Shown: positions 1 through 64,000 of the stretch, piece by piece
How positions within the stretch are numbered: position 1 is the first letter of the stretch
How the letters are laid out: every line of letters begins with the position of its first letter
From: Patescibacteria group bacterium
GTDB taxonomy: Bacteria > Patescibacteriota > Kazan-3B-28
DNA length: 64,000 nucleotides
Reading direction: 5' to 3'
NCBI GenBank assembly: GCA_041649135.1
Contig: JBAZNQ010000001.1
Span: 291,037-355,036, forward strand
The notes under the pieces: generated by a model
What the model saw: only the letters and a program-made list of their open reading frames with translations
Databases searched by the model: none
What the model was told of the DNA's origin: nothing
Position numbers and translations under genes: made by a program

Positions 1-421
1 CCGTTTCTGGTCGCAGATACACCACATTCGATTCATCATCCACCGGCCCAGCATGAGTCTTAAACATCAAATTAAAATTCCGCGCTTCCGTCAGCTCTCC
101 ACCACAGTTTGGACATTTTTTGTCTTGAAGATGGTCTGCCCGAAATCTCTGCTTACATTCCTTACAATCGACCAGCGGGTCAGTAAATTCGGCGATGTGT
201 CCGCTTGCCTCCCAGACTTTTGGGTTCATCAAAATAGCTGAATCCAAGCCGACAATATCCGTCCGCTTCATCACCAAATCCTGCCACCACACTTGCTTAA
301 CATTGTTTTTTAATAACACTCCGTATGGGCCATAATCCCATGCGTTAGCTAATCCACCATAAATTTCCGAACTCGGATAAATAAAGCCACGCCGTTTGGC
401 AACATTTACGATTTCATCCAT
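1..421 (-). CDS. glyQS: glycine--tRNA ligase, N-terminal part (gene runs off window start)
   Basis: Minus-strand translation from the ATG at 419-421 gives [49 protein letters not shown]..., a typical class II GlyRS N-terminus. Not in the ORF track because it is truncated by the window edge. Confidence 0.75.
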
Positions 422-482
422 ACTAACCAGTTTTTTCCCCGATCCATTATTCATAATTCATGATTCACCATTCATCTCCCCC

Positions 483-929
483 CTATTGTCCATCAACAAT
501 CACATTAAATTCCACCGTCTTGTCCGGTGCTACTTGATATTTCACCATATGACCGCCCGCATGCTTAATTGGTTCAGGAATAATAATTAACCCAGCCTGT
601 ACTTTCAGCCCCAACTGTTCTTGTACCGCTCTGGCAATCTGTTCTTCATTGATCGCCGCGAACAGTCCGCCAGTCGGGTTAGTTTTAGCACCAATCCGAA
701 TTTGCTGACCAGCCAAACTCTCCGCCTGCTGTTCCAGCTCTACTACTTCCTTCGTCTGTTGATCTGTCCGTTGTGACTTTTCCAACTCGACAGACGTTTT
801 AGCCCCTCTAGTGGCTAATTTTGCCAATCCCAAAGCTATCAGGTAGTTTCGGCCATATCCGTCAGCTACCCGTTTTACTTCGCCTTTCCGGCCCACCCCG
901 CGGACATCTTTTAAGAGAATAACTTCCAT
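483..929 (-). CDS. rplI: 50S ribosomal protein L9
   Basis: [31 protein letters not shown]... is a classic L9 N-terminus. The start was moved to the internal ATG at 927-929. Confidence 0.85.
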
Positions 930-959
930 ACCTCTGAATTTTAGGGTAAAAACCCTAAA

Positions 960-1375
960 ATTCAAACTCCAAGCACTAAATATCAATCATCCAACAAATC
1001 CTCAACCCTCCTGAAAATCCTAAACTCGAAATTCTAAATCCTAAACAAATCCCAAATTCTAATGCTTCAAACGTTTCCTGTGTCATTCCCACCCTCTTCT
1101 TCGTCATTCCCACCCTCTTCTTTGTCATTCCCGCGCCCGCCTGCAACGATGCCCACCAGAAACGCTGTATCTACTGCGGACTGGTAGCACTTCGGGCAGG
1201 TAGGCGGGAATCCAGCCAAGAACAAAAACATTTTTTCTTTTTTCTGTCTGGATTCCGGATCAAGTCCGGAATGACGAATTGTTTATTTTAATCATTGGTA
1301 TTTCGTGCTTCGTGCTTGCCTGCCCGCCTTTGGAGGGTTTAGTATTTCGAATTTCGGATTTAGGATTTCCCCAAA
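960..1375. repeat. composite intergenic repeat: (CTAAATC)n-like arms, GTCATTCC-palindrome-GGAATGAC core and a nested 75-bp insert
   Basis: Near-identical to 40320-40430. The core motif recurs more than 12 times in the window. The nested insert at 1135-1215 matches 8615-8695 in inverted orientation. Confidence 0.6.
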
Positions 1376-2577
1376 AGCTTCTTTGCTTCTTCCAGCTGAA
1401 CATCCGTAGTGTCTGCCTCCGTCAATTTCACTTCCCTATCTGGTTTTATGCCCGCATCACTAATCGATTTACCATTCGGGGTATACCATTTTGCCACCGT
1501 TACTCGCAAAGCCGAACCGTCTGGAAATTCTTCCACTTCCTGCACACTCCCCTTACCAAATGTCGTCTCACCGATAATCTTAGCTCGTCCATGATCTTGT
1601 AATGCTCCTGCCACGATCTCTGCCGCGCTAGCGCTGCCCTGATTTACCAACACCATTAACGGAATATCTGTCAATCGACCATCACCATCTGCCGAAAACA
1701 AAGTCTTCTCTCCGGTTTTCATCCGCTCTTCCACGATCACACCCTCTTTCAAAAATTCATTTGCGACTTTTACACCCGAGTCTAAGAACCCACCCGGATT
1801 ATTTCGCAAATCCAACACCACCCCCTTCACCCCTTCCGCAATAATTTTATTTACCGATGTTTTAAACAACGCATCCGTATCACTCGCAAACCGTGAAATT
1901 TTGATAGTCGCAATTTTACTATCATCGATCTCCACCGACACGCTCTCACGTGAAATCTTTTGGCGTGTGATCTTTAATGTCATTGGTTCTTTTACGCCTT
2001 GACGATTGATCACCAAAGTTACTTGTGTTCCAGACGGTCCTTTGATCTTTTCCAGCACCTCACCAAATGTCATCCCCACTACTGGCTGTCCATCGATCGA
2101 TACGACCTCGTCCAGAGTCTTCATCCCCGCCGTCTCTGCCGGTGAGCCCTTCAATGGCGCCACCACCACTAATGCGCCATCCACCACATCCAACTCCACC
2201 CCAATCCCTTCATAACTGCCATTTAACGCTTCAAAAAATTGTTTATTCTCTGTCGGATCGGCAAAAATCGTGTACGGATCACCAAGCGCCGCCACTAATC
2301 CTTTAATACTGCCATACAACATATCCTGTGCGTTTACTTCGCCAAAATAATTGTTCTGTAATCTATCGGCCACCTCCCAGAACAAACTAAAATCCGTTTT
2401 ACCTAAAGTTTTGTGTTGAAGTTCCTGCCGAAATACCGCCGCATAGTTATTGGCGGTAATTTTTCCGTAATATCCTTGCGTCACACCCAAAAAATAAACT
2501 GCCACCAGCAGAATTATCCCCCCGACGGTAATCGACAATCTCTTAGTCATCCAAGATGAGTCTTTTAGTTTTCGCAT
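1360..2577 (-). CDS. ctpA: C-terminal processing peptidase (S41 family, PDZ domain)
   Basis: Carries the NPGGF and PDZ-region motifs, the S41 catalytic region GSASAAEI and an N-terminal TM helix. Confidence 0.8.
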   Translation of the reverse strand: MRKLKDSSWMTKRLSITVGGIILLVAVYFLGVTQGYYGKITANNYAAVFRQELQHKTLGKTDFSLFWEVADRLQNNYFGEVNAQDMLYGSIKGLVAALGDPYTIFADPTENKQFFEALNGSYEGIGVELDVVDGALVVVAPLKGSPAETAGMKTLDEVVSIDGQPVVGMTFGEVLEKIKGPSGTQVTLVINRQGVKEPMTLKITRQKISRESVSVEIDDSKIATIKISRFASDTDALFKTSVNKIIAEGVKGVVLDLRNNPGGFLDSGVKVANEFLKEGVIVEERMKTGEKTLFSADGDGRLTDIPLMVLVNQGSASAAEIVAGALQDHGRAKIIGETTFGKGSVQEVEEFPDGSALRVTVAKWYTPNGKSISDAGIKPDREVKLTEADTTDVQLEEAKKLLGKS

Positions 2578-2919
2578 TATCTAGTGTTCGTGTCCCAATC
2601 CAAAACCTTTCACCTGAAAGTATTTTACCACGAACCCAGCGAGTCGCGAGTTACGAGTAGCGAGTTGCGAGCGAGAGGTACCTCCCCGTTTCGGCCTTTC
2701 GGTATAGAGTCGTCCTCCTTACCATTAGATGAACGGCCGTTCATTATTTGGTACTTCTTTATCTTCGCCATTGGAACTTGAGCGTACGAGCTTTTAATCT
2801 CACCGATCTGATCAATCCAAACAATCTCCACCAATTATGTCTCTATACTGGTTAGATTGGAGGAAATTGGATAAATTGGTTAGATTTCAACAATGAACGC
2901 TAGCTTGCGTTCATTGTAA

Positions 2920-4083
2920 TTAGCCCGCCAGATATGCCAACGGATTTCTCGCCTCCCCATTCAACCAAACTTCAAAATGAAGATGTGGCCCTGTTGTTAG
3001 CCAACCAGCGCCTGTTGTCATCGGTGTTCCACCAGTTGAACCAATCACCATCCCGACCGGCACAAATTGTCCGGTTGCTACCGATACTCCGCTCACATGG
3101 CCATACACCGTCACCATTCCATTGCCATGGTCTAGCATGATGTAGGAATACGCATTACTACCATCAAATTTTACCTTCAACACATACGCATCAGCCGGTG
3201 CTTTGATCGGTGTCCCCTGTGGTGTCGCAATATCAATCGCGTTATGTACCAATTTGAACCGACTTTGATAATCACCATCTCTGAAAGTAGCCGTTACTAG
3301 TCTTGATGGGATCGGCCACAACAATGAATACTTACCTTCATTTAATACCCCTCGCCGGGAGCTTTTCGCCAACGCAGCAATTTGATTTTCCAACTTCTGC
3401 TGCTCGATTACTGCCGACTCCAATTTGTTTTGATATTCCGCTTCAGTCAGTTTAGCGTCCTGTAACAATGATGCTTTACCTTGAACCTGCGCATTCAAAT
3501 TATTCTGTTCCAACTGCTTCGATGACTGCAGTTCCTTCAATTGTTTGTCAGCCGCCTCTAATTCTCCCTTCTTGCTTGTCAATTCGTCATTTAAAGTTTG
3601 CAGTACCGAAATACTGTTCGTAATTCTCCCCTCAATGGTAGTAATGTATTCAATCTGACTGATAAAATCCGACAAATCACTCGAGCCCATCATTACTTCT
3701 AACAAACCCGACCGGTTGCGAACATACGCCTCTTTAATCGCCTCTCGCAACACTCGTTTCTTTTCATAAATCTCCACCTCTGCCGACACCAGATCACCGT
3801 TAATCTGGCTCATATTTAAATTGACAGTATCAATTTGCCCTGACAACGCTTGTAGCTGCAGTTCGCTCAACTTCACCTGCCCGTCCAAAATATCTAACTG
3901 ATTTTGTAATGTTGTCTTCCGTTTCCGAATACTATCAAGTTGTTTTTGTTGTGCTTCAATTTGATCGCGCAATTTACTTAGCTCCTCCGTCTTCTCCCCT
4001 AAAAGATCAGCACTAGCCGGCAACACAACACTTAGCGCCAGAATGAAAGCAAAAACTAATTTTGTTACTCTGCGAAATTTCAT
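2920..4083 (-). CDS. coiled-coil M23 peptidase (EnvC-like murein hydrolase activator)
   Basis: Signal peptide, long coiled coil and a C-terminal M23 region (HNAIDIA...HLHFEV). It lies next to ftsX/ftsE. Confidence 0.75.
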   Translation of the reverse strand: MKFRRVTKLVFAFILALSVVLPASADLLGEKTEELSKLRDQIEAQQKQLDSIRKRKTTLQNQLDILDGQVKLSELQLQALSGQIDTVNLNMSQINGDLVSAEVEIYEKKRVLREAIKEAYVRNRSGLLEVMMGSSDLSDFISQIEYITTIEGRITNSISVLQTLNDELTSKKGELEAADKQLKELQSSKQLEQNNLNAQVQGKASLLQDAKLTEAEYQNKLESAVIEQQKLENQIAALAKSSRRGVLNEGKYSLLWPIPSRLVTATFRDGDYQSRFKLVHNAIDIATPQGTPIKAPADAYVLKVKFDGSNAYSYIMLDHGNGMVTVYGHVSGVSVATGQFVPVGMVIGSTGGTPMTTGAGWLTTGPHLHFEVWLNGEARNPLAYLAG

Positions 4084-4084
4084 A

Positions 4085-4260
4085 ACCCTTTTTTATTTGT
4101 CATTCTGACTTCTCTCCCCTGTGTCATTCCGGATTTAGTCCGGAATCTAGAAAATAAAAGCAAACATTTTTCCGTTTCTGTCTGGATCCTGAATCAAGCT
4201 TGCCCGCGGGTGCGGGACGCAGCCAGGGTTCAGGATGACGGCTTTCTCTATTCGTCTATA
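4085..4260. repeat. GTCATTCC-palindrome-GGAAT intergenic repeat copy
   Basis: gtcattccggatttagtccggaatctag...aaacattttt...tctggatcctgaatcaagc...ttcaggatgac. Confidence 0.55.
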
Positions 4261-4282
4261 AGTCTATTGATCTATCATCTCT

Positions 4283-5194
4283 CTATATTGCGAGATGTTT
4301 TCTAGTCGCCCAGTAACTCGACAAACCACCCACCACTAAACCTACTCCCAGTTGTAACCCAACCAAAAATGCTATAAATCCGCCGGAAAATAGTGGGTTT
4401 CCCGCTGTCGAGATCAAATAATTAGTCATCAACGGTCTAATAATCGCACCATACCCTAATGCCAACAATGAACTTGTCAGCACCGACGCAATTACCCCAT
4501 ACATCATTCCCTCAATAATAAATGGCCAGCGAATATACCAGTCAGTCGCCCCCACCAGTTTCATAATTTCGATCTCCTGCCGACGAGTGAAAATTGTAAT
4601 TCGAATCGTGTTAAAGATGATCATCAACGAAACCCCCACCAGCACGATCGCCAAAATCAAGCTTGAGCGTTGGATAAAACTACTGACATTCCGCAATTTC
4701 TCAATTATTTTCTGATTGTCTTCTAAACTAGTTTCCGAGATTACTTTAGCATACTGACCATTGCGAATCTGTTCAACGATCCCCTCGATTTTATACGGGT
4801 CACTTGCCTTAATCTCTAAACTAGCCGGCAAAAAATTCTCCTCCTCCGGAATAATACTGCGAATAATTGTTCGATTACGATTCTCTGTCAGGAACTTATC
4901 CATCGCCTCTTGCGATGACACATATGTTACTCCTCGCACATCCTCCCAGCTCTCCACTTGGCTCTTCAACTCCAAAATGTCTTTTTCCAGAGCGGTTTCC
5001 TTGAAGAAAACCGCTACATCAATTCGCTCATTGATTGACGTTATCGTTGTCCCAATTACTACGTTCAAAGATGCCAGAATACTAATGATCAACAACGCTT
5101 GCGCCATAATAAATACCGCCACCAAACTCAACCAGCCGTTTCGTCTGAAACTCTGCCATGCCGATTTAAAAATCCGATGCCAGAATATATACAT
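4283..5194 (-). CDS. ftsX: cell division permease FtsX
   Basis: Four TM helices with an extracellular loop domain, immediately downstream of ftsE. Confidence 0.8.
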   Translation of the reverse strand: MYIFWHRIFKSAWQSFRRNGWLSLVAVFIMAQALLIISILASLNVVIGTTITSINERIDVAVFFKETALEKDILELKSQVESWEDVRGVTYVSSQEAMDKFLTENRNRTIIRSIIPEEENFLPASLEIKASDPYKIEGIVEQIRNGQYAKVISETSLEDNQKIIEKLRNVSSFIQRSSLILAIVLVGVSLMIIFNTIRITIFTRRQEIEIMKLVGATDWYIRWPFIIEGMMYGVIASVLTSSLLALGYGAIIRPLMTNYLISTAGNPLFSGGFIAFLVGLQLGVGLVVGGLSSYWATRKHLAI

Positions 5195-5199
5195 AGTAA

Positions 5200-5535
5200 G
5201 AAAACTCTAAATTCTAATCTCTAAATCCTAAACAAATTATAAATTACAATGTCTTAAACCTTTCCTTCGTCGTCCTCGAGCCGGAATTCTGCTGGACAGC
5301 AGAAGCTCCGACATCGGAGATCCAGACCGAAACAAAAACATTTTTATTTTTCCTTTCTGGATCCTCTGGTTCCATCCTTCGCTCGTTGAGCTTCCTCCGT
5401 CGCCAAGGCTATGAAGGACTCTGACGGAGGACTGACGCAAGCCAGAGGATGACAGTTTTTTTGTTTTATTAGTATTTCTAATTTCGTGCTTCGTGCTTGT
5501 TTAGTATTTCGGATTTCGTGCTTCGTATTTATTTC
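5200..5535. repeat. composite intergenic repeat copy ((CTAAATC)n arms plus GTC...GAC core)
   Basis: ctctaaattctaatctctaaatcctaaacaaatt ... ttagtatttcggatttcgtgcttcg. Confidence 0.5.
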
Positions 5536-5538
5536 TTA

Positions 5539-6231
5539 TTATTTATAGTTATAATTATCATCATATTTACTCTTGCGTTTATCACGCATCACTTTCCCAT
5601 CTTCCAAACTAATCACCCGCCGGTTAATCGTATCAACAACATCCCGATTATGAGTTGCCAACAGTACTGTTGTACCGAGTGAATTAATTTTTAATAACAA
5701 TTTAGCAATCTCACCAGCATTTTTCGGATCTAAATTCCCAGTCGGCTCATCTGCGATCAAAAACTTTGGTTTAAATACCAAAGCTCTGGCAATCGCTACC
5801 CGCTGGGCTTCTCCACCTGACATTTCTCGAGGGAAACTGTCACCCCTCCCCTTCAGCCCTACCAATTCCAGAATCTTCTCCACCTCGGAATCAATCTCAT
5901 TATCCGGCAAACCAGATACTTCTAGGGCAAACGCCACATTCTCCGCTACTGTTTTATTTGGCAATAGTTTGAAATCTTGGAACACCACTCCGATTTGCCG
6001 CCGATAATACGGAATATACTTGTCCTTCAACAAATGAATATCTTTACCGTCAATCGTAATCCGGCCAAAAGTTGGCTTCTCCTCGCACAACAACAACTTA
6101 ATTAAAGTTGATTTTCCAGCACCTGATGGCCCAACTAACGTTACAAACTCCTGTGGGTGAATTGTAAAACTCACCCCGTCCAGAACTTTGTGCGCACCAT
6201 AGTGCTTAGTTACTTTTTCGAATTCAATCAT
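5539..6231 (-). CDS. ftsE: cell division ATP-binding protein FtsE
   Basis: Walker A GPSGAGKST, ABC signature LSGGEAQRVAIARAL, Walker B FLIADEP. Confidence 0.85.
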   Translation of the reverse strand: MIEFEKVTKHYGAHKVLDGVSFTIHPQEFVTLVGPSGAGKSTLIKLLLCEEKPTFGRITIDGKDIHLLKDKYIPYYRRQIGVVFQDFKLLPNKTVAENVAFALEVSGLPDNEIDSEVEKILELVGLKGRGDSFPREMSGGEAQRVAIARALVFKPKFLIADEPTGNLDPKNAGEIAKLLLKINSLGTTVLLATHNRDVVDTINRRVISLEDGKVMRDKRKSKYDDNYNYK

Positions 6232-6311
6232 AGGAGACAGCTACAAAAATCCTAAAACCTAAATTCTAAACCCTAAACAAATTCTAAATCCCAATGTCCC
6301 AAATCACAAAC

Positions 6312-6683
6312 TTAACCTCCTATGGTTTTTGTTAAGATTGCACCCAAAATCTTCATCAATTGAGTACATTCATCAATTAGCCCATTTCTCAAAGCTATAT
6401 CGGTATCATTTGGTTGGGTCAGCAAGAGCCAGAAACGTGCTTCCTTGGCTTCTTTTTTCGATATTCTAATCCGCATGGCAAAATCTCGTTTACCCAATGC
6501 TTCGTTGGCCTCAATATAGTTGGCGCCTACCGAACCACCAGCTCGAACCAATTGTTTTGCATTTTCAATATTCGCCACATCACGTGGCAAAGCCCGCGCA
6601 TATTCATTAATCCGACGGGCAAAGTCCAACGTCCTGTTCTCCAAATCATATAAAGTTTTAACCCGATCAGCCGTTTGTATCAT
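6312..6683 (-). CDS. four-helix-bundle protein (23S rRNA intervening-sequence protein / Avd superfamily)
   Basis: Length about 120 aa, with motifs typical of the TIGR02436 family (...SVGANYIEA...EARFWL). Confidence 0.75.
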   Translation of the reverse strand: MIQTADRVKTLYDLENRTLDFARRINEYARALPRDVANIENAKQLVRAGGSVGANYIEANEALGKRDFAMRIRISKKEAKEARFWLLLTQPNDTDIALRNGLIDECTQLMKILGAILTKTIGG

Positions 6684-6714
6684 TGTGATTTGTTTAGAAT
6701 TTCGATATTCGGAT

Positions 6715-7833
6715 TTAGGATTTGTCCTGTTTTCTATAAGAAAGCAGGACGCTACTTATTAATTCATCCAAATCACCTTCTTTCAGAACTTTTTCTGTTT
6801 GCGAGGTTTCAAAATCACTCCGATGGTCCTTCACTTGTTGATAAGGATGGAGGGTAAAAGTCCTGATCTGACGTCCAAAATCTCCCGAAACATTGGATGC
6901 CTTTAGCTTCCGATTTTCCGCATCCCGTTGTTCTTGTTCCAGTAAATACAATCGGTTTTTCAGAATCTTCATCGCCACTTCCTTGTTTTGAGTTTGCGAC
7001 CTTTCGGTTTGAATTGACACCACCAGATTAGTCGGAATATGTGTAATCCGTACCGCCGAATCAGTTGTGTTGACACTCTGCCCACCGCAACCCGATGACT
7101 TGAAGGTTTCGATCTTCAAATCTTCATCTTTTATTTTCACATCTACATCACCTAAATCTGGCAGCACTTCGATCAGTGCAAATGATGTTTGTCTTAACCC
7201 CTGCGCATTAAACGGACTAATTCGAATCAGCCGGTGTACACCAGCTTCCGACTTTAACCAACCATACGCTCTAAACCCAGTAATTTTTAAAGTTGCGTTT
7301 TTAACTCCCGCCTCGCCTCCTTCAGTAATATCCATTATTTCTGTCTTCCACTCTTTCCGTTTGGCGTAAGCAAGATACATATTCAACAACATCCCGTTCC
7401 AGTCTGCCGCATCCACCCCACCTGTTCCGACATGAAACATCACATAGGCGTTTTTGTCATCATAAGTTCCCGAGAACAGCGTCTGCGCCTCCAGCCAAGT
7501 AATCAGCTCACCAGCTTTAGCCAAATCCTCTTTCATTAACTTTTCACTTTTCACTTTTAACTCTTCACTTAAATCCGTCGTCGGATTTACTGCCTCTCCT
7601 ACTCTCGCCAAAATCTCTCCGATCTCTGCCTCGGCTTCGATGATTTTCTTATTCATCTCAAATTTTGCCCCCTTCGCCGCCGCCGTCTGCTGATCTTTCC
7701 AAAAATCTGGCTGGCTCATCTCTGTTGCCAACTCCTCATTTTCCTTGGTTAACTTATCCCTATCTAAAAACCCCTGCAGTTGATCCAACTGCATCCGCAT
7801 AGATTCATATAGTTCTTTTACCCCATCAGACAT
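6715..7833 (-). CDS. prfB: peptide chain release factor 2
   Basis: Contains GGQ in SGCGGQSVNTTDSAVRITHIPT and SPF in ISPFNAQG. The start was moved to the ATG at 7831-7833. The ORF is continuous, with no +1 frameshift site. Confidence 0.85.
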   Translation of the reverse strand: MSDGVKELYESMRMQLDQLQGFLDRDKLTKENEELATEMSQPDFWKDQQTAAAKGAKFEMNKKIIEAEAEIGEILARVGEAVNPTTDLSEELKVKSEKLMKEDLAKAGELITWLEAQTLFSGTYDDKNAYVMFHVGTGGVDAADWNGMLLNMYLAYAKRKEWKTEIMDITEGGEAGVKNATLKITGFRAYGWLKSEAGVHRLIRISPFNAQGLRQTSFALIEVLPDLGDVDVKIKDEDLKIETFKSSGCGGQSVNTTDSAVRITHIPTNLVVSIQTERSQTQNKEVAMKILKNRLYLLEQEQRDAENRKLKASNVSGDFGRQIRTFTLHPYQQVKDHRSDFETSQTEKVLKEGDLDELISSVLLSYRKQDKS

Positions 7834-7969
7834 AATTTTCTGATTACCAAATTTAAGCCATACCCGAATTATAACAGACAAAAAATGGCTCTAACCGCAA
7901 AAGCGAATCAGAGCCATTAAATTTAGTTGTCAGGCAAATCCACCCATAATGGACACACCTGTTTCTCTA

Positions 7970-8374
7970 CTAGACTCTATCATCCCCCTTGTAGTCTGTT
8001 GACAGCAGACCCCCGCCGACAGCGATTAGCCCCTGCTGGTTAGCCTCCTGTTCCGCCTTCACAGCCTTATACGCAGTTGCTTGAGCCGTTAGCTCATGTG
8101 CAACGACTTCCGCCGCCTTAAACATAACTGGGCTGATAACGTTGTCCCGAGCCGTAGATATCGAACGGCAAACGCGGTTCCTCGCCCGCAACACTGCATC
8201 AGCCACTATCCCAGCATGCTGATCAGGTATCTTCGTTGTTTGCAACAATTCGCAAACAACATCCAAGGCGATAGGGGTCGTAACCGTTTGAAGAAAATCC
8301 ACGATTGCCTCGTGGAACGGCCTCTTTTCTACAACGATATCTTCCGGCATCTCCACCATCTCCTCAACCATCAA
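7970..8374 (-). CDS. hypothetical protein
   Basis: A 134-aa ORF with no recognisable motifs; supported only by being an ORF in intergenic space. Confidence 0.35.
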   Translation of the reverse strand: MMVEEMVEMPEDIVVEKRPFHEAIVDFLQTVTTPIALDVVCELLQTTKIPDQHAGIVADAVLRARNRVCRSISTARDNVISPVMFKAAEVVAHELTAQATAYKAVKAEQEANQQGLIAVGGGLLSTDYKGDDRV

Positions 8375-8479
8375 ATTTCTGAAGGAACAATCCCCCCAGA
8401 TGTGGTCATCCTAGCAAAAACCTCGCCCCCAGTCAACAAAAATCCCACAAATCGCTATGCGATAATCACCAATCATCAA

Positions 8480-8710
8480 ATCACAAATTCCAAAAGTTCC
8501 TCATTTGTCATTCTAACTGTTCTCTTCGTCGTCCTCGAGTTGGTAGCGAAGCGCCACAACGTCGGGGATCCAGAAAAGAACAACAAACAAAATCATTTTT
8601 CTGTTTCTTGTCTAGATTCCCGCCTACCTGCCCGAAGTGCTACCAGTCCGCAGTAGATACAGCGTTTCTGGCGGGCATCGTTGCAGGCGGGCGCGGGAAT
8701 GACAAGGATT
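8480..8710. repeat. composite intergenic repeat copy carrying the same nested 75-bp insert as 1135-1215, in inverted orientation
   Basis: gattcccgcctacctgcccgaagtgctaccagtccgcagtagatacagcgtttctggcgggcatcgttgcaggcgggcgcgggaatgac. Confidence 0.55.
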
Positions 8711-8928
8711 TTTGCTTTGGTCTTTGTTATTTGTAGTTTGTTTGATTATTGGACATTGGATATTGGATATTACAAAAGGGCGCCCAAAGCGCTACCATAA
8801 CTATTCATCGAAGATCACCCGAAGCTTTATGCGAAGGGTGACTACTCTCACTTATCACTATTCACTTTTAACTATTAACTATAAAGGAGCTTCTTCCGAA
8901 GCTCCTTTATTCTGCTTATTCCTTTAAT

Positions 8929-11085
8929 TTAGACCGAGTAATTCATCCCTCGGCGAGCAATCCAGCGATAAGTCAGAGTCGACAGACCCAGAGAAATCAC
9001 CGCTAGAATACTCAACCAAACTACTTCCATACCAGTCGGAGGCAATGGTTCGGTCGGAGTGATCGGCGTAGTACCGCACACAACCTTCAAACTGTTGGAG
9101 TAGACATAGAATCCATTTGGCTTTTCGGTACTTCTGACCAAGGCACTCACTTTCAAGTCAGTCCCCCGACGAATACCTTCATCTACTTGTACCTTCACGA
9201 CCATGGTTACTGTTTGACCTTCAGCCATTGTTCCGGGATTCCAGATAATTGTTCGACCAGTAATTTGCGGATCGTCCACCGCTGAAGTCGCGGACATGAA
9301 TGAGACATTATTTGGCAACGGCATCGACAAACTTACATTATGTGAAGTCGCATACCGATTAGTCAGCCGTACTGTGTAAACCACAATTGAATCATCACAA
9401 ACCGGCAAACCATTCTCGGTCGTGGCGGTAATGTAGCCATCAATATAGTAATTTGTTACCACACTACAATCACGCAGCGAAATTGTCATTTCGTTACTTA
9501 CTGAACGATTATCCCATGTTGCAGTTACTCGCACTCGGGCCGTTCCGACTGCACCATTAGCCGCCAATCTCGCACCATACTGGCTGTAGCGATTGCCGGT
9601 TAAATTACCGACACCGCTCACCCATTCCCAGTAATAACTAGCGCCGTCAATTTCAGCACCATGATTGTTTCTGGCTTGTGCCGAAAGATTAGCTACATCA
9701 GTCGAACACAACGGATTGCGGTCAGAATTGATATCAACATCAGCTAAGTAATCTTCTTGGATCTGAAAATCGCTGACATGGATCGACACACTATCTCTCA
9801 CCGCCGAATTACTTCCGCACCGTAGTGACAAAGTAAAGTCGCCAGTTTGAGTCGCGTAATAGCGATGAGTTGTCAGATTAAACGAACCACCGTCCCAACT
9901 CCACACCAAATTGCTGGTTGAAATTGGATTGTCCAAATTAGTCAACGTTGTATAAGTAATTTCGCGACTATCATTGCGATACAGATTCAGAGAAGACTGA
10001 TCAATATTGATCGCTGAACAGAATTCAGTTTGTGGGTTATCCAACACCGTCAGAGTTGCCGAAGCATCTTGCCAAGCCTGAACACCATTGTAAGTACCCT
10101 TCACTTTAATTGTGTAAGTACCTGCTGTGTCTGGGTAAAACTTCCAAGTTATGCCAGCCGATTGACCCACTTTTTGATTATTTCTCCAAGCCTCCCACGC
10201 AAAGCTAGTTAAGCTCGAGGTCGTAACCTCCGTAGTGCCGTTGAAAGCCTGCGCAGTATAAGTCTTGTAGTTGCCAACATAAATTGGGTTGCTGGCAGTC
10301 GGATACAACGAGACTGTCAGATGCACGCTTGGTTGTGGTGGAGTCACTGGATCAACAATCAAAGTCTGCTCGTTACTCCAAGCCGTCTTAGTAATTCCAT
10401 TAATCGTATAAATCCCGCGTGTTCGCACAACATAAGTGCCACTAGTAGTCGGAGTAAAAGTATAAGTAGTACCTGTGCCGTTACTCGCAACCGTTTGGCT
10501 ATTTTTAGTCACTACCCAGCCGAAAGTACTTTGACCAGTTACTGGCTGACCACCATAAGTCGCGTTCACACTATAAGTCTTAGATTCACCGACATTAATC
10601 GTATTTCCAGAAGTCAGTGCGCTAATCGACACGCCATATTCGCGATTGTCTTCAGTACTATTCACGATCAACGTCGCCCGAGCATCAGCCCAGACCACAT
10701 CGCCGCCAACATTAGCATTAGCGTTAATCGTATAAGTTCCAGCCGTGTTTGGACGGAACACCCAGCTAGCGCCACTACCGGTCGTCACCGTCTGATTGTT
10801 CAGACTAGCAAACCAAGTTACCTGCGCATTCGCTGTTATGTTAGTAATACCATTGAAGACTTGTGCTGTATAAACCTTATCACTACCCAACGTAACCGTT
10901 GAGTTAGTTGGATAAATTGCCATCGTCAAACTACCAGTCGCGCTTACCAAACTCGGCAATAAACTAGAAGCAATAAACAACGACCCAAATATAACCACGC
11001 CGAATCTCTTCCAGTTTTTAAACGCTTTAGAAATTCGTCGCACTCTGTAATACATCCCCAACCCCAAAGTTTTTAGAACACTCAT
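8929..11085 (-). CDS. large secreted surface protein with repeated Ig-like/DUF11-like domains and a C-terminal LPPTG sorting signal
   Basis: N-terminal signal peptide and T/S/N/G-rich repeated beta domains. The C-terminus is LPPTG, then a hydrophobic stretch, then RWIARRG. Confidence 0.7.
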   Translation of the reverse strand: MSVLKTLGLGMYYRVRRISKAFKNWKRFGVVIFGSLFIASSLLPSLVSATGSLTMAIYPTNSTVTLGSDKVYTAQVFNGITNITANAQVTWFASLNNQTVTTGSGASWVFRPNTAGTYTINANANVGGDVVWADARATLIVNSTEDNREYGVSISALTSGNTINVGESKTYSVNATYGGQPVTGQSTFGWVVTKNSQTVASNGTGTTYTFTPTTSGTYVVRTRGIYTINGITKTAWSNEQTLIVDPVTPPQPSVHLTVSLYPTASNPIYVGNYKTYTAQAFNGTTEVTTSSLTSFAWEAWRNNQKVGQSAGITWKFYPDTAGTYTIKVKGTYNGVQAWQDASATLTVLDNPQTEFCSAINIDQSSLNLYRNDSREITYTTLTNLDNPISTSNLVWSWDGGSFNLTTHRYYATQTGDFTLSLRCGSNSAVRDSVSIHVSDFQIQEDYLADVDINSDRNPLCSTDVANLSAQARNNHGAEIDGASYYWEWVSGVGNLTGNRYSQYGARLAANGAVGTARVRVTATWDNRSVSNEMTISLRDCSVVTNYYIDGYITATTENGLPVCDDSIVVYTVRLTNRYATSHNVSLSMPLPNNVSFMSATSAVDDPQITGRTIIWNPGTMAEGQTVTMVVKVQVDEGIRRGTDLKVSALVRSTEKPNGFYVYSNSLKVVCGTTPITPTEPLPPTGMEVVWLSILAVISLGLSTLTYRWIARRGMNYSV

Positions 11086-11300
11086 TTCACCTCCAGAATT
11101 AATATAATTCTTTTTTGCCCCTTATGTATATCGATTCCCGAGGAACCGAGGGACTTCATTGTTATAATTCCTTCCCCCTACCCCTCTACCCGTTAATCGA
11201 TACTCTGGGGGGAAATATCGAGACGAGGTAGAGAGGTAGGAAGAACGAACACTGTTCCTTATCGTCATCCTGAATTTAGTTCAGGATCTAATTATTAAAA

Positions 11301-11336
11301 GAGTTTTTGGGTGGGAGCGTCGAAACGCTCCCACCC
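11301..11336 (-). terminator. intrinsic terminator downstream of the PKD lipoprotein gene
   Basis: gggtgggagcgtcgaaacgctcccaccc hairpin followed by a T-run on the minus strand. Confidence 0.5.
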
Positions 11337-11347
11337 CAAGTTGCTAG

Positions 11348-13333
11348 TTAATTCTCAACGACCACATGCCAGCGATGTCCGCCGATTCCGCTGACGCCCT
11401 TACCATCATCTACAAAGTAGACGGTAACTTGCTTTGTCAGCTGATGACTTACGTCCCAGCCGACATTGCAAGTAACGGGAACGGAAGCGTACAACAGATT
11501 CCCCTCTCCGTCCAGCGCAAATGCGCTATAAAAGATGGAACGCATTCTATTCTCCGGCAGCTGGTACACGAATCCATTCGGGTCAGACGACCAGCCAACC
11601 GTTGCCTGCGTCGGCACAGTCAGCTCCGTCAACCCATCAGCCGCATACATGCGGCTGACGAGGGTGATCTCATCACCCACATATGGGTCCGCAAACGGAT
11701 CCAGCGGCGTAATGGAAAGCTGCGCCCCAGCGTATGGGTCAACCGGCTCTTCCGTCACTACGATGCTGGTTTGAGCCGCAGCGATGGATGTCGCTCCATC
11801 ATCATCCGTCACTCGGACGTTGGGAATCCAAGTGCCAACATGATAGACGTGCTCCGTTACCGTCGCACCAATCGCCCAACTACCGTTGCCTTCAAAGTCC
11901 CACTCGTACGTTACGATGTTGCCATCAGTATCGTACGAGTTAGACGCATCCAGCGACACTGCCATAGGCGAGTAGCCACTGGTCGGATCTGCAACCAACA
12001 CCGCATGTGGCGGCAGATTAACCGGCGGAGCAACCGTCACCACAATGCTCGATTGAGCAATCGCAATGTCCGTCGCCCCATCGTTATCGGTAACGCGAAC
12101 TTTCGGAGTCCGCGTACCGGCGGCGTACGTATGGGTTGTACTGGCAACGGTCGTCGTGGTATCCCACGTACCATCGCCACCAAAATCCCATTCATACGTC
12201 ACGATGGTGCCGTCAGTGTCGTAACTGGCCGATGCATCAAGCGTTACCGTCAGTGGCGAATAGCCACTGGTCGGTGAAACTTGAAGATCAGCCACCGGCG
12301 GCTTGTTAGCCGGCGGCGGGGTCACAATTAGCTGGACTGTATGAGAATCTGTGTTCCCACACCCGTCCTTGATTGTAACCGTCAAGTTAGAGTCGGGCAT
12401 CGTCAACGAGAATGTTCCGTTGCCATGTCCACTCTGACCGTGGCCAGACCATCCCTCCGGACAGTCTGACCAAACATTGAATGTCACCACCGTTTCAACT
12501 CGCGCTGAAATCGTACCAGTAACATCCAACGTTGCCGTTGTAACGTTGTTACCGCCTATATCGCGGAAGATGATCCAAGAGTTGTTTTCCTCTCCCGGGC
12601 AAACCACCGGTGCTACCACCATCGCTGCCTCCACAATGACACCAGCTATCGCCACTATCCCCGCCATGAGCCAGTTGTCTGACTTTTCATGGATGGTGAT
12701 AGTCCGCTCGATAAATCCGCCAGACAAAACGATATTCAGCAGACGAACTGCTACCTCGCCTAATCCAGCCGGTGTCGCATCGACACGATTCCGGAATGGA
12801 ATCTTCGTGTCGAAAGGCAGCTGGGGAATCCAGCTCACCGTTGCTCCAGTTAGCTCTTCGCTCCCGTTGTAACTGTACGTTACCGCGTCAGCGAAAGTTC
12901 CAACCTCAGTGATGTATGCCAGAACTGGCCGTTGAGCCGCTTGTTCACGGTCCAACTGCACCCAGCGAATGGCACCTAATGTATCACGAAGTGCCATGTC
13001 GGTATAGTAACCGACCGTCAGTTCGCCCACTCGGTTCTTCACTGGAATTTCAAACACCTTGCCTTGATCGGCAGGGAGATTGGTGATCAGCGTACCACCG
13101 ACATTCCACGTTGGACGCAGACGATGCGATGACGAATCATCAATCGTGCTGCGGTCACCAGCCGGCTTGTAACCGGCCACTACGTCATAGTAGACCGTGT
13201 CCGCCGTCACCGACGGAGTCACAGTTTCGTCAACATCCACCGACGATCCACCGACACACCCGACAATCGCCGCCAAGGCAGCGAGGACGGCCACAATGAG
13301 TGCCGAGCGAAGCCCGGCGTACAGGTTGCGCAT
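11348..13333 (-). CDS. lipoprotein with two PKD domains (GC-rich, probably acquired)
   Basis: Lipobox AAIVGC. Two repeats of ...VTYEWDFGGDGTWD...HTY...VRVTDNDGAT... About 55% GC against a background of about 42%. Confidence 0.7.
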   Translation of the reverse strand: MRNLYAGLRSALIVAVLAALAAIVGCVGGSSVDVDETVTPSVTADTVYYDVVAGYKPAGDRSTIDDSSSHRLRPTWNVGGTLITNLPADQGKVFEIPVKNRVGELTVGYYTDMALRDTLGAIRWVQLDREQAAQRPVLAYITEVGTFADAVTYSYNGSEELTGATVSWIPQLPFDTKIPFRNRVDATPAGLGEVAVRLLNIVLSGGFIERTITIHEKSDNWLMAGIVAIAGVIVEAAMVVAPVVCPGEENNSWIIFRDIGGNNVTTATLDVTGTISARVETVVTFNVWSDCPEGWSGHGQSGHGNGTFSLTMPDSNLTVTIKDGCGNTDSHTVQLIVTPPPANKPPVADLQVSPTSGYSPLTVTLDASASYDTDGTIVTYEWDFGGDGTWDTTTTVASTTHTYAAGTRTPKVRVTDNDGATDIAIAQSSIVVTVAPPVNLPPHAVLVADPTSGYSPMAVSLDASNSYDTDGNIVTYEWDFEGNGSWAIGATVTEHVYHVGTWIPNVRVTDDDGATSIAAAQTSIVVTEEPVDPYAGAQLSITPLDPFADPYVGDEITLVSRMYAADGLTELTVPTQATVGWSSDPNGFVYQLPENRMRSIFYSAFALDGEGNLLYASVPVTCNVGWDVSHQLTKQVTVYFVDDGKGVSGIGGHRWHVVVEN

Positions 13334-13539
13334 TCTGCTTTCCTCCGGGCTTCCGCCCAGCTTAGATTACTTTGCGCAAATCCTTAGCTAGAAGACTCGC
13401 GCACAGCACTCCAGTGAAGAGAAGGTGTCGATCCTTAAATTGAAATCCTTAAAGATTAGTCCAAGAACTTCCAGACCTTAACCTCTGCATCACCAGAGTG
13501 CTATGCACAAATACTTCCGCAGTAATTTACAATTGTTTG

Positions 13540-13650
13540 CCATTCATTTTCTTCGTCATCCTCAACTTGATTGGGGATCCAGACAGAAACAAAAACATTT
13601 CTTGTTCTTTTCTAGATTCCCGCCTTCGCGGGAATGACGGGGAAAGGGCT
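13540..13650. repeat. GTCATCC...GGGAATGAC palindromic repeat copy
   Basis: ttcgtcatcctcaacttgattggggatccagacagaaacaaaaacatttcttgttcttttctagattcccgccttcgcgggaatgacg. Confidence 0.55.
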
Positions 13651-13929
13651 CAACTCAAAACCCACCACGCCCCCTGCGTGTTGGTTTATTTGTTTTAATA
13701 GATTGTAAATTTTCACATCGTCGCTGTCGCTGACCATATTTAGTCAACTAGCAATTTGTCGATGTGCAATGAGCCGCTTGGCTCGCTATACCTAGACTAT
13801 AGTAGTCAAAGTATTTTGTCAAGCAAAAAGTGGCTCTGGAAGTACAAAAAGCCGCTTTTGCCAACCATTTCTGAAGTATACCTGATATCCCCTTGACAAC
13901 TACCAATAAAAATGTCCTAATCTGGGAAA

Positions 13930-14574
13930 CTATGCCCGAACATCCTGCGCCTTTTCTGCCTCCAGCATCGCCATATCTGTAGCTGACAGCGGTGTTTTAA
14001 ACAGCTCATTCACCAACCACAGCCCACTCTCCCGAATTTTCTGTTTTGGGGACCACTGACCAAACCAGTTTTGTGACGGTCGACACTCCGAACAAGCCGC
14101 AATCGTACTAATCATTCTAGATTCCAGCCTCAATCGCCTATCTTTATTCTCCACCTCAATTACCACAAAGCTAAAATTGGTCTGGATGTACTGCGACACA
14201 CATTTTTCAGTACCTTGCAGCTTTCCCTTGTCCACTCCATCTCCGTGTCTCCCCCTAGCTGCCGCTGATGTTAAATCTAACTCCCACTTCTCCAAAAATT
14301 CATCGTCAGCTTGATTTAAAAATGCCCGCCCGATGTTCTTTCGGAAGATACTTCTATCTTTGTTCTCCGTCAGAAAATGCTGACGCAACCGCGACCGTAA
14401 TTGATCTTTGCCCGTATGTGTACCAATCCTGACAATCCGCCGACCACCATGAGCCTTCTCCCCCTTCTCAAACAAAAGATAAATCCCATTCGCTGGAATT
14501 CTTGTTTCGTCAAACGGAAATGTAAACACCGCCAGACTATTTGCCCACTTGTGCAGGTTCTCGCACTGATTCAT
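13930..14574 (-). CDS. GIY-YIG / T5orf172-like domain protein with an uncharacterised C-terminal domain
   Basis: NGIYLLFEKGE...RIVRIGTHTG..LRSRLRQH resembles the GIY-(10-15 aa)-(Y/R)IG core. Overlaps the upstream gene by 38 nt. Confidence 0.5.
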   Translation of the reverse strand: MNQCENLHKWANSLAVFTFPFDETRIPANGIYLLFEKGEKAHGGRRIVRIGTHTGKDQLRSRLRQHFLTENKDRSIFRKNIGRAFLNQADDEFLEKWELDLTSAAARGRHGDGVDKGKLQGTEKCVSQYIQTNFSFVVIEVENKDRRLRLESRMISTIAACSECRPSQNWFGQWSPKQKIRESGLWLVNELFKTPLSATDMAMLEAEKAQDVRA

Positions 14575-14995
14575 TATTTAGGTTCACCTTTAACCAATGT
14601 AACTGTTTCCCAATTCCCAAATTCTTCAACGGCACTATGCTGTATCGTAAAGATGAGACCAAGTGCCTACGATACTTTTCCCCCGCCAACACCACTACTT
14701 CCAAATTATCTATATCCGCTTTCGCCCGTAAATGTTTTAACACCCGTTCCGCCCACACTCGGACTTGTTGATCCGACATTGTCTTCAGAGTCAGATTGTA
14801 CGGCACAAGCCTCCGATCCAATTCAACTAGCCCATATTTCGCTGACAAAATAAATATCGCATCAGGCCGTAACGAATGCGCATACGCCAAATTTGCTCGA
14901 AACAACGGGCTAATATAAAAATCCTCGGCCGGAGCCGCCCGATTCGCCTTCTTACTCGCACAGGCAATTAAGACGATCTTCTTCATCACCAACAA
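14537..14995 (-). CDS. small alpha/beta hypothetical protein (DUF6884-like from memory, unverified)
   Basis: MKKIVLIACASKK...ILSAKYGLVELD...PYNLTL. Sits between the NUDIX gene and the GIY-YIG-like gene, with near-zero spacing to the former and overlap with the latter. Confidence 0.5.
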   Translation of the reverse strand: MLVMKKIVLIACASKKANRAAPAEDFYISPLFRANLAYAHSLRPDAIFILSAKYGLVELDRRLVPYNLTLKTMSDQQVRVWAERVLKHLRAKADIDNLEVVVLAGEKYRRHLVSSLRYSIVPLKNLGIGKQLHWLKVNLNNESVREPAQVGK

Positions 14996-14997
14996 CC

Positions 14998-15477
14998 CTA
15001 ATTGTCGTAAAAATATCTTCCATTACGATATGCCTCGATGTAGCTGGGAATAGTCTCAAACACCGGCCTCGGCAAATTGTCTAAATCATACCAATCCCAC
15101 CCATCGTTTTTCTCTGGTTCCATCACCTTCGGCTCACCACTCTTCCAATCCGCCACCAATCCAATATCAACATAATGCTTGGGAGCATAGGCCTTTAGAT
15201 TCATTAACCGCAAAAACCTAATATTCGTAATCTCAATATCAGCTTCTTCTCTAGTTTCTCGCTTAGCACAGTCTTCAAACGATTCCATGTACTCCATGTG
15301 ACCGCCCGGCCAAGCATAAGTGTTCTCGCCGTGAGCCCCTTTGCGTTTATGCATCAACACTTTGCCGTCTTTCATAACCATCACCCCAATACCAACTTTT
15401 ATGCCAAGCCCTTGCTCTGGTTCATTTTGCGCCACCATCACCCCAATACCTGCCTCTGATTTTGATTCGTCATTCAT
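14998..15477 (-). CDS. NUDIX hydrolase
   Basis: Nudix box GGHMEYMESFEDCAKRETREEADI (GX5EX7REUXEEXGU). Confidence 0.8.
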   Translation of the reverse strand: MNDESKSEAGIGVMVAQNEPEQGLGIKVGIGVMVMKDGKVLMHKRKGAHGENTYAWPGGHMEYMESFEDCAKRETREEADIEITNIRFLRLMNLKAYAPKHYVDIGLVADWKSGEPKVMEPEKNDGWDWYDLDNLPRPVFETIPSYIEAYRNGRYFYDN

Positions 15478-15592
15478 AGTTCCATCCTCGGCTATTAAAT
15501 GATCTAATAATTATTTCCCGCAACACTTCTTGAACCCCAGTGGTAGAAACTTCGTTTCACTACAGGGCAAGCTTTTTCCCTCTATAGTATGG

Positions 15593-18412
15593 CTATGCGC
15601 CATGACATTTTTTATATTTCTTACCAGAACCACACGGACACGGATCATTCCGCCCAACTTTGTCTTTATGCTCCTGTGGATCGCGTACCGCCCGTAGGTC
15701 CCCCGTAGCTTCACGCGAAGGGGGATCCCCCACCTCCGTTTGGTGATTGGTTATTGATGATTGGCTATTAGTCGCTGGTGATTGGTCATTGGTTATTGGT
15801 GCTTGCGATTCAGCGATTTCCTTCTCTTCGTCGCTGAAATCGCCCTTCGGTTCCGCACCACCTTGTAAATCTAATTTTGCGTCCGGCGTAGCTTTCTTGT
15901 CCGACGTAGCCTTGGTGAAGTTGGAAGCGAAGGAGGACTCACCACCCCGCAACGCCAACTTCTTTTTCTCTTCCAGCTCGTCTTTACCCTGTTGGTCATT
16001 GGTTATTGGAGATTGGATATTATCGTCAGCTTTGCTGACGATTTTAACTTTAAAAATCAATCTCGCCACATCAAACGCTATCGCACTTTGCAATCTCTGA
16101 AACATCGCATACGCCTGCTGTTTGTATTCCACTAATGGATCTCTCTGCCCATACCCCTGCAAACCAATTGCTTCACGCATTTTCATCATCGCGTCAATGT
16201 GCTCCATCCATAAAATATCCATCACTCGCAATAAAACTGCCCGTTCCGCCTGACGAAAATTCCCAATTTCTTCTCCATCCACCATCTGGCTGCCGGCTTC
16301 TTTTTCTTTAGTCTCATATTGTTTCTTTGCTTCCTCTACCAAAATCTCACCCCAGCGTTCTGCACCCGTTTCTTCCAGTTGTTTCTTCAAATCACTCCCG
16401 ACTGGGAAAATATTATTCACATTTTCGATTACCGTCTTAAGATCAGTCGAATAATTATTTGCCAGCAGTCTCAATTCATCAAAAATATAACCCTGTACCA
16501 TCGTTCTGATATCATCCCCTTCCCCCGATTCATGATTCATAATTCGTGATTCTTGATTCAAAATCGCCTGCCTCTGTCTGTACGTCGTTGCTCGATGACG
16601 ATTCATTACATCGTCGTATTCCACGACGCGTTTGCGAATATCAAAGTTATGGCCCTCCACTCGTTTCTGGGCTGACTCAATGCTCGAAGTGATCCACCGA
16701 TGTTCCAACGGCTGATCCTCCGGCATTTTCAGCGTCTTCATCATCGACTTCAGCCGTTCACTACCGAACAACCGCATCAAATCATCTTCCAATGATACAA
16801 AAAATTGCGTGCTCCCCGGATCACCTTGCCGACCAGCTCGACCACGCAGCTGGTTATCAATTCGACGAGACTCGTGCCGCTCGGTACCGATAATATGTAA
16901 ACCACCCAATTCTTTTACGCCTTCACCTAATTTAATGTCCGTTCCTCGACCAGCCATGTTGGTCGCGATCGTTACCATTCCCTTTTGTCCGGCATCTTTG
17001 ACTATCTCGGCTTCTTTTTCGTGATGCTTCGCATTCAAAACACTATGCGGCACTCCTTCCACTTTTAGCATTTCTGACAGCAATTCTGATTTTTCGATTG
17101 CGATCGTACCAACCAAAACCGGCTGACCAGTTTCATATCGGCGTTGAATTTCCTTCACCACCGCCTGAAACTTCATTCGTTCATTGACATAGATCAAATC
17201 ATTCAAATCTTGCCGCACCATTGGCCGATTAGTTGGAACTACTACCACTTCCAAACCATAAATTTTCCAAAACTCTTCTTCTTCAGTCTTGGCCGTACCA
17301 GTCATCCCACCTAACTTGTCGAACAAACGAAAATAGTTCTGGAAAGTGATCGTCGCTAACGTTTTGCTTTCCCGTTTAACTTCAACATTCTCCTTAGCTT
17401 CGATCGCTTGATGTAATCCTTCGGAATATCGACGCCCCTGCATCAACCGACCGGTAAATTCATCGACAATTAACACCTCTCCGTCTTTCACTACATAATC
17501 AACGTCTCTTTTATACATTGCCTGCGCCCGCAGAGCTTGTTCAATGTGATGCGCTAGTAAAATATTACCTGATTCATAAATATCACCGATCCCCAATAGC
17601 TTTTCTATTTTCTCAATTCCCGCTTCCGTCAAAATCGCCGACTTTTGTTTTTCATCAGTCGTGTAATCAACCTCTTTTGTTAGCTGTGGCACGATCGCCG
17701 CAAATTGTTTGTAATGCTGTGTCGATTCCTCATCCGGCGCCGAAATGATCAAAGGCGTTCTGGCCTCATCCACTAAAATCGAGTCAACTTCATCAACGAT
17801 CGCATAATACAATCCCCGTTGAACTTGTTCCTCACGGCTTCCCGCCATATTGTCGCGCAGATAATCAAACCCAAATTCATTATTCGTCCCGTAAGTAATA
17901 TCCGCCGCGTATGCCTGCTTGCGTTCTTCCGGTGAAGTATCGTGAGTAATTGCTCCAACTGTTAATCCCAAAAATTCATACACTTGACCCATCCATTCCG
18001 AGTCACGTTTTGCCAGATAATCGTTTACCGTTACGATGTGCACTCCCTTACCCGCTAATGCGTTCAAATATGCTGGTAGAGTTGAAACCAAAGTTTTACC
18101 CTCACCTGTTCTCATTTCCGAAATCTTGCCTTGATGTAACACAATGCCACCCATTAACTGCACATCAAAATGCCGCTCACCCAGCGTCCTCTTGGCGGCT
18201 TCGCGCACAACCGCAAATGCCTCCGGTAAAATATCATCCAAAGTCTGACCCTTGGCCAATAACTCCTTGAAATATTCCGTCTTTGCCCTTAATTCACTAT
18301 CCGCTAGTGGCTGTACACTAGCCTCTAGCCCATTGATCCGATCAACGATCGGCTGGAGCTTTTTAATTGCCTGTTTGTTTGGATCCCCCAAAATCCTCTC
18401 GAGAAACTTCAT
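15593..18412 (-). CDS. secA: preprotein translocase ATPase SecA
   Basis: A 939-aa protein with DEAD-like motor motifs and a C-terminal zinc finger [15 protein letters not shown]. The C-terminal extension contains PITNDQ-type repeats. Confidence 0.9.
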
Positions 18413-18480
18413 AACCTCTCCATTCTAACCTTAAACCCCGCCACTATACCACATACCCCTCCTACCTACCCCCTCCTACA

Positions 18481-18521
18481 CATCCTCATCCTCATCCTCA
18501 TCCTCATCCTCATCCTCATCC
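18481..18521. repeat. (CATCCT)~7 microsatellite
   Basis: catcctcatcctcatcctcatcctcatcctcatcctcatcc. Confidence 0.9.
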
Positions 18522-18585
18522 CACCGCCCCCTCCTTCCTCCAATTACTTCTCCTTCCCCCCAACCACTCCCCCTCCTATATCCAA

Positions 18586-18623
18586 GCACGTTGAGTTGAT
18601 GCGGCCGCCTGAACTCAACGTGC
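18586..18623. repeat. 38-nt palindrome, copy 1 (contains GCGGCCGC in the loop)
   Basis: gcacgttgagttgatgcggccgcctgaactcaacgtgc, identical except for 1 nt to 19603-19638. Confidence 0.85.
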
Positions 18624-18850
18624 TTACCTGATCGCCTTAGTTCAACATGTCTAACCAATCGCTTGAGCTGACTACCCCCAACCATTCTTTTCTGATTATG
18701 CCCAGTTACAACGACCTTTGTAACTGGGCATATTATTTCCCTTACCTCTTTCTTGCTGCATCAAGTAAAAACTCCGTCTAGGATTGACCTTCGACCCAAT
18801 CAGCCATAAGCTGTAGCCAGCAATCTTAACAACAAGGGGACAGATGACCA

Positions 18851-29165: not shown

Positions 29166-29711
29166 TCACACTGTTTTAATCTCGGTTTCTTTTTGCTTCA
29201 ATAGATCATCAATTTGAGCAACTACGGCATCAATTTTTTCTTGCACTTGTTTCTCTAATCTGGCCTGCTCATCTTCACCAATTAATTTTTCTTTTACCTG
29301 TCCGGCAATCTTGTCCATCACATCCCGTCGTAGATTCCGTACTGACACCTTCGCATTTTCTGCCTTGCCGGAAGCGATCTTCGCTAGTTCACTCCGTCGT
29401 TCTTCTGACAATGGCGGAACATTAATTCTCACCATTGTTCCGTCATTCATGGGATTCAAACCTAAATCAGATTCTTGGATCGCCTTTTCGATCCCCGCCA
29501 AACTGCTCTTGTCCCACGGCTGAATAGCAATTGAACGCGCATCCGGTATCATCACGCTAGCGATTTGCTTAATTGTCATCTTGCTGCCATAGACATCCAC
29601 CGACAGATTTTCTACTAGTCCAGCGCTTGCCCGACCAGTTCGAACACTATTCAGATCCTCCCGAAATATTTCCAGACTTTGATCTAATTTATTTTTTAGT
29701 TCCTCTAACAT
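29166..29711 (-). CDS. frr: ribosome recycling factor
   Basis: A 181-aa protein with a typical RRF sequence throughout. Confidence 0.9.
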   Translation of the reverse strand: MLEELKNKLDQSLEIFREDLNSVRTGRASAGLVENLSVDVYGSKMTIKQIASVMIPDARSIAIQPWDKSSLAGIEKAIQESDLGLNPMNDGTMVRINVPPLSEERRSELAKIASGKAENAKVSVRNLRRDVMDKIAGQVKEKLIGEDEQARLEKQVQEKIDAVVAQIDDLLKQKETEIKTV

Positions 29712-29810
29712 AGTCTTTTTGCTCTTCTTTATAGATCCTCCATAGTTCTGCTGCCCAGCAGAACGAAGGAGGACTACCTTAACTTTTCACTTTTAACTTT
29801 TAACTTTTCA

Positions 29811-30341
29811 CTATCCTACACTGCCCAGCTCCATCCGCACAAACCGACCGATCTTAATGTTTTCCTTAAAGAAAGCAATTTGCTCATTCAGCAAATCTTC
29901 TACCGTCTTGCTGGAATCTTTGACGAACGACTGATTTAACAACACCGCTTCTTTCAAATAGGTCTGTTTATCATCTTGAGCTGATAGTTCATCTGCTGGC
30001 ACATCTGCCTCCAAAACATATTTCGGGTTCATACCGGCAATATGTACCGCTAAATCTCTGGCAAACGCCACAAACCTTTCATCTCTTGCCACAAAATCGG
30101 TTTCCACCATCACTTCTACCAATACCCCAATTTTGCTGCCAGCATGAATATAAGACGCCACCACTCCATTGGCGGCTACCCTCTCGGCTTTCTTGGCGGC
30201 AATCGAAGCCCCACGCGCTTTTAAGATCTCTACCGCTTTATCATAGTCTCCACTAGCCTCCACCAACGCCTGCTTCGCCTCCATCATGCCGGAACCAGTT
30301 AAGTCTCTTAATTGTTTAACTAAATCAGCTTTAATTTCCAT
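29811..30341 (-). CDS. tsf: elongation factor Ts (short form)
   Basis: LVKQLRDLTGSGMMEAKQAL and an N-terminal UBA-like region. The rpsB-tsf-frr-uppS order is conserved. Confidence 0.8.
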   Translation of the reverse strand: MEIKADLVKQLRDLTGSGMMEAKQALVEASGDYDKAVEILKARGASIAAKKAERVAANGVVASYIHAGSKIGVLVEVMVETDFVARDERFVAFARDLAVHIAGMNPKYVLEADVPADELSAQDDKQTYLKEAVLLNQSFVKDSSKTVEDLLNEQIAFFKENIKIGRFVRMELGSVG

Positions 30342-31110
30342 TTGTCCCCTCCTCTACTTTAACTGCTAGTTCTTCTTCCCCGCCAGCCTTTTCACTATCG
30401 TCTGTTGGCTGATCGCCGGTGGCTAGCGGCCGATCGCTCACCATACAAGCTTCCGCCACTAATTCAGCCACATAACTAATCGCTTTTTTCGCATCATCAT
30501 TAGACGGGATCGGATAATCAATCAAGCTAGGATCAGAATTAGTATCCACCATTGCGATTACCGGCAGCTTCAGTTTTTTTGCCTCCCGTACCGCAATGGC
30601 ATCCTGTAATGTACTCACTACAAAGATTGCCGCTGGCAAATTGCGCATTTCTCTCAAACCGCCCAAGCTGAACTGCAAAGTCTTGTAAACTTTGTCCAAT
30701 TCTGCCCGTTCTTTTTTGGTCATGTCATCAAAATTATTTTTGGCAAAGCGGTCATCAATTTCCCGCATATATTTCAATCGCTTCTTCAGCGTATCGAAAT
30801 TGGTTAATAGCCCGCCCATCCACCGCTCGTCAACGTATGGCATCCCACAAGCTTCTGCCGCCTGCTTAATAATCGGACCAGCTTGTTTCTTTGTCCCAAC
30901 AAAAATAATCTGCTTACCCTCTGTCGCCAGCTCATGCGCAAATTCCAGCGCCGATGTCAGTAGTGGCAAAGTTTTTGTCAGATCAATTAAATGAATGCCA
31001 TCTCTGGCCTCAAAAATATACGAATCCATCTTCGGGTTACGCCGAAAAGTCTGATGCCCAAAGTGCATCCCCGCTTCCATCATCGCTTCGATCGAAATCT
31101 TCTGCTTCAT
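30331..31110 (-). CDS. rpsB: 30S ribosomal protein S2
   Basis: MMEAGMHFGHQTFRRNPKM... The start was moved to the ATG at 31108-31110. Confidence 0.9.
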   Translation of the reverse strand: MKQKISIEAMMEAGMHFGHQTFRRNPKMDSYIFEARDGIHLIDLTKTLPLLTSALEFAHELATEGKQIIFVGTKKQAGPIIKQAAEACGMPYVDERWMGGLLTNFDTLKKRLKYMREIDDRFAKNNFDDMTKKERAELDKVYKTLQFSLGGLREMRNLPAAIFVVSTLQDAIAVREAKKLKLPVIAMVDTNSDPSLIDYPIPSNDDAKKAISYVAELVAEACMVSDRPLATGDQPTDDSEKAGGEEELAVKVEEGTNGN

Positions 31111-31300
31111 ACCTAATTCTCCTTTTATTCCTCCCCGCGCCATTTTAATGTCTCGTCTTGAGCTGATTAGCTAGTGATCAGCAGGAGCAGACGATTTTTA
31201 CTCGCACCTAAACTGGCAAGAGTAAAAACGGCGGGGTGTGTTGATATACAGTCGGCATCTTAACCGACTCCGGACCATAAGTCAACACCGTCCACATCAT

Positions 31301-32431
31301 TTATAACCCCCTAATCTGGTCTTGTAAGCGGTGGCTATTGACGTGAGTCAGATACCCCAGATACGACTGATACCTATTTTCAAGATTGTCATCCTCTCTA
31401 TCAATAGATCTTTGGAGATTCTTGAACATCCGCTTCACCGTCTTTTTTCTAGGCAAACTATAGTGTGGTAACGCCACATACCCGACATAATCTATACCCC
31501 AATTGAGCTTTCTCAAGGAAATCTTGTCTGGATGAAGAATGAGCTTGAGACGAGTTTTAAGGAACTGGTTTACCTCAACTAGATAACCCATCAGCTCGTC
31601 TGGGTTATTAGCCAAGAAAACGAAATCATCGGCATACCGCAAATAATGTTCGGCTTTCAATCGATGCTTCACGAACTTGTCCAATGGGTCCATATAGATA
31701 TTAGCGAATAGTTGAGAAGTTAAGTTGCCCAGCGGCATTCCTTTGCCATGAGAGTGTTCAAAGCTGTGGATAATATTCTCTAACAAACTAAATAGCTTCT
31801 CGTCGGTGATTCTTTCCCGGAGCAAACCGATCAGAATATCATGGTCGATGCTATCGAAAAACTTGCGAATATCGCACTTGAGAGCGAAGCACGGTCGGAT
31901 GCAATTTTTACTAATTGAACGAGTCATCTGACATAGCCGAGCGAATGCTTTATGTGTCCCTTTCTCATTCCGACAAGAATAGCTGTCAAAACTAAAACTC
32001 ATATCCCATTTAGGATACAAGACCCGATAGATAGCCCTGTGTAACAACCTATCCCTAACAGCCGCCTTACTGATTGTTCTTATTTTAGGATCAACGATCT
32101 GAAATTGACGGTATCTGGTATGCTTATATGTTCCACTCGTCAGATCTCGTTGTAACTGAAATAGGTTATTTTCTAATGTATATTCAAATATTCGCAGGTC
32201 TGTCTTGTTTCGCTTGCCTTTTCGAAACTCATGCCAAGCTGCCAACAGGTTGTCGATGCGGATAACTTCATCAAAAACTCTCTCATGGAAAAAAATTCTT
32301 TTAACGCCCCCCCCCGCACGGATTTGACGAAATCCTGATTGTTTCTCGGTTGTACGGATTTTACAAAGCTTTGCATGATGCTTTGCTGAAATTCCCGAAG
32401 GTTGAACGATATAGTTTGGGACAAACTGCAC
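31301..32431 (-). CDS. diversity-generating retroelement reverse transcriptase (5' end uncertain)
   Basis: Motif 0 is IDNLLAAWHEF. The DGR-type RT4 motif is LGNLTSQ (SQ in place of the group-II intron SP). The YADDFVF catalytic box is present. The first ~55 codons overlap antisense avd, are low-complexity, and contain C9 (32308-32316) and A7 homopolymer runs. Confidence 0.8.
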   Translation of the reverse strand: MQFVPNYIVQPSGISAKHHAKLCKIRTTEKQSGFRQIRAGGGVKRIFFHERVFDEVIRIDNLLAAWHEFRKGKRNKTDLRIFEYTLENNLFQLQRDLTSGTYKHTRYRQFQIVDPKIRTISKAAVRDRLLHRAIYRVLYPKWDMSFSFDSYSCRNEKGTHKAFARLCQMTRSISKNCIRPCFALKCDIRKFFDSIDHDILIGLLRERITDEKLFSLLENIIHSFEHSHGKGMPLGNLTSQLFANIYMDPLDKFVKHRLKAEHYLRYADDFVFLANNPDELMGYLVEVNQFLKTRLKLILHPDKISLRKLNWGIDYVGYVALPHYSLPRKKTVKRMFKNLQRSIDREDDNLENRYQSYLGYLTHVNSHRLQDQIRGL

Positions 32432-32667
32432 AGAATGCCACTCTCGGATTGATCGAATTGTTGATTTCCGCTAGTAAAACAAGTCAACCACAACGAAAAT
32501 CCGACTGTTTGACATTAGCCAACACAAAACTAGAAATGATCAAACTGTTCTTGCGCTTGTCCAAAGACGTGAACGCGCTAACAGATAGAAGATATCTTGA
32601 GCTCCAATCCATCCTCCAAGAGGTCGGCAAAATGCTCGGAGGATGGATCAGATCTGTTAAGCGGTAG
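32350..32667 (+). CDS. avd: DGR accessory variability determinant (Avd, four-helix bundle), on the strand opposite to RT/TR/VR
   Basis: The C-terminus QSILQEVGKMLGGWIRSVKR closely resembles Bordetella phage bAvd (...EVGRILGSWIARVNRK). An FPKVERYSLGQ motif is present. Likely TTG start. The stop lies 12 nt before the TR. Confidence 0.65.
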   Translation: MYGFYKALHDALLKFPKVERYSLGQTAQNATLGLIELLISASKTSQPQRKSDCLTLANTKLEMIKLFLRLSKDVNALTDRRYLELQSILQEVGKMLGGWIRSVKR

Positions 32668-32679
32668 CAGAGGGTACTA

Positions 32680-32795
32680 CCGGGCAACGGCGCCATAGTT
32701 CCAATTGCGATTCGAGCGGTTGTCGTAGTTGACGTTCAGACCATCGTCAGTATTGAATTCGACATTCAGCGAGTTGTCAGCGTCGTGCGATATAG
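32680..32795 (-). repeat. DGR template repeat (TR)
   Basis: A 110-bp alignment with 33116-33225. All 18 mismatches are at minus-strand adenines of this copy (AAC/AAT codons). This copy does not lie in the target ORF. Confidence 0.8.
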
Positions 32796-33022
32796 CCCCT
32801 GTCTCATCCGTGTCACCGCCGAGGATATAGTATCTATCGGCTGTATTTTATTTGCGTCTTGTATAAACGCGTCGAAGACGGAGCAAGAAGTTCTCTCTGC
32901 TAGTTAGCTCTCCCAACCGCTCAAATTAAACGGTTGGCTCTGGCTGTCCAGATGAGAGGAAACGATGAACAGAGACAGAGCGTCTCTGCTGCACTACCAT
33001 TTCATCAATATTATACAAAAAT

Positions 33023-33048
33023 GCCCTGCTTCCCGTGAGAAGCAGGGC
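33023..33048 (-). promoter_or_regulatory. GC-rich 10-bp-stem hairpin downstream of the VR (candidate DGR homing-assisting cruciform)
   Basis: gccctgcttc-ccgtga-gaagcagggc, about 67 nt 3' of the VR on the coding strand. Confidence 0.45.
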
Positions 33049-33091
33049 AGGCCCAAGGGCCAAATCACAAATTGATAAAAGGTCCAGGGGT

Positions 33092-33868
33092 TCAAGGCAC
33101 GAGGGGCTTGAACTTCCGGGCAACGGCGCCATAGCCCCAATAGCGATCCGAGCGGTCGCCGTAGCCGACGCGCAGACCACCGTCAGTACTGAATCCGACA
33201 CTCAGCGAGTCGGCAGCGCCGCGCGCATACGAGTTGCGACACCTGATCCAGCCACCCATAAAGAGGACCCGACCGAAGGCCATAAAGTGACGGATCATCA
33301 GGTAAAGGGCTTCCTCCGCTGATGTTAGACCATCGCCGCCTTGCTCGATCGCCCACGTATTATGTTCGTCGGCGTTGAGGTTGAAGGGCCGATGTTCTGC
33401 ATCCGTCGAGTTCATGATCGCCGAGAGGTCGCACTCGATCGTGCCCGCTTCGGTGACCAGCTCTTCGCCATCGCAGTTCGGTGACGAATTAATCTTCATC
33501 CCAATCTTACGCGCCAGCCCGATGAGATGGGTGCGGTTCAGCCCACCCGGAATAAAGTAGTGATTTATGCCAGAGTCGCCTCGCAGAGCGCGGCGCACTT
33601 CATCCGGTATGCCACCATCTTCTTCGGCGAGCCCGAGCCGGATTAAGGCCTGGGCTTCGCGCTCGAGCCACTCCTGCGGGGTAATCTCGTTAACCACCAA
33701 CTTACCGGTCATAGCGAGCCACACTTGGTGACGGTAGACCGGGTCGTCGATGATCCGCTGGAAACAGCGGAGGACAGTTTCGAGGTTATCGCCAGATAGT
33801 GTCACTAGACGCTTGACGGCCTCCCCGAGGATAAACAGCGAATTCATGATGAAGTTCACGGATGACAT
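33092..33868 (-). CDS. DGR target protein with a C-terminal variable region (CLec/FGE-like tail)
   Basis: The VR encodes ...GGWIRCRNSYARGAADSLSVGFSTDGGLRVGYGDRSDRYWGYGAVARKF-COOH. GC-rich. Confidence 0.7.
   Translation of the reverse strand: MSSVNFIMNSLFILGEAVKRLVTLSGDNLETVLRCFQRIIDDPVYRHQVWLAMTGKLVVNEITPQEWLEREAQALIRLGLAEEDGGIPDEVRRALRGDSGINHYFIPGGLNRTHLIGLARKIGMKINSSPNCDGEELVTEAGTIECDLSAIMNSTDAEHRPFNLNADEHNTWAIEQGGDGLTSAEEALYLMIRHFMAFGRVLFMGGWIRCRNSYARGAADSLSVGFSTDGGLRVGYGDRSDRYWGYGAVARKFKPLVP
33116..33231 (-). repeat. DGR variable repeat (VR) at the 3' end of the target gene
   Basis: TR AAC becomes GGC/GAC/CGC and TR AAT becomes TAT/GAT/AGT. The shared GC-rich 3' end (ctatggcgccgttgcccgg) is a candidate initiation-of-mutagenic-homing (IMH) site. 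Confidence 0.8.
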
Positions 33869-34034
33869 ATCCGTACACCTCGCTCATTGTAAAGTTGCTG
33901 GTGGGTGTCGTCAACTAGGGTTAACGCCTGAAAATCACAGGTCCACCATACACCGCCAAGATAACAGAAAAAACCACCTGAAGTCAAGTGATTTTCTACT
34001 CTGGAAGCAACTTTTTCTACATACCCAAGACCCC

Positions 34035-37000
34035 CTAATTATCCAAACCCGACTGATCAGATTGTTGGGGTTGGTTAGACCCGCCTCCCCATTGGTCAGA
34101 TTGTCGAGATTGATTAGATTGGTGCAGATTGGTTAGATTGTCTGGCAATTCTCCCCACAACCCAACCCCAGGTTCTACTAGCGGCCGGTTTTCCGAAGTC
34201 ATCGGTATAGCTTGCATCGGATTGACTGGCCAGACTGCCTGCCCACTTTGGTTATTGGTCATTGGATATTGGATATTATCCCGCCGGCGGCGGGATCCAA
34301 ACCACTTTCCCATCGCATCAAACCAAACATACAGGATCGGAGTGGTCACAAATGACAAGAAACCAGACACGATAATCCCAAAGACAATGACCGTCGCCAA
34401 CCCTCTCCAGAATGGCGAGAATAGTGCCAACGGCATTAATCCGGCAAAGATAGTCATCTTAGTTAGCAAGATCGGTTTAAACCGAACTGTGATCGAAGTG
34501 GCAATTGCCTCTTGTGCGCTCATCCCCTTCGCTCGCATTTGATTCGCAAAATCAATGATCAGAATTGTAACGTTTACTACGATCCCCGCCATCGCTACCA
34601 CCCCCAATAATTCCAAGAAGCCTAATTGACCAGTCGCAATTGCTACGGCTGGGAATACTCCAATAAAACCTAATGGCACAGCAAATAAAATAATTATTGG
34701 CGACAAGATTGATCTAAAGAAGCCAACCAGAATTATGTAAATCAGGAATAAGGCAATAATTAACGCAATGAACAGCTGGCCGAATGATTCCGTTATTGCC
34801 CCCGCTACCCCTTCCGTTTCCGTTGCGCTTTCGGCATCCAGCCCTAAAGCGTCTAATTTATCATCATCCAAATATTTGGTTAGCTCCGACTGTACCTTTA
34901 ATGGGTCAGTCTCACTATCTACTTTTGCTCTGATCGTCACATATCGTTTGCCATCCAATCTTTCAATGCTCTGCGCTGCTTGTGCTTCAGTTCCGGTAAT
35001 TAAATTATCAACCGTTGGGACACTAATTACTCCGGTCATGGTACTACCGACCGCAGTTGATACCGGCAATTGTTTAATTTCATCCAGACTATCGATCGTC
35101 TTATCCATCTTGGTGATGACCTTATACACCTCGTCATCTAGTTTCAGATTTATCACCTCCGTCTCGTCTAGCTGATTCTTAACCACATTCGCCAAAGCTA
35201 ACGGATTCAAGTTCATTAAATTATTAGTGTCCAAGACTAATGCCGTTCCGCTACTCTTGTCATCAACCTTCAATGAGTTTTCTGTTTTGGTCACACCATC
35301 TTGAGTTTTCAAAAATTCCTCCACATCATTGGCTGCTTTTTGTAGTTTGTCTAAATCTTGATCAAACAACCGGATGCTCACCGGATACGCCTCCTGTGGT
35401 GGAGCTGATTCGTCCATCGTCGCTACTACTTCTGCGCCCTGTAACCCACCAAAGTAATCATTCGCATCCTCCACTAATTTAGCGGCCGTTCTTAAATCTT
35501 CGTCCTGACGTTCTACCATTGGGAACAGTTCCGCCACCATCACGAAGGAATTCCCCGTCTGTTCATAAACCGCAAATTTACTTACTTCTTTCTGCTTTGA
35601 CAAATACTGCTGGACCGGGTCAATAACTTTTATCGCTTTATCAAATGCCCACCGGTCGCTCAACGTACCAGTTATCATCACCATGTCGGCATCGCCAGTC
35701 GAAGCAAACTGCACAACCTTAACTTGCTCTGTGGCGATAAATGCTCCCCCAATTGCTATTGGCGCAATAATTGCCGCCAGAATGATCAAGCCTCTCGCTA
35801 CTTGTTTGCCAACCCCATTCCCCAACAAATTGGTTACTAATCGCCCAATCCATTTTGAGACTGCCCAAACCCCAACCAATTCCGACTTACCATCTGCCTG
35901 CGATTGAACTTTTTTGCTTGGCTTCAACCAATTAGCGCCAACCGGCAAGAAAAATAAAGTCGGTACGATAAAGGACGACACCACTGCCGGAATAACTGTC
36001 TGGGGAATATATTGGATGATTTGTCCAAAAAATCCCGACACCACTCCGAATGGAATAAATACCACAAAATTAGCGATAGCTGACAAGAGCACCCCCAATC
36101 CTACTGCGTTAAAAGTTTTGATTGCCGCCTCTTTACCGGAATAGCCTTGTTCCCGATATCGTTGCATCGCCTCCAAAAACACGATCGTCGGGTCAACTAC
36201 CAGCCCGACCACCAAGATCATTGAAAACAATACGATCGTATTAATTGAAATCCCCGCTAGCTTCAAATAAGCAGTCGTCATCCCGAGCGCTAACGGGATC
36301 GATAATCCAGCCAAGACTGCTACTCGCCAGTTCACAAAGATCAGCAAGAACAGCACCACCAAAGTAATCCCGCCGAACAGATAACCGATCACCCCCAACG
36401 ATCCTAATGCCTCTATATTGCCGCCGATAATACTCTTCTTGATCTCCGATAATTGATCACCAGTATATTTGGCTACGTCATACACTTTGATGATCCTGAC
36501 ATTGCCAGACAATCGCGAATCGTCTTCCAGTTCCGCATATTTATCGTCCAACCGTTCGCCTAAAGCTAACACGTCTTCGTTGGTCTCTGCCATTACCCAA
36601 AGCACAACCGCTCGGTCAATCCGCATCCCGCCCGCATCTTCGATTGCTTCATCACCATCATTCTCTCTGGAACCAACTCGATTGTAGTAATCGTTGTTAT
36701 TAATCGTCTGTTTAATCGTCGCAATATCTTTCAATCTGACATTTGGGCCGATCAACATATTCTCTAACTCACTTATTTCGGTCAGCGGCCGTTTGACGCT
36801 TAGAGAGTACTTATCTTGTTGTTCATCATAAAAAGATCCCAACGGCATCTCAAATTGAGCCGCTTTCAGTAGCGCCTCAACCTGTGTCCGCTGGATTCCC
36901 ATTTGGGAGAGCTTCGCACTATCAAACGTAATTTCGATCTCTGGCGTTAACGGATTGCTGATCTTAACTTCTTTTACCCCCTTAACTGTCTCCAGCTCAT

Positions 37001-37505
37001 CAACGATAATTTTTGCTTTTTCATACAATTCCCAATCCGCTCCACTATTTGAGTTATCCAAAGTTACCGCCAACATGACTGTCGGGCCCATCACATCAAT
37101 TTCTTTTGCTTTTGGTTTATCAACGCCTTCTGGCAATTCCACACCGGCTAACTTCCCTTCCAAGTCCTGCATCGCACTTGTCATCTCGGTCTTGTCATCA
37201 AATGTCACCGTCATTACCGCAAATGAATCGTTGGCTGCTGCCGTATACTCATCTACCGATTTAACTTCGGCAATTGCCCGCTCAATCGGTTTGACGATCT
37301 TGTCTTCCACTTGCAAGGCCGATGCTCCCGGATACGTTGCCGTGATCACCGCCATATTCAAATTCATACTGGGGAAACCCTGTGGCTGGAAGAAATAAAA
37401 CGATACCGAACCAGCGATCACCACAAATACAAACAACAAAGCCACGATCTGCCCGTTGTTGAAAATCAGATTTATGAATTTTCGCCCAAAACTTCTATCG
37501 CCCAT
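34035..37505 (-). CDS. RND-superfamily exporter (AcrB/MMPL-like, 12 TM) with a Q/N-rich C-terminal tail
   Basis: Two large periplasmic loops and TM bundles typical of the RND family. Start placed at MGDRSFGRKF (ATG at 37503-37505). A PMTNNQ repeat lies near the C-terminus. Confidence 0.7.
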   Translation of the reverse strand: MGDRSFGRKFINLIFNNGQIVALLFVFVVIAGSVSFYFFQPQGFPSMNLNMAVITATYPGASALQVEDKIVKPIERAIAEVKSVDEYTAAANDSFAVMTVTFDDKTEMTSAMQDLEGKLAGVELPEGVDKPKAKEIDVMGPTVMLAVTLDNSNSGADWELYEKAKIIVDELETVKGVKEVKISNPLTPEIEITFDSAKLSQMGIQRTQVEALLKAAQFEMPLGSFYDEQQDKYSLSVKRPLTEISELENMLIGPNVRLKDIATIKQTINNNDYYNRVGSRENDGDEAIEDAGGMRIDRAVVLWVMAETNEDVLALGERLDDKYAELEDDSRLSGNVRIIKVYDVAKYTGDQLSEIKKSIIGGNIEALGSLGVIGYLFGGITLVVLFLLIFVNWRVAVLAGLSIPLALGMTTAYLKLAGISINTIVLFSMILVVGLVVDPTIVFLEAMQRYREQGYSGKEAAIKTFNAVGLGVLLSAIANFVVFIPFGVVSGFFGQIIQYIPQTVIPAVVSSFIVPTLFFLPVGANWLKPSKKVQSQADGKSELVGVWAVSKWIGRLVTNLLGNGVGKQVARGLIILAAIIAPIAIGGAFIATEQVKVVQFASTGDADMVMITGTLSDRWAFDKAIKVIDPVQQYLSKQKEVSKFAVYEQTGNSFVMVAELFPMVERQDEDLRTAAKLVEDANDYFGGLQGAEVVATMDESAPPQEAYPVSIRLFDQDLDKLQKAANDVEEFLKTQDGVTKTENSLKVDDKSSGTALVLDTNNLMNLNPLALANVVKNQLDETEVINLKLDDEVYKVITKMDKTIDSLDEIKQLPVSTAVGSTMTGVISVPTVDNLITGTEAQAAQSIERLDGKRYVTIRAKVDSETDPLKVQSELTKYLDDDKLDALGLDAESATETEGVAGAITESFGQLFIALIIALFLIYIILVGFFRSILSPIIILFAVPLGFIGVFPAVAIATGQLGFLELLGVVAMAGIVVNVTILIIDFANQMRAKGMSAQEAIATSITVRFKPILLTKMTIFAGLMPLALFSPFWRGLATVIVFGIIVSGFLSFVTTPILYVWFDAMGKWFGSRRRRDNIQYPMTNNQSGQAVWPVNPMQAIPMTSENRPLVEPGVGLWGELPDNLTNLHQSNQSRQSDQWGGGSNQPQQSDQSGLDN

Positions 37506-37901
37506 CGAATTTGTCCCGTTAGAGTCAGTATGCTCGGCTACCAAGCCGCTTAACCACCCACAAGACCATTCTCCCCCGAGAACCATGCCCCATTAGGAGT
37601 AAAAACTCCAACGGGATACTCTCGTTAGAGTACCCAAAAACTCGCCTCCAGTCAAGGAAAGCCCAACCGCTTGGTTATTGGTTATTGGATACCGTAGGTC
37701 CTTCCGTAGCTTTAGCGGAGAAAGAGGGAGAATTGGATATTACGGCACAGTCGCCTTTAAAAACCCAACTGCCTTGGTGATCGGATATTGATTATTGAAT
37801 ATTACGGCAAAGGTCCATGCTTCGCTCTTCAAGCTTCGCAGGACAGTCTTCGCTTTTTATAGTTGGCAAAACCAGGCGTAGCTACTAAAGATAGCGAAGA
37901 C

Positions 37902-37976
37902 TGGTGGACCCGGGTGGGATCGAACCACCGACCTTTCCGATGTGAACGGAACGCTCTACCACTGAGCCACGAGTCC
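37902..37976 (-). tRNA. tRNA-Val (anticodon CAC)
   Basis: Reverse complement GGACTCGTGGCTCAGTGGTAGAGCGTTCCGTTCACATCGGAAAGGTCGGTGGTTCGATCCCACCCGGGTCCACCA. Cloverleaf with D-loop AGTGGTAGAGC, anticodon loop TTCACAT, T-loop GGTTCGATCC and an encoded CCA. Confidence 0.85.
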
Positions 37977-38228
37977 TTACTTTTATCATAACCAACTGCG
38001 TAGTCCGCCAAAGCGATATCTATACGCCAAGAGGCTAATGACCTATTTGGCGTGAGATCGAGCGATCGCGATCCTTCCATAGCTTTAGCGAAGGAGGACG
38101 GCGGAAGCTAATCGCCCACAAAATAATTTTACCCTTCCTAGCCCCTAACCCCCAAACCCTAAATGCTAGATACTAGATGCTAGATACTAGCCAGTACTAT
38201 ATAATGAAAAGGAATTTTGTAAATCTCT

Positions 38229-38885
38229 ATGGTTGAAGATATGTTTGACTCCGTTGAAGACGGAGGCCATAAATCATCTGGTCGTTCATCACGCCAACGT
38301 ATTCCCCAACGGAGTATGTGGTTGACTGTCGTAGTCGCTGGAGCGCTGTTTATTTATGATGTTTTCAAAACCGTTGCCACCGTCTTGGGTGTAGCGTTTA
38401 TGATTCGGTTCTTCTTAATTCAGCCTTTCTACGTTTCCGGCCCATCAATGGAACCAAATTTCCATAATAACGAATACATCATCGTTGATCAGGTTACTTA
38501 TCGTTTCCGCCAACCACATCGCGGTGATGTGATCGTTTTCAAGTGGCCGCAAAACATTTCCGTCTCTTTCATTAAGCGAGTCATCGCCACACCCGGCGAA
38601 ACCGTCGAAGTCCGCGATGGTCAAATCTACATTTACAACAAAACCTATCCCAATGGCGTTCTGCTTCAAGAACCCTACATCGACGTTAGTACCTCTACTG
38701 ATGTCAAACGTACTCTAAGCGAAGATGAGTACTTTGTCATGGGCGACAATCGCAGCAATAGTTCCGACTCACGCATGTGGGGCCCTGTACCCCGTCACCT
38801 CATTACCGGTAAAGTCTGGGTAGTCATTTACCCATTCGAAGATTTTCACACCATCCCGCATCCCGCCTACAGTAAGGGACTATAA
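38229..38885 (+). CDS. lepB: signal peptidase I
   Basis: SPSMEPN (catalytic Ser box), GDVIVFKWP and GDNRSNSSDSR boxes of the S26 family. Confidence 0.85.
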   Translation: MVEDMFDSVEDGGHKSSGRSSRQRIPQRSMWLTVVVAGALFIYDVFKTVATVLGVAFMIRFFLIQPFYVSGPSMEPNFHNNEYIIVDQVTYRFRQPHRGDVIVFKWPQNISVSFIKRVIATPGETVEVRDGQIYIYNKTYPNGVLLQEPYIDVSTSTDVKRTLSEDEYFVMGDNRSNSSDSRMWGPVPRHLITGKVWVVIYPFEDFHTIPHPAYSKGL

Positions 38886-38917
38886 AACAGTTAAAAGTTA
38901 ATAATTAATAGTTAAAA

Positions 38918-39283
38918 ATGGCAATTGACGATAACCCCATCTACAACCGTAGCTGTGACTTTGCAAAAGCAACCATTGCCATATTACGAACAATCCATCA
39001 GGACCCGATTACTCGACCGCTTATTAGTCAACTCGTTAGATCATCTACCTCGATTGGCGCAAATTTGAGTGAAGCTACCTTTGGAACAAGTCGAAAAGAC
39101 TTTATTAGCAAAGTCACCATTGCCCTCAAAGAAGCGCACGAAAGTCTATACTGGTTAGACTTGCTGGAATCCTCCAATTACATAGACACGTCGCAGGCTA
39201 ACCAGTTGAAGAATGAAGCACGAGAGATTAGAAAAATCTTGGCTACTATCAAATTAAAAACTGCCGAAAAGGCAGTTCCCTAA
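38918..39283 (+). CDS. four-helix-bundle protein (23S-IVS / Avd superfamily)
   Basis: ...SIGANLSEA...EAHESLYWLDLL..., a third paralog. Confidence 0.75.
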   Translation: MAIDDNPIYNRSCDFAKATIAILRTIHQDPITRPLISQLVRSSTSIGANLSEATFGTSRKDFISKVTIALKEAHESLYWLDLLESSNYIDTSQANQLKNEAREIRKILATIKLKTAEKAVP

Positions 39284-39308
39284 ATTTTTCACTTTTCACT
39301 CTTAACTT

Positions 39309-39620
39309 TTAACTTAGAATTCGTGTAATACGAATTCTTAATTTATTCTGCCGATGACCTTGAGTCTTATGGTATCTTTTGCGACGCTTCATCTTAAATA
39401 CGATCACCTTCGGGTCTCTGGTCTCGGCCATTACTTCAGCTTCCACGGTTGCCTTCTCTAATACCGGCATCCCGACTTGGGTCGTTTTACCATCATCTAC
39501 CAGTAATACTTCCTCAAACTTCAAGGGCGTTTTGGCACCCTCAATTCGCTCAATATCCAAAGTATCGCCTTCGGAGACGAGATACTGCTTTCCACCAGTT
39601 TTGATTACTGCTTGAACCAT
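39309..39620 (-). CDS. rplU: 50S ribosomal protein L21
   Basis: MVQAVIKTGGKQYLVSEGDTLDIE... The start was moved to the ATG at 39618-39620. Confidence 0.85.
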   Translation of the reverse strand: MVQAVIKTGGKQYLVSEGDTLDIERIEGAKTPLKFEEVLLVDDGKTTQVGMPVLEKATVEAEVMAETRDPKVIVFKMKRRKRYHKTQGHRQNKLRIRITRILS

Positions 39621-39649
39621 AGCTTGAAAACTAACATATACCAACCAAT

Positions 39650-39760
39650 TTAGTCAATTATTTACCTCGTCATTCTGGGGAGCAAGACGACGCCAGAATC
39701 GTAGAAAATAATGTCCATAAGATTCCGGACAAGCCAGAATGACGCAAAATAGGGATGGCT
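39650..39760. repeat. GTCATTCTGG...CCAGAATGAC palindromic repeat copy (x2)
   Basis: cgtcattctggggagcaagacgacgccagaatcg ... ccggacaagccagaatgacgc. Confidence 0.5.
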
Positions 39761-39761
39761 C

Positions 39762-40277
39762 TTACGATAAGGTCAGATGAACACCTTCCTTGATCCCAGC
39801 CATTTCCGCTTCACCAGCCGCCAGTTCCAACACATATCTTGCCGGCTCATCATTCACATAAGTCGACAATTCAGCTTGGTCATCTTTTGGCGGCTGAACT
39901 TGAGTAGCCAGATAGACTACCTTGCCCTGTTCGTCCAACCAGACTATGTCCAATGGGATTTGCATCCCCTTCATCCACATTGAATGATTTCCCGATTGAT
40001 CAAATACAAACAACATTCCAGAACCACTATTGATCTGTTCCACTCCCGCTAAGCCCTGATTGCGCTGGGCTTCGGTTTCCGCCACCTGTACTGCCAAGGT
40101 TGTACCATTCGGTAAAACTACTCGCCGAGTGTTTTCGGTTGTTGTCGTTGTTAAAATTTGCTGATTTGAAGTTTTCGTCATCAAGCTATAAACCGTCGGC
40201 TGTTTTGCAAAACCATATACTGCCATCAGCGTTAATGCAAAAAATCCTAAAATAAAATTTGATACAAGACGGTTCAT
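39762..40277 (-). CDS. DUF192 (COG1430) family secreted protein
   Basis: Signal peptide and MWMKGMQIPLDIVWLD. Confidence 0.6.
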   Translation of the reverse strand: MNRLVSNFILGFFALTLMAVYGFAKQPTVYSLMTKTSNQQILTTTTTENTRRVVLPNGTTLAVQVAETEAQRNQGLAGVEQINSGSGMLFVFDQSGNHSMWMKGMQIPLDIVWLDEQGKVVYLATQVQPPKDDQAELSTYVNDEPARYVLELAAGEAEMAGIKEGVHLTLS

Positions 40278-40279
40278 TC

Positions 40280-40660
40280 CAAAAATTCTAAATTCTAATC
40301 TCTAAATCCTAAACAAATCCCAAATTCCTCTGAAAATTCTAAACTCGAAACTCTAAATTCTAAACAAATTCTAAATTCTAATGCTTCAAACGTTTCCTGT
40401 GTCATTCCCACCCTCTTCTTTGTCATTCCCGCGTAGGCGGGAATCCAGCCAAGAACAAAAACATTTTTTCTTTTTTCTGTCCCTGGCCGCGACCGCAGGC
40501 AGGCTGGATGCGGTCGCCACGGCGACCTTACCAGAATGACGGTCTTTTGTTTCGGTAATTGTTATTTCGAGCTTGTTTAGTATTTCTGATTTCGGATTTC
40601 GTGTTTTTATTTCTGGATACTAGATGCTAGATACTAGATACTGAATTGTGTTTCGGATTT
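40280..40660. repeat. composite intergenic repeat, near-identical to 1000-1260 over more than 110 bp
   Basis: ctgaaaattctaaactcgaaactctaaattctaaacaaattctaaattctaatgcttcaaacgtttcctgtgtcattcccaccctcttctttgtcattcccgcgtaggcgggaatccagccaagaacaaaaacattttttcttttttctgtc. Confidence 0.65.
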
Positions 40661-40665
40661 TGTGC

Positions 40666-43600
40666 TTATGGTTTGTCACTTAGTGCTACTCTCAACTCTA
40701 CCACAAACCCATTGATCTTGTGTTCTTCGCCGTCCTCCTCAAGCATCACATCTGCCAATACTTCAGTTTTTATATAATCGCCAAACTGTTCAAAAGTCTG
40801 TTTGATTTCTGGCGCATCAGATTTCCAAGTCAATTTGATCCTGTCAGTAATCTCCAACCCGCCATTCTTACGTAATACTTGCACCGCTCGCACGATCTCA
40901 CGAGCATTACCTTCTAATGCCAATTCTGGAGTAATTGTCGCATCAAGCTTATCTTCTACCCCGCCCAATTCAATTTTCTTCACATTCAATTCCTCCTTCA
41001 GAATCTCCAGCACTTCTGCCGATAAATCTTTAGCTTTAACTGTAAAACTAGCCAACGGCTGACGTACTTTAACCCCCGCTTGTTCGCGTTGATTTAAACC
41101 AACTTCAATTAGCTCCCGCACTATCTTCATACCCTCTAATACCTTTTGATCGGCTTGGGCAGAGCCCTGCGTAGCCTTGGCGAAGAAGGGCCAATCGGCT
41201 AAATGCACCGACGCCACATCGGCCTCGGTCTTTAAGTTCAAATAAATTGCTTCACTCAAGAACGGCATAAATGGTGCCAACATTTTTACAAAGTCTTTCA
41301 ACACGGTATACAACACAACATAAGCTTGGTTTTTATCGATGTCATTCTCCCCCTTTCCGCCGTCGCCAAGACTATGGCGGACTGTCCGCCAGAACCGCCG
41401 CCGACTCCGCCTAACATACCAGTTGGACAGATCATCCATGAAGCTCTCCATCGCAAGACACGCCTGCATGGCATCATATTCGTCCAAAGCTTTCGATACC
41501 GTTTCTACCAGCTGGTTTCGTCTTGCCCAAATCCACTGATCCAACACATTCTTTGGTTCTAGCTTCATTTTTTCATCCGGCACAAACCCATCAATATTCG
41601 CATAAGTTACAAAGAACGAATAAGTGTTCCATAAAGTCAGCATCAGCCGTCGGATAACTTGTTTCACCCCCTCTTCGTCAAAGTTTTTCGGCAAACCGAT
41701 CTGGTTAATTGTCATCAAATACCACCTCACCGCATCGGAACCATAATTTTCAAACAAAGACTGCGGCTCTACCACATTACCTTTGGATTTGCTCATCTTT
41801 TTGCCGTTTTTATCCAAGACATGACCATTCACTACCACATTTTTGTACGGCGCTGCTTTACCAAGCAAAGTTGCTATTGCTAACAAGGTATAAAACCACC
41901 CGCGAGTTTGATCAACTCCCTCGGCAATAAAATCGGCTGGGAAGGATAGTTCCTTATCGATTCTCTCCTTATTTTCAAATGGATAATGCCATTGGGCATA
42001 TGGCATCGCACCAGAATCAAACCACACATCCAACACTTCTGAAACTCTGTGATATTCTTTGCCATCTTTTACCAAAACAATTTCATCCACAAACGGCTTA
42101 TGCGGATCCCATGTTGTTTTGCTGTCATTGCGAGAAGACGCAGCCGACGAAGCAATCTTTGTCGGATCTTTCGCCAACTTCCTTAATTCTTCAAACGAGC
42201 CAATACAAATCGGCTTTTCTCCTTCTGCCACCCAAAACGGCAACGGCGTCCCCCAATATCGCTCTCTAGAAATCCCCCAATCTTTAATATCTTTTAACCA
42301 TTCTCCAAATCGGCCATCCTTCAAATGCGACGGCACCCAATTTACGGATTTGTTATTAGCCAACAATTCTTCTTGAACTGCTGTTACTTTGATAAACCAA
42401 GAATCCGCTGCGTAATACATCAATGGTGTATCGCACCGCCAGCAGAATGGATAATCATGCGTATACTTCTCTTCTTTAAAGAAACCCCCCTTACCCTCCG
42501 ACGCGCCCTCCTTCAGCACCGCAATAATCTCCTGTTCCAGCTCTTTATCTTTCTCACCTACCTTCATAATTGAGCGCCCCGCCCACGGTTTTACACTCGG
42601 AGCAAAAACGCCATTTGGTAACACCGTATGGACCATTGGTAAATCAAATTTTTTGCCTAGCTGGTAGTCATCTTCTCCATACATCGGCGCAATATGCACC
42701 ACTCCCGTCCCATCCTCCGTTGTCACAAAATCGGCTGGATAAACTTTAAACGCATTCTGATAGTTCTTAGCATCTTTCGGAATTGCCTCTGGGAAAAGCG
42801 GTTCATACTCTAAACCGACCAAATCTTTGCCTTTGTATCTTTCAACAACCTCAACATCTTCGTCACCAAAAATTTTATTAATCAATTCCTCCGCCAAAAT
42901 ATATAAATCCCCTTCCTGAACTTTTAACTTTTCACTTTTAACTTTTAACTTACAGTAGGAAATTTCATTTCCTACTGCTAATACCACATTCCCCGGCAAA
43001 GTCCACGGTGTTGTCGTCCAAACCAAGATATATGTATTGTCGCTTGCGACACCATCACTTTTCACTTTTAACTTTTCACTTTTAACTCGAAACTTCACGA
43101 ATAGTGAAGTTTCGTTTACTTCTTTATACCCCTGTGCCACTTCATGACTCGCCAGCGCCGTTTCACACCGAGGACATCTTGGCCCCACCCGATAGCCTTG
43201 ATAAATCAAACCCTTATCCCAAATCTGCTTTAATGCCCACCAGACTGATTCAATGTATTTTGAATCATAAGTAATATACGGGTCATTCATGTCCAACCAA
43301 TACCCACTCCGACGGGTGAATTGCTCCCACAGTTCTTTGTACTCCCAAACACTTTCCCGTGCTTGTGCATTAAACTTTTCCACTCCGTATTTTTCAATAT
43401 CAGCCTTATTGGTCAGTCCCAGTTTTTTCTCGACGGCAATTTCCACCGGCAACCCATGCGTATCCCAACCCGCTTTCCGTTCCACTAAAAACCCTCGCAT
43501 CGTTTTGTAACGCGCATAAATATCTTTTACATACCGACTAACGGCATGATGTAACCCCGGCTTACCATTCGCACTCGGCGGTCCTTCAAAGAATATAAAC

Positions 43601-43722
43601 CTTTCGCTCTTAGCTCTAAGCTCTAAGCTCTTCTGAAATATCTTTTCTTTATCCCAAAACGAAAGAATTTCTTCTTCCTGTTTGGAGAAGTTTACTTTTG
43701 GATCAACTTTTTTAAATTTCAT
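40666..43722 (-). CDS. ileS: isoleucine--tRNA ligase
   Basis: HIGH-region variant PSANGKPGLHHA and KMSKS. A 1018-aa protein with an editing domain and two in-frame LKVKSEKLKV insertions. Confidence 0.9.
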   Translation of the reverse strand: MKFKKVDPKVNFSKQEEEILSFWDKEKIFQKSLELRAKSERFIFFEGPPSANGKPGLHHAVSRYVKDIYARYKTMRGFLVERKAGWDTHGLPVEIAVEKKLGLTNKADIEKYGVEKFNAQARESVWEYKELWEQFTRRSGYWLDMNDPYITYDSKYIESVWWALKQIWDKGLIYQGYRVGPRCPRCETALASHEVAQGYKEVNETSLFVKFRVKSEKLKVKSDGVASDNTYILVWTTTPWTLPGNVVLAVGNEISYCKLKVKSEKLKVQEGDLYILAEELINKIFGDEDVEVVERYKGKDLVGLEYEPLFPEAIPKDAKNYQNAFKVYPADFVTTEDGTGVVHIAPMYGEDDYQLGKKFDLPMVHTVLPNGVFAPSVKPWAGRSIMKVGEKDKELEQEIIAVLKEGASEGKGGFFKEEKYTHDYPFCWRCDTPLMYYAADSWFIKVTAVQEELLANNKSVNWVPSHLKDGRFGEWLKDIKDWGISRERYWGTPLPFWVAEGEKPICIGSFEELRKLAKDPTKIASSAASSRNDSKTTWDPHKPFVDEIVLVKDGKEYHRVSEVLDVWFDSGAMPYAQWHYPFENKERIDKELSFPADFIAEGVDQTRGWFYTLLAIATLLGKAAPYKNVVVNGHVLDKNGKKMSKSKGNVVEPQSLFENYGSDAVRWYLMTINQIGLPKNFDEEGVKQVIRRLMLTLWNTYSFFVTYANIDGFVPDEKMKLEPKNVLDQWIWARRNQLVETVSKALDEYDAMQACLAMESFMDDLSNWYVRRSRRRFWRTVRHSLGDGGKGENDIDKNQAYVVLYTVLKDFVKMLAPFMPFLSEAIYLNLKTEADVASVHLADWPFFAKATQGSAQADQKVLEGMKIVRELIEVGLNQREQAGVKVRQPLASFTVKAKDLSAEVLEILKEELNVKKIELGGVEDKLDATITPELALEGNAREIVRAVQVLRKNGGLEITDRIKLTWKSDAPEIKQTFEQFGDYIKTEVLADVMLEEDGEEHKINGFVVELRVALSDKP

Positions 43723-44260
43723 CCTTTTTCTCGCTTGCTTTTCTAATTAACGGCCGCCGCCGATCTTCAATCAGATACTTCTTCGTATCCTGATCTAGGT
43801 CCACAAATCGATCAGCCGCTGTTTGTAATTTTCCGGAAGCACTTCGCCCAAACGCCACCACTTCCACCTTTTGACCCAAACTCTGCAAATATTCAACTAA
43901 TGGAACAAAATCGCCATCACCCGACACTATCACTACCACATCCACTTTGGGTGCCAGCTTAATCGTATCCATCGCAATCCCGACATCCCAATCGCCCTTC
44001 TTATTCCCGCCGTAAAAAATCTGAAGTTCCTTGGCTTTAACCTCAAAGCCAATATGCTCCAGCGCCTCAAAGAAGTTGCCTTCTTCTGGAATATCTGCAG
44101 CAATTACATAAGCAATTGCTCTAATTAAATTCCGATCACCTACCGCCGTTTCGAGTACCGCCTTAAAATTAACCTTCTTTTGGTACATCGCCTTGGCCGA
44201 ATAGTACATATTCGACACATCAACAAACACCCCTACCCGTTGTTCTCCATATTGGCTCAT
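43712..44260 (-). CDS. NYN-domain (LabA/DUF88-like, PIN-like) protein
   Basis: VFVDVSNMYY ... VVIVSGDGDF acidic-residue pattern. Confidence 0.65.
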   Translation of the reverse strand: MSQYGEQRVGVFVDVSNMYYSAKAMYQKKVNFKAVLETAVGDRNLIRAIAYVIAADIPEEGNFFEALEHIGFEVKAKELQIFYGGNKKGDWDVGIAMDTIKLAPKVDVVVIVSGDGDFVPLVEYLQSLGQKVEVVAFGRSASGKLQTAADRFVDLDQDTKKYLIEDRRRPLIRKASEKKDEI

Positions 44261-44383
44261 AAAATATTCAAATCAACTGATATATCCAAATCCCTCCTAT
44301 TATACCTATCCGCCGGCTTCAGACAAAAAAACAAGCCCACCTTCCCCCAAGGTGGGCTCACATGTTCAGCCGATAGTCCGCAA

Positions 44384-44770
44384 TCAGGAAGCGAGAAGAT
44401 GCAGCCGCAAGTTCCTCTCGACGGGCAAATGGAACTGCTGAGCCTGACGCTCCGCATCCTCGGCGCCAACAGCTTTTATCGTGCCAAGTACTATCATCAT
44501 CGCCTTGCGGCGACGGCGACGATGACCAGCCCGACCACTCCGGTGGTGACGATATCGAGTCACCCGCACCTCAAAGAGCTGCGGAGCCACCTCGCTCACG
44601 ACGACACCATCGTCATAGGCCGTCATCAGGCTCGAGTCGTTGCAGTTCTCCTGCGACGATACCCGCCCCGCCGCCGACAGCTGCCGTCTGCTCCGATTCC
44701 TCTGCCAGATCGCCCAAGCGACCATCAGCAGGAGCACGAAAACAACGTAGTAGATGACGTTCAGGTCCAT
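44384..44770 (-). CDS. hypothetical small membrane-anchored protein (GC-rich patch)
   Basis: MDLNVIYYVVFVLLLMVAWAIW... plus a basic stretch. Competing ORFs on both strands make this a weak call. Confidence 0.25.
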   Translation of the reverse strand: MDLNVIYYVVFVLLLMVAWAIWQRNRSRRQLSAAGRVSSQENCNDSSLMTAYDDGVVVSEVAPQLFEVRVTRYRHHRSGRAGHRRRRRKAMMIVLGTIKAVGAEDAERQAQQFHLPVERNLRLHLLAS

Positions 44771-45092
44771 CACAGACCCCCTCCCTCTATGAGATACCTT
44801 TACCCTACCAAAAAACCCGCTCCTAGTCAAGACTTTCCTATTTCTGCCCCCTATTCCCATTGAGCAAATTGCGTCCGCCAATAGCAAAATTAACCGGTAT
44901 GGATAGCGTCTGTTTGAGCCCCGACTTGTTGGGGCGAGTATAGCGTATAGTCCAGAAAGGTTAATTTTGGTTAATTGGCTAGCTATTTGTAATTGGGCGT
45001 CCTTTCGGTGCTACCGCGCAAGGACTAAGCAAAGCGGTAGCGAAAAAGAACGGCCGACGTCAGTCGGCCAAAGGTCGTCTGCAAGATAAAAA

Positions 45093-45311
45093 CTAATCTA
45101 TTTCAAATACCTTTTCACTGGAAGTAGCTCCCGACGTCAGTCGAACCAAAGATCTAGGTACCTCGAATTCCAAAGCCAACAACTCTATGACTGCCTGATT
45201 GGCCTTCCCCTTTTCCGGCGCTACCGTCACCCACACCTTAAAACTCCCCTCCCGCAATTTTTCAATTGCATTTCGGGACGCTCTCGTAATCACTTTTACC
45301 TTAATTCTCAT
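45093..45311 (-). CDS. DUF167 (YggU-like) family protein
   Basis: A 72-aa protein: IKVKVITRASRNAI...KGKANQAVIELLA. Confidence 0.6.
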   Translation of the reverse strand: MRIKVKVITRASRNAIEKLREGSFKVWVTVAPEKGKANQAVIELLALEFEVPRSLVRLTSGATSSEKVFEID

Positions 45312-45348
45312 TTGGTGATTGGGATTTGGTTATTGGTTATTAAATCCC

Positions 45349-46092
45349 TTACGCCGCCTTTAAACTTGCCCGTGCCAGTTCTATCTCACCCCAATCAATC
45401 TCCTGTATTAACTCTCGGTATTCTCCAGAAAAATTCAGAACCACACCGACACTATTTAACAGCCCCCGCGCCGCACTAAAATTATTTTTCACCATATATT
45501 GCCTAACTCTATTCAACGCTTCGCGTACATCCGGCGTCACCACTTCCAGCCGCTCCTTCTCTTCTGTCCGTTCGCTCAATTCGTCAATCAGACGTTTAGC
45601 TTCCGCCAAACCAGCATCAGCAAACTTTTGTTCAAACTGCTTACGTAGTGAACCAATTTGAATCTTCAATAACAACCGACTGAACATCGCATACCGCCGT
45701 TTCTTTTCCTCAATTTCTCTTTTTTTTGCCTTAATAATTTCTTTCCGATCCGACACACTAGCTGTTTCAATTTCATGCGCTACTGCTCGTCGTTGTGCTA
45801 CTGACAAATATGGCGAGGTGACTACTTCTTCAGACTCATCCGCCTGTTCCTCACCAGACGGCAAACACTTCTCCGCCATAATCCTCACCAAGTTTTCTTT
45901 GTATTCAATCTTTTCGCAATCATCAAAGGCAACCATCCAGTCATTTACATCCCCTTCCGTACACCAACCATTATTCCGCGCATAATTCAACATACGCTCC
46001 ATCTCTGCTCGCAACTCGCGTTCATATTCCAGTAACTCCGAGTCAGTCTCTTCCTGACTAACCGCAACTAATTCCAGTTTTTTATTTTCCAT
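45349..46092 (-). CDS. hypothetical acidic/coiled-coil protein
   Basis: A 247-aa ORF with no recognisable motifs. Confidence 0.4.
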   Translation of the reverse strand: MENKKLELVAVSQEETDSELLEYERELRAEMERMLNYARNNGWCTEGDVNDWMVAFDDCEKIEYKENLVRIMAEKCLPSGEEQADESEEVVTSPYLSVAQRRAVAHEIETASVSDRKEIIKAKKREIEEKKRRYAMFSRLLLKIQIGSLRKQFEQKFADAGLAEAKRLIDELSERTEEKERLEVVTPDVREALNRVRQYMVKNNFSAARGLLNSVGVVLNFSGEYRELIQEIDWGEIELARASLKAA

Positions 46093-46138
46093 CCTCTTTG
46101 TGGTAATTGGTTATTGGATATTGGATATTACCGGTTGC

Positions 46139-48979
46139 TTACGAGCAACCGGTTGTCGTCCCACATTCCCGACAGGAATAACATGTTCCGTTCCGAATCA
46201 TGAACGCTCCACAAGTCGGACACGGCGGTGCCGAACTTTCTCTGACATCCCCGTTAGTTTCCATTTTTATTTCTAATGAAGTTTGGACTGGCAACGGTTC
46301 TGGCGTCTCCATTTCCTGTTCACTTTTCACACTCTCTGCTCCATCCACATTCGTGATGTCGCTTTGTTCTAACGACCTCGCCACATCCTCACCGATGATC
46401 CCCATCATGACTTGTTTTTCGACTGGCAAATAATGCCGACCTATCCATCTAGCAATATAATCCGGAATTGATTTCGCAAACGGAATGTCCATATCATCAG
46501 TCGCTCCCCACGGCTCAAATCGCATATTGATCAACGAATCAACTAATGATTCTACCGATTCACCACGTTGTAGCGCTTTCGACAACAATCGCGCTAGTGT
46601 ATCCATTAACCCCGAGAAAGCGGAACCTTCTCGCGCTGTTTTTAGAAAAATCTCACCCAATCGCCCATCATCATAAAGATTTGCTGTTACATACACCTTA
46701 TGATCACCCACAATAAAACTATGAGTCAGCCCGTGACGAGTTTTAGGCATATCCCGTTCCTGTAATTTTGGCAATTGCTGAACTTCTGGCAATTTTTCCT
46801 CGTCTTTTTTCTTTACCGTCAAAGGCTGTGACGCTTTACAATTGTCCCGATACAACGCCAACGCTTTGATGCCCTTTTTCCATGATTCAACATAAACTTG
46901 CTCCACTTCCTCCACCGTCACTTCTTCCGGCATATTCACCGTCTTGCTGATCGCACCCGACAAAAACGGCTGAACCGCCGCCATCATATCGACATGCGCC
47001 ATTGGTCGGATAAATCTAGTCCCGTTACCGACTTTATTGGCACAATCAAATACCGGCAAATGTTCCGCCCGAACATGTGGTGCTCCCTCAATCGTGCCAT
47101 TCTCCAAAATATAATCATTAATTTCTTTAGTCTCGGTTGGATTGTATCCCAATTGTTCTAGCGCTGACACCACCGACTGGTTCACAATTGCATATCCGCC
47201 GCCGCCAGCCAATTTTTTGTATTTCACCAAAGCAAAGTCCGGTTCAATCCCAGTCGTATCCGCGTCCATCAATGGTCCGATCGTTCCAGTTGGCGCCAGT
47301 ACCGTTGCCTGCGCATTGCGATAACCGTTTTTCTCACCCATCACCAACGCTTCGTCCCAATCCTGCTTTGCCGCTGCGAATAATTCCGCTGTCAGATTCC
47401 GACTATCAATTTGATACGCCGCGTTGCGATGCATTTTAATCACTTCCAACATTGATTCACGATTTTTCAAAAAACCGGAGAATGTCCCAACTCGCCCAGC
47501 CATCCGTGCTGATTGAGCGTAAGCTCGGCCGGTCATGATCGCCGTCGCCGCCGCCGCCAATGCCCGACCGCCATCAGAATCATATGGCAAACCCACTCGC
47601 ATCAAATACGCGCCTAAATTAGCGTAACCCATCCCCAATGGTCGATATTCATGCGAATTTTGAGCGATGGTTCGCCCCGGAAAAGACGAGAAATCAACTA
47701 AAATTTCTTGAGCGGCAATCATCACATCAACAGTATGCCGATAAGCTTCAATATCCAGTTGACCGTCCTCGGTCAGATATTTGACCAAATTAATCGAAGC
47801 TAAATTACACGCCGAATCATCCAAAAACATGTATTCGCTACATGGATTACTGGCGTTAATTCTGCCGGTTACTTTGCAGGTATGCCATTTATTAATCGTC
47901 GTATCATATTGCATCCCCGGATCAGCACACCGCCAAGCTGCTTGAGCGATTTCCCGCATCACTTGTCGCGCCGGTAACGTCCGAATTACTTCACCAGTAG
48001 TTACCGCTCGCAAATCCCAATTGCCACCATCCAGATAAGCTTGCATAAACTCATCTGTCACTCTGATAGAATTATTCGAATTCTGTCCACCAACTGTTTG
48101 ATACGCTTCACCATTGAAATCAGCCGGTAATCCACCCTCAATCAAAATTTTTGCCTTTTCCTCCTCTCGTTCCTTCCAGTGAATGAATTCCATAATTTCC
48201 GGATGATCCACATTCATGATCACCATCTTGGCCGCTCGCCGAGTTGTTCCACCTGATTTAGTCGCCCCAGCTCCGGTGTCATAGACTTTCAAAAATGACA
48301 ACACCCCAGAAGACATCCCTCCCCCTGACAACTTTTCATATTTTGACCTCAACGTCGAAAAGTTAGTACCAGAACCACTGCCATATTTAAACAATTGTGA
48401 TTCTTTTTTTAACAGATCAAAAATGTCCGACAAATCATCTCTTACCGATTGGATAAAACACGCTGACGCCTGCGGATGTTCATAAGCATTAATCGCCACT
48501 TCGATATCATTACTCTCTGGGTTCCAAAACCAATTTTGTGAACTGCCAGTAATTCCATATTCATGGAACAATCCTACGTTAAACCAGACTGGTGAATTAA
48601 AGGCCGCTCTTTGTGTTACTAAAATAAACTTCAATTCATCTTCAAAAATATCTGCTTCGTCTGTTGACACCAGATGACCGAGCTTCTCACCAGCCATCCG
48701 AATCGTATGCGCCACTCGATGTACCAGCTGGCGGATCGAGGTCTCCATCCCCTCTGGACTGTTCACTCCCCGCTTTCTCAAATATTTATACGCTGCTATC
48801 GTCGCCGCAGTCTCCGACCACGATAATGGTACTTCGATCTCCCTGTCTAACAGCATCGAACCATCAGTATCCTTCAGACTGACATGCCGCATCCCCCAAT
48901 CGATTAATTTAAATACATCGTCCCCTTCCCGTGTAAAATGCCGACTAACCAAACCCTGTGTTGCAACTTTTCCCTCCAT
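46139..48979 (-). CDS. nrdJ: class II (adenosylcobalamin-dependent) ribonucleotide reductase with a C-terminal zinc ribbon
   Basis: A 946-aa protein with an RNR barrel containing the NPCSE motif and the tail CPTCGAFMIRNGTCYSCRECG. Confidence 0.85.
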   Translation of the reverse strand: MEGKVATQGLVSRHFTREGDDVFKLIDWGMRHVSLKDTDGSMLLDREIEVPLSWSETAATIAAYKYLRKRGVNSPEGMETSIRQLVHRVAHTIRMAGEKLGHLVSTDEADIFEDELKFILVTQRAAFNSPVWFNVGLFHEYGITGSSQNWFWNPESNDIEVAINAYEHPQASACFIQSVRDDLSDIFDLLKKESQLFKYGSGSGTNFSTLRSKYEKLSGGGMSSGVLSFLKVYDTGAGATKSGGTTRRAAKMVIMNVDHPEIMEFIHWKEREEEKAKILIEGGLPADFNGEAYQTVGGQNSNNSIRVTDEFMQAYLDGGNWDLRAVTTGEVIRTLPARQVMREIAQAAWRCADPGMQYDTTINKWHTCKVTGRINASNPCSEYMFLDDSACNLASINLVKYLTEDGQLDIEAYRHTVDVMIAAQEILVDFSSFPGRTIAQNSHEYRPLGMGYANLGAYLMRVGLPYDSDGGRALAAAATAIMTGRAYAQSARMAGRVGTFSGFLKNRESMLEVIKMHRNAAYQIDSRNLTAELFAAAKQDWDEALVMGEKNGYRNAQATVLAPTGTIGPLMDADTTGIEPDFALVKYKKLAGGGGYAIVNQSVVSALEQLGYNPTETKEINDYILENGTIEGAPHVRAEHLPVFDCANKVGNGTRFIRPMAHVDMMAAVQPFLSGAISKTVNMPEEVTVEEVEQVYVESWKKGIKALALYRDNCKASQPLTVKKKDEEKLPEVQQLPKLQERDMPKTRHGLTHSFIVGDHKVYVTANLYDDGRLGEIFLKTAREGSAFSGLMDTLARLLSKALQRGESVESLVDSLINMRFEPWGATDDMDIPFAKSIPDYIARWIGRHYLPVEKQVMMGIIGEDVARSLEQSDITNVDGAESVKSEQEMETPEPLPVQTSLEIKMETNGDVRESSAPPCPTCGAFMIRNGTCYSCRECGTTTGCS

Positions 48980-49059
48980 AAAGACCTCGCTCCGATTAAG
49001 ACAATATATATTTGTCGCTCGCTAATCATCAATCACCAAATCACAATATCCAAACAAAT

Positions 49060-49380
49060 TACAATTCTAAACCCCAATTTGTCTTTCTGCTCCTCCCTCC
49101 GTCATTCCCGCGAAGGCGGGAATCCATTTCTTCCTGTCATTCTGAACCCTTCAATTCTTCAGGACAGGCTCCGCGAAGAATCTAGTTCCGGTTTACCGGA
49201 ACGACTATCGTCTAGATCCTTCATTTCATTCAGGATGACAGCACGACTGTTTATTTTGTTTATTGATAATTGACCATTGCTTCTGTTTATTGTGATTTTT
49301 TTGTTGATTGGTTATTGGATATTGATTATTACCTCTGTTTATTGGTTATTACTTCTGGTCATTGATTATTGGATATTGGA
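49060..49380. repeat. composite intergenic repeat (GTCATTC palindromes plus a (TTGGATA)n-like array) between nrdR and nrdJ
   Basis: gtcattcccgcgaaggcgggaatcc; gtcattctgaaccc...ttcaggatgac; ttggttattggatattggatatta. Confidence 0.55.
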
Positions 49381-49382
49381 TA

Positions 49383-49850
49383 TTACTTATTGGTCGCTTT
49401 GCGACCAATAAGTTTCTGTATTTCCTTTTCAAAAGTCTCCAAATCAGTAAATTTTCGATATACTGCCGCAAACCGAATATATGCCACACTATCTACCTGT
49501 TCCAATTTACTGATTACGATTTCGCCGATCTCCGCCGAATTAACTTCTTCACGATTCAATTCGTAAACTGCTCGTTCAATATCATCAATTACTTTTTCAA
49601 TATCCGCCGCCGACAAAGGCCGTTTGTAAAACGCTTTATAAATTCCGGCTGACAATTTGTCTCTCTCGAACAACTCTCGCGAACTATCTTTTTTTATTAC
49701 CATCAATCTCGGCTGTTCTGCCCGCTCATAAGTCGTGAATCTAAAATTACACTTCACGCATTCCCGTCGCCGCCGAACACTTGCATGATCCTCCGCAATT
49801 CGAGAATCAATTACCGCGCTTTCTAATTCACCACATTGTGGACAACGCAT
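49383..49850 (-). CDS. nrdR: transcriptional repressor NrdR
   Basis: MRCPQCG...CVKCNFRFTTYE zinc ribbon plus an ATP-cone. Confidence 0.85.
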   Translation of the reverse strand: MRCPQCGELESAVIDSRIAEDHASVRRRRECVKCNFRFTTYERAEQPRLMVIKKDSSRELFERDKLSAGIYKAFYKRPLSAADIEKVIDDIERAVYELNREEVNSAEIGEIVISKLEQVDSVAYIRFAAVYRKFTDLETFEKEIQKLIGRKATNK

Positions 49851-50278
49851 CGGACTAGTTAAAAGTTAAAAGTTATAAGTGATAAGTTATGGTGGTTCTG
49901 CTTTTGCAGCAGAACTATGATCATTGCTAATTATTAATTTGACCTTCCTTCACTTATCACCTGTCACCTATCACTTGTCACTCCCCACCGTATCTTGTAT
50001 TCGCAAGACTAATCGTACCCCTATATCTAGTATTCCCCGAAACCCGCTCTGCCACGTGGATACCCTTGCTTTTATCCCCACCCCTAAACAAAATCTCACC
50101 AATTTATCCAATCTTCACCAATCTCACCAATTTAACCTAGTCATTCTGGCAAGCGAAGCGCGACCAGAATCTTATGTCATTGCGAGGAGTCCCGAGATAC
50201 CGAGGGATGACGAAGCAATCTCCCCTCCCAAAATCTCTGCTATACTAAACCCAGCAAAACTTGTACCCGAGGTGTCAG

Positions 50279-50458
50279 ATGGCAACAAACGGTCGCCCCA
50301 ATGAGGAGGAGATCACATCGGCCCAACGCGAAGAAATCGTGCGACTGTTGGAAAAATACACGGGCAGAGGGCTTCTGCACCCCCAAGAACTAGATGGGGT
50401 TGGAAAAGACTGCGCCGAGAGAATGCTCAAACACCTTCGAATGATTGACGCATTGTAA
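50279..50458 (+). CDS. small hypothetical protein (59 aa) in a GC-rich cassette array
   Basis: ATG at 50279 after a tatact box, followed by a hairpin and T-run. Confidence 0.35.
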   Translation: MATNGRPNEEEITSAQREEIVRLLEKYTGRGLLHPQELDGVGKDCAERMLKHLRMIDAL

Positions 50459-50588
50459 GCCACAGCCACCGCCACTCCATCATCCGCCCGTGCGTTCTTA
50501 TCCGCTCGGGCTTTTTCTTGTCCAGATTGACTTTTTCTCTGCCTAGCCTAGAATGCCAATGAATAAACTTGTACCAAGGAGTCTCGTT

Positions 50589-50873
50589 ATGGCAATAGTC
50601 GACATATCCAACCCAGACGGGGATCCGATGATAGCTCTGCAAATCCTGTTCCAACACACCATTGCGGACACAATTACTCATCCGGGGTTTAGCTGGGAAA
50701 AGCAACTCGGCCTTGTGATAGAGCACTTCCGCAAGCAGTCGGAAACAATAACCCAGCTCACCACACAAATCCAAGAGCTCCGACGCGATCTCGGTGCGAT
50801 GGGTCAGCACTGCCAAAACCATAAACCTGAAGTTTATGGTCCGCTATCCCCCCTCGATGACAGCGGCATCTAG
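50589..50873 (+). CDS. small hypothetical protein (94 aa) in a GC-rich cassette array
   Basis: aggag RBS 7 nt upstream; own TTGACT-N16-TAGAAT promoter and terminator. Confidence 0.35.
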   Translation: MAIVDISNPDGDPMIALQILFQHTIADTITHPGFSWEKQLGLVIEHFRKQSETITQLTTQIQELRRDLGAMGQHCQNHKPEVYGPLSPLDDSGI

Positions 50874-50972
50874 CCACCAACAAGAGCACCTCATGCCCGC
50901 GCGCTCCATCCGCCCGGGCTTTTTCTTTGATGCTACAATAGAGCCATCAATCTTGTACCCAATGGAGCATAC

Positions 50973-51233
50973 ATGGGAGACGCCAACACTCCACCTCGTC
51001 TCACGAAGAAGGAAAAACAAGCCAGATATCTGGCTTGGCTCAATCGGTCTGCGGAAGCCAAAGAGCTAAGACGCAGACTGCGCAAAACGGTTGCGTCATG
51101 GCTAGCCGAATTGCCTTCGGATGAGCAACGCAAAGAAGCTGCCGTTCTCATTCAAGCAAGGTACAACTTCGACGAGCTTCCGGAGTCCCACCTTTACCCA
51201 TTAGCCGATCTCGAGCACAGCCTCTCGGCGTAG
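50973..51233 (+). CDS. small hypothetical basic protein (86 aa) in a GC-rich cassette array
   Basis: ggag RBS, preceded and followed by the conserved hairpin-T-run module. Confidence 0.35.
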   Translation: MGDANTPPRLTKKEKQARYLAWLNRSAEAKELRRRLRKTVASWLAELPSDEQRKEAAVLIQARYNFDELPESHLYPLADLEHSLSA

Positions 51234-51360
51234 AGAAGGGATACATCATCGCACAAGCCCGCGCGCTTCCCGCTCGGGCTTTTTCTTTTCCAGATTGACT
51301 TTCTCTCTGCCCCATCCTACATTACCAGTAAGTAGAAAATCGTACCCAGAGGAAAACCTA

Positions 51361-51477
51361 TGAACAAATGCTTTGCTGATTGGCTGTTGTTGGCGGGAGG
51401 CATTGCGTTAGTAATAGTCATGCTCCTCGCCGACACCTCACAATGGCCATCATGGGGGCTGACACCACCCATGTAGA
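51361..51477 (+). CDS. putative 38-aa membrane peptide
   Basis: MNKCFADWLLLAGGIALVIVMLLADTSQWPSWGLTPPM, own promoter-like box and terminator module. Confidence 0.2.
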
Positions 51478-51530
51478 ACAGTCACCCAGTTGGTCACCCA
51501 TCCCGCCCGACTCTCGTCGGGCTTTTTCTT

Positions 51531-51720
51531 GTCCCCATTCCCCCTCCGCCATTGGAGCTTGAGCGTCCTGAATCAGTAAAATCCCTCCAATCAGCGTGCC
51601 CATGTTTGAGGAGCTTTAGCTCCGAGTTTGGCGATAAGCAGATGGGGAGGATTTTACTAGATTCAGAGTCGAAAGCGACTGGCGGGAACTTTTGCGTTAC
51701 TTTTCTAGAAAAGTAACCGC
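51531..51720. ncRNA. conserved ~185-nt structured element, copy 1 (candidate ncRNA or mobile-element end)
   Basis: More than 90% identical to 58441-58625 and 63166-63345. Long-range helix cctgaatcagtaaaatccctcc / ggaggattttactagattcag and a perfect local hairpin gttacttttctagaaaagtaac. Confidence 0.4.
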
Positions 51721-51966
51721 CATGCCAAGCGCGGCGAGAGTGCTTGAAAAGAAACATAAAAATGGATTCCCGCCTACGCGGGAATGACAAAAAAGAATAA
51801 GAAAAAATAAACAATGCCCCGCCATTACTGGCGGGGCATCGCTTGGTTTATTTATTTTAGAGGTGGAGATGGGAGCAGGTCAGCTTGGTTTCAATTTATT
51901 GAAACTCGGGCTTCCCGACTGACCGTTGAGGGAAGAACACACCTCCGTTCTTCCCTCAAGAGCTAG

Positions 51967-53076
51967 TTATTTCATTTTTTTCCGTATAAACGCCGGCACA
52001 TCCAATTCATCTTTTTCATCTTCTCGGCTGTCTTGCCGTGTTGTTGTTGCCGCTGGTTTCTCTGCCATCTTCCGACGCTGAATGTAGGATTCATCAAATC
52101 CGGTAGCAATTACCGTAATTTTAATTTCACCCTGCATCGCCTCATCCACTACCGCACCAAAGATGATGTTAGAATCCGGATCAGATGCTTCGGTAATTAC
52201 CCGAGCCGCTTCGTCAATTTCATACATCGACATATCCGGTCCACCAGTAATGTTAAACAGAATTCCTTTGGCTCCGTCAATTGACAGCTCCAATAGCGGT
52301 GAATCGATTGCCATCTTCGCCGCTTCCAGCGCCCGATTATCACCCGTACCGCGTCCAATTCCCATCAAAGCGCTTCCGGCATTCTGCATGATCGTTTTAA
52401 CGTCAGCAAAGTCGACGTTAATCATTCCATGCATGGTGATCAAATCGGAGATACCCTGCACACCTTGGCGCAGAATATCATCAACTACCGAGAAAGCATC
52501 ATAGAGTGATGTTTTCTTATCGATTACTTGAAGTAAACGGTCATTAGGAATTGTGATTAAGGTATCCACTCTGCTCTGTAACTCCGAGATACCTTCTTCA
52601 CCGACCTTTTTGCGCCGCATACCCTCGAACGAGAACGGTTTCGTCACTACCGCGACTGTTAACGCGCCTAACTCTCTGGCAATTTCTGCCACAATTGGTG
52701 CCGCACCAGTTCCGGTGCCACCACCCATGCCGCAGGTAACAAATACCATGTCGGCATCTTTCAGCGCTGTATAAATCGCTTCCTTATCTTCCTCCGCTGA
52801 TTTCCGCCCCAGCTCAGGGTCCGAGCCGGCGCCAAGGCCACGTGTTGTGGTCTGGCCAATCTGAACCCTAACAGGCGCATCATTGTGATGCAAATCCTGC
52901 GCGTCTGTGTTGATCGCGACGAACTCCACCCCTTTGATCCTAGATTGGATCATTCGGTTCACCGCGTGGCAGCCGGAGCCGCCCACACCGACAACCTTAA
53001 TGCGCGCAAACACATCCTCCTCGTCAAACGAGTCGGAAGTAAGTCCTGCGCTCATGGTTCTTTTTTTGGTTGCCAT
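51967..53076 (-). CDS. ftsZ: cell division GTPase FtsZ
   Basis: GVGGGGCNA-like GGGTGTG tubulin signature ([12 protein letters not shown]). Confidence 0.9.
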
Positions 53077-53289
53077 TATCCTCCTAAATCGACCTCCTTT
53101 AACCCAAACTAATATATGTGCTAGTAAACATCAGCTTACAGCCTAATATTGTAGAAACCGCGAGTCGACTATGTCAAACTCCCGGAACTCTTCCCCACCC
53201 CTCGCAGATCCCCCGACTCCGTCCTTCGTAGCTTTAGCGAAGTAGGAAGCTTTAGCGTAGGGGGACAAATTCCGCTCCCAGAGCAGAAC

Positions 53290-54510
53290 TTATTTGGTGA
53301 AGATGTTTTTTATCCGAGACACGATTGCCGAAAAATCCAATGTCGGAAAATTCGTTCGGCTATCCTCCTCGTCCATTCCCCACAGCATCAACCCAACCGC
53401 GGTCGCGTACCGAGGGTCATCCAGCTTGTCAACCATCCCCTTTAATTCGACTGGGAAACCCAGCTGTGCTGGCAGACCCAAGTGATCCTTAGCGGCTTCC
53501 ACAATGCCGTCAAGTTTCGCTCCTCCGCCTACTAACACCGCTCCGGCTGGTAACATGCCGTCGCGACCGACTTTACGCAATTCCGACTTAACCATCAAAA
53601 ATAATTCCGCTAATCTTGCTTCAATAATTTCCGCAATGTATCGTCTGGAAACTACCTGTTCTTCATCCCGATCAAATTTTGATAAATCAATTGTGTCTTT
53701 ATCCGATAACATTACCGGACTGGCTACTCCGTATTCCAATTTAATTTTTTCCGCTACATCTAAAGACGCTCTTAAACCTATCGCGATATCAGAAGTAATA
53801 TGATCCGAACCAATCGGTAAAACCGCCGAATGATAAATTTCGCCTTCTTCAAATACCACCATGCCGGTCGTACCGGCTCCAATGTCGATCAAAACCACCC
53901 CCAATTCTTTTTGCTTCTTTGATAACACCGCCTTGGCTGCTGCCAATGGCGCTAATACAAAACCCGCCACAGCTACTCCTGCCTGTTCAGCTGTTTTCCG
54001 CAAATTTTTAATAAATGGAGTTGAGCCAGTGATGACATGAGCGTCCACTTCCAGTCTGGCGCCGGCCATCCCGATCGGATCTTTAATCCCTTCCTGACCA
54101 TCAACCATAAACATCTTCGGGATCACATGTAAAATTTCTCGGTTCACTCCCACCGGTACTGATTGCGCAGTTTCGATCACTCGCACCACATCTTCATGTA
54201 CGATTTCTTCACGGCCTCTGGGGATGGCGATCAAACCTTTATTATTAGTCGCGTTCACATGTTCACCAGCGATCGACAAAAATACTGCTTCAGCTGGAAG
54301 CCCCGCCATCCGTTCCGCTTCTTCTACTGAACCGGCAATTGCTGACACCGCTTCTTCCACATCCGTTACCACCCCGCGACGCATTCCGGAACCACTCCGA
54401 ATACTCACTCCCACGACACTGGGGTGCGTTTCACCTTCGGCGCGATGGCCAATTACTGTCACTACCTTTGAATCGCCGATGTCTATACCAACAGAAATCT
54501 TTTCTTTCAC
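53290..54510 (-). CDS. ftsA: cell division protein FtsA
   Basis: Actin-like ATPase motifs (DIGDSKV..., GGGAKL); lies upstream of ftsZ. Confidence 0.85.
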   Translation of the reverse strand: MKEKISVGIDIGDSKVVTVIGHRAEGETHPSVVGVSIRSGSGMRRGVVTDVEEAVSAIAGSVEEAERMAGLPAEAVFLSIAGEHVNATNNKGLIAIPRGREEIVHEDVVRVIETAQSVPVGVNREILHVIPKMFMVDGQEGIKDPIGMAGARLEVDAHVITGSTPFIKNLRKTAEQAGVAVAGFVLAPLAAAKAVLSKKQKELGVVLIDIGAGTTGMVVFEEGEIYHSAVLPIGSDHITSDIAIGLRASLDVAEKIKLEYGVASPVMLSDKDTIDLSKFDRDEEQVVSRRYIAEIIEARLAELFLMVKSELRKVGRDGMLPAGAVLVGGGAKLDGIVEAAKDHLGLPAQLGFPVELKGMVDKLDDPRYATAVGLMLWGMDEEDSRTNFPTLDFSAIVSRIKNIFTK

Positions 54511-54717
54511 CTGACTGTTATCCCCTTTAAAATTCTAAATTTCATAAATTGGTTAGATTCTTGTGGTGGATTTTACTCCTAAACCAGACTGATCTGGCAA
54601 TGAAACTCACCACAAGTCTGTCCCCATTCTAGCTCAAACCTGTTGCTTGGGAAACCAAAATATCAGACCCCAAGATACCGAAGGGAACGTCTCAACCAAT
54701 AAACCGCACCCAGTCAG

Positions 54718-55185
54718 CTATTCTGACAATACCAGCTCGATTACTTTGTCCTCCAGCCCCTCCATCCTCACTGTTTGGCTTTTGGTCTTGTGATGTATCC
54801 CCGCCAAATGCAATAACCCGTGAGTCAGCAGGTGTACGAATTTCTCTTTATCGGACACTTTTTCAGCTTTGGCATCTTTCTTTAATTGAGCACGTGAGAT
54901 AAAAATATCTCCGATATAATTTTTGTCATCGGCAGTTTGAAATTCTTTTGGCGTAGTTTCGTTATAGGCAAATGACAAAATATTCGTCGACTTATCTATA
55001 CCACGATGTTTTTTATTCAAATCCCGCATCTGTGCATCAGTTGTCATCACCAATCCCGCTTCACTCTCGGGATCTAATTTTGTCAGACTGACCACTATCT
55101 CAAATACAAATTGGATGAGCTCGTCATCCACTCCTTCCAAACCGTAGTCACCATAACCAACATAAACGTGGGCCATTTTAGCCAA
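54718..55185 (-). CDS. ybeY: rRNA maturation endoribonuclease YbeY
   Basis: HGLLHLAGIHH zinc-binding motif. Confidence 0.85.
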   Translation of the reverse strand: MAKMAHVYVGYGDYGLEGVDDELIQFVFEIVVSLTKLDPESEAGLVMTTDAQMRDLNKKHRGIDKSTNILSFAYNETTPKEFQTADDKNYIGDIFISRAQLKKDAKAEKVSDKEKFVHLLTHGLLHLAGIHHKTKSQTVRMEGLEDKVIELVLSE

Positions 55186-55621
55186 TCTTCTCCTTAACTA
55201 ATTTGGCGATCAACCCACCATCCGCCTTGCCATCTGACCGCTTCTTTACTTCACCGATAATCGCCCCCATATTTGCCGTTCCCATCTCGCTCACTACTGC
55301 GTCCACGATCACTTTTACCTCCGCCTCACCCATTTCTTCTGGCAAATATGTCGACAGTAATTTCAGCTCCTGTTCCTCCTTTTCTTGCAGTTCAGCCCGA
55401 CCAGCTGTTTTGTAAATTTCGATCGCCTCCTGACGTTTTTTCACTTCCCGTTTTACTACTGCCTGATAATCTTTGTCTTCTAATTGCGTTTGCCCAGCCC
55501 CCCGCTTTTCAATCTCCATATTGCCAAAAGCCGCCAACAGCATTCGCAAAGTTGAAAGCCGTTCGGTATCACCCGCCTTCATCGCTTCCTTAATTTCAGT
55601 TGTAATTTGATCCTTCAGCAT
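55178..55621 (-). CDS. GatB/YqeY domain protein
   Basis: MLKDQITTEIKEAMKAGD...LSTLRMLLAA, typical YqeY. Confidence 0.75.
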   Translation of the reverse strand: MLKDQITTEIKEAMKAGDTERLSTLRMLLAAFGNMEIEKRGAGQTQLEDKDYQAVVKREVKKRQEAIEIYKTAGRAELQEKEEQELKLLSTYLPEEMGEAEVKVIVDAVVSEMGTANMGAIIGEVKKRSDGKADGGLIAKLVKEKIG

Positions 55622-55624
55622 AAA

Positions 55625-56040
55625 ATTCTAAATTCGAAACTCTAAATCCCAAACAAATTATAAATTACAATGTTCCAAACTTCTTCTTTCGTCATTCTGG
55701 GAATTCTGCCGTATGGCAGAAGACGCCAGAATCTTATTCGATTAGTCATTCTTTTCCCCTTCGTCATTCTGGGGGGGATGAGATGACTCCAGCATCTTAT
55801 CAAATAATCCTTCCCGCTCCTTCCTTTGTCATTCCCGCGTAGGCGGGAATCCATTTTTGTCCAGTCATTCTGGCTTGACCAGAATCTTATTAATAATTAT
55901 TTCCTACGATTCTGGATGCGGTTGCCACGGCGACCTTACCAGAATGACGGTCTTTTTGTTTTTGTCTTTACCCCTAGATACTAGATACTGAATACTAGAT
56001 ACTGACTTATGTTTCGGATTTCGGGTTTCGGATTTGATGC
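55625..56040. repeat. composite intergenic repeat (several GTCATTC...GAATGAC palindromes, a TTCTGCC-N4-GGCAGAA hairpin and a (TTTCGGA)n arm)
   Basis: Shares the ggatgcggt(c/t)gccacggcgaccttaccagaatgacggtc sub-module with 40500-40550. Confidence 0.6.
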
Positions 56041-56243
56041 TAATACAATTCTTTCTGTTTCTGAACACGAATTTTTTCGCGTCTAAGCGCTGAATCCTTC
56101 AAATCCCGCTTTGAAGTTGGTTTGGCAAAAAAACGACGTTCCTTATACTCAACCAAAACTTTGCTGGACATCACCATCCGATTGAACCGCCGCAGCATGG
56201 CGTCGAAGCTCTCCCGTTCTTTACGTTTAACGAATGTAGACAT
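56040..56243 (-). CDS. rpsU: 30S ribosomal protein S21
   Basis: MSTFVKRKERESFDAMLRRFNR... The start was moved to the ATG at 56241-56243. Confidence 0.8.
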   Translation of the reverse strand: MSTFVKRKERESFDAMLRRFNRMVMSSKVLVEYKERRFFAKPTSKRDLKDSALRREKIRVQKQKELY

Positions 56244-56535
56244 AAATAAATACCTGCCTTCCCTTGTCTCGTCATTCTGGGGAGTTCTGCTGGACAGCAG
56301 AATGACTCCAGAATCTTTCTCCTTTGTCATTGCGAGGAACTTGTGACGAAGCAATCTCCTATGCTAGCCCCTAAATGCTAGACGCTAAAATGTTACCTGC
56401 TTTTATCAGATTAGGCAAGAGCGTTAAAAACTATGAGGGAAGACCGGAGTGTGTTCTCCCCTCATCGAACCGTCGGCAAAAGCCGACCCATAAAGGGCTA
56501 GCGGTTCTGCTCCCCTCTCCACTTTTTAGACAGGA

Positions 56536-56901
56536 TTACTCCCCGTGACTAAAGTGTTCAATATCCTCATTTAACGGCTGCCCGCCTAACAGATGAATAT
56601 GGAGATACGGCATCGCCTGACCGCCCCACTTCCCCACATTGATTGTCAGCCGATAACCATTCTCCGCGATTCCCGCTTCTTCAGCCAATAGTTTCGCCCG
56701 ATAAACCATTCTGCCTATCAGCTCCGCATCCCCCACCTCCATGTGAGCCACGCTCTGGATCGGCTTTTTCGGCAGTATCAAAATGTGGGTAGGGGCAGAG
56801 GGGTTGATATCATCAAACGCCAGTATCTCACTATCTTCATACCGAACCATATTTGGCCGAATCTCTCCCTTCGCAAACTTGTAAAAAATATTATCTTCCA
56901 T
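56536..56901 (-). CDS. HIT-family (histidine triad) hydrolase
   Basis: HIHLLGG histidine triad. Confidence 0.8.
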   Translation of the reverse strand: MEDNIFYKFAKGEIRPNMVRYEDSEILAFDDINPSAPTHILILPKKPIQSVAHMEVGDAELIGRMVYRAKLLAEEAGIAENGYRLTINVGKWGGQAMPYLHIHLLGGQPLNEDIEHFSHGE

Positions 56902-57022
56902 ATCGATATCATATCAAACTCATTTGCTCTATCGGTAAACTCTAGCAATAAAAATGCTCTGGTCGTCTGCTGTAAACAACAGCCGCCAGAGCATTACACA
57001 TCACATCAGTACGTCAATCAGT

Positions 57023-57676
57023 CTAAACTAAGAGCTCCATTGCCCTATCCTCTATCGCTAGCCTTTCGGCTAACTCCACCAGCCGATCTTTTTCAGCCTG
57101 CAACGTCTGACCAATCAGCTGCTCCGGTTGAGCAATGAGTTGCTGCAGTTCTTTTGCCCAACTCGGTGTTTCATCAACCCCCGGTTCATCTCCATCACCA
57201 TCAAAGGTGGTAACTTTCGCAATTTCACCCATGGGATTTGCCTCAAAACCCTCCAGCACCGGCAAGGCTGGTTTATAGCGATATACCAAAACTGGATCAT
57301 CGTCCGGAACGCTGCACTCGACCTCGTCGTCGTCTTCGTGATCAACTGCCCAGTCCTCCCAGTACCAAACTCGGACCTCTCTACCCTCCGGCCGCTCTCC
57401 GGTGTCGTAGAAAGAGAAACCACGAAAACCAAAGAGAAACCAACCAGCTGTCTCACCGAGACGCTCTACGGGTCGCTTCGTAAGATCGCGACCCAGATGA
57501 CGAGTAAACACTTCCACGGCGATGCCCACCTGAAGCAGAAACTCAATCCGTGTCCGAATGAGTTCCTTCAGACCGTCCACTGTCAAATCGCGATACCTTG
57601 CGTAGCGATCCACATCCAAACTCCTTTGCGTACTATAATCAGGGTACGCCCCCAAGATGCCGACAGCATAACCCAA
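57023..57676 (-). CDS. hypothetical protein (GC-rich patch)
   Basis: A 217-aa acidic protein with no recognisable motifs. Confidence 0.4.
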   Translation of the reverse strand: MGYAVGILGAYPDYSTQRSLDVDRYARYRDLTVDGLKELIRTRIEFLLQVGIAVEVFTRHLGRDLTKRPVERLGETAGWFLFGFRGFSFYDTGERPEGREVRVWYWEDWAVDHEDDDEVECSVPDDDPVLVYRYKPALPVLEGFEANPMGEIAKVTTFDGDGDEPGVDETPSWAKELQQLIAQPEQLIGQTLQAEKDRLVELAERLAIEDRAMELLV

Positions 57677-57704
57677 TCACCAACAAATCGCAACTTCGAC
57701 TGAC

Positions 57705-58367
57705 TTAGTCCTCCAAGTTATTCATTGCATTTGCCCAAGCACAAAACGAACAAGTCTTCGCTGCCTCCGGCATTTCATCACTCCTCAATAAATTCACCGC
57801 ATCCTTAAATTTCTGATACGCGTGTTCCGGATTCGTCTTCACCGGTTTTATCGCCACTTCAAACGGAAAGTTTTCATGTAGTTGTCCCGGTGTTGGATAA
57901 TAATAAACCAAATACGCCATATGTTTCGTTGGATATTTATTTTTATCCATCAGAAAATCGTATGTATCCATCTGTAATTGATACATCCATAAAATATCTT
58001 CCTTCGGCGCCGAACCTCTGGTTTTGTGATCTACTGGCGCGTAAGTCCCATCTCCAAAATCCAACGCATCATCCAACTTGCCGCTCAAAATCGCTCGCAA
58101 ATCGTCATCTACATAAGTTAAAGTTTTCGGCAGGGGATTCAACAACACCCCTTCCAGCCTGCCCTCGACAATCGGCGGCAAACTTTCCGTTCCGCGATAT
58201 TCATCAAAATAAACTTTTAACACTCGGTCCATCCCTCCCGGCAATGATGGGAAAATCGAATCCGGCCTCCCGATGCCCTTATTGTGCTTCAGCCAAAAGC
58301 ACCGTGGACACTCCACGAACAAATTCAAGCTTGATGGTGATAACTTAATTCCCTTTTCTTCTGTCAT
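57705..58367 (-). CDS. PD-(D/E)XK nuclease with a four-Cys cluster (Cas4/RecB-like, DUF83-type)
   Basis: N-terminal ECPRCFWL and C-terminal CSFCAWANA cysteines flank a PD-(D/E)XK-like core. No CRISPR array or cas genes lie nearby. Confidence 0.55.
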   Translation of the reverse strand: MTEEKGIKLSPSSLNLFVECPRCFWLKHNKGIGRPDSIFPSLPGGMDRVLKVYFDEYRGTESLPPIVEGRLEGVLLNPLPKTLTYVDDDLRAILSGKLDDALDFGDGTYAPVDHKTRGSAPKEDILWMYQLQMDTYDFLMDKNKYPTKHMAYLVYYYPTPGQLHENFPFEVAIKPVKTNPEHAYQKFKDAVNLLRSDEMPEAAKTCSFCAWANAMNNLED

Positions 58368-58440
58368 ACCGCTATCATACCACTCCGCCCCCTCCCTCCG
58401 GCCATTAGGTGTAGCGTCGTCCTGAAAATGTCCGCCTCCG

Positions 58441-58625
58441 CCGCCATTGGAGCTTGAGCGTCCTGAATCAGTAAAATCCCTCCAATCAGCGTGCCCATGT
58501 TTGAGGAGCGTAGCGACGAGTTTGGTGATAAGCAGATGGGGAGGATTTTACTAGATTCAGAGTCGAAAGCGACTGGCGGAAACTTTTGTGTTACTTTTCT
58601 AGAAAAGTAACCATCGATGAAGCGG
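58441..58625. ncRNA. conserved ~185-nt structured element, copy 2
   Basis: Nucleotide-level conservation with the copies at 51531 and 63166. No conserved reading frame. A partial tandem duplicate of its 5' 30 nt lies immediately upstream (58405-58440). Confidence 0.4.
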
Positions 58626-58712
58626 GATGTGCCGCTTCAACAAAAACAAATTAAAGAAAATGAACCCGTCAGCTGACGAATGACAAACAAATTTAAAAAA
58701 CCTTAAGAAAAA

Positions 58713-59033
58713 CTAAACCAAACTAGAAGCATCAATCTCTTCCCAATCTCCATCATTGTCTTTGTAGACTTTTATCGTCTTCACCATTTCATCGGATGAA
58801 TAAATCTTTTCTATCCCGCTACCGGTTCCGTACTTGCTTCCACCAAAACTTTTCTCACCTATTACTTTTGGCCTAGTCATACGTTCTAACATCATGGTTC
58901 CAATTGGTCCCTCAAATATCACAAACTCCCGTCGCCCATTTGGTACATCTTTTATCTCCTCATCACCTTGTTCCAAGACTCCGAATTGTTCCTGAATTCG
59001 GTCTAACAATATTCCCCACTTATCATCATTCAT
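58713..59033 (-). CDS. hypothetical protein
   Basis: A 106-aa ORF with no recognisable motifs. Confidence 0.4.
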   Translation of the reverse strand: MNDDKWGILLDRIQEQFGVLEQGDEEIKDVPNGRREFVIFEGPIGTMMLERMTRPKVIGEKSFGGSKYGTGSGIEKIYSSDEMVKTIKVYKDNDGDWEEIDASSLV

Positions 59034-59034
59034 T

Positions 59035-59140
59035 TTGCCCTCCGTACTCTGTCATTCCGGACTCGATCCGGAATCTAGACATAAAAAATAAAAATGTTTG
59101 TTTTCTCTTCTAGATCCTGAATCAAGTTCAGGATAACAAA
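59035..59140. repeat. GTCATTCC-palindrome-GGAATC...TTCAGGATAAC repeat copy
   Basis: ctctgtcattccggactcgatccggaatctagacataaaaaataaaaatgtttgttttctcttctagatcctgaatcaagttcaggataac. Confidence 0.55.
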
Positions 59141-59148
59141 TGAAAAAA

Positions 59149-60417
59149 TCACTTCCGCTCTTTTAATTTTCGTTGAATTGCTTTTAATAAATCCCTATCC
59201 ATTACCGATTCTTGAGTTCCATCAGCCAAATCACGAATAATCACCGAACCGTCATGCACTTCTTGTTCGCCAACAATAATCGCCAACTTGGTTTTCAATC
59301 TATCCGCAACTCGCAATTGGCTCTTGATACTTTCTCTCCCCAAAGCGTGTGCCACTCTGAAGCCGGCATCTTGTACTTGAGTAATTACCTTAATCGCCTT
59401 TTTCTTAGCTTCATCACCCAATTGCGCCACAAAAATGTCACTCATGACAGGTTCCGGTATCACCACCCCTTGTTGTTTCATCACGTCAATTGTCCGTTCA
59501 ACTCCTAATGCAAACCCAACTGCCGGTGTATCTGGTCCACCCAGCAATTTCATCAGTCCGTCATACCGACCACCGCCACCAAGCGAATCTCGACTCTCTT
59601 TATTCACCACCTCAAATACAGTATGGCTATAATAATCCAACCCCCGTACCAATCGCGGGGTTAATTCATAGTTCACTCCCATATCATCCAAATATTCCAA
59701 AACTTTATGGAAAAAGTTACGCGAATCTGGTGTCAGGTTGTCCAACACTACACTCCCCGCTTCTTCCATAATCGGTTGACAGCCGCGTTCCTTACAATCC
59801 AAAGTCCTCAACGGATTCTTCACCATTCGGTTTTTACAATCATTACACAGCTGTCTCCGATGGGCTGACAAAAAATCTACCAATGCTTTGTTAATTTTCA
59901 CTCGGCTTTTGGCGTCCCCGATACTATTTACCTTAACCACCAAATCTTTCAGCCCAAGTTTTTCATAAAACTTCATCATGACAGCAATCATCTGCGCATC
60001 CGTAGTCGGATCCAGCTCACCAAACAATTCTGCCCCCACTTGGTAAAACTCCCGAAATCTTCCGGCCTGCGGTCGATCGTATCGGAACATCGGACCAAAA
60101 TAAAACAATTTCACCGGCTGTGGTTCTTTATGCATCCCATGTTCAATGTAAGCTCGCGCCACACCCGCTGTCCCTTCTGGCCGCAACGTGATCGAATTCC
60201 CGCCTCGGTCTTTGAAGGTATACATTTCCTTACTCACCATATCAGTCGCTTCGCCCACCCCACGCGTGAACAAATTTGTATCTTCAAAAGTCGGCAATAT
60301 CATCCGACCAAAACCCGCCGACAACATCATGTCGCGGAAAGTATCCTCCACAAACATCCAGTACTTTTGCTCACTCGGCAAAATGTCCTGCGTTCCCCTT
60401 GGCTTTTGATATTTCAT
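59149..60417 (-). CDS. hisS: histidine--tRNA ligase
   Basis: Class II motifs (...FRYDRPQAGRFREF...) and the HisRS-specific GGRYD-like region GGGGRYDGL. Confidence 0.9.
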   Translation of the reverse strand: MKYQKPRGTQDILPSEQKYWMFVEDTFRDMMLSAGFGRMILPTFEDTNLFTRGVGEATDMVSKEMYTFKDRGGNSITLRPEGTAGVARAYIEHGMHKEPQPVKLFYFGPMFRYDRPQAGRFREFYQVGAELFGELDPTTDAQMIAVMMKFYEKLGLKDLVVKVNSIGDAKSRVKINKALVDFLSAHRRQLCNDCKNRMVKNPLRTLDCKERGCQPIMEEAGSVVLDNLTPDSRNFFHKVLEYLDDMGVNYELTPRLVRGLDYYSHTVFEVVNKESRDSLGGGGRYDGLMKLLGGPDTPAVGFALGVERTIDVMKQQGVVIPEPVMSDIFVAQLGDEAKKKAIKVITQVQDAGFRVAHALGRESIKSQLRVADRLKTKLAIIVGEQEVHDGSVIIRDLADGTQESVMDRDLLKAIQRKLKERK

Positions 60418-60521
60418 AACTCTGTCTATTATAGCTATCTCGGTCCTGCTCCGCCAGCTAATCAGGATAATAAAAAGGGGCGAATTGGATTGTCTCCAAC
60501 CGCCCTCTTTGGTGTGTTCCC

Positions 60522-60989
60522 TTAGATATCGCTGTTCTCCACTGGCTTGGCAACTGTCGACGGTATCGCAGTCCCACCGTCGAGCAAGAATGTCACCAGA
60601 CGTCTAGACACTGGATTGAACAACAGATATCCGTTTACCGAAGATATCCGACCGTCTAGCCCCGGATATTCCGTGGGCGCTTCCTTGAAGCGTCGCCCCT
60701 GCCGGTAAACCCAAATCGTCATCTTTCCGTTCTCGGTTTCTGGCTTAATCTCGTCACCCTCTAGTCCTTCATAGCTGACAAGGATCATTTGGCGCACCGT
60801 AGCCACTTCACCGGCCGGATTCGTTATCACCAAGTCTCGCACCACCGGTTCAGACCAGAATGGCATTTTTTCACTTACTGCCGTTCCACACAGCACTATC
60901 ACTCCCAGCAAGATGACAACCATCATTATCGCCAACCCGCCGCCGATGATGTTGGACCAATAAGACTTTCTCCTCACCACACACCTCAA
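60522..60989 (-). CDS. hypothetical membrane-anchored protein
   Basis: An N-terminal TM helix followed by a soluble domain; no recognisable motifs. Confidence 0.4.
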   Translation of the reverse strand: MRCVVRRKSYWSNIIGGGLAIMMVVILLGVIVLCGTAVSEKMPFWSEPVVRDLVITNPAGEVATVRQMILVSYEGLEGDEIKPETENGKMTIWVYRQGRRFKEAPTEYPGLDGRISSVNGYLLFNPVSRRLVTFLLDGGTAIPSTVAKPVENSDI

Positions 60990-61130
60990 TGTTCAAATTA
61001 ACATCATCTGATGTCGGCTCCAGTCTACTATTTTCCCCCTCCCAGTCAAGATAATCTATTCAATCTCACCAATCTAAATAATCTGCACCAATATTCTTTT
61101 GGTTAGATTGGAATAAATTGGATAAATTGG

Positions 61131-62834
61131 TTAGATTTGGCCCGCTATCGCAGGTCTTATCCCCGCTAGTTTATTCTGTGGGAAACTTCTCCCCTGCCAA
61201 GTCGAGATCCCCATCGTAAATGCCACATCATACATTCTGTCTGTTTTCAGATCGAATGTTAGTTCCCAACCATCCCACGCCACCACTTGCAGTTGATTTC
61301 CGGCTTCATCCATAAATGTCAACCGCAAATGTCGGCTACTCGGTCCAAACAATTCGTAGGCAAATAATCTTGCTTTGCTCACCCCCAAAATTGGCAAACT
61401 ATTCCCAAACCCAAATGGTGCAAACCGATGAATTGTTTCCAAAAGTTGTGGCGTTACCAAACTCATCTCCAACCACACCGCAATATTTAAATTCGGCCTC
61501 AAATCTTCATCGCTAATTTCTCGCAATGCTATCTTTTCCAATTCAGTTTGGAATATCTCAAACTTATCTGCTGCTACCGTCAACCCCGCCGCTTTAGCAT
61601 GCCCACCGTAATGGGCGATATGCTGCTCAACTTTTTTCAACAATTCTACGATCTGTACTCCATCCACACTCCGACATGAGCCCCGACATACTTCGTTTTG
61701 AAATTCAAATACCAACGCTGGTCGACTGTATTGTTCCACTAATCGACTCGCTACAATTCCCGCTACTCCGATCGACCATTCCCTATCTCCCACGACAATG
61801 ATTTTTTTATCAAGAAACTCACGCTCTCGTCCAGTCGCGGTTTTCAGCATCTGGTCAGTCATTTCCTGTCGCCGAGCATTTAGATCATTCAATTCTCTTG
61901 CCAAATTCACCGCCGTTTCTCGGTCAGTCGCGTTCAGCAGATCAAATGCCAATTTTGCGTGATCCAATCTGCCCGCCGCATTCAATCGCGGCCCGATTTG
62001 AAATCCTACATGATAAACATCTAGTTCTTGTCCTTTCAATCCTGCCGTTTCGATCAACGCTTGCAGCCCGAGGTTGTTTGTCCGATTTAATAATTTCAAT
62101 CCCTCTACCGCCAACACCCGATTATCACCCGTCAATGGCACTACATCCGCGATCGTCCCCAAGCCCACTAAATCTAAGTACTGTCTCGCCTTGGTCTCTC
62201 CAATTAACTTGCGTACCAAATGATATGTTACTCCTACTGCCGCTAATTCTTTAAATGGATATTGACTATCTGGTAATTTGGGATTGATCAACGCATCGGC
62301 TCGCGGTAGTCCCGTTGGCACCTGATGATGATCCACCACGATCACATCCAGCCCTAAACTTTTTGCTAACGCAATATCATCTACACTCGTTGTCCCGTTA
62401 TCAACAGTAATTAATAGATCAGCACCGTCAGTTTTCAACTGCCGCACCGCTTCTGCGTTCAGACCATAGCCTTCTTTTAATCGCTCCGGCAAATAAACAT
62501 CGATCTTGGCTCCCAAGCTTTTTAACGCCGAACCCAACACCGTCGCCGATGTCACCCCATCAACATCATAATCGCCATACACCACTATCCACTCCCTTTG
62601 CTCAATTGCCTGCCGAATTCGCTCCACCGCCTTATCCAAATCTTTCAGCAAACTCGGATCGTCTAGATTGTCTAGATCTGGGTGTAAAAATCTCTCCGCC
62701 TCTGTCTTGGTAAGTATCCCCCGCTGTATCAAAAGTTGAGCTGTTACAAAGTCGTAATCGCTCAAATCGGCTGGGATTTCTCCCAACTCCGGAGCCGTCC
62801 ATCTAGTTTTCTCACCCGTTAGTATCCCTCTCAT
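61131..62834 (-). CDS. recJ: single-stranded-DNA-specific exonuclease RecJ
   Basis: DHH and DHHA1 motifs (VVDHH..., GGGH) in a 567-aa protein. Confidence 0.85.
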   Translation of the reverse strand: MRGILTGEKTRWTAPELGEIPADLSDYDFVTAQLLIQRGILTKTEAERFLHPDLDNLDDPSLLKDLDKAVERIRQAIEQREWIVVYGDYDVDGVTSATVLGSALKSLGAKIDVYLPERLKEGYGLNAEAVRQLKTDGADLLITVDNGTTSVDDIALAKSLGLDVIVVDHHQVPTGLPRADALINPKLPDSQYPFKELAAVGVTYHLVRKLIGETKARQYLDLVGLGTIADVVPLTGDNRVLAVEGLKLLNRTNNLGLQALIETAGLKGQELDVYHVGFQIGPRLNAAGRLDHAKLAFDLLNATDRETAVNLARELNDLNARRQEMTDQMLKTATGREREFLDKKIIVVGDREWSIGVAGIVASRLVEQYSRPALVFEFQNEVCRGSCRSVDGVQIVELLKKVEQHIAHYGGHAKAAGLTVAADKFEIFQTELEKIALREISDEDLRPNLNIAVWLEMSLVTPQLLETIHRFAPFGFGNSLPILGVSKARLFAYELFGPSSRHLRLTFMDEAGNQLQVVAWDGWELTFDLKTDRMYDVAFTMGISTWQGRSFPQNKLAGIRPAIAGQI

Positions 62835-63118
62835 CGTATCGCTATTGTACTCTATTGACCCACCCGACCCATCTTGCTAGGATAATCTCGCTGGCGTGCA
62901 TTGGCAAATAGCTGAATATCGTAGACTTGGCCCAAAGCGACACTGGCGCTATTCGCCAGTACACGCCAGCGACCAACTCTGGATTAACCGCACCCGACAG
63001 GTGGGATGCGAGCCTTCTTCTCACGCATGCCGAGAAAGGGCTCGCATCCCTTCACTCCTTCTTGTACCTTCGGGGACACCATCAAGTATTACTCTTGATA
63101 ACCATCATCCCCCTTATG

Positions 63119-63156
63119 CCCCCGCATACTCATCTGTGCGGGGGTTTCTTTTTGTA
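63119..63156 (+). terminator. canonical intrinsic terminator on the plus strand (no annotated plus-strand gene upstream)
   Basis: cccccgcatactcatctgtgcggggg followed by tttctttttg. Confidence 0.5.
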
Positions 63157-63165
63157 TTCCCATCC

Positions 63166-63345
63166 GCCATTGGAGCTTGAGCGTCCTGAATCAATAAAAT
63201 CCCTCCAATCAGCGTGCCCGCTGTTTGACGACCGTAGGGAGGAGTTCGGTGATAAGCAGATGGAGAGGATTTTGTTAGATTCAGAGCGAAAGCGACTGGC
63301 GGAAACTTTTGTGTTACTTTTCTAGAAAAGTAACCGCCACCTTCA
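63166..63345. ncRNA. conserved ~185-nt structured element, copy 3
   Basis: Relative to copy 1 it carries a compensatory pair change in the long helix (cagtaaaat/attttactag becomes caataaaat/attttgttag). Confidence 0.4.
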
Positions 63346-63354
63346 GTACGGCGT

Positions 63355-63460
63355 GAGTACTGGAAAAGAAAAATAAACAAAAACATTTTCTGTTTCTGTC
63401 TGGATTCCCGCCGGAGTTTATCCCGACTAGTCGGGGCGGGAATGACAAAAAAGAAAAACG
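63355..63460. repeat. GATTCCCGCC-palindrome-GGCGGGAATGAC repeat copy
   Basis: aaaacattttctgtttctgtctggattcccgccggagtttatcccgactagtcggggcgggaatgac. Confidence 0.55.
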
Positions 63461-63538
63461 GACAAGCAAAAAGAGACGCTGGATCAAACACCAGCTTGCG
63501 TTTGGTCTCTGCTCGATGGCAATCGGCAAAAAGAAAAA

Positions 63539-64000
63539 CTATTGAATCGGTTTTTGCCGATCAACCGCATTCTGCCACATCAGCAGCAGTGGCGAAGCCA
63601 CAAAAATTGATGAGTAAGTGCCTAAAATTACACCGATCAATAGTGATAGTGTAAAGAAGAACGTTGTCCGTCCGCCCATCAAAGTCATCGCCAACAATAC
63701 CAACACCAAAGTAAAAGTAGTGTTAATTGAACGAGTAATAGTCTCCACGATACTATCATTGACTGTCTGCTCAAAGTTAGCCGCTCCTTTACGGATCAAG
63801 TTCTCCCGCAGACGGTCGTAGGTTACGATCGTGTCGTGCACCGAGAATCCAAGCAGAGTCAGTAAAGCCGTGATGAACATCCCGTCAATCTCCGCACCAA
63901 AGAAATGGCTCAACAAAGAATACACACCCAGCAGAATTACCACATCATGTGCCAATAGAGCCACTACCGCTGTCGCGCCAAATCGCCATGAGTTCGTTGG
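63539..64000 (-). CDS. secF: protein-export membrane protein SecF (C-terminal part; gene runs off window end)
   Basis: Six-TM SecF-like C-terminal region (...ITALLTLLGFSVHDTIVTYDRLREN...). Confidence 0.7.
   Translation of the reverse strand, partial: PTNSWRFGATAVVALLAHDVVILLGVYSLLSHFFGAEIDGMFITALLTLLGFSVHDTIVTYDRLRENLIRKGAANFEQTVNDSIVETITRSINTTFTLVLVLLAMTLMGGRTTFFFTLSLLIGVILGTYSSIFVASPLLLMWQNAVDRQKPIQ

Follow-up and report, generated by a model that had tools for sequence, protein, structure and literature searches.

Intergenic hairpin repeats in a Patescibacteria genome and their probable place in the dRS3/NTS/SRM family

The repeat loci and their surroundings

The window analysed here is a stretch of 64,000 nucleotides from an uncultured member of the Patescibacteria/CPR, whose nearest named relative is the candidate division Kazan. 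Within its co-directional gene array, 32 hairpin units were curated at gene ends, in 16 intergenic loci of which none overlaps a gene (0/16). An initial reading of the sequence (the original prediction) had described a dense palindromic intergenic family with modular and nested variants, and each of the 16 loci that it listed does hold at least one well-formed unit. Its estimate that the repeats fill about 5% of the window was too high: the units cover 1,900 bp, or 3.0% of the window (4.1% if the flanking heptamer arms are counted), and account for 14% of the intergenic DNA. The intergenic share is 21% of the window versus about 9% in the relative L205, the latter figure being a sum of the gaps between its called genes. 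A search against Rfam returned only a tRNA-Val in the window, and nothing credible for a separate 175-nt long-hairpin repeat that abuts two of the loci.

A frequent arrangement is an inverted pair of units around an A/T-rich centre. Full doublets (unit, A/T-rich palindromic centre, inverted unit) are found at 1124-1275, 4123-4239, 5269-5453, 8528-8703, 13555-13638, 23350-23434, 39669-39743, 40422-40540 and 59051-59137, and solo units, units in the same orientation or half doublets at 11264, 49101-49239, 50140-50220, 51765, 55691-55948, 56271-56356 and 63403. The doublet is a REPIN- or MITE-like structure in which two units, inverted with their heads outwards, surround a lineage-specific centre.

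The first locus opens with two tandem 21-nt partial units on the + strand (1082-1123; period 21, 2.4 copies, 96% matches), made of the head GTCATTCC and a 13-nt pyrimidine leader with no hairpin. They are followed by a CCCGC-class unit (1124-1212, +) carrying a 65-nt hairpin extension (1136-1200) in its loop, by a palindromic A/T-rich centre of the form CCAG...aaaaacattttt...CTGG (1213-1250) and by a CCGGA-class unit (1251-1275, -; GTCATTCCGGACTTGATCCGGAATC). At 4099-4239, a partial head (4099-4122) precedes a CCGGA unit (4123-4147, +), a centre and a 55-nt long-loop unit of the CCTGAA class (4185-4239, -) with a CCCGC...GCGGG inner hairpin. The doublet at 5269-5453 joins a degenerate unit with G.T wobbles (5269-5322, +; GTCGTCCTCGAG...) through its centre to a 94-nt long-loop unit (5360-5453, -). 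At 8507-8703, a partial head (8507-8527), a unit (8528-8570, +) and a centre are followed by a CCCGC-class unit (8615-8703, -) whose loop has the 65-nt extension seen in 1124-1212; these two 89-nt units differ by 1 base. The nested insert had been noticed from the start at about 1135 and, inverted, at about 8615, although its length was given as 75 rather than 65 nt.

Further along, a solo unit (GTCATCCTGAATTTAGTTCAGGATC; 11264-11288, +) lies directly downstream of the terminator hairpin of a PKD gene, recognized at the DNA level, and a doublet at 13555-13638 is composed of units 13555-13579 (+) and 13615-13638 (-) around a centre. A partial head (23328-23349) introduces a near-perfect 87-nt palindromic doublet (locus 23328-23434), to the right of which end and flank form a 20-nt tandem (23431-23472). 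The short doublet at 39669-39743 consists of TCTGG-class units (39669-39700, +; 39721-39743, -). At 40401-40540, a partial head is followed by the uninterrupted CCCGC paralogue of unit 1124-1212 (40422-40445, +), a centre and a degenerate TCTGG-class unit (about 40500-40540, -); the stretch 40433-40481, with this centre, is 100% identical to 1200-1248. The original prediction had put the likeness between the copies near 1000-1130 and 40320-40430 at 95%; the two regions are alike over 119 bp (993-1111 versus 40312-40430), but at 90% identity.

The remaining loci are more varied. Three units are found at 49101-49239 (49101-49124, +, a match to the SRM pattern described below; 49136-49182, +, imperfect; 49215-49239, -, inverted), and two tandem + units at 50140-50220, one of the TCTGG class (50140-50171) and one of the TGCGAG class (50176-50220) whose loop holds a reversed ...GGGATGAC head. 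The half doublet at 51765-51788 (-) is a CCCGC unit that also matches the SRM pattern and abuts the 175-nt repeat. The cluster at 55691-55948 comprises four + units (55691-55733, 55763-55796, 55828-55851 and 55864-55886), a partial head at 55747 and a - unit (55908-55948), with heptamer arms on both sides; as had been proposed, its - unit shares a module with 40504-40540 (97% identity). Two tandem + units occupy 56271-56356, a TCTGG-class unit whose loop encloses a reversed mini-unit (56271-56315) and a TGCGAG-class unit (56326-56356). The doublet at 59051-59137 pairs a CCGGA unit (59051-59075, +) across a centre with a CCTGAA unit whose head is GTTAT instead of GTCAT (59113-59137, -). Finally, the half doublet at 63380-63446 (-) is a centre with a 44-nt CCCGC unit (63403-63446) bearing an inner hairpin in its loop, and abuts the third copy of the 175-nt repeat.

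Heptamer tandems border some of these loci. The left arm of the first locus, (CTAAATC)n-like (993-1081), pairs with a right arm of the (TTTCGGA/TTTAGGA)n type (1290-1375) that overlaps the 3' end of a CtpA-like gene, and such arms are present at 4 repeat loci in all (here with the tandems at 1015-1080/1337-1369, then 5202-5267/5467-5530, 40283-40399/40575-40606 and 55623-55688/56004-56035). The flanking arms noted earlier are therefore real, but they are no part of the element: similar arms accompany a PF05635 gene (6246-6723) that has no unit, and the relative L213 harbors heptamer tandems in the absence of any unit. Spread through the intergenic DNA of the window, the heptamers are general intergenic sequence of the lineage. 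An affinity with the STRR/SDR repeats of cyanobacteria (Nostoc type), which the tandems brought to mind, was dismissed, since by its SecA homologues the window belongs to Patescibacteria/Kazan.

Anatomy of the hairpin unit

All units follow the layout GTCAT, variable palindrome, RATC. The GTCAT head is found in 29-31 of the 32 units and the RATC end in 31-32, and two features are nearly invariant while the stems vary, each being present in 31/32 units: the GTC of the head and the C that follows the stem. The unit is thus a strand-oriented DNA hairpin, with a single-stranded 5' head Y-GTC, a palindromic stem starting from AT(T/C)C and an invariant C directly after the stem; the stem can vary by compensatory change, and the loop tolerates 3 to 70 extra nucleotides that are often themselves hairpinned. 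The heptamer GTCATTC occurs 36 times in the window, both strands counted, and GTCATTCC 17 times versus 2.6 +/- 1.6 in shuffled sequences (shuffle maximum 8).

At least five stem classes coexist, ATTCCCGC, ATTCCGGA, ATCCTGAA, ATTCTGG and ATTGCGAG. Perfect stems of 7-9 bp are present in 24 units, and the CCCGC class includes nine 24-nt units with perfect 8-bp stems, five of them identical with a GAAG loop and four with a TAGG loop. Many other units are degenerate, with GTCGT or GTTAT heads and mismatched stems, and in many the loop is 20-70 nt long or encloses a reversed unit. When compared by BLAST with all fetched loci, the loop inserts were matched in this organism only. Fold prediction, suggested as a check at the outset, gave strong hairpins: -4 to -24 kcal/mol for single units folded as DNA, a near-perfect 87-nt hairpin for the doublet 23349-23435 (z = -11.8), and a single long hairpin for the entire region 1015-1370 (z = -5.9). 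A hand count from the stem strings found 8 internal G.T mispairs versus 3 A.C, a difference that is suggestive of strand-specific pairing but not significant.

The units are located just beyond the genes' own terminators. Canonical terminator hairpins adjoin them, one with a compensatory change between strains, and in both loci for which L213 was compared, the units are accompanied by distinct terminator-type hairpins that are conserved in L213. Between positions 1 and 20000, no unit was found among the terminator-type hairpins of the - (mRNA) strand, the unit 11264-11288 being of this type on the + strand only, and the units carry no T-tails on the mRNA strand.

Relationship to the dRS3/NTS/SRM family

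Judged by sequence, the repeats are members of an already described, cross-phylum family, dRS3/NTS/SRM ('Ssn-related motif'), whose founding example is the dRS3/NTS repeats from which the NIMEs of Neisseria are built. The dRS3-containing NTS consensus of Neisseria, CGTCATTCCCGCGMAVGCGGGAATCYRG, is matched at 28 of 28 positions at 13612-13639 (-), 23349-23376 (+) and 23408-23435 (-), so that both units of the 23328-23434 locus are exact NTS 28-mers. The degenerate SRM pattern HGTCWYN(0-2)YYVSBRHN(0-5)WNVSBRGN(0-2)RNCYNB (Chenal et al., Nat Commun 2025, PMC11893778) is matched 7 times versus 0.14 +/- 0.35 expected from 100 dinucleotide shuffles (maximum 1). About 25 more units share the same logic of head, stem and tail with loops longer than this pattern allows, and the published pattern thus under-counts the family about four-fold in the window (7 units versus 32 curated). 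As in the Neisseria elements, CCCGC-class units harbor an ATTCCC-N8-GGGAAT core, and short repeat blocks form an intergenic mosaic between inverted dRS3-like hairpins; by contrast, the internal blocks of NIMEs are RS elements, whereas here the centre is A/T-rich.

The documented partner of the family is the Ssn GIY-YIG nuclease. Ssn nucleases bind the hairpin as single-stranded DNA only and cleave a few nucleotides to its 5' side, an activity restricted to single strands that was reported for both the Neisseria and the Wolbachia homologues; for SsnA, cleavage is governed by the GTC head and binding by the C after the stem, and in Neisseria Ssn lowers the integration of transforming DNA that bears NTS (PMC11893778). 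The two positions that are nearly invariant in the window are those reported as decisive for SsnA. The sequence, the oriented hairpins, the intergenic clustering and the doublet ends all agree with the published systems. Several differences can be noted. The host belongs to Patescibacteria/CPR, a group absent from the main text of the published study, and, as far as that text shows, the family is thereby extended to this group. At least five stem classes, loops of 20-70 nt and nested reversed units are found here, whereas the published pattern allows a loop of up to about 5 nt plus spacers. Finally, no ssn gene lies within the approximately 73 kb covered. A conspicuous trait of a 'streamlined' CPR genome can be assigned to a family of repeats whose biochemical partner is known.

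An exact 24-mer of the family was found in more than 120 genomes from Bacteroidota, Pseudomonadota, Planctomycetota, Chloroflexota, Nitrospirales, Patescibacteria and other groups, in many of them in the doublet form unit-CCAG...CTGG-inverted unit. The same unit classes, GTCATTCCCGCG... and GTCATCCTGAA..., are carried by a Rickettsia-endosymbiont locus (L059). Among the matches listed, a GIY-YIG protein of 95-108 aa is the only ORF family present in more than two of the 24-mer loci (six), and inverted NTS copies flank the GIY-YIG gene in three (L029, L070 and L076), giving an NTS-ssn-NTS organization. The doublets have the ends of this cassette, but enclose a short centre where the cassette has the ssn gene. 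The 24-mer was also found in more than 120 viral contigs, and 7 of these encode Ssn-like ORFs.

Search for a partner gene

With tblastn and hmmsearch, no Ssn (cd10448-type) gene was detected in the 64-kb window or in the approximately 8.8 kb of the 420-kb contig past its 64000 end (L207). The profile was built from five NTS-flanked Ssn ORFs, and its best E-values were 0.5-4 in the window, with none up to E = 1 in L207. The scanned ORFs of the window also lack any RAYT/Y1_Tnp, IS or other transposase domain, and the RAYT or IS with matching termini that had been proposed as an autonomous partner is consequently not encoded there.

A 214-aa GIY-YIG-like ORF (13930-14574) located beside the doublet 13555-13638 was considered as a partner and rejected. 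It corresponds to PF26468 (GIY_YIG_3), has no similarity to the Ssn profile, and is found as the same cassette in L213, which has no unit. Its product shares 60-70% identity with proteins from Methanosarcina, Pacearchaeota and others, and is often fused to DUF6884. Small GIY-YIG ORFs from two other CPR loci, L061 and L078, were likewise rejected as Ssn-SRM pairs, with weak matches to the Ssn profile (E = 5e-5 and 2.5e-9, respectively) and no SRM flanks. The small ORF of L061 lies between two copies of one tRNA-like sequence.

Insertion history

The syntenic loci of the relatives L202-L205 and L213 hold no units. The SecA proteins of these syntenic, repeat-free relatives are 77-81% identical, and JGI metagenome loci with more distant SecA (45-66% identity) were left out of the presence/absence tests. 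Comparison with L213 revealed two clean empty sites, for the doublet 13555-13638 and for the solo unit 11264-11288. The orthologous comparison called for by the original prediction shows that the repeats were inserted after this lineage had separated from relatives whose SecA is about 80% identical. Neither empty site displays a target-site duplication or a fixed insertion boundary, and the inserts include about 14-30 nt of non-conserved flank.

The elements are, on the other hand, stable between 98%-identical strains. The 98.3%-identical strain L210 carries them at 4 of 4 comparable loci, with those at 5269-5453 and 8507-8703 identical, and the active proliferation first suggested gains no support from this comparison. 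The only differences at its repeat loci are a few nucleotides directly outside both GTCAT heads of the doublet 13555-13638, coinciding with where Ssn is reported to cut.

Proposed mechanism and alternatives

The best explanation as a whole, and one that we consider probable, combines the NTS/SRM identity of the units with an Ssn-type nuclease acting on them in this genome. Such a nuclease, whose gene might lie in another part of the genome or be brought in by a phage or mobile element, would recognize the units when they are exposed as single strands during replication, DNA uptake or repair. It could disperse them, as RAYTs do REPINs, and/or use them as self-marks on single-stranded DNA. The coexistence of several stem classes in one genome is unlike the nearly invariant Neisseria NTS that would be predicted for a single enzyme, and might reflect relaxed stem specificity or several Ssn paralogues.

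A more speculative and on balance unlikely proposal is that the units are single-strand 'hairpin transposons' with an Ssn-type GIY-YIG nuclease as transposase, which would preferentially paste units plus a leader of about 14 nt into DNA that is single-stranded, the loop of a unit already present among the targets. Transposition by Ssn is raised only as a hypothesis in PMC11893778. This proposal would explain the nesting of units in loops (1136-1200, 50176-50220, 55763-55796 and 56271-56315), the tandem head-plus-leader stutters (1082-1123 and 23328-23349), and the strain-variable nucleotides outside both GTCAT heads at 13555-13638. If true, a dense array in a competence-dependent CPR episymbiont would also mark the cell's own DNA, so that Ssn could screen the single strands that come in. 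Unlikely as well is the possibility that the units are orphans or relics: an earlier element with ssn, such as a phage or a cassette since lost, would have seeded them, and they would persist without a cognate nuclease, rearranged by nothing but recombination, slippage and gene conversion among the copies. The lack of an ssn gene fits this possibility, although it concerns a fraction of the genome (the window and about 8.8 kb), and so do the fixation of elements at all loci comparable between strains, the many degenerate units, the combinatorial sharing of sub-modules, as recombination would produce, and the published finding that, where a genome has more than 200 SRMs, an Ssn homologue is missing in 19% of cases (PMC11893778). 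However, the nine perfect-stem CCCGC units and the pair of near-identical 89-nt units argue for recent copying or purifying selection, and the GTC head and trailing C have been kept nearly invariant despite the variation of the stems.

The other alternatives place the units outside the Ssn system. Host cis-regulatory hairpins (terminators, mRNA stabilizers or protein-binding sites) maintained by selection rather than by mobility would account for the strong folding and the position at gene ends in a co-directional array, but orthologous genes in the relatives work without units, the genes keep their own conserved terminators beside them, T-tails are lacking on the mRNA strand, and the same sequence occurs in unrelated phyla and contexts; we therefore regard this role as quite improbable, while a secondary exaptation of units in gene expression may have occurred. 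The original prediction of a MITE-like or REP/BIME-type system captured the organization by analogy, but the family is dRS3/NTS/SRM rather than an unknown MITE or a REP/RAYT pair. Short oriented palindromes with heads, REPIN-like inverted doublets as the likely replicative unit, and intergenic clusters do recall REP/BIME elements driven by a RAYT (Y1 transposase), as does the action of a single-copy domesticated nuclease on single-stranded hairpins, an analogy drawn in PMC11893778 itself. The differences lie in the head and the enzyme. The REP head is a GTAG-type tetranucleotide, whereas the head here is GTCAT in units that match the NTS and SRM definitions exactly, and the gene sandwiched by units elsewhere encodes a GIY-YIG protein and not an HUH/Y1 transposase, no Y1_Tnp domain being found in the window; mobilization of SRMs by their partner enzyme is itself hypothetical. 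A RAYT-driven system is thus highly improbable. Equally so is a classical MITE, that is, a deletion derivative of a DDE-transposase IS with GTCAT... terminal inverted repeats moved in trans. It would suit doublets of 75-185 bp with perfect terminal inverted repeats that are insertions relative to related genomes. Yet solo single-hairpin units insert too, target-site duplications are missing at both empty sites, no IS transposase is encoded in the window, and identical termini in many phyla flank a GIY-YIG gene rather than a DDE transposase. Correia elements differ by their DDE-type terminal inverted repeats and TA duplications. The palindromic elements of Rickettsia and Wolbachia and other bacterial MITEs resemble the units as small palindromic insertions across reduced genomes, but RPEs are longer and often in-frame within genes, whereas the units here are strictly intergenic.

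Uses of the locus and effects on assembly

The two clean pairs of occupied and empty sites, the coexisting stem classes and the nested long-loop variants described here could serve as material for testing the idea, raised in PMC11893778, that Ssn mobilizes SRMs. The repeats also break short-read assemblies of the lineage. Several short-read contigs from the same organism terminate in or beside repeat elements, which is what multi-copy repeats would be expected to cause: two ends of L206 lie at 4211, inside the unit 4185-4239, and at 1283, 8 nt beyond the unit 1251-1275, L211 ends at 13610, inside the doublet 13555-13638, and L208 ends at 63192, inside the separate 175-nt repeat.

Architecture of the hairpin repeats

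The family of palindromic intergenic repeats predicted at 960-1375 and at a series of other loci is real, and 32 units were curated at 16 loci, none of which (0/16) overlaps a gene. Its members are oriented DNA hairpins, with a GTCAT head in 29-31 of the 32 units, a palindromic stem, a loop, and a RATC end in 31-32 of them. The motif GTCATTCC occurs 17 times in the window against 2.6 expected, and a structural search for GTC, a mismatch-free stem of 6 bp or more and then C returned about 25 clean intergenic units. The stem palindromes form at least five classes (ATTCCCGC, ATTCCGGA, ATCCTGAA, ATTCTGG, and ATTGCGAG). Together the loci cover 1,900 bp (3.0%) of the window; of the intergenic DNA alone they take up 14%.

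Units are found solo, as doublets, in same-orientation tandem runs, or nested. Nine loci carry head-out inverted doublets around an A/T-rich centre that is itself palindromic (CYAGA...aaaaacattttt...TCTRG), and the doublet at 23349-23435 forms a near-perfect hairpin of 87 nt (z = -11.8). The nested insert of the original prediction is confirmed, with a length of 65 nt instead of 75: with it, the 24-nt unit type of 40422-40445 becomes 89 nt long at 1124-1212, and this long form recurs inverted at 8615-8703, with one difference, beside a different partner unit. The similarity noticed between 1000-1130 and 40320-40430 also exists, at a lower identity than proposed (90% for 993-1111 versus 40312-40430), and a 49-bp block after it matches at 100%; the module common to 40504-40540 and 55908-55948 is likewise present (37-41 nt, 97% identity). 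Overall, 20 units are on the + strand and 12 on the - strand, and all solo units are +, an orientation that is inseparable from the region's own strong bias in gene strand and GC skew. Stutters, i.e. tandem copies of head and leader of 18-24 nt, precede seven units (1082 x2, 4099, 8507, 23328, 40401, 55747), the 23.4-kb doublet has a mirrored 20-nt stutter on its right side, and the loops of the units at 50176, 55763, and 56271 hold nested reversed heads.

Relationship to the NTS/SRM family

The dRS3/NIME family has been known since 2000. Full-text searching of the literature for the core sequence identified the study of Chenal et al. 2025 (PMC11893778), where the Neisseria Transformation Sequence (NTS) is defined as CGTCATTCCCGCGMAVGCGGGAATCYRG, containing the classical dRS3 repeat ATTCCC-N8-GGGAAT, together with a degenerate 'Ssn-related motif' (SRM). 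SsnA, a GIY-YIG nuclease of 94 aa and a single domain (cd10448), typically with the motif flanking its gene, binds and cuts NTS hairpins solely as single-stranded DNA and solely on one strand, and in N. meningitidis its action lowers the integration of NTS-bearing transforming DNA (PMC11893778). Three exact copies of the strict NTS 28-mer are present in the window, as are seven matches to the SRM pattern versus 0.14 expected. The positions invariant across all stem classes in the window are the GTC head, reported as most important for cleavage, and the C that follows the stem, reported as most important for binding (PMC11893778). The repeats thus belong to an already known family (NTS/SRM-Ssn in 2025, PMC11893778), here in a Patescibacteria genome, and the REP/BIME-type reading first given to them is right as an analogy only. 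The unusual traits of the Patescibacteria set are its several coexisting stem classes, its long-loop and nested units, which the published SRM pattern misses, and the lack of an ssn gene nearby.

The exact 24-mer GTCATTCCCGCGAAGGCGGGAATC is found in more than 120 genomes, from Bacteroidota, Alpha-, Beta-, Gamma-, and Deltaproteobacteria, Planctomycetota, Chloroflexota, Nitrospirales, Acidobacteriota, a Rickettsia endosymbiont, and several Patescibacteria. In most of these loci the units again form head-out doublets, whose centre, bounded by CCAG...CTGG, is specific to the lineage, and the Rickettsia locus also has the ATCCTGAA stem class of the window. When all short ORFs of the 24-mer loci were clustered, the sole family found in more than two loci (six) was a GIY-YIG protein of 95-108 aa, whose ORF is sandwiched by inverted NTS copies in three of them (L029, L070, L076). 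The 24-mer is also carried by more than 120 IMG/VR viral contigs, seven of them with Ssn-like ORFs, which offers a vehicle for cross-phylum spread.

Search for a partner enzyme

Ssn is encoded in 81% of SRM-rich genomes (PMC11893778). Within the window and about 8.8 kb of contig past its 64000 end, no ssn gene was matched by tblastn or by a profile HMM of five Ssn ORFs that have flanking NTS copies, and the RAYT or IS partner initially suggested is not supported, no such transposase domain being found within the window. A 214-aa ORF (13930-14574) with a GIY...YIG-like motif, 300 bp from a doublet, was considered as the partner nuclease. It was rejected because it belongs to PF26468, a widespread family often fused to DUF6884, and because its cassette occurs without SRM in the syntenic relative L213.

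The two-gene cassette itself (13930-14995, - strand), DUF6884 (PF21818) plus GIY_YIG_3 (PF26468), lies between the Nudix and PKD genes as an insertion with respect to the syntenic locus L204, and is not in the corresponding region of L202 and L205. PF26468 is highly conserved and horizontally spread. Homologues of the cassette share 60-70% identity in bacteria and archaea (Methanosarcina, Pacearchaeota), sometimes with the two domains fused. The cassette is likely a mobile or defence module.

Host and insertion history

Positions 63240-127239 of the 420-kb ENA ERZ27247363 contig k141_2225525 are the reverse complement of the window, and one of its proteins is identical to the deposited WC553_01570 [Patescibacteria group bacterium]. 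The closest SecA sequences are metagenome proteins (76-81% identity), and the nearest named homologues are from candidate division Kazan (70%) and 'Patescibacteria group bacterium'. Five syntenic relatives (L202-L205, L213; SecA 77-81% identical) have conserved gene order and short intergenic gaps, and no units were found in these loci. Two clean occupied/empty comparisons were obtained with L213: the doublet 13555-13638 plus ~30 nt of extra flank replaces ~10 nt, and the solo unit 11264-11288 plus ~22 nt of flank is simply missing. Both lie just downstream of the preceding gene's own terminator hairpin, conserved in L213, and neither shows a target-site duplication. The units are insertions in 'safe' positions, between terminator and next gene.

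The close strain L210 (JGI 3300037067; 98.3% identity over 10.3 kb) carries elements at all four comparable loci, and the sole change at an SRM locus affects doublet 13555-13638, where the nucleotides directly outside its two GTCAT heads are replaced. Since the ~80% relatives lack units and L210 has them, the SRM expansion took place in this lineage after their split. The presence/absence comparison originally proposed yielded empty sites in L213 and none at the four comparable loci of the 98.3% strain, and the active proliferation suggested from the sequence is not demonstrable as mobility today. Differences from L210 are strongly clumped (e.g. 11500-11750, 13500-13750, 14500-15000), a pattern suggestive of recombination tracts; they include a compensatory C-G to T-A exchange in the terminator hairpin 3' of the PKD gene (11316-11343).

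The heptamer arms had been described as flanking many copies of the element. Those of the 1015-1370 region do pair with one another in the fold. Similar arms, however, enclose an SRM-free PF05635 gene (6246-6723), nonamer arms enclose another PF05635 gene (26646-27127), several heptamer tandem types pervade the intergenic DNA of the window, and heptamer tandems also occur in SRM-free L213. The arms are a separate lineage trait, within which SRMs landed. The heptamer types include TTGGTTA, ACTTTTC, AAATCCT, and CTAGATA, plus nonamers (AATCTAACC), often directly 5' of start codons (examples at 7539-7570, 8747-8771, 15740-15805, 29131-29163, 40283-40381, 49307-49394, and L213 11568-11651). They resemble cyanobacterial STRR repeats, yet the host is a Patescibacteria. 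The nine-copy array 15740-15805 is located within secA, in its 3' part; the encoded SecA has 939 aa versus 854-910 aa in its twelve closest relatives (76-81% identity).

Proposed mechanism

In single-stranded DNA, hairpins of this kind are recognised by Ssn nucleases, which nick the strand a few nucleotides 5' of the head (PMC11893778). An Ssn-type enzyme may act on the units in the host organism and, by analogy with RAYT/REPIN, could be responsible for their spread, with the stem classes perhaps reflecting relaxed stem specificity or several Ssn paralogues. The stutters, nested reversed heads, and + bias of solo units are suggestive of 5'-flank nicking and single-strand targeting.

Other elements

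A diversity-generating retroelement lies at 31301-33868 (-), with a reverse transcriptase ORF (31301-32431, -; RVT_1, E = 1e-25), a template repeat (32676-32789, -), and a variable repeat (33112-33225, -) at the 3' end of a 258-aa ORF (33092-33868); 18 of 19 mismatches between the repeats fall at template adenines. A long imperfect hairpin of ~175 nt, read on the - strand, is present in three copies (51540-51730, 58435-58625, 63158-63348; 89-96% identical), each preceded by a perfect 22-nt palindrome GTTACTTTTCTAGAAAAGTAAC and adjoining a GTCATTC head, copies 1 and 3 abutting an SRM half-doublet. It has no credible ORF and no Rfam match, its three-sequence consensus fold has three pairs changed on both sides, and it could represent a second MITE-like element or an RNA element.

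Three PF05635 genes ('23S rRNA intervening-sequence protein'/four-helix-bundle, Avd-like) look like inserted IVS-like mini-elements. That at 6312-6683 is missing from L204, L205, and L213, where prfB and ftsE are adjacent, that at 26684-27037 from L202, L204, and L205, and that at 38918-39283 from L204, where the L21 and S26-peptidase genes are adjacent. Inverted tandem-repeat arms bracket the first two (6246-6312/6692-6723 and 26646-26689/27089-27127). Four ORFs, at 18851-19483 (+), 19809-20843 (-), 22308-23123 (+), and 7970-8374 (-), have no Pfam match, the first three also no NCBIfam match, and some or all of the relatives checked (L202-L205, L213) lack them in the syntenic regions. The distance from IleRS to CtpA is ~38 kb in the window versus ~21 kb in L204, an expansion for which these family-less ORFs and the repeats together account.

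Follow-up and report, generated by a model that had tools for sequence, protein, structure and literature searches.

A DUF6884 and GIY_YIG_3 gene pair beside a Nudix gene in a Patescibacteria genome, a candidate base-reading nuclease module

Gene layout at the locus

The window analyzed here is a stretch of 64,000 nucleotides from a metagenome-assembled Patescibacteria (CPR) genome. Three minus-strand open reading frames (ORFs) lie close together in it. Their coordinates and motifs were confirmed on the ORF list of the window, and all three are real genes, with 1320 homologue matches for gene 1 (Nudix), 336 for gene 2 and 4199 for gene 3. The features discussed below are the following:

14998-15477, minus strand: gene 1, Nudix hydrolase, 159 aa
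14537-14986, minus strand: gene 2, DUF6884 / PDC-M57A protein, 149 aa from ATG (the ORF up to TTG at 14995 gives 152 aa)
14948-14962, minus strand: CxxxK motif of gene 2 (C9-A-S-K-K13), with C9 and K13 in 71/71 unfused homologues
14831-14848, minus strand: LSAxxG motif of gene 2 (L47-S-A-K-Y-G52), with S48 and A49 in 71/71; the YaaA counterpart is LSGLYG
14584-14590, minus strand: Shine-Dalgarno-like AAGGTGA, 9 nt upstream of the gene 3 ATG and within the 3' end of gene 2, found by sequence inspection
13930-14574, minus strand: gene 3, GIY_YIG_3 / PDC-M57B protein, 214 aa
14422-14487, minus strand: putative GIY...RIG hairpin of gene 3 (G30-I-Y32...R49-I-G51), with G30, Y32, R49 and G51 in 70/70
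13666-13680, minus strand: terminator-like hairpin about 250 nt downstream of gene 3, from a consensus scan alone (weak evidence)

The tight packing of the genes and the 38-nt overlap between genes 2 and 3 (14537-14574), both described in an earlier sequence-only reading of this DNA, were borne out by the ORF coordinates. The 2-nt gap given there between genes 1 and 2 holds only with the TTG start at 14995; the ATG at 14986, which yields the 149 aa of the identical NCBI protein (P0241), widens the gap to 11 nt, still a tight arrangement. The 38-nt overlap arises because protein A, the product of gene 2 and its homologues, is extended at its C terminus by about 10 aa in the window's clade. No terminator was found between the three genes, and the Nudix gene is probably cotranscribed with the other two, as judged by position only. 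Genes 2 and 3 together form a compact cassette of 1.05 kb, flanked in the window by housekeeping and surface-protein genes and not embedded in any defense system.

The spacer of about 600 bp beyond gene 3 had been taken to contain repeats, but it holds no local repeat array, only one copy of a dispersed palindromic element. A degraded Nudix gene in this 596-bp spacer was rejected, since tblastn with 13 Nudix queries gave no match, as was a conserved third small gene 3' of gene 3, the small ORFs of the window and of its relatives L081 and L088 being mutually unrelated and one of them a translated palindromic repeat. Rfam (gathering thresholds) and ARAGORN returned only a tRNA-Val (37902-37976), and an RNA gene in the spacer was therefore rejected as well. 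Nor is it evident that the GC-rich PKD lipoprotein gene nearby was acquired, as had been proposed, since PKD-domain genes are found at the corresponding place in relatives L081, L082 and L088.

Families and predicted folds

Gene 1 matched the Pfam NUDIX model at 9.9e-17 (61.6 bits; cut-off, 21.1), and every NCBIfam match lay far below its cut-off. The Nudix box, GHMEYMESFEDCAKRETREEADI, had been called perfect; its REx2EE catalytic core is preserved, but two noncatalytic positions depart from the consensus, with T at the first hydrophobic position and D in place of the G. An assignment to PADLOC PDC-S07, a single-gene Nudix candidate, was rejected: gene 1 scored 41 bits against this model, and 9 of 10 other, mutually divergent Nudix paralogues scored 30 to 56 bits, showing that the match is generic among Nudix paralogues.

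Gene 2 had been likened to DUF6884, correctly so: the protein matched Pfam DUF6884 (PF21818) over profile positions 1-134 of 135 (3.2e-42, 144.3 bits; cut-off, 30), and PADLOC PDC-M57A over positions 1-136 of 138 (3.1e-52, 174.6 bits). It contains the motifs MKKIVLIACASKK and ILSAKYGLV. CxxxK and LSAxxG are motifs described for DUF6884, the former as a putative active-site element (PMC11701544). Seven residues of protein A, C9, K13, S26, S48, A49, Y63 and Y105, are invariant (71/71). The AlphaFold2 model (pLDDT 90.2) found E. coli YaaA (5caj_A) as its best PDB match in Foldseek, with a probability of 1.00, an E value of 3.9e-3 and a query-normalized TM-score of 0.51, and the predicted fold is the YaaA-like alpha/beta "cantaloupe," which gene 2 would share with YaaA/DpdC (DUF328, PF03883) and with the DUF6884 protein YfjM. 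In an hhalign comparison with E. coli YaaA, the LSAKYG..PY..W..LAGEKY motifs aligned at E 0.001, corresponding to LS(A/G)xYG, PY, W and LA(G/S)(E/D)xY common to the two proteins. No match to PDB sequences was obtained with the profile HMM of the gene 2 family.

The HMM matches from gene 2 to YaaA and DpdC are weak, the one to YaaA scoring 19 bits, far below its Pfam cut-off of 29.6. With 149 aa against 258, gene 2 is also roughly half as long as YaaA. It further differs from YaaA and DpdC in having the DUF6884-specific CxxxK and in its obligate pairing with a GIY-YIG protein. As for the Dpd 7-deazaguanine system, gene 2 covers only 66 of the 312 DpdC profile positions (2.9e-5), and no dpdA, dpdB or other dpd genes lie nearby. 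Between near-identical strains, gene 2 holds a divergent patch of 225 nt. A diversity-generating retroelement was rejected as its source; because the substitutions show no adenine bias and fall predominantly at third codon positions, the patch was attributed to recombination of a divergent allele. It might reflect an exchange of specificity in the sensor gene.

Gene 3 matched PADLOC PDC-M57B over profile positions 3-207 of 211 (5.7e-93, 308.3 bits). Its family call comes from the precomputed PF26468 (GIY_YIG_3) annotation of an identical protein and of all listed close homologues, not from a direct model score. Weak Pfam matches below cut-off were obtained among 25 family members to GIY-YIG (16 members), GIY_YIG_2 (15) and DUF123 (10), while neither gene 3 nor these 25 relatives matched T5orf172 or MUG113, even at E <= 5. 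The earlier label "GIY-YIG/T5orf172-like" can thus be kept in its first half (PF26468) and dropped in its second. The putative GIY-YIG assignment derives from the Pfam family name and the subthreshold matches.

The AlphaFold2 model of gene 3 (pLDDT 89.9) has the order beta-beta-alpha-alpha-(helical insert)-beta-alpha, canonical for GIY-YIG nucleases (UvrC/Cho N-terminal domain, I-TevI, Slx1, Eco29kI) apart from the insert. The NGIY (residues 29-32) and RIG (residues 49-51) motifs are present, GIY and RIG falling on predicted strands 30-41 and 44-52, with GIY on strand 1 as in the known enzymes. The helix that follows strand 3 bears the invariant glutamate E151, a candidate counterpart of the metal-binding glutamate of these nucleases, and RxxxHF (R62...H66-F67) may correspond to I-TevI R27...H31-F32. 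In contrast to them, gene 3 has RIG for YIG: the strand and the glycine are kept, and the tyrosine is replaced by arginine in 70/70 sequences. Since the second catalytic tyrosine is thus an invariant arginine, nuclease activity is not assured. Two further differences are a helical insert of about 45 residues (89-133) and a C-terminal extension with an invariant CxxC, which, together with C4 and H8, may bind zinc. Besides the sequence matches being below Pfam thresholds, the fold similarity to UvrC is not significant: Foldseek against PDB returned nothing at E <= 0.001, and the UvrC GIY-YIG domain (1yd6_B) ranked third (E 3.2, target-normalized TM-score 0.55). The profile HMM of the gene 3 family did not match any PDB sequence, and an hhalign alignment with the N-terminal 110 residues of E. 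coli UvrC, spurious over 29 columns, was discarded.

Protein B, encoded by gene 3 and its homologues, has a mean identity of 62% across both domains of life, with 57 of 214 residues invariant in a 25-sequence alignment. Y32, R49, R62 and H66 were conserved in 70/70 sequences and E151 in 71/71. The putative catalytic residues are invariant in both proteins.

The pair and its neighbors across genomes

We surveyed 80 species-level loci drawn from CPR, DPANN, Methanosarcina, Bacteroidota, Chloroflexota, Planctomycetota, Proteobacteria and others. Gene A precedes gene B on one strand in 70 of them, and the two are fused in another 7; where the genes overlap, they mostly do so by 1, 4 or 8 nt. Across 71 pairs, the pairwise identities of A rise with those of B (r = 0.50). 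The two genes are co-inherited across Bacteria and Archaea, in fixed order and with translational-coupling overlaps or fusion. Larger A-B fusions carry a Pif1 helicase, a topoisomerase zinc ribbon, TPR repeats or DUF7662, among them the architectures DUF6884-GIY_YIG_3-DUF7662, PIF1 helicase-DUF6884-GIY_YIG_3 and Pif1_2B + Top1 zinc ribbon-DUF6884-GIY_YIG_3.

The Nudix gene behaves differently. No Nudix gene lies within 6 kb of the pair in 75/80 loci, a homologue of the window's Nudix is found near the pair in 1/80, and Nudix is absent from all 10 fusion architectures scanned. NUDIX is nominally the commonest Pfam family among the immediate neighbors of the pair, at 3/144, but by our estimate this is about what chance would give with roughly 1% Nudix genes in small genomes. 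A Nudix gene abuts the pair in L011, L030 and L073, and Nudix genes also flank it in relatives L081 and L090. In relatives of the window, however, up to five tandem Nudix genes follow secA, with the pair sitting inside this array, and the array member that abuts the pair is a different paralogue in each genome of the clade. Thus, the adjacent Nudix of L081 shares 29% identity with that of the window but 78% with another member of the array, L082a. The L082 locus, from which the pair is missing, has five tandem Nudix genes, and the second of these is 85% identical to gene 1. Orthologues of gene 1 are about 68 to 86% identical among the best matches, and in the three other CPR genomes examined they (68 to 80% identical) occur in unrelated contexts, without the pair. 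Gene 1 is a housekeeping-type paralogue of a lineage-specific Nudix array downstream of secA. The proposal of a Nudix-DUF6884-GIY-YIG trio was not upheld, since the trio is not co-conserved, and genes 2 and 3 very probably constitute a two-gene unit with the Nudix gene as a bystander.

No other neighbor gene recurs around the pair in the 80 loci, nor does any integrase or transposase. The 144 immediate neighbors are mostly housekeeping rather than defense genes; a few are of repair type (RadC, UvrD, a DNA alkylation repair enzyme, PD-(D/E)XK), and Phd/YefM antitoxins adjoin the pair in two loci. In Methanosarcina, the pair lies within a Type I restriction-modification operon, between hsdS and hsdR (L025), or adjoins GmrSD (L016), both contexts being confined to this one archaeal lineage. 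The distribution is patchy: a pattern scan found the pair in at least 405 of 185,579 species genomes (about 0.2%), and matches to it come from at least 1753 clusters at 50% identity. Presence also varies at a single locus, the pair being absent from L082. Within the window's clade, inheritance of the pair has been vertical, at a single locus, and its GC content resembles that of the host; here it behaves like a resident gene. A phage or plasmid origin was rejected, with 0 phage records, 2 distant haloarchaeal plasmid matches and matches in 3 of 2.9 million viral contigs, and recent acquisition was rejected on composition, the GC and third-position GC of genes 2 and 3 being near the range of neighboring host genes, with GC3 marginally higher.

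The view of genes 2 and 3 as a tightly coupled, accessory and possibly defense-related unit was upheld. It had also been stated that no described system has this trio, which stands for the trio, but the pair is already catalogued by PADLOC as the candidate PDC-M57, of which the window pair is another instance and not a discovery. Both window proteins match M57A and M57B over nearly their full length, and gene order, strand and adjacency are alike. The PDC families derive from genes located inside BREX, DISARM or Type I restriction-modification systems (bioRxiv 10.1101/2024.01.29.577857), and Type I embedding is what the pair shows in Methanosarcina L025. PDC-M57 is only a bioinformatic candidate for phage defense. 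The window copy lies between housekeeping and surface-protein genes, outside defense systems, and its protein A is set apart by the clade's C-terminal extension.

Possible mechanism and role

On balance, and with some reserve, we regard a two-gene DUF6884 + GIY_YIG_3 module for base-reading restriction of foreign DNA as the best overall explanation. That the two proteins work as a sensor-plus-nuclease complex on DNA is probable; the fusions to Pif1 helicase and Top1 zinc ribbon, as well as the YaaA-like fold and YaaA motifs of gene 2, point to action on DNA. Proteins A and B would form a 1:1 complex on DNA, in which the YaaA/DpdC-like DUF6884 subunit would bind the duplex and flip a base into a conserved pocket whose residues would include Cys9 and Lys13 (CxxxK) and Ser48-Ala49 (LSAxxG). 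The subunit would thereby read an aberrant or modified nucleotide, and this recognition would license the small GIY-YIG domain to nick or cut close by. We infer the physical interaction, the base flipping and the nature of the target alike. The GIY-YIG domain of UvrC, I-TevI and Slx1 has no target specificity of its own, and the small catalytic domain of gene 3 would similarly rely on a partner for targeting. The role would be a self-contained restriction of foreign DNA, dependent on a modified or aberrant base in the manner of Type IV systems, and such a role would, in our view, account for the listing of the pair by PADLOC as a phage defense candidate. With GmrSD the pair would share a self-contained makeup of DNA-feature reader plus nuclease without a cognate methyltransferase; this is a functional analogy only, there being no sequence or fold relationship, and the modification dependence of the pair is purely hypothetical.

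Known relatives of gene 2 are consistent with such a mechanism. Binding to DNA or lesions is a property of YaaA and YfjM, and DpdC, which belongs to the DUF328/YaaA family, carries out a chemical conversion of a base in DNA in vitro (PMC10164549). The DUF6884 protein YfjM of B. subtilis was enriched on DNA probes with abasic sites and ribonucleotides (PMC10220248), and its AlphaFold3 model has a nucleotide flipped into the pocket (PMC10220248 and PMC11701544).

The YfjM enrichment also favors DNA repair, the alternative that survives best, which we nevertheless consider doubtful. The DUF6884 protein would here recognize a damaged nucleotide (abasic, embedded ribonucleotide or oxidized base) and the GIY-YIG subunit would nick beside it, giving an accessory nuclease for excision repair, comparable to UvrC/Cho or UVDE, that would be useful in reduced CPR and DPANN genomes. 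YaaA binds DNA and has been tied to protection against oxidative DNA damage (PMC11701544; RefSeq annotation likewise), the extreme conservation of both proteins is as expected for a universal substrate, and the mostly housekeeping neighbors with a few of repair type, together with vertical inheritance in the window's clade, fit as well. However, YfjM is a stand-alone DUF6884 protein with no GIY_YIG_3 partner demonstrated, the very patchy distribution differs between relatives, and the fusions to Pif1-type helicase, TPR repeats and DUF7662 represent modular variation typical of defense proteins. The two Methanosarcina contexts also speak against repair and, with the patchy spread and the variable presence at the L082 locus, somewhat favor defense, although the conservation of A and B is unusually high for defense genes and would also fit a repair enzyme. 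Whether the role is defense rather than repair is, to our mind, nearly balanced, a shade on the doubtful side.

An addiction cassette is improbable. The GIY-YIG protein would be a toxin and DUF6884 its antitoxin, or DUF6884 would be a protective DNA-modifying enzyme in a restriction-modification-like pair, spread by horizontal transfer. The small size of the cassette with its overlapping genes, the patchy, cross-domain transfer and the two Phd/YefM neighbors would suit a selfish element, and in the restriction-modification-like Dpd system the modification arm is DpdC, to which gene 2 is distantly related (PMC10164549). Yet frequent covalent A-B fusions are atypical of type II toxin-antitoxin pairs, and DUF6884 has invariant enzyme-like residues instead of a DNA-binding or degradable antitoxin architecture. 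It is also without a recognizable cofactor domain for a modification reaction, and dpdA/tgt or preQ0 synthesis genes do not recur nearby in the 80 loci; nor do integrases or transposases, and the pair is essentially absent from plasmids, phages and viral contigs. Finally, a three-component module, in which the Nudix enzyme would degrade or make a nucleotide-, NAD- or ADP-ribose-linked signal with DUF6884 as adaptor, has the tight packing of the three genes without an intervening terminator in its favor, but it falls because the trio is not a unit, is largely refuted by the comparative data and is very improbable.

Returning to the sensor-plus-nuclease reading, we tentatively suggest that DUF6884-GIY_YIG_3 could be a new class of two-subunit or fused endonuclease, in which a catalytic Cys/Lys pocket in a YaaA fold would flip and read, or covalently engage, an unusual base and so license a divergent, RIG-motif GIY-YIG nuclease. 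This would be a new, cofactor-independent principle of restriction or repair that passes between Bacteria and Archaea and persists even in minimal CPR and DPANN genomes. No mention of PDC-M57, DUF7662, PF26468 or GIY_YIG_3 was found in the literature searched, and a search joining "cantaloupe fold," YaaA and GIY-YIG gave nothing relevant.

Taken together, a plausible-looking three-gene "system" is reduced to its real core, a gene pair that is small, very strongly conserved and moves between Bacteria and Archaea. Solving its mechanism would provide the Pfam families DUF6884 and GIY_YIG_3 with a function, would put one of the 145 candidates of PADLOC to the test and could reveal how the YaaA/DpdC fold acts on DNA in general. 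CPR and DPANN organisms have few recognized defense or repair genes, and the pair would add a component to either inventory.

Gene layout and protein families

The ORF listing gave three genes on the minus strand at the positions assigned by the sequence-only reading, including the 38-nt overlap of genes 2 and 3:

14998-15477, minus strand: gene 1, Nudix protein, 159 aa
14537-14995, minus strand: gene 2, 152 aa from a TTG start
13930-14574, minus strand: gene 3, 214 aa
Inside gene 2, 9 nt 5' of the gene 3 ATG: Shine-Dalgarno-like AAGGTGA

The 2-nt gap claimed between genes 1 and 2 holds with the TTG start; use of the ATG at 14986 widens it to 11 nt and yields 149 aa, the NCBI length for the identical protein. 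A consensus scan of the coding strand found no terminator-like sites between the three genes. Proteins identical to all three products are recorded on a 521-kb contig of a Patescibacteria group bacterium metagenome-assembled genome.

Gene 1 encodes a Nudix hydrolase (Pfam, 9.9e-17) whose Nudix box, earlier called perfect, breaks the strict consensus at two positions while keeping the REx2EE core intact. Its substrate is not assignable, because all NCBIfam equivalog matches fall far under cut-off. The 41-bit match to PDC-S07, a single-gene Nudix candidate of PADLOC, is generic to Nudix proteins: on the same model, nine of 10 divergent Nudix paralogues score 30-56 bits.

Gene 2 is a DUF6884 protein over its full length (Pfam, 3.2e-42), as its signature had suggested. 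The structure prediction that had been proposed as a check showed a YaaA-like protein: E. coli YaaA is the best PDB match of the AlphaFold2 model (5caj_A, probability 1.00; model pLDDT 90.2), and hhalign aligned LSAKYG..PY..W..LAGEKY with LSGLYG..PY..W..LASDEY of YaaA. DUF6884 has been described as a YaaA-like "cantaloupe" fold whose CxxxK and LSAxxG motifs line a putative pocket; in an AlphaFold3 model, a nucleotide is flipped into this pocket (PMC11701544). Both motifs occur in gene 2 and are invariant among its homologues.

Gene 3 matched nothing significantly in the local Pfam copy (GIY_YIG_2, E 0.057). Its identical protein and about 4200 homologues are assigned to the newer family PF26468, GIY_YIG_3, and 25 gene 3 relatives gave weak matches to GIY-YIG (16/25), GIY_YIG_2 (15/25) and DUF123 (10/25). 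In the model (pLDDT 89.9), the elements follow the canonical beta-beta-alpha-alpha...beta-alpha order, and a helical insert spans about 45 residues; Foldseek searches of PDB and BFVD returned nothing significant, the UvrC GIY-YIG domain ranking third. The invariant residues include Y32 of the GIY motif, R62, H66 and E151; in place of the canonical second tyrosine, this family has an invariant arginine (RIG). The (nearly) invariant C4, H8, C161 and C164 suggest a zinc site. Gene 3 is GIY-YIG-like, as had been proposed, but not T5orf172, and the pair of genes 2 and 3 is not a Dpd system.

Conservation of the pair and origin of the Nudix adjacency

Genes 2 and 3 are full-length matches (3.1e-52 and 5.7e-93) to the two subunits of the PADLOC phage-defence candidate PDC-M57, of which we found no mention in the literature searched. 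PDC families come from genes that lie within BREX, DISARM or Type I restriction-modification operons and are mostly still candidates (bioRxiv 10.1101/2024.01.29.577857). Scanning one genome per species detected gene 3 relatives in at least 405. The best 80 loci, which were analysed and are about 60% identical, cover CPR, DPANN, methanogenic archaea, Bacteroidota, Chloroflexota, Planctomycetota, Proteobacteria, Cyanobacteria and others. A DUF6884 gene lies directly upstream on the same strand in 70 of these 80 loci, mostly with overlaps of 1, 4 or 8 nt, and is fused to the gene 3 relative in 7; only 2 loci show no DUF6884. The tight coupling of genes 2 and 3 was confirmed, but it does not extend to the Nudix gene: any Nudix lies within 6 kb in 5/80 loci and a homologue of the window's Nudix in one, which refutes the proposed trio as a unit, rules out a three-gene Nudix system and makes the nucleotide-signal reading of it wrong. 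No neighbour family besides the pair recurs across the 80 loci, and NUDIX was found 3 times among 144 immediate neighbours, by our estimate about chance level in small Nudix-rich genomes.

Related loci, with SecA identity to the window's, were arranged as follows:

L082 (71%): serS-secA-tRNA_edit, five tandem Nudix genes, PKD gene; pair missing
L090 (76%): secA-CYTH-Nudix-x-Nudix-[pair]-Nudix
L081 (81%): secA-Nudix-[pair]-PKD

Up to five tandem Nudix paralogues, mutually 25-45% identical, stand just downstream of secA (L082:4485-6928, L090:4652-7325). The window's Nudix shares 85% identity with array member two of L082, and the L081 Nudix shares 78% with member one but only 29% with the window's. 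The pair thus sits within a lineage-specific array whose surviving flanking paralogue differs by genome; array members have been lost differentially between genomes, and the window keeps one. Many CPR genomes carry close homologues of the window's Nudix (best matches about 68-86% identical), and in three other CPR genomes examined these occupy unrelated contexts without the pair. Since the identities of both pair proteins rank across clade genomes in the same order as SecA and their composition is host-like, the pair is resident and vertically inherited in the clade; of the sampled members, the most distant lacks it. Further downstream, the PKD lipoprotein gene, described as acquired, is syntenic in relatives, and acquisition is not evident.

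Two independent assemblies (L088 and L089; JGI 3300037067 and ENA ERZ27247358) are near-identical to the window (gene 3, 1 mismatch/645 nt; PKD gene, 98.5% aa; a 718-aa gene, 99.9% aa; the first 108 nt of gene 2 almost identical) outside a patch of gene 2 (14654-14878, codons ~37-111, 225 nt), which is 68% identical to L088:1-1100 and L089. Its 72 mismatches, without adenine bias, give 21 synonymous and 25 non-synonymous codon changes, and the invariant motif residues are the same. The patch is a divergent allele brought in by recombination, in the putative recognition subunit.

Repeats and strand composition in the window

A dispersed 20-nt palindrome, ATTCCCGCG(A/T)AGGCGGGAAT, mostly following a GTC and set in partly similar flanking sequence, occurs at seven sites, against 0.01 expected by chance:

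13616-13635, in the 596-bp spacer after gene 3
23353-23372 and 23412-23431, an inverted pair
40425-40444
49104-49123
51766-51785
55831-55850

It resembles a REP or MITE element; it was not found at L081, L082 or L090, and L088 has only a variant form. The SecA C-terminal region (15593-16100) carries a long low-complexity insert that repeats ITNDQ, ATNSQ and ITNHQ-like units and precedes the conserved zinc-binding tail. Translation of the opposite strand gives LVIGDW-type repeats, suggesting an in-frame simple-repeat expansion. The minus strand carries nearly all large ORFs listed for the first 30 kb, and over 1-64000 each 1-kb bin has a strongly negative GC skew (cumulative -15), which fits a single replichore with extreme gene co-orientation.

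Possible function of the pair

A profile search covering 1.84 billion representative proteins gave at least 1753 clusters at E <= 0.001, many with longer architectures:

DUF6884-GIY_YIG_3-DUF7662, ~460 aa, common among listed representatives
PIF1-like helicase-DUF6884-GIY_YIG_3
Pif1_2B + topoisomerase zinc ribbon-DUF6884-GIY_YIG_3
TPR-DUF6884-GIY_YIG_3

Ten fusion proteins were scanned; the DUF6884-GIY_YIG_3 unit was present in all nine with a Pfam match, and the tenth, P0365, had a GIY_YIG_3 region with no Pfam match. DUF7662 (~70 aa), for which we found no publication, ends many fused proteins (P0382, P0386, P0375 and P0390, residues ~383-472) with the conserved motif LPxSA(R/H)xxRxWW(A/S)N and is not in the window's module. 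In several architectures, the added domains act on DNA. We propose that DUF6884 would read a DNA feature and license GIY_YIG_3 as a nuclease, since GIY-YIG domains (UvrC, I-TevI, Slx1) generally take their targeting from a partner. This model is also supported by DpdC, a DUF328/YaaA-family enzyme converting preQ0 to ADG within DNA in vitro (PMC10164549), and by YfjM, a DUF6884 protein enriched on abasic and ribonucleotide probes (PMC10220248). We infer complex formation, base flipping and catalysis by the pair, as well as its target.

We tentatively favour restriction of DNA with modified or aberrant bases over repair. This leaning comes from two contexts, one inside a Type I restriction-modification operon of Methanosarcina (L025), with hsdS and hsdR on either side, and one after a GmrSD gene (L016), and from the patchy cross-domain spread, presence or absence among relatives, and modular fusions. 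In the operon of Methanosarcina sp. 2.H.T.1A.6 (L025:68-10445), two cargo units stand between hsdM and hsdR, namely, a Schlafen/AlbA_2-HTH protein with an unannotated 367-aa protein and the DUF6884-GIY_YIG_3 pair. A role in DNA repair, which we consider less likely, would accord with the extreme conservation (mean pairwise identity 62% for gene 3 and 54% for gene 2 proteins over 71 pairs; 57 invariant gene 3 columns in the 25-sequence alignment), the mostly housekeeping neighbours and the link of both YfjM and YaaA to DNA lesions, but not with the distribution and fusions counted for defence. The pair was essentially missing from the sequenced phages, plasmids and viral contigs searched. The frequent fusion of the two proteins argues against a classical toxin-antitoxin pair.

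The window thus shows the Nudix association to be a local accident and otherwise adds little beyond one more instance of PDC-M57; it is the DUF6884-GIY_YIG_3 family that merits experiment.

What the first reader, a model, noticed from the sequence alone, without database searches (positions are those of the whole stretch)
31301..33868. Complete diversity-generating retroelement (DGR): SQ-motif RT, Avd, TR/VR pair with strictly adenine-specific differences, and a target gene
What the sequence shows directly:
- Two about 110-bp near-identical copies at 32680-32789 and 33116-33225 (in minus-strand sense).
- They differ at 18 positions. At every one, the 32.7-kb copy has A (in AAC/AAT/GAC/GAA codons) where the 33.1-kb copy has G, T or C.
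- The 33.1-kb copy forms the last about 38 codons of ORF 33092-33868. The other copy is non-coding.
- They share a GC-rich 3' end (ctatggcgccgttgcccgg), a plausible initiation-of-mutagenic-homing (IMH) site.
- A 10-bp GC hairpin (33023-33048) lies just downstream of the VR.
- The adjacent minus-strand ORF is an RT with motif 0 (IDNLLAAW), LGNLTSQ in motif 4 (the DGR hallmark, against group-II QGxxSP) and YADDFVF.
- A 105-aa four-helix-bundle ORF has a C-terminus nearly superimposable on phage BPP-1 bAvd.

A-to-N mutagenic retrohoming with these components is the established DGR mechanism. The target C-terminus (GGWIRCRNSYARGA...GFSTDGG...YWGYGA) looks like the FGE/CLec-type variable scaffold common in DGR targets of CPR/DPANN genomes.
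Basis: partly seen in the sequence, partly recalled or inferred. Interest (0 to 1): 0.8.

Follow-up and report, generated by a model that had tools for sequence, protein, structure and literature searches.

The report
Complete diversity-generating retroelement in a Patescibacteria genome
This is a real, complete diversity-generating retroelement of the type already known to be common in ultra-small (CPR/Patescibacteria) bacteria; it also carries a conserved folded RNA ahead of its template and a length-variable run of G's at the start of its reverse transcriptase gene.

Summary
Two ungapped 110-bp copies (TR 32789..32680, VR 33225..33116, minus strand) differ at 18 positions. All 18 are adenines in the non-coding copy (p = 1.7e-13), at codon positions 1 or 2 of the target ORF.

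Corrections:
- avd is on the opposite strand, giving target-VR / TR / (avd) / RT. This is architecture B3, reported for 90% of CPR DGRs.
- The RT start is unresolved.

Hence an ordinary new member of a known kind.

Two features were missed:
- A ~220-nt structured leader RNA lies directly 5' of TR (31 of 41 pairs covary). One strand pairs with both TR flanks, the geometry of the phage spacer RNA but placed upstream.
- A G9 tract sits at the avd-RT junction. All 11 related loci have a simple repeat there, and its length differs between near-identical RTs. In this window it puts the nearest upstream start codons out of frame.

Current activity is unproven.

The parts
33886..33914 (-). Promoter-like site upstream of the target gene (TTGACG-17-TACAAT)
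   Evidence: Consensus scan, 10 of 12 matches. This stretch is 98% identical to relative L001. Function is inferred.
33092..33868 (-). Target gene, 258 aa: N-terminal helical part plus a C-terminal C-type-lectin/FGE-like domain that carries the VR
33116..33225 (-). Variable repeat (VR), codons 215-251 of the target
   Evidence: 110-bp ungapped match to the TR with 18 mismatches, all at TR adenines.
33116..33130 (-). GC-rich element GGCGCCGTTGCCCGG at the 3' end of the VR (IMH-like). The VR-specific flank AAGTTCAAGCCCC follows.
   Evidence: Identical in TR and VR; divergence starts directly after it. The IMH role is inferred from the BPP-1 model (PMC5758913).
33022..33049 (-). 12-bp GC-rich hairpin with a 4-nt loop, followed by T5. 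Terminator of the target gene and/or the DGR hairpin downstream of the VR.
   Evidence: Fold z = -4.6; terminator scan. A 9-13 bp hairpin lies 33-87 nt after the VR in most relatives, several without a T run.
33010..33015 (-). TATAAT (-10-like) box right after the hairpin. Possible promoter of the leader-TR RNA.
   Evidence: Conserved in position in the window, L003, L018, L019, L012 and L009. No -35 match. Function is inferred.
32790..33008 (-). Conserved structured leader RNA immediately 5' of the TR (helices H1-H9; motifs ACTTCTTGC, AAATAAAATACAGCC, GGCGGTG, GGAT)
   Evidence: Alignments A5 and A6 of 6-7 loci. 41 consensus pairs, 31 with compensatory changes. 90.8% of cells are paired against 40-47% in slid controls; 0 of 500 shuffles reach the observed values. 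The single-sequence MFE fold (-75.7 kcal/mol, z = -3.9) has the same helices. No Rfam match at E <= 1. A composite motif occurs only in the DGR loci among 147 held sequences.
32886..32903 (-). Leader strand CTAGCAGAGAGAACTTCT (core ACTTCT 32891..32886) that pairs with the 3' boundary of the TR. Candidate primer-side strand.
   Evidence: RNAalifold long-range pairs show ACTTCT/GGAAGT changing to ACTCCT/GGGAGT. Own-locus duplexes are -9.8 to -26.4 kcal/mol, better than shuffled flanks in 10 of 10 loci (fraction <= own 0.000-0.030). The cross matrix shows subfamily blocks.
32877..32884 (-). Helix 6, 5' strand GCTCCGTC, one nucleotide after the strand above. It pairs with 32803..32795 (GACAGGGGC), 5 nt upstream of the TR.
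   Evidence: Covarying helix in A6. The sequences differ completely but stay complementary in L143-L146 (GCGAGATAT/ATATCTCGC and others; read).
32680..32789 (-). Template repeat (TR), non-coding, 29 adenines
   Evidence: Read in the VR frame it translates as an N/D-rich peptide and ends in TAG.
32664..32682 (-). TR 3' boundary and flank CGGTAGTACCCTCTGCTAC (IMH*-like). It pairs with leader 32903..32886 and overlaps the avd stop codon.
   Evidence: 14 bp with three 1x1 mismatches, -15.1 kcal/mol, against a shuffled mean of -8.6. The prediction that C32682 is the first templated base rests on analogy with BPP-1 TR G117 (bioRxiv 10.1101/2023.10.23.563531).
32350..32667 (+). avd accessory gene, on the strand opposite to RT, TR and VR. 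The ORF is listed from TTG 32350, but the coding region probably extends upstream to about 32332.
   Evidence: Pfam bAvd PF22296 1.7e-18. NCBIfam NF033474 77.2 bits, cutoff 80. PDB bAvd 4dwl E = 3e-4. Inverted avd in all 10 relatives. The N-terminal extension is inferred from synonymous changes on the avd strand.
32307..32315 (-). G9 homopolymer (C9 on the + strand) at the avd-RT junction. Candidate expression switch.
   Evidence: It is the only homopolymer of 8 or more in 64 kb. A simple repeat sits at the same place in 11 of 11 loci: G7-G11, (GT)8 or (CT)10. Its length differs between near-identical RTs. G9 is identical in three assemblies of this locus.
31301..32431 (-). Reverse transcriptase gene. 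The conserved body runs from about 32306 to 31301. The only in-frame canonical start is GTG 32431; ATG 32376 and GTG 32319 are out of frame with G9.
   Evidence: Pfam RVT_1 1e-25. Best PDB hit is bRT 8ub7_A at 160.6 bits. 7803 homologues at E <= 1e-10; every named one in the list is CPR/Patescibacteria or unclassified. LGNLTSQ and YADD are invariant. Frame analysis.

Best explanation
This is a chromosomal diversity-generating retroelement of the CPR/Patescibacteria clade. Its gene order is target-VR / leader-TR / (avd, inverted) / RT, which is architecture B3.

Proposed mechanism. An RNA containing the ~220-nt structured leader and the 110-nt TR is bound by the RT-Avd complex. The TR is reverse-transcribed with random misincorporation opposite its 29 adenines. 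The cDNA replaces the VR, directed by the GC-rich IMH-like element at the VR 3' end. This rewrites up to 18 codons (those containing TR adenines) on the ligand-binding face of the C-type-lectin-fold domain of a 258-aa protein of unknown partner.

Shown here:
- the adenine-only TR/VR differences;
- the DGR-clade RT, Avd, and the predicted lectin fold of the target;
- the same architecture and the same mutation signature in nine relatives;
- the covarying leader RNA.

Inferred:
- A leader strand (32903..32877) clamps both ends of the TR: one duplex with the TR 3' boundary and an adjacent helix with the 5' flank. It would thereby play the role of the phage BPP-1 spacer RNA (template:primer duplex plus stop duplex), but from upstream of the TR. 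cDNA synthesis would then start near C32682 and stop near 32795.
- The G9 tract at the avd-RT junction may modulate RT expression.
For: TR/VR: 110 bp, 18 of 18 mismatches at TR adenines, p = 1.7e-13, 28 of 29 adenines at codon positions 1-2.

RT: bRT 8ub7_A E = 5.7e-46 against GsI-IIC group II RT 7.6e-18. GNLTSQ and YADD are invariant.

Avd.

Relatives: L003, L017-L020 and L143-L146 all have target / TR / (avd) / RT, with 9-22 A-specific differences each and at most 4 other differences. Pooled with the window: 91 A>G, 54 A>T, 16 A>C.

Architecture: B3 = TR-(avd)-RT is reported for 90% of CPR DGRs (PMC5758913).

Leader RNA.

Long-range duplex with compensatory changes.

Topology match: BPP-1 Sp53-56:TR118-121 next to Sp59-70:avd369-379 (bioRxiv 10.1101/2023.10.23.563531).

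In L143, L144 and L146 the TR is followed within ~10-15 nt by a hairpin plus a T run. That leaves no room for a downstream spacer.
Against: There is no direct evidence of ongoing diversification. Three assemblies of this locus are identical over 2.8 kb, VR included. A degenerate VR pattern found nothing in the metagenome collection.

With G9, the RT body is in frame only with GTG 32431, which overlaps avd in antisense. The start codons nearest the tract are out of frame, so the RT may not be made.

The leader:TR duplex in this window has three mismatches and ranks only 4th among the ten flanks tested for its leader. Its extended form competes with leader helix H2. The priming role is by analogy only.

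Handa et al. report stem-loops downstream of the TR in CPR DGRs too, so a conventional downstream priming site is not excluded.
Confidence: 0.9

Rival explanations
1. The element is a genuine DGR but is currently silent or decaying. The VR records past mutagenesis, but with G9 the RT is frameshifted relative to its natural start, so no diversification occurs in this population.
For: ATG 32376 and GTG 32319 are in frame +2 relative to the RT body. A near-identical RT in another species cluster is fused in frame to the upstream start when the tract is one G shorter (P0258 against L020). Three assemblies have an identical VR. Relics exist in the family: L015 keeps a leader-like RNA but no TR, avd or RT, and L001 has lost the VR-TR interval.
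Against: The RT body ORF is intact over 376 codons with all catalytic motifs. The TR has zero non-A differences from the VR, which argues for recent homing. An in-frame GTG exists at 32431. The conserved 'upstream peptide' is the antisense of the avd N-terminus, so it does not prove where the RT starts. Relative L001, at 77% RT identity, has the same G9 geometry, which is odd for a random inactivation.
Confidence: 0.3
2. The leader is not part of the reverse-transcription machinery. It is a 3' UTR of the target gene, or a 5' regulatory element or sRNA, that merely sits between the target gene and the TR. Priming occurs downstream of the TR as in phage BPP-1.
For: [quoted passage not shown] A 21-nt-arm inverted repeat lies 25 nt after the TR here, at 32655..32600. 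The long-range duplex rests on 10 loci from about four subfamilies.
Against: The leader ends 5 nt before the TR in every locus. Its most conserved single-stranded motif is complementary to the TR 3' boundary and covaries with it. The downstream inverted repeat is absent in L003, L018 and L017, and no consensus structure is found downstream of the TR. In L143, L144 and L146 a hairpin plus a T run follows the TR. The downstream region is avd coding sequence in antisense.
Confidence: 0.3
3. The two repeats are an ordinary duplication or gene-conversion tract, and the RT belongs to a group II intron or a retron.
For: The NCBIfam best hit is the group II intron RT model, at 142 bits. Source annotations call the protein 'retron-type' or 'maturase family'.
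Against: That score is far below the model's cutoff of 300. The DGR RT of phage BPP-1 scores 160.6 bits against 68 for the best group II RT. No Rfam group II intron or retron RNA is found. 18 of 18 mismatches fall at adenines (p = 1.7e-13). Avd is adjacent.
Confidence: 0.01

Closest known systems
CPR-type DGRs, architecture B3, TR-(avd)-RT (Wu et al. 2018, PMC5758913; Paul et al. 2017, cited there)
   Same: The order and orientation match: target-VR, TR, inverted avd, RT. The host is Patescibacteria. The RT belongs to the large CPR cluster (7803 homologues). The target has no recognisable sequence domain. Adenines sit at codon positions 1-2.
   Different: Nothing architectural. The target family (about 108 clusters at 50% identity) is not named in any library searched. 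The leader RNA and the junction repeat are shared with the ten relatives fetched here. I did not find either described in the papers I could read. Paul et al. 2017 could not be read.
Bordetella phage BPP-1 DGR (mtd-VR, avd, TR, spacer, brt)
   Different: Here avd is inverted and lies after the TR. [quoted passage not shown] The strand that clamps the TR ends lies 5' of the TR, not 3', which amounts to a circular permutation of the RNA if the analogy holds. There is no match to Rfam, in which I assume the BPP-1 RT-10 motif is held. The element is chromosomal and not in a phage. The target is a small protein without a phage-tail context.
Treponema denticola TvpA and FGE-type C-type-lectin-fold variable proteins
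   Different: No sequence similarity: Pfam FGE-sulfatase is not hit even at E = 0.1, and a PDB profile search finds nothing. Foldseek gives only one weak hit (8oks, E = 0.06). The N-terminal ~95-residue helical part matches nothing.
Retron msr-msd RNA
   Same: The structured, protein-binding and priming part of the RNA lies upstream of the templated part, and helices bring the template's 3' end to it. This is the connectivity proposed for the leader-TR RNA.
   Different: The RT is not retron-type (58 bits to the retron St85 model against a cutoff of 235). There is no msDNA evidence. The template is a protein-coding-derived repeat with a cognate VR.
Simple-sequence contingency loci (poly-G tracts of Campylobacter and Neisseria; the repeat in the divergent hifA/hifB promoter of Haemophilus). 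Comparison from general knowledge.
   Same: A homopolymer or dinucleotide repeat lies at the 5' end of a gene or between divergent genes. Its length differs between close relatives, and the different lengths put the upstream start in or out of frame.
   Different: No within-population length variation is shown for this locus: G9 in three assemblies. Homopolymer assembly error cannot be excluded for the other contigs. The true RT and avd start codons are unknown.

Membership tests
Diversity-generating retroelement (DGR) | TR/VR repeat pair whose differences are confined to adenines of the TR | tested here: met
   110 bp, 18 of 18 mismatches at TR A, no indels, p = 1.7e-13.
Diversity-generating retroelement (DGR) | RT of the DGR clade, with the motif 4 [I/L/V]GxxxSQ signature | tested here: met
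   LGNLTSQ is invariant in 22 relatives. The best solved relative is the BPP-1 bRT at 160.6 bits, against 68 for the best group II RT. No DGR-RT-specific HMM was available. The NCBIfam group II model scores 142 against a cutoff of 300.
Diversity-generating retroelement (DGR) | VR inside a protein-coding target, at its 3' end, with TR adenines at codon positions 1 and 2 | tested here: met
   The VR covers codons 215-251 of 258. 28 of 29 TR adenines lie at positions 1-2.
Diversity-generating retroelement (DGR) | IMH at the VR 3' end, with a differing IMH* at the TR 3' end | tested here: inconclusive
   A shared 15-nt GC-rich element is followed by divergent flanks, as expected. Function cannot be tested from sequence.
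Diversity-generating retroelement (DGR) | Accessory protein (Avd) | tested here: met
   Pfam bAvd 67.5 bits against a cutoff of 40. NCBIfam DivGenRetAVD 77.2 bits, just under its cutoff of 80.
Diversity-generating retroelement (DGR) | Ongoing diversification: VR heterogeneity in a population, restricted to TR-adenine positions | not testable with these tools
   No reads were available. Three assemblies are identical, and the protein cluster has a single member. The degenerate VR scan of metagenome contigs found nothing, not even this contig.
Diversity-generating retroelement (DGR) | Intact, expressible RT gene | tested here: inconclusive
   The body is intact, but with G9 the start codons next to the tract are out of frame. 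Only GTG 32431 is in frame.
Architecture B3 of Wu et al. 2018 (CPR DGRs) | Core order TR, avd on the reverse strand, RT; no other accessory gene | tested here: met
   TR 32789..32680 (-), avd 32350..32667 (+), RT 32431..31301 (-). Definition taken from PMC5758913.
C-type-lectin-fold DGR variable proteins | CLec/FGE-like fold with the VR forming its C-terminal strands | tested here: met
BPP-1-type DGR RNA (spacer 3' of the TR; Rfam RT-10 motif) | [quoted passage not shown] | tested here: not met
   The TR is followed after 12 nt by the avd stop codon on the other strand. No conserved structure lies downstream of the TR. There is no Rfam hit. A structured RNA lies upstream instead.

The most novel reading that the evidence does not exclude
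In the B3-type DGRs that dominate CPR bacteria, the DGR RNA is a circular permutation of the phage BPP-1 RNA. The protein-binding scaffold, the strand that forms the template:primer duplex with the TR 3' boundary, and the adjacent stop duplex with the TR 5' flank all lie in a ~220-nt leader upstream of the TR. This is a retron-like connectivity. Separately, expression of the RT, and perhaps of avd, is gated by a length-polymorphic simple repeat at the divergent avd-RT junction. The hypermutator itself would then be a phase-variable contingency locus, and in this window (G9) it would sit in the out-of-frame state.
Probability: 0.35. Interest if true: 0.7.

Novelty: new member of a known kind. 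Interest (0 to 1): 0.45.

Why it matters
As a DGR, this locus adds one more example to a class known since 2017 to abound in CPR genomes. It changes nothing by itself.

Two things could matter to specialists.

First, the mechanism of cDNA priming has been worked out only for one phage element, whose spacer RNA lies after the template. Most DGRs in CPR genomes have the inverted-avd layout with no room for such a spacer. The covarying leader found here gives a concrete, testable model of where their priming and stop elements are. It predicts the first templated base (C32682), the stop site (near 32795) and the pairing strand (32903..32877).

Second, a simple repeat sits at the avd-RT junction in all eleven loci examined, and near-identical RTs differ in its length. 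This suggests that these genomes can switch their mutator on and off, which would bear on how the cost of hypermutation is controlled.

The target family (258 aa, lectin fold, no sequence relatives outside Patescibacteria) remains of unknown function.

Tried and rejected
1. I scanned the metagenome contig collection with a TR-derived pattern (A replaced by N) to find VR variants. It gave 0 hits, not even this contig, so it is uninformative.

2. I scanned viral contigs with the 15-mer CAYATAAAATACAGC. All 120+ hits were at chance level. A stricter three-block pattern gave 9 hits, about the number I estimated for chance. None had RT, Avd or a target nearby, and L151 is a phage intergenic region. 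This gives no evidence that the leader occurs in viral contigs.

3. The inverted repeat 32655..32600 just downstream of the TR was tested as a candidate Avd-binding stem-loop. It is kept in L001, L019 and L020, with one compensatory change, but it is absent in L003, L018 and L017. No consensus structure was found there. I did not adopt it.

4. I considered the 'conserved N-terminal peptide' of the RT (..VQPRNNQDF..) as proof that the RT starts at ATG 32376. I rejected this. The peptide is the codon-aligned antisense of the avd N-terminal extension (..EILIVSRLY..), and the substitutions are synonymous on the avd strand.

5. A homopolymer assembly error as the explanation of G9 is not supported for this locus, since three assemblies agree. 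It is not excluded if they share reads.

6. I tested whether a second paralogue in the MAG of L003 (L007) is a remote target of that TR. It is not: there are many non-A differences.

7. Sequence searches for the target's function found nothing: Pfam, NCBIfam and a PDB profile. Foldseek against the PDB gave one weak hit. The afdb50 library was unavailable.

8. The A>G excess (15 of 18) is at the high end, but the clade as a whole is G-rich (91 G, 54 T, 16 C pooled). I do not treat it as special.

9. Paul et al. 2017 could not be read. Whether it mentions the leader is therefore unknown.


Full report
**Context.** The window comes from a Patescibacteria (CPR) metagenome-assembled genome. The target protein is identical to NCBI 'MAG: hypothetical protein WC553_01665 [Patescibacteria group bacterium]', on contigs of up to 521 kb. 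The element lies between rpsB-tsf-frr-uppS (31143..28389, minus strand) and a 1183-aa RND/MMPL-type transporter (37586..34035).

**Observation.** Read on the minus strand at a fixed offset of 436 nt, 32789..32680 and 33225..33116 align without gaps over 110 bp.
- There are 18 mismatches. In every one the 32.7-kb copy has A: 15 A>G, 2 A>C, 1 A>T. That copy has 29 A's, so the chance that 18 mismatches all hit A is 1.7e-13.
- The 33.1-kb copy is codons 215-251 of ORF 33868..33092. Of the template adenines, 28 of 29 sit at codon positions 1 or 2, in AAC, AAT, GAC and GAA codons.
- Both copies end in GGCGCCGTTGCCCGG. The next base differs (T in the TR, A in the VR) and the flanks then diverge, which is the IMH/IMH* pattern.
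- An A-tolerant scan finds no further VR in the window.
- A 12-bp hairpin with a 4-nt loop at 33049..33022 is followed by T5 and scores as an intrinsic terminator.
- A comparable GC-rich hairpin lies 33-87 nt after the VR in most relatives, several without a T run. It may serve as the DGR hairpin, as a terminator, or as both.

**Proteins: RT.** The RT ORF hits RVT_1 (1e-25). Its best solved relative is the Bordetella phage DGR RT in complex with Avd (8ub7_A, 160.6 bits, E = 5.7e-46). The best group II intron RT scores 68 bits, and retron, Drt and Cas-RT proteins score lower. G-N-L-T-S-Q and Y-A-D-D are invariant in an alignment of 22 relatives. There are 7803 homologues at E <= 1e-10, and every named one in the list shown is from Patescibacteria, Kazan, Berkelbacteria, Saccharimonadales or unclassified bacteria.

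**Proteins: Avd.** The 105-aa ORF 32350..32667 matches Pfam bAvd (1.7e-18) and the NCBIfam DGR Avd model (77.2 bits against a cutoff of 80). It is on the plus strand, opposite to everything else.

**Proteins: target.** The target has no Pfam, NCBIfam or PDB sequence match.
- It belongs to a small family: 28 close homologues and 108 representatives at 50% identity among 1.84 billion proteins.
- Its last ~40 residues are hypervariable while the rest is conserved.
- An AlphaFold model built on this alignment is confident (pLDDT 89.5).

**Architecture and relatives.** The order is target-VR, TR, inverted avd, RT. Wu et al. (PMC5758913) call this architecture B3, TR-(avd)-RT. [quoted passage not shown]
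- Ten related loci were fetched (L001, L003, L017-L020, L143-L146; RT identity 59-77%). All have this order.
- Nine of them have a TR/VR pair with 9-22 adenine-specific differences and at most four others.
- The exception, L001/L002, lacks exactly the 436-bp VR-to-TR interval. Its target gene runs straight into a TR-like copy, either by recombination or by assembly collapse.

The locus is thus a typical, apparently intact member of a known class.

**A structured leader RNA.** The 230 nt between the hairpin and the TR are not anonymous spacer.
- They are conserved across loci whose proteins are only ~60% identical, and they begin with a TATAAT box (33015..33010) placed right after the hairpin.
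- RNAalifold on seven loci predicts 41 pairs in nine helices, 31 of them with compensatory double changes.
- 90.8% of cells are paired, against 40-47% when the 3' partners are slid by 1-3 columns. None of 500 column shuffles reaches the observed values.
- The window sequence alone folds into the same helices (-75.7 kcal/mol, z = -3.9).
- Rfam 15 has no match at E <= 1.
- A composite of its conserved motifs occurs only in the DGR loci among 147 sequences held.
- The more distant loci L143-L146 keep the motifs and the closing helix with entirely different but complementary sequences.

**How the leader may work.** This part is inferred. In the single-sequence fold the motif AACUUCUU is unpaired.
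- Folding leader, TR and flank together pairs ACUUCU (32891..32886) with GGUAGU (32681..32676) at the TR 3' boundary. In L017 and L020 both sides have changed, to ACUCCU and GGGAGU.
- The duplex can extend to 9-20 bp with further compensatory changes between subfamilies.
- For each of ten loci, the leader segment binds its own TR flank better than shuffled flanks (fraction of shuffles at least as good 0.000-0.030). A 10x10 cross matrix shows subfamily blocks, with an own-locus mean of -17.0 and a cross mean of -11.0 kcal/mol.
- One nucleotide further 3' on the same strand, GCUCCGUC (32884..32877) forms helix 6 with GACAGGGGC (32803..32795), which ends 5 nt before the TR.
- One strand therefore holds both ends of the TR in two adjacent helices. 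This is the geometry that Handa et al. solved for phage BPP-1, where Sp53-56 pairs with TR118-121 (template:primer) and Sp59-70 pairs with the segment upstream of the TR ('cPRT stop') (bioRxiv 10.1101/2023.10.23.563531). There, however, the strand lies downstream of the TR.
- Here the TR is followed after 12 nt by the avd stop codon. In L143, L144 and L146 it is followed by a hairpin plus a T run, so there is no room for a downstream spacer.
- The simplest reading is a circularly permuted DGR RNA. It predicts initiation near C32682 and termination near 32795.

Caveats:
- The window's own duplex has three mismatches and ranks only 4th among the ten flanks tested for its leader.
- Its extended form competes with helix H2.
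- Handa et al. report downstream stem-loops for CPR elements too.
- I could not read Paul et al. 2017.

**The RT start and the G tract.** Upstream of motif 0, the RT frame has no ATG, GTG or TTG until GTG 32431. That start overlaps avd by 82 nt in antisense, and it is the one both NCBI and JGI annotate.
- A G9 run (32315..32307) lies 49 nt before motif 0. It is the only homopolymer of 8 or more in the 64-kb window.
- Every one of the 11 DGR loci has a simple repeat at this spot: G7 to G11 in nine, (GT)8 in L143 and (CT)10 in L144. These account for 11 of the 13 such repeats in 104 kb of related sequence.
- The glycine codons in the tract are always GGG, which points to a constraint at the nucleotide level.
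- Start codons directly 5' of the tract (GTG here, ATG in L001, TTG in L020) are one base out of frame. In L017 and L019 they are in frame.
- Within 90%-identity RT clusters, the part upstream of the tract is joined to the same body in different frames. P0258 (361 aa, 'MLNNRDLLKKLRGGGVKR...') is inferred to carry G10. P0050 (337 aa) comes from L020, which has G11. P0111 and P0289 read the same upstream DNA in two frames.
- Tract length is therefore polymorphic between assemblies, as in contingency loci. Homopolymer errors remain possible for those contigs.
- For this locus, three assemblies agree on G9 and on the VR.
- The apparently conserved upstream 'RT peptide' is the antisense of the avd N-terminal extension and evolves as avd coding sequence. 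It therefore does not settle where the RT starts.
- Whether the RT is made from GTG 32431, by slippage, or not at all is open.

**Verdict.** The finding is correct and its interpretation is supported. As a DGR it is an ordinary new member of the CPR B3 class, so its novelty is low. The leader RNA model and the junction repeat apply to the whole subclass rather than to this locus. They are the only parts that might interest a specialist, and they rest on 10-11 loci and on analogy. They raise the score moderately.

Noticed in passing
window 32307-32315; L001 7106, L003 1939, L017 3059, L018 3061-3074, L019 3065, L020 2962, L143 2465, L144 2457, L145 2526, L146 1844: A simple-sequence repeat sits at the divergent avd-RT junction of all 11 DGR loci: G7-G11, (GT)8 or (CT)10. 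Its length differs between near-identical RTs, and roughly half of the loci have the adjacent upstream start out of frame. It may be a phase-variation switch of the mutator.
   Followed up: partly
L001 6001-6760 and L002 (same locus in another assembly): The closest relative (RT 77% identical) lacks exactly the 436-bp VR-to-TR interval. The target ORF ends in a TR-like, N-rich copy (..NVNYDNHSNRNWHYGAVAR*) that abuts avd. This is either VR/TR recombination that killed the element or an assembly collapse of the repeat.
   Followed up: partly
window 32300-32750 against L001: The TR plus avd DNA is 82-94% identical between the window and L001, and Avd protein is 95% identical. RT and target are only about 70% (DNA) and 77% / 68% (protein) identical. 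Either the segment is doubly constrained (avd coding plus antisense and TR RNA) or it was exchanged recently.
   Followed up: no
L005, L006, L007, L011, L014, L015: Several members of the target family have no RT or avd within the 1.4-3.5 kb of sequence available downstream. L007 is a second paralogue in the same MAG as L003 and is not a current target of that TR. L015 keeps a degenerate leader-like RNA (1672-1900) but no TR, avd or RT, so it looks like a decayed element.
   Followed up: partly
window 32600-32655 (minus strand 32655..32600): An inverted repeat with 21-nt arms lies inside the avd 3' coding region, 25 nt after the TR. It is kept in L001, L019 and L020 with one compensatory change, but it is absent in L003, L018 and L017.
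   Followed up: partly
L003 2976-3926: A tyrosine recombinase (phage integrase family) gene lies directly downstream of the RT in relative L003. The DGR cassettes sit in unrelated genomic contexts in each relative, which suggests that the cassette moves.
   Followed up: no
window 58441-58496 and 63164-63219: Two direct copies of a 56-nt sequence with one mismatch lie 4.7 kb apart. They are unrelated to the DGR.
   Followed up: no
window 34035-34200: The C-terminal tail of the 1183-aa RND/MMPL-type transporter next to the DGR is a low-complexity Q/S/N-rich stretch encoded by imperfect 39-nt repeats (34048-34118).
   Followed up: no
whole window: There is strong strand asymmetry of base composition on the plus strand: C 28.2% against G 17.5%, and T 28.4% against A 25.9%. 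In the stretches examined, the long, identifiable genes are on the minus strand.
   Followed up: no
L008, L009, L010, L012, L013: Contigs that carry target homologues often end within 0-400 nt after the VR. This is the assembly breakage expected at a hypervariable or repeated VR/TR, and it is indirect support for VR heterogeneity in those populations.
   Followed up: no

What the first reader, a model, noticed from the sequence alone, without database searches (positions are those of the whole stretch)
32281..32680. Unusual DGR architecture: avd is antisense to the RT, TR and target, and the RT 5' end overlaps it and carries C9/A7 homopolymers
The TR adenines are on the minus strand, so the TR-RNA, the RT and the target are all minus-sense. 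The only Avd-like ORF (32350-32667) is on the plus strand, ending 12 nt before the TR. Canonical cassettes have avd-TR-RT co-oriented.

The annotated RT ATG (32431) sits inside antisense avd. The first about 55 RT codons look non-protein-like and contain a C9 run (32308-32316) immediately next to an A7 run (32291-32297). There is no ATG between those runs and motif 0.

Three readings are possible: a genuinely divergent avd / RT-TR arrangement with a non-ATG RT start, a slippery programmed or phase-variable start, or an assembly homopolymer error.
Basis: partly seen in the sequence, partly recalled or inferred. Interest (0 to 1): 0.55.

Follow-up and report, generated by a model that had tools for sequence, protein, structure and literature searches.

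The report
Slippery repeat gating a hypermutation cassette
The backwards-facing avd gene is the already-described normal layout for this group of bacteria. The C9 run, however, is a conserved slippage-prone repeat inside the head-to-head overlap of avd and the reverse transcriptase, and as assembled it leaves both genes out of frame with their ATG start codons, so it may act as an on/off switch for targeted hypermutation.

Summary
The cassette is a real diversity-generating retroelement (DGR) in a Patescibacteria (CPR) genome. Of 19 TR/VR mismatches, 18 lie at minus-strand TR adenines. The plus-strand ORF is a true Avd. TR-(avd)-RT is not unusual: it is the published architecture B3, which covers 90% of CPR DGRs, and all 71 related genome loci with enough upstream sequence have it.

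The new part is the C9 run. A poly-C/G tract of 8-15 nt, or a dinucleotide repeat, sits at the same place in 59 of 72 related genome loci. The metagenome scan, which required at least 8 G, added 120 more loci.

In the window, avd's ATG (32285) and an RT ATG (32376, minus strand) lie on opposite sides of the tract. Both are out of frame at C9, and both come into frame at C10. All 16 relatives whose RT lacks a start codon near its core show the same coupling. Repeat-free relatives have in-frame ATGs. About 70% of tract-bearing avd genes are out of frame, yet their ORFs are intact. One near-identical pair (C8 vs C9) differs in frame state.

Best reading: a slippage-dependent gate on Avd, and here also on RT. 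Whether slippage acts on DNA, RNA or the ribosome is unresolved. An assembly error is unlikely.

The parts
33092..33868 (-). DGR target gene (258 aa) with the variable region at its C-terminus
   Evidence: ORF listed. The VR lies inside its 3' end. It matches no Pfam or NCBIfam family. A promoter-like site lies at 33914-33886.
33112..33225 (-). Variable region (VR)
   Evidence: 114-nt direct repeat of the TR at 83% identity. 18 of the 19 differences are at TR adenines.
33022..33049 (-). 12-bp GC-rich hairpin followed by a T-run, 43 nt after the target stop codon. It could be an intrinsic terminator or the hairpin that DGRs carry downstream of the VR.
   Evidence: Terminator-like hit. Its function is inferred.
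32676..32789 (-). Template region (TR); its adenines are on the minus strand
   Evidence: 30 adenines in the TR, of which 18 are substituted in the VR.
32305..32667 (+). avd core reading frame. It is open from just after a TAA (32302-32304) to the stop at 32665-32667. Homology to Avd starts at about 32335, upstream of the TTG at 32350 that is the first canonical start codon in this frame.
   Evidence: PF22296 E=1.7e-18 and NF033474 77 bits for the 105-aa version. Adding the upstream residues extends the match to profile position 2 and raises NF033474 to 81.5 bits, above its cut-off of 80.
32285..32338 (+). avd leader: ATG at 32285 in a frame that, at C9, ends after 17 codons (MEKNSFNAPPRTDLTKS*). 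At C10 it fuses to the avd core, giving a 127-aa protein, MEKNSFNAPPPHGFDEILIVSRLYGFYK...
   Evidence: Of the 13 repeat-free relatives, the 12 that could be evaluated all have an in-frame ATG at the equivalent place. The ATG is conserved in the sister element L215.
32307..32315 (.). C9/G9 homopolymer tract, the proposed slippage gate, lying inside the avd/RT head-to-head overlap
   Evidence: The ENA and Logan contigs are identical to the window here. The homologous tract is present in 59 of 72 related genome loci and in 120 metagenome loci.
32289..32295 (.). A7 run, which encodes E-K-N of the avd leader and I-F-F of the RT. It is not a conserved homopolymer.
   Evidence: One search finds 13 A7/T7 runs in the window. 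Relatives have interrupted versions.
32316..32376 (-). RT leader: ATG at 32376-32374, the antisense of the His codon in Avd's 'YKALH'. It stays open down to the tract. It is out of frame with the RT core at G9 and in frame at G10 (MQSFVKSVQPRNNQDFVKSVRGGGVKRIFFHERVFDEV...).
   Evidence: The ATG is conserved in L215, whereas the equivalent of the GTG at 32431 is not. The repeat-free relative L011 has this layout in frame.
31301..32287 (-). Conserved core of the DGR reverse transcriptase, running from His codon 32287-32285 (exact antisense of avd's ATG) to the stop codon
   Evidence: RVT_1 E=1e-25. 574 relatives were confirmed by tblastn, with homology starting at this point. The sequence contains the LGNLTSQLFAN motif.
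32288..32431 (-). The 48 N-terminal codons of the called RT ORF (GTG start at 32431). They are antisense to avd and probably not part of the real protein.
   Evidence: Homology to other RTs stops at about 32290. The GTG is not conserved in L215.
32600..32655 (-). 18-bp hairpin in the RT-sense RNA about 20 nt after the end of the TR, lying within the antisense of avd's 3' end. Its role is unknown.
   Evidence: Inverted repeat I1. It is retained in both the MFE and the centroid fold.
32105..32184 (+). Two sigma-70-like promoter matches inside the antisense of the RT 5' coding region; candidate avd promoters
   Evidence: These are consensus matches only.

Best explanation
This is a CPR-type DGR with the known B3 layout: target-VR, TR, inverted avd, then RT. 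The avd and RT genes are divergent and their 5' coding ends overlap head-to-head by 92 nt (32285-32376). In the in-frame state the two genes sit in exact codon-on-codon antisense register, and each gene's ATG is the reverse complement of a His codon in the other.

A slippage-prone C/G tract sits in the middle of this overlap. Tract length sets the reading frame of both genes at once. At C9, as assembled, both ATGs are out of frame with their cores. At C10 (or C7), both Avd (127 aa) and RT become ATG-initiated. Adenine-mutagenic cDNA synthesis needs the RT-Avd complex, so the tract gates or throttles mutagenic retrohoming of the target.

Shown by sequence comparison: the tract is conserved, the frame arithmetic holds, the two genes are coupled, frame states are mixed among relatives, and one natural pair differs in frame state.

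Inferred: the gate works by slipped-strand length changes in DNA (phase variation), by RNA-polymerase or ribosome slippage on the same tract, or by both. Also inferred: the out-of-frame state silences diversification.
For: DGR identity.

The B3 layout is the norm in this clade: where all 71 genome loci with upstream sequence have it, and PMC5758913.

The tract is conserved at the nucleotide level, not the protein level.
- 56 G runs of 8 or more lie at the junction, against 6 elsewhere in 604 kb.
- The run starts at different codon positions in different loci, giving xPPx, PPP or PPPP.
- (GT)n, (GA)n or (CT)n repeats occupy the same place in L003, L006, L007, L051 and L067.

Frame behaviour.
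- The 12 repeat-free loci that could be evaluated all have an in-frame avd ATG, against 17 of 59 tract-bearing loci (Fisher p=4e-6).
- Across 156 tract loci, 44 are in frame, 81 need one base fewer and 31 need one base more, yet the Avd cores are intact.
- Frame states are mixed within 12 of 21 clusters at 80% Avd identity.
- L136 (C8, in frame) and L170 (C9, out of frame) are 99.5% identical over 1409 nt.

Coupling of the two genes.
- In all 16 loci whose RT has no start codon between the tract and the core, an RT ATG beyond the tract comes into frame at the same tract length that puts avd in frame.
- Such an ATG exists in only 15 of 38 loci whose RT does have a nearby start (p=1.5e-5).
- The (GA)n locus L007 shows the same coupling, and repeat-free L011 has the in-frame layout for both genes.

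The window itself: C9 in the ENA and Logan contigs. Sister element L215/L216 has G9, both ATGs conserved and the same frame state.
Against: - No read-level data are available, so length heterogeneity of the window's own tract has not been shown.
- Among 12 near-identical contig pairs from metagenomes, only 1 differs in tract length.
- 8 of the 9 nearest relatives are all exactly 'one base short' despite different tract lengths and repeat types, and the sister element keeps G9 across 23% divergence. This looks more like a maintained, programmed configuration than free on/off switching.
- The coincidence of the RT and avd frames is partly expected from the favourable codon-on-codon antisense register: 12 of the 15 leader ATGs in the control group also coincide.
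- Internal or non-canonical starts cannot be excluded. These include the ATT at 32338 (used as the start of the protein from NCBI), the TTG at 32350, and the GTG at 32431 for the RT.
- The VR differs from the TR at 18 adenines, so the element has been active at some time despite its present frame state.
Confidence: 0.65

Rival explanations
1. Programmed recoding rather than DNA phase variation. The genomic state 'one base short' is the normal, fixed configuration. Functional Avd and RT are made at a low constitutive level when RNA polymerase adds a base on the 9-nt or longer homopolymer, or when ribosomes slip -1 on C CCC CCC / G GGG GGG. This keeps the mutagenic complex scarce.
For: - 8 of the 9 nearest relatives (L003, L004, L005, L007, L009, L215, L217 and the window) need +1/-2 although their tracts are C9, C11 or dinucleotide repeats.
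- The sister element keeps G9 over an ungapped alignment at 77% identity.
- About 70% of consensus sequences are out of frame yet have intact ORFs.
- Tract lengths of 8-11 nt match the length of an RNA-DNA hybrid (my own knowledge).
Against: - Across the whole family the required shift is not uniform: 81 loci need -1, 31 need +1 and 44 are in frame.
- In-frame alleles exist among close relatives.
- Dinucleotide repeats at the same site are classic substrates for DNA slippage and poor ribosomal slip sites.
- No conserved downstream stimulatory structure was looked for or found.
Confidence: 0.3
2. Assembly or sequencing error: the true tract in this organism is C10, and both genes are ordinary ATG-initiated ORFs.
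For: - C10 would give clean ATG starts for both genes.
- Homopolymers are error-prone, and some contigs break at the tract (L018, L062, L100).
Against: - The ENA and Logan contigs both read C9.
- In the NCBI MAG, avd was called with an ATT start, which fits the out-of-frame state.
- The sister element has G9 in separate JGI and Logan assemblies.
- The same kind of out-of-frame state appears in about 110 of 156 independent loci, mostly in JGI and ENA metagenome contigs.
Confidence: 0.07
3. The tract is not a switch. It is kept as a poly-proline/poly-glycine linker, or as an RNA or promoter element for the RT. Avd starts at an internal near-cognate or TTG codon (32338 or 32350) and the RT at GTG 32431 or ATT 32295, so both are expressed in every tract state.
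For: - The protein from NCBI starts at the ATT (P0001).
- Repeat-free relatives have Gly/Pro-rich residues at the same place, such as LLGGGPGD encoded by GGT GGT GGT CCT.
- The sequence just after the tract is AT-rich with a weak TATTAA-like consensus.
- In locus L034 another G10 directly abuts a TATAAT box.
- In 38 of 54 loci the RT start lies downstream of the tract.
Against: - Proline codons would not all be CCC in AT-rich genomes, and the run occupies different codon phases in different loci.
- Replacement by GT, GA or CT repeats destroys both a proline motif and a G-specific RNA motif.
- Avd profile matches extend upstream of the TTG.
- The GTG at 32431 is not conserved in the sister element, whereas both ATGs are.
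- The 16/16 coupling would be left unexplained.
Confidence: 0.12
4. The cassette is a decaying, frameshifted pseudogene pair.
For: Both genes lack an in-frame ATG as assembled.
Against: - The only lesion is at the tract.
- The Avd and RT cores are full length and score well.
- The same state is conserved in a sister element at 77% identity with no other indel in 1469 nt.
- The VR shows 18 adenine-specific changes.
Confidence: 0.04

Closest known systems
DGR cassette architecture B3, TR-(avd)-RT, of CPR bacteria (Wu et al. 2018, Nucleic Acids Res, PMC5758913)
   Same: The order and orientation are the same: target-VR, TR, avd on the reverse strand, RT. The host group is Patescibacteria. The target protein has no recognisable domain.
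   Different: Nothing differs in architecture. In the passages retrieved by my term searches, that paper does not mention start-codon overlap, a promoter or a repeat tract at the avd/RT junction.
Bordetella phage BPP-1 DGR (mtd-avd-TR-brt), with the bRT-Avd complex that synthesises adenine-mutagenised cDNA (Handa et al. 2018, PMC6182149)
   Same: The parts list is the same, TR-to-VR substitutions are adenine-specific, and Avd belongs to the same family (PF22296/NF033474). By my own eye the C-terminus resembles bAvd (EVGKMLGGWIRSVKR against EVGRILGSWIARVNRK).
   Different: In BPP-1, avd, TR and brt are co-oriented and can be one transcript. Here avd is inverted between the TR and the RT, the two genes overlap head-to-head, and a repeat tract interrupts both frames.
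Simple-sequence-repeat contingency loci (poly-G/C tracts in Neisseria, Haemophilus and Campylobacter genes; e.g. PMC5084427, PMC4965091)
   Same: The tract type and length match (G/C runs of 8-13, or dinucleotide repeats). The tract lies in the 5' part of the ORF, frame states are mixed among relatives, and the ORFs stay intact.
   Different: The gated genes encode a mutagenesis machine, not a surface structure. One tract lies in the coding overlap of two antisense genes and shifts both. Switching has not been observed in reads or cultures.
Repeats between the divergent fimbrial genes hifA/hifB of Haemophilus influenzae (recalled from my own knowledge, not checked here)
   Same: One repeat tract controls two divergently oriented genes at once.
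   Different: There the repeat changes promoter spacing. Here it changes the reading frame inside two overlapping ORFs.
Transcriptional slippage or programmed frameshifting on homopolymers (Thermus dnaX, IS elements, poly(A) tracts of endosymbionts; recalled from my own knowledge)
   Same: A homopolymer of about 9 nt or more separates a start codon from an out-of-frame but intact ORF.
   Different: Those cases use A/T runs and a fixed direction of shift. Here the tracts are C/G or dinucleotide repeats, and the required shift varies among relatives.

Membership tests
Diversity-generating retroelement (DGR) | A TR/VR repeat pair whose differences fall almost only at TR adenines | tested here: met
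   In the 114-nt repeat there are 19 mismatches, 18 of them at minus-strand TR adenines.
Diversity-generating retroelement (DGR) | A reverse transcriptase of the DGR clade next to the TR | tested here: met
   RVT_1 E=1e-25. 574 tblastn-confirmed relatives are DGR RTs of Patescibacteria that have an Avd next to them. The LGNLTSQLFAN motif is visible in the sequence. No DGR-specific RT model was available in the libraries.
Diversity-generating retroelement (DGR) | The VR lies in the 3' end of a protein-coding target gene | tested here: met
   VR 33112-33225 lies within target ORF 33092-33868.
Avd (accessory variability determinant, bAvd-like four-helix bundle) | Profile match above the curated threshold | tested here: met
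   PF22296 scores 67.5 bits against a cut-off of 40. NF033474 scores 77.2 bits for the TTG-started ORF (cut-off 80) and 81.5 bits once the upstream residues are added.
DGR architecture B3 (TR-(avd)-RT) | avd lies between the TR and the RT on the opposite strand | tested here: met
   Coordinates; definition from PMC5758913.
SSR-mediated phase variation (contingency locus) | A hypermutable repeat (G/C run of about 7 or more, or 5 or more dinucleotide units) in the 5' ORF or promoter | tested here: met
   C9 at 32307-32315, between the ATG and the core of both genes.
SSR-mediated phase variation (contingency locus) | Repeat length differs between closely related strains and changes the frame state | tested here: inconclusive
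   Met in related elements: L136 C8 (in frame) against L170 C9 (out of frame) at 99.5% identity, and L173 against L199. Not seen for the window's own element: the assemblies compared read C9, and the sister element also has 9. 11 of 12 near-identical pairs have equal lengths.
SSR-mediated phase variation (contingency locus) | Length heterogeneity within a population, and reversible switching of the phenotype | not testable with these tools
   This needs raw reads or cultures.
Programmed frameshift or transcriptional slippage | The same direction of shift is required in all members | tested here: not met
   Family-wide, 81 loci need -1, 31 need +1 and 44 are in frame. It is met only within the nearest subclade, where 8 of 9 need +1/-2.

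The most novel reading that the evidence does not exclude
Across CPR bacteria, a single hypermutable repeat placed inside the head-to-head coding overlap of avd and RT works as a bidirectional frameshift switch. One slippage event turns both halves of the mutagenic RT-Avd complex on or off. A lineage can then freeze a useful target variant and later re-open diversification: a stochastic switch placed on top of a targeted hypermutator.
Probability: 0.4. Interest if true: 0.85.

Novelty: new variant of a known kind. Interest (0 to 1): 0.7.

Why it matters
How DGR activity is regulated, and how a cell stops mutating a target once a good variant has been found, is largely unknown. A conserved slippage tract that decides whether Avd is made, and in about a third of these elements RT as well, would be a simple built-in regulator. 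It can be tested by counting tract lengths in reads and correlating them with VR diversity in the same samples.

There are practical consequences too. Gene callers mis-annotate these loci: here the RT was called at 376 aa from a GTG, and avd from a TTG or ATT. DGR surveys that require intact ATG-initiated avd or RT genes will misjudge which CPR elements are functional.

The layout is also a rare example of one repeat shifting two antisense overlapping ORFs at once.

Tried and rejected
- A co-oriented Avd on the minus strand: rejected, because the two minus-strand ORFs have no family match.
- A T5-to-T6 correction that would make the minus-strand ATG at 32286 start the RT (MREFFDEV...): rejected, because relatives read through the His codon in the present frame (H-E-G-V-F-D).
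- Metagenome scan with the window's own tract flanks, to find alleles of other lengths: no hits.
- Avd cluster P0009/P0014/P0015, whose members are 136 and 100 aa: the DNA is identical, the lengths are gene-caller differences, and that lineage has no repeat.
- Search for VR variants of the same target protein: only the identical sequence exists, and the next relative is 68% identical.
- Four further target homologues (P0038, P0045, P0047, P0041): their loci have no RT or Avd beside them.
- Exact look-up of the NCBI Avd protein P0001: not on record.
- Rfam search on 31000-34200: nothing.
- Literature searches pairing DGR with phase variation, homopolymer, frameshift and SSR terms: no paper describes a repeat tract in avd. 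Paul et al. 2017 (Nat Microbiol) and one 2026 preprint could not be read, so prior description cannot be fully excluded.
- A sigma-70 promoter using the tract as spacer: only a weak TATTAA-like consensus follows the tract, and no hit was found in the window.
Full report
**What is at the coordinates**

The window carries a compact DGR on the minus strand, next to rpsB, tsf and frr in a Patescibacteria-type genome.
- The target gene is 33092-33868, with its VR at 33112-33225.
- The TR is 32676-32789. TR and VR differ at 19 of 114 positions, 18 of them at TR adenines read on the minus strand.
- The RT ORF is 31301-32431 (RVT_1, E=1e-25).
- The plus-strand ORF 32350-32667 is a genuine Avd: PF22296 E=1.7e-18, NF033474 77 bits. 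The minus-strand ORFs across that stretch match nothing.

- C9 is 32307-32315 and A7 is 32289-32295.
- The start at 32431 is a GTG, not an ATG.
- A7/T7 runs are common in this window, with 13 of them.

**The architecture is already known**

A scan of one genome per species returned 80 related RT loci, nearly all from Patescibacteria. An iterative Avd search found Avd on the strand opposite the RT, directly upstream of it, in every locus that has upstream sequence (71 of 71). The nine loci without a hit begin less than 130 nt before the RT match.

Wu et al. 2018 define this layout as architecture B3, TR-(avd)-RT. [quoted passage not shown] 'Unusual architecture' is therefore true only in comparison with the Bordetella phage prototype.

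**The homopolymer is the real feature**

I aligned the junctions in RT orientation. A G run of 8-15 nt (mode 9-11) lies 7-55 nt upstream of the conserved RT N-terminus in 56 of the related loci. This is the C run in avd's 5' end.
- Five loci have (GT)n, (GA)n or (CT)n repeats at the same place.
- In 604 kb of these loci, only 6 other G/C runs of 8 or more exist.
- The run begins at different codon positions in different loci, so Avd reads xPPx, PPP or PPPP. The conservation is therefore at the nucleotide level, not the protein level.

**Frame arithmetic in the window**

On the plus strand, an ATG at 32285 opens a frame that runs into the tract and stops after 17 codons. The Avd core frame opens right after a TAA at 32302-32304. 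One extra C joins the two, giving MEKNSFNAPPPHGFDEILIVSRLYGFYK...

Adding these residues extends the Avd profile match to position 2 and lifts NF033474 above its cut-off.

On the minus strand, an ATG at 32376 opens a frame that runs into the same tract. At G9 it is out of frame with the RT core. At G10 it gives MQSFVKSVQPRNNQDFVKSVRGGGVKRIFFHERVFDEV....

In the in-frame state the two ORFs overlap by 92 nt in exact codon-on-codon antisense register. avd's ATG is the complement of the RT His codon at 32287-32285, and the RT's ATG is the complement of Avd's His codon at 32374-32376.

**The same logic in relatives**
- Of the 13 repeat-free loci, the 12 that could be evaluated all have an in-frame avd ATG at the equivalent position, against 17 of 59 repeat-bearing loci (p=4e-6).
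- Pooling genome and metagenome loci gives 156 tract-bearing elements. 44 are in frame, 81 need one base fewer and 31 need one base more, and the Avd cores are intact in all.
- Frame states are mixed in 12 of 21 clusters at 80% Avd identity, and in all 8 clusters at 60%.
- L136 (C8, in frame) and L170 (C9, out of frame) come from two samples of one study and are 99.5% identical over 1409 nt.

On the RT side, 38 of 54 loci have a canonical start between the tract and the RT core, so only Avd can be frame-gated there.

The other 16 loci, which include the window, have no such start. In all 16 an ATG beyond the tract comes into frame with the RT core at exactly the tract length that puts avd in frame. 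Such a leader ATG exists in only 15 of the 38 control loci (p=1.5e-5).

The (GA)n locus L007 obeys the same rule, and repeat-free L011 shows the in-frame layout for both genes.

Part of this frame coincidence is expected from the favourable antisense register, because 12 of the 15 control leader ATGs also coincide. The presence of a leader ATG in every locus that needs one is the stronger signal.

**Is it an assembly error?**

The ENA contig (420 kb) and the Logan contig of SRR8542065 are identical to the window across the tract. The NCBI MAG protein starts at an ATT just downstream of the tract, which fits the out-of-frame state.

The closest relative found is L215/L216, present in separate JGI and Logan assemblies. 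It aligns without a gap over 1469 nt at 77% identity. It also has G9 and both ATGs, but lacks the equivalent of the GTG at 32431. An error at this one locus is therefore unlikely, and an error cannot explain the family-wide pattern.

**Which kind of slippage?**

This is not settled.

For DNA-level phase variation:
- dinucleotide repeats occupy the same site;
- frame states are mixed among close relatives;
- one near-identical pair differs in frame state.

For programmed RNA or ribosome slippage:
- 8 of the 9 nearest relatives need +1/-2, although their tracts are C9, C11 or dinucleotide repeats;
- the sister element keeps G9;
- 11 of 12 near-identical contig pairs have equal tract lengths;
- most consensus sequences are out of frame.

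Both mechanisms could act on the same tract. I commit to the general statement that expression of Avd, and here also of RT, depends on slippage at the tract, and I put about 0.65 on it. I put about 0.4 on the specific phase-variation switch.

**Function**

bRT and Avd act as a complex in cDNA synthesis (PMC6182149, listed; the mechanism is from my own knowledge). Gating either protein would therefore gate mutagenic retrohoming. The VR carries 18 adenine-site changes, so the element has been active at some time, whereas the present consensus state is out of frame for both genes. That fits a system that is mostly silent and occasionally re-opened, but it does not prove it.

**Novelty**

The architecture is already known. 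Eight full-text searches did not turn up a repeat tract in the avd/RT overlap or its coupling of both genes. Term searches within Wu 2018, Roux 2021 and a 2024 survey turned up no mention of it either. Paul et al. 2017 could not be read. I rate the finding a new variant of a known kind: simple-sequence-repeat or slippage control applied to a DGR, in an unusual bidirectional coding overlap.

Noticed in passing
L003-L082, between the TR end and the avd stop (e.g. L006:3583-3615, L023:3586-3620); window 32600-32655: Most related B3 loci carry a strong hairpin followed by TTTTGTTTT in the RT sense, right after the TR and before the inverted avd. It looks like an intrinsic terminator or a structured 3' end of the TR RNA. 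The window lacks it and instead has an 18-bp hairpin inside the antisense of avd's 3' end. If the hairpin is a terminator, the RT must have its own promoter.
   Followed up: partly
Nearest relatives L003, L004, L005, L007, L009, L215, L217 and the window: 8 of the 9 closest elements are all in the 'needs +1 / -2' state despite different tract lengths (C9, C11) and repeat types. In the metagenome lineage whose RT starts ATGAAAATTCAATTG, 57% are in the 'needs -1' state. These biases are unexplained.
   Followed up: partly
L034:3404-3413 and L034:5253-5262: The same CPR contig has two more G10 tracts. One directly abuts a perfect TATAAT box. The other closes a hairpin 14 nt upstream of a second four-helix-bundle (Avd-like) gene. 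Repeat-based control may be widespread in these genomes.
   Followed up: partly
window 26684-27037 (-): A second four-helix-bundle protein (TIGR02436, 65 bits; 23S rRNA intervening-sequence protein family) lies 5 kb from the DGR. It is related to Avd but scores as the non-DGR family.
   Followed up: no
L010:3857-4050: This repeat-free relative has avd in frame, but its RT core is out of frame with its leader ATG. The shift falls near an A5 run. It could be a dead RT, an assembly error or a CTG start.
   Followed up: partly
L026:1-51; L018:1-4; L062:1-7; L100 contig end: Several contigs begin or end inside the tract, and L026 starts with 51 C. These are assembly breaks or artefacts at the homopolymer.
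   Followed up: no
L116 and L206: Two otherwise different elements share an identical 121-nt stretch at the RT 5' end and diverge from the tract onward. This may reflect recombination at or near the tract.
   Followed up: no
window 33022-33049 (-): A 12-bp GC-rich hairpin with a T-run lies 43 nt after the target stop codon. It could be the target gene's terminator or the DGR hairpin downstream of the VR.
   Followed up: no

Follow-up and report, generated by a model that had tools for sequence, protein, structure and literature searches.

An islet of four small orphan ORFs with repeated promoter-terminator modules between ftsZ and nrdR of a Kazan-clade bacterium, and its possible assembly by cassette exchange

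The spacer between ftsZ and nrdR in a MAG of the Kazan clade of Patescibacteria (CPR), 2116 bp long in this genome, is occupied by an array of four small plus-strand ORFs (positions 50279-51476 of the 64-kb window, the whole stretch of DNA analysed here). With moderate confidence, we regard this array, 1.3 kb in size, as a strain-specific accessory islet, in which four autonomous, moron-like small-gene units have been gathered at a hot spot between core genes by way of the module repeated at their junctions. CPR/Patescibacteria genomes are tiny and rich in proteins of unknown function, and the routes by which they gain genes are little understood. The locus itself is real: six other assemblies (L001-L004, L095 and NCBI MAG proteins) carry the array at 100% identity, the recovered copies show no variation at the nucleotide level, and no recombinant junction, deletion variant or circular form was seen among them, the sequence and the order of the units being the same throughout. 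The presence of four plus-strand ORFs of 59, 94, 86 and 38 aa, noticed in a first-pass annotation of this DNA, is borne out by their coordinates (Table 1) and by public annotations, in which all four have been called as genes, one annotation having called the antisense frame of ORF2 instead.

Table 1. Features of the ftsZ-nrdR spacer (window positions)
Feature	Position	Strand	Description
Left border of variable slot	50066..50084		conserved block cTTGCTTTTATCCCCACCCC
DnaA-box-like TTATCCCCA	50072..50080		inside left-border block cTTGCTTTTATCCCCACCCC
Promoter P1	50238..50246	+	extended -10 TGcTATACT, read from sequence
Unit 1 leader motif	50260..50268	+	CTTGTACCC
ORF1, 59 aa	50279..50458	+	Shine-Dalgarno GAGG; predicted soluble; orphan
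Terminator T1	50486..50519	+	hairpin and T-run of CGGGCTTTTTCTT; -15.2 kcal/mol
Promoter P2	50527..50554	+	TTGACT-16-TAGAAT; 10/12 matches in consensus scan
Unit 2 leader motif	50568..50576	+	CTTGTACCA
ORF2, 94 aa	50589..50873	+	Shine-Dalgarno AAGGAG; two helices predicted, one long; orphan
Terminator T2	50895..50927	+	-14.2 kcal/mol; CGGGCTTTTTCTT present
Promoter P3	50931..50939	+	extended -10 TGcTACAAT, read from sequence; TTGACT -35 segment absent
Unit 3 leader motif	50952..50960	+	CTTGTACCC
ORF3, 86 aa	50973..51233	+	Shine-Dalgarno GGAG; four helices predicted; orphan
Terminator T3	51255..51289	+	-16 to -19 kcal/mol; CGGGCTTTTTCTT present
Promoter P4	51295..51323	+	TTGACT-17-TACATT, consensus scan
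Unit 4 leader motif	51340..51347	+	TCGTACCC
ORF4, 38 aa	51360..51476	+	predicted single hydrophobic helix WLLLAGGIALVIVMLLA; singleton cluster
Terminator T4, array end	51505..51530	+	7-bp GC stem and T-run; no promoter downstream

In each unit, a small ORF appears to be preceded by a sigma-70-type promoter and a leader of ~25-35 nt, which carries a TTGTACC element and a Shine-Dalgarno site, and to be followed by an intrinsic terminator. The terminators share the exact 13-mer CGGGCTTTTTCTT, of which the window contains four copies only, one behind each ORF (~0.21 copies expected; none of 100 shuffles reached four), and all four sites fold as a GC hairpin followed by a U-run, with energies of -14 to -19 kcal/mol, which upholds the earlier description of a hairpin and T-run at each junction. 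T2 is a mosaic that combines a T3-like 5' arm with a T1-like stretch, CATCCGCCCG (repeat families D7 and D8). The promoters are less alike. A stretch of 42 nt, made of the terminator tail and the TTGACT -35 box, is shared by junctions 1/2 and 3/4 at 95% identity (family D3; P2 versus P4), so that the near-identical promoter attributed to every ORF by the first-pass annotation holds for P2 and P4, which are of the TTGACT type, but not for P1 and P3, which are of the extended -10 type; similarly, the last of the module copies that it listed (51505-51530) contains the terminator but is followed by no promoter. In an alignment with the slot units of two related genomes, L007 and L013, P1 coincides with their -10.

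A second shared element had been overlooked. In front of all four ORFs, the Shine-Dalgarno site is preceded, at a distance of 2-4 nt, by the leader motif (C/T)T(T/C)GTACC(C/A), and the order TTGTACC motif, Shine-Dalgarno, ATG is common to all units. When 2.3 Mb of scanned strands were searched for the composite of these three parts, only the four units, the L007 unit and two apparently chance sites were found. Conservation within the module is patchy, the conserved parts being the -35, the -10, TTGTACC and the terminator tail. The idea of separately transcribed small genes with copied modules is supported, as a prediction, by the promoter and terminator found at each unit: the junction module would insulate the units from one another, each being probably expressed on its own, and would also block read-through into the 3' end of ftsZ, which is convergent with the array.

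The regulatory parts are repeated and the ORFs are not. Smith-Waterman comparison against shuffled sequences gave z values of 1.5 or less for all pairs of window ORFs, in agreement with the original impression that they are mutually unrelated. Outside the array, searches of ORF1, ORF2 and ORF3 against 5.8 billion proteins returned self matches only, making them strict orphans. When ORF2 was compared exhaustively, by phmmer, with 1.84 billion representatives, it recovered itself and five extra matches, which we rejected as repeat-protein artefacts, since all five aligned in 4-9 stretches and the two that were inspected are internally repetitive (one, a HEAT-repeat protein, aligned in nine stretches). 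The first-pass annotation had looked to profile searches and structure prediction for the nature of the products. The former gave no significant family, no ORF having an above-threshold match in Pfam, PHROGs, PADLOC or NCBIfam; the best hint is a weak, sub-threshold resemblance of ORF1 to DUF1707/SHOCT-like profiles (E = 0.037). The latter gave helical AF2 single-sequence models for ORF2 (pLDDT 70.8) and ORF3 (pLDDT 67.4), for which Foldseek found no usable match in the PDB; phmmer against PDB sequences found nothing, and ORF3 has neither a fold nor a sequence match there. The products of ORF1-ORF3 would be three small, helical, soluble proteins. ORF4 carries one 17-residue hydrophobic stretch, as read from its translation, and its single hydrophobic helix makes it a probable single-pass membrane peptide. 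Our guess is that all four are dispensable, niche- or strain-specific small proteins.

Orphan status raises the question of whether the ORFs are translated at all. The repeats could be real and the ORFs untranslated. The array would then produce small RNAs that are non-coding or act in antisense, or else its promoters and terminators would be duplicated debris, giving spurious transcripts, in a spacer rich in junk where MITE-like repeats accumulate too; the locus would in that event be an intergenic curiosity only. Several observations fit such a view: ORF1-3 have no homologue in the proteins searched and ORF4 forms a singleton cluster; the codon log-odds of the array ORFs under the host model lie close to zero, 2-4 SD lower than those of host genes (0.39 +/- 0.15); among the six frames, the proposed one scores best in ORF1 and ORF3 but not in ORF2 and ORF4, the antisense frame of ORF2, the one called in a public annotation, scoring as well as the proposed one; dispersed repeats fill the spacer; and a strongly structured promoter-to-terminator RNA candidate bearing the same CTTGTACC motif lies at 62853-63152. 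Nevertheless, all four promoter-to-terminator intervals are filled by an ATG ORF behind a GGAG or GAGG Shine-Dalgarno site, with stop codons 21-28 nt ahead of the terminator stems. Compared with shuffled sequences, the lengths of ORF1 to ORF4 have p values of 0.05, 0.002, 0.009 and 0.10 (ORF2 is longer than in 1996 of 2000 shuffles, ORF3 than in 1982 of 2000), and their Fisher combination gives ~1e-4. ORF4, at 38 aa, is too short for its length and frame statistics to be decisive. A clear periodicity, GC1 > GC3 > GC2, is present in ORF1, ORF2 and ORF3 (0.63/0.37/0.55 for GC1/2/3 of ORF1), the transcripts of ORF1 and ORF2 are not unusually structured (z = +0.3 and -1.0), and Rfam holds no credible match for the array. 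An entirely non-coding array is, in our judgement, rather unlikely.

The surroundings of the array are those of an ordinary bacterial chromosome. It is flanked by core genes, nrdR and the class II RNR gene on one side and ftsZ and ftsA on the other, in conserved synteny, and the genes within +/-6 kb are those for RNR, nrdR, ftsZ, ftsA, ybeY, yqeY and S21; no integrase, phage or plasmid gene is annotated among them. The spacer is rich in dispersed repeats, and small repeats and palindromes flank the array. The base composition of the array sets it apart. Its GC content is 52.1%, as the first-pass annotation had estimated (~52%), against 45.7% for the window, a background higher than the ~42% given at the time; the array stands ~2 SD above the mean, and 4.3% of the segments of its size reach its GC.

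Such features recall phage morons, autonomous sets of promoter, gene and terminator that are found as insertions between the genes of lambdoid prophages. The array units are likewise predicted to be autonomous, are absent from close relatives and differ in composition from the surrounding genome, but they have no prophage context and no phage homologues, and the tandem units share homologous regulatory DNA. One could accordingly picture the array as the remnant or cargo of a mobile element, composed of morons, anti-defence genes or a type I toxin-antitoxin system with ORF4 as the toxin. The autonomy of the units, their atypical composition, their absence from the closest relatives and the small repeats and palindromes around them would all suit this picture, as would the 38-aa hydrophobic ORF4 product, which is what one expects of a small hydrophobic toxin. 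Yet ORF4 shows no homology to known toxin families (no match in Pfam, PADLOC or NCBIfam and a non-significant one in PHROGs), and a crude consensus scan of the minus strand opposite it found no promoter-like site. The whole array, taken as DNA, matches nothing in phage and plasmid collections, ORF2 and ORF3 have no relatives among viral contigs, and no ORF gave a significant PHROGs or PADLOC match; no phage, plasmid, defence or toxin-antitoxin signal was found for the array. Moreover, the position of the slot is fixed between core genes in several species. The suggestion of moron, anti-defence or toxin-antitoxin cargo was not sustained, and an origin of this kind seems to us improbable.

More informative is the state of the same spacer in related genomes. 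The ftsA-ftsZ-nrdR-RNR synteny is kept in 10 relatives. In the two closest, L005 and L006, whose FtsZ is 94-95% identical, the spacer is ~175 bp long and empty; in the others it measures 295-1326 bp, and different small ORFs are found in L007, L012, L013 and L014. In L013, the module recurs between two unrelated ORFs with 83-91% identity to that of the array: the internal junction is 91% identical to the promoter half in the window and 83% identical to terminator T4. These values are above the 74% identity to the window of the nrdR promoter block that adjoins the L013 slot. The L013 ORFs show no convincing similarity to those of the window, the best pair, L013 ORF-A and ORF3, reaching z = 2.5 (5 of 200 shuffles). 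The first-pass annotation had seen the weak point of its reading in a module found only here around ORFs without amino-acid conservation; the ORFs are indeed without homologues, but the module does recur.

The search for the module was extended to larger collections. A strict 24-nt pattern was absent from viral contigs and GTDB representative genomes, and a looser one gave five JGI matches and one viral match. One of these (L085) lies inside a 459-aa ORF, and four (L087-L090) were taken as chance matches since they have neither a terminator hairpin nor a promoter context. The remaining one (L086) belongs to a housekeeping locus, where it forms the terminator-promoter junction ahead of secE; its resemblance is due to chance or convergence. 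The module itself was thus not found in viral contigs, GTDB representatives or JGI metagenome contigs.

The distribution among relatives also bears on the possibility that the array grew in situ, without any exchange. An ancestral single unit, such as that of L007, would have been duplicated in tandem, its regulatory parts being kept by selection or gene conversion, while the coding parts either changed until no resemblance was left or originated de novo between the module copies. The first slot unit of L007 and L013 does share its -10, leader motif and Shine-Dalgarno architecture with the internal units of the array, patchy conservation of the module is expected of old copies under functional constraint, and orphan status would suit young genes. 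On this view, however, one would not expect ORFs of different lengths with no residual similarity, nor an array 6 GC points above its host, as ORFs arising de novo from local intergenic DNA should resemble that host. An empty slot in the closest relatives, when the distant L013 shares the module, is equally hard to accommodate. We consider growth in situ unlikely.

Among the three readings put forward in the first-pass annotation, the best fit is offered by a cassette array that recombination at the shared module has assembled, since the module is kept in L013 around unrelated ORFs, other relatives have either nothing or different ORFs in the slot, and the terminators are mosaics of each other. 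Being a repeated homologous sequence, the module is most likely a substrate for homologous recombination, a proposal that draws on one other species (L013) and on sequences of 32-36 nt. Recombination there would add, delete or swap units. The islet would probably have come from a Kazan relative of higher GC, through recombination in the highly conserved flanking core genes. A foreign source is consistent with the GC contrast between array and window, with the low codon log-odds of the ORFs and with the L013 slot, whose GC (51.6%) is close to that of its own genome (52.0%).

Flexible genomic islets, located at hot spots between conserved core genes, are a familiar concept of population genomics. 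The array resembles them by its fixed position between ftsZ and nrdR, a content that varies among relatives and a cargo of unassigned function; it differs in being very small, in carrying orphan mini-genes only and in its internally repeated regulatory module. Integron cassette arrays come to mind as well, as they too line up small ORFs in tandem, many of them orphans, with hairpin-forming repeats in between. Each ORF here is bracketed by similar 7-8-mers read from the sequence, CTTGTACC on the 5' side and CTTGTCC, in the terminator tail, on the 3' side, which might be taken for the core sites of a site-specific system, with a hairpin at every junction and orphan cargo. But no integrase is encoded nearby, and, as judged from the annotated genes, the promoters and the junction hairpins, neither an adjacent IntI with attI and Pc nor promoterless, attC-ended cassettes were recognized. 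Integron cassettes lack promoters, whereas every unit here is provided with one; the junction hairpins, with their U-runs, are terminators of the ordinary kind; and a similarity of 7-8 nt is within chance. We regard the integron-like reading as very improbable.

The closest parallel to the preferred reading, that of a module-driven islet, is provided by a bacteriophage. PeSLs, the promoter-early stem-loop cassettes of T4-type phages (Arbiol et al. 2010, PMC2839356; Comeau et al. 2014, PMC4122927), are defined as repeated intergenic sequences that join a sigma-70-like promoter to a stable stem-loop acting as a terminator (PMC2839356). These composite motifs precede the orphan genes of hyperplastic regions and bring about indels and replacements (PMC2839356; PMC4122927). 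The module of the array is also a sigma-70-type promoter with a stem-loop terminator, repeated at the junctions of small orphan genes and placed upstream of them in a variable region where sequence has been inserted, deleted or replaced between close relatives; both systems combine a conserved motif with unrelated flanking genes, and each gene is an insulated transcription unit, by prediction in the array. The differences are clear. PeSLs reside in T4-type phages and have early phage promoters, while the array lies in a cellular CPR chromosome, between core genes and without viral matches; there are four copies in the array and about 50 PeSLs; the stem-loop of the array is a classical intrinsic terminator placed upstream, and the TTGTACC leader motif is part of the module; and recombination between PeSLs yields indels, replacements and mini-circles, whereas exchange at the module of the array is a proposal drawn from its recurrence in L013 with different cargo and from the mosaic terminators.

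To our knowledge, PeSL-type modular shuffling has so far been described only in T4-type phages. As a tentative extension, which we would not yet call likely, such shuffling may also operate in the chromosome of an ultra-small CPR bacterium, where unit exchange at the module would follow the pattern by which PeSL cassettes shuffle orphan genes. A dedicated slot beside the DnaA-box/NrdR-box control region of nrdR would then capture, express and exchange orphan mini-proteins between Kazan lineages, and the TTGTACC leader element may bind a common regulator. If this were so, a phage mechanism would be extended to cellular chromosomes, and the slot would be a compact plug-in site by which a reduced genome gains genes, ready-made expression and insulation modules allowing unrelated small ORFs to be swapped without disturbing the essential ftsZ and nrdR. 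For testing, the locus offers four small candidate proteins with well-defined boundaries, together with the conserved leader motif.

The spacer, with its DnaA-like box and its repeats, might also be taken for a replication origin. This was rejected, since the GC skew does not switch here and gene orientation is constant across the window. The DnaA-like box is part of the left-border block, which also holds TTGCTT, a -35-like element of the ancestral slot promoter. This block is kept in all Kazan relatives, directly ahead of their slot contents; in L007 and L013, it is followed after 17 nt by the TACACT -10 that precedes the first small ORF.

The region 50230-51535, lying in the spacer between ftsZ and nrdR (the slot), is a real, well-delimited and lineage-specific islet of four orphan mini-genes that share a regulatory module. 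The first-pass annotation had described four mutually unrelated small ORFs on the plus strand, and both ORF calling and pairwise comparison against shuffles, which detects no kinship of any one to another, bear this out. All four are annotated as genes in public records of identical DNA. The earlier description holds overall, with three corrections that concern the promoters, an additional leader motif and the background GC content.

Features of the ftsZ-nrdR slot, its surroundings and related loci (window coordinates unless a locus is named)
Feature	Coordinates	Strand	Remarks
Kin of the CACCAAT-type repeats	26546-27116; 56326-56356		also in relatives L009 and L011
nrdR	49383-49850	-	flank, beside class II ribonucleotide reductase
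126-nt element	49857-49982		between NrdR boxes and nrdR start codon
nrdR control block	49988-50084		two NrdR-box-like repeats (ATCTTGTAT..., CTATATCTAGT); DnaA-box-like TTATCCCCA
CACCAAT-type short repeats	50092-50137		
Palindromic elements	50140-50172; 50176-50220		type GTCATTGCGAGG...GACGAAGCAATC
ORF1	50279-50458	+	59 aa
Antisense ORF	50427-50822 (L095, 17-412)	-	131 aa; overlaps ORF2 and the P2/T1 module
ORF2	50589-50873	+	94 aa
ORF3	50973-51233	+	86 aa
Palindrome in ORF3	51018-51037		perfect, 8 bp, CAAGCCAGATATCTGGCTTG
ORF4	51360-51476	+	38 aa
~150-nt dispersed element	51546-51700; 58441-58600; 63164-63330		three copies in the window
ftsZ	51967-53076	-	other flank, beside ftsA
Small RNA candidate	62853-63152	+	TTGACC-17-TAGGAT promoter
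L013 first slot ORF	L013, 2322-2696	-	124 aa, GTG start
Module-like junction	L086, 2990-3012		5' of secE-nusG-rplK

Each of the four promoter-to-terminator intervals is filled by an ATG ORF placed directly 3' of a Shine-Dalgarno sequence, and the observed lengths are reached in 5%, 0.2%, 0.9% and 10% of dinucleotide shuffles of intervals 1 to 4, respectively. ORF1, ORF2 and ORF3 display the GC1 > GC3 > GC2 periodicity of coding sequences (0.61/0.36/0.59 in ORF2), and the proposed frames of ORF1 and ORF3 rank first of six in four codon models. The ORF1 and ORF2 transcripts have no excess of structure over shuffles and that of ORF3 a moderate one (z = -2.7); single-sequence AlphaFold models are helical, of middling confidence (pLDDT 67 for ORF3 and 71 for ORF2). 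Codon log-odds under the host model lie 2-4 SD below those of host genes, and the sense and antisense frames of ORF2 score equally. One JGI annotation calls the 131-residue antisense ORF in place of ORF2; this ORF is probably spurious, given its high content of Trp, Cys, His and Arg and its course across the module's promoter and terminator. No homologue of ORF1, ORF2 or ORF3 was found among 5.8 billion proteins, an exhaustive HMMER scan of 1.84 billion representatives with ORF2 returned repeat-protein artefacts only, and the ORFs have no match in Pfam, PHROGs, PADLOC, NCBIfam or PDB. All other assemblies recovered (L001-L004, L095) carry the locus with 100% nucleotide identity, which leaves no variation from which to gauge selection. 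Overall, ORF1 and ORF3 are likely to be coding, ORF2 is a probable and ORF4 a plausible coding sequence. The palindrome within ORF3 is followed on the minus strand by TTTTTCC, with a terminator-like score; this may be fortuitous or mark an antisense terminator.

A near-identical promoter and terminator had been ascribed to each ORF. This is right for the terminators: a GC-rich hairpin with a T-run (-14 to -19 kcal/mol) stands 21-28 nt 3' of each stop codon, and all four hairpins end in the exact 13-mer CGGGCTTTTTCTT, which has no further copy in the 64-kb window (about 0.21 matches expected; four copies reached in 0 of 100 shuffles). As for the promoters, only the junctions upstream of ORF2 and ORF4, 95% identical across 42 nt (repeat family D3), carry TTGACT followed at 16-17 nt by TAGAAT or TACATT; upstream of ORF1 and ORF3 lie extended -10 boxes (TGcTATACT and TGcTACAAT, read from the sequence and its alignment) with no TTGACT. 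A second common element had been overlooked, namely a leader motif, (C/T)T(T/C)GTACC(C/A), found 2-4 nt 5' of the GGAG/GAGG ribosome-binding site of all four ORFs. A search of both strands of 1.16 Mb, made up of the window and related loci, for the motif with a Shine-Dalgarno sequence and ATG behind it matched only the four units, the homologous unit in the relative L007 and two apparently chance sites. Conservation of the module is patchy: the 3' arm and tail of the terminator, the -35 and -10 boxes, TTGTACC and the Shine-Dalgarno sequence are kept and the spacers between them have diverged, which argues that function, and not very recent copying, has maintained these pieces.

The array proteins are attributed at NCBI to a Patescibacteria-group MAG, and FtsZ comparison gives candidate division Kazan genomes as the closest named relatives. 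The order ftsA-ftsZ-nrdR-RNR, whose four genes all lie on the minus strand in the window, is kept in the ten closest genomes found, with a variable ftsZ-nrdR spacer. Against the 2116 bp and four small ORFs of the window, the spacer is about 175 bp and ORF-free in L005 and L006 (FtsZ identity 94-95%), 768 bp with a single membrane ORF of 65 aa in L007 (93%), 622 bp with a basic ORF of at least 74 aa on the opposite strand in L012 (84%), 1326 bp with ORFs of 124 and 59 aa in L013 (82%), and 419 bp with a single 66-aa ORF in L014 (81%). In L009, L010 and L011 (84-85%) it spans 295-600 bp and holds only repeat elements, its ORFs being implausible minus-strand ones or ones crossing the conserved nrdR control block; L008 (93%) is uninformative, its contig stopping about 150 bp past ftsZ. 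The slot ORFs all differ between genomes, with one borderline exception, L013 ORF-A and the L014 ORF (z = 4.5, the sole pair above 200 shuffles among 36 comparisons), and the three located by exact look-up are each a singleton cluster. The 124-aa ORF of L013, which has no Pfam match and whose only weak similarity is that to the L014 ORF, begins with MPVINIFG, reminiscent of the N-terminal proline of tautomerase-superfamily proteins.

The module itself recurs in L013, where the inter-ORF junction reads CCCGCCCGACGCCACCGTCGGGTTTTTTCTTCTCCCAGATTGACTTTTTT, then TATACT, ATGCACCC, GGAGG and ATG. Here the terminator shares 83% identity with T4 of the window and the promoter half 91% with the P2/P4 module, compared with just 74% for the neighbouring functional nrdR control block. 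In the first slot units of L007 and L013, the -10 box, TTG(T/C)ACC, GGAG and start codon are arranged as in the internal units of the window. Judged from these sequences, the module predates the array and goes with different cargo. A cassette array built by recombination had also been suggested; the conservation of the L013 module around other cargo speaks for it, as does the chimera-like T2, which combines the 5' arm of T3 with a T1 stretch, CATCCGCCCG (families D7 and D8), module-mediated exchange itself being a proposal.

The four units are predicted to be autonomous: each runs from its own promoter through a short leader and a small ORF to an intrinsic terminator, heading from nrdR toward the 3' end of ftsZ. 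The terminators would keep each unit monocistronic and shield ftsZ from antisense read-through, and the common leader motif may impose a shared post-initiation or regulator-dependent control. The products would be three small helical proteins and one single-pass membrane peptide. That this last, ORF4, is a type I toxin has its hydrophobicity as sole point in favour; a crude consensus promoter scan reveals no antisense promoter. The repeated module offers 40-130 nt of homology per junction, through which recombination, within the genome or with incoming DNA of relatives, might add, remove or swap units. The array has 52.1% GC, as first described (about 52%), but the background is 45.7% for the window, not about 42%; the array lies about 2 SD over the mean, a GC content reached by 4.3% of windows of its size. 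Since the window slot is 6 points over its host and the L013 slot (51.6%) has the GC content of its own genome (52.0%), the islet probably came into the window lineage from a higher-GC Kazan relative, most likely by homologous recombination in the flanking genes, which are highly conserved.

In its predicted workings the array is closest to phage morons and to the PeSLs of T4-type phages, composite sigma-70 promoter/stem-loop motifs found 5' of orphan genes in hyperplastic regions, through which indels and replacements arise and mini-circles form (PMC2839356; PMC4122927). It nevertheless falls outside both classes because of its chromosomal location, at a site where core-gene synteny is conserved in ten MAGs. 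It has no phage or plasmid similarity in PHROGs or in phage, plasmid and viral-contig collections, and the phage-moron cargo reading first suggested is not borne out. An integron array was rejected as well: no integrase lies in the flanks, every cassette carries a promoter of its own and the hairpins are terminators of the ordinary kind. The islet is best seen as a chromosomal variant, PeSL-like or moron-like, and it matches the broader idea of flexible islets at hot spots between core genes. Its interest would rise if module-mediated exchange were demonstrated.

The slot is bounded on the right by the ftsZ terminator and on the left by a block conserved in every relative, made of NrdR-box-like repeats 5' of nrdR and CTTGCTTTTATCCCCACCCC, which includes a DnaA-box-like 9-mer (a perfect TTATCCACA in L012 and TTGTCCACA in L014). 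In L007 and L013 the first slot promoter, TTGCTT-17-TACACT, has the DnaA-box-like sequence within its spacer, and the ancestral unit may accordingly have been DnaA-responsive. At this position the window has an insertion of CACCAAT repeats and palindromes some 140 bp long (50092-50225), which interrupts the ancestral promoter; we speculate that P1 relies on its extended -10 box. The spacer also holds dispersed repeats with copies elsewhere in the window and, as such, is a general landing zone. The 126-nt element next to nrdR has inverted arms of heptamer repeats (AAGTTAA AAGTTAA AAGTTAT AAGTGAT ... CACTTAT CACCTGT CACCTAT CACTTGT); its position is taken by another heptamer-repeat element (AGAGATT AGAGAAC ...) in L007, and by none in L005 and L006.

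Exact-pattern searches for the module covered viral contigs, JGI contigs and the representative genomes of GTDB. One or more locus-bearing samples are evidently missing from the metagenome collection, as L002 (JGI sample 3300037067) has the pattern and is absent from the matches. The terminator-promoter junction in L086, an unrelated contig whose gene content suggests a CPR organism, matches 23 nt of the module (TTTTTCTTTTCCAGATTGACTTT), either by chance or as a convergent way of joining a T-run to a -35 box.

Elsewhere in the window, a sigma-70-like promoter precedes about 265 nt of very highly structured sequence (MFE -110.9 kcal/mol, z = -7.7, 0 of 200 shuffles) ending in a hairpin and T-run. 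Neither an ATG ORF nor an Rfam family was found in it; it includes CTTGTACCT, as do the array leaders, and is a candidate novel small RNA. The dispersed element of about 150 nt, probably the 'conserved element' of the first-pass annotation, has inverted-repeat arms (CCGCCATTGGAGCTTGAGCGTCCTGAATCAGTAAAATCCCTCC ... GGAGGATTTTACTAGATTCAGAG...) and may represent either a MITE or some structured RNA; its 18-mer CCGCCATTGGAGCTTGAG also occurs 3' of the L013 array.
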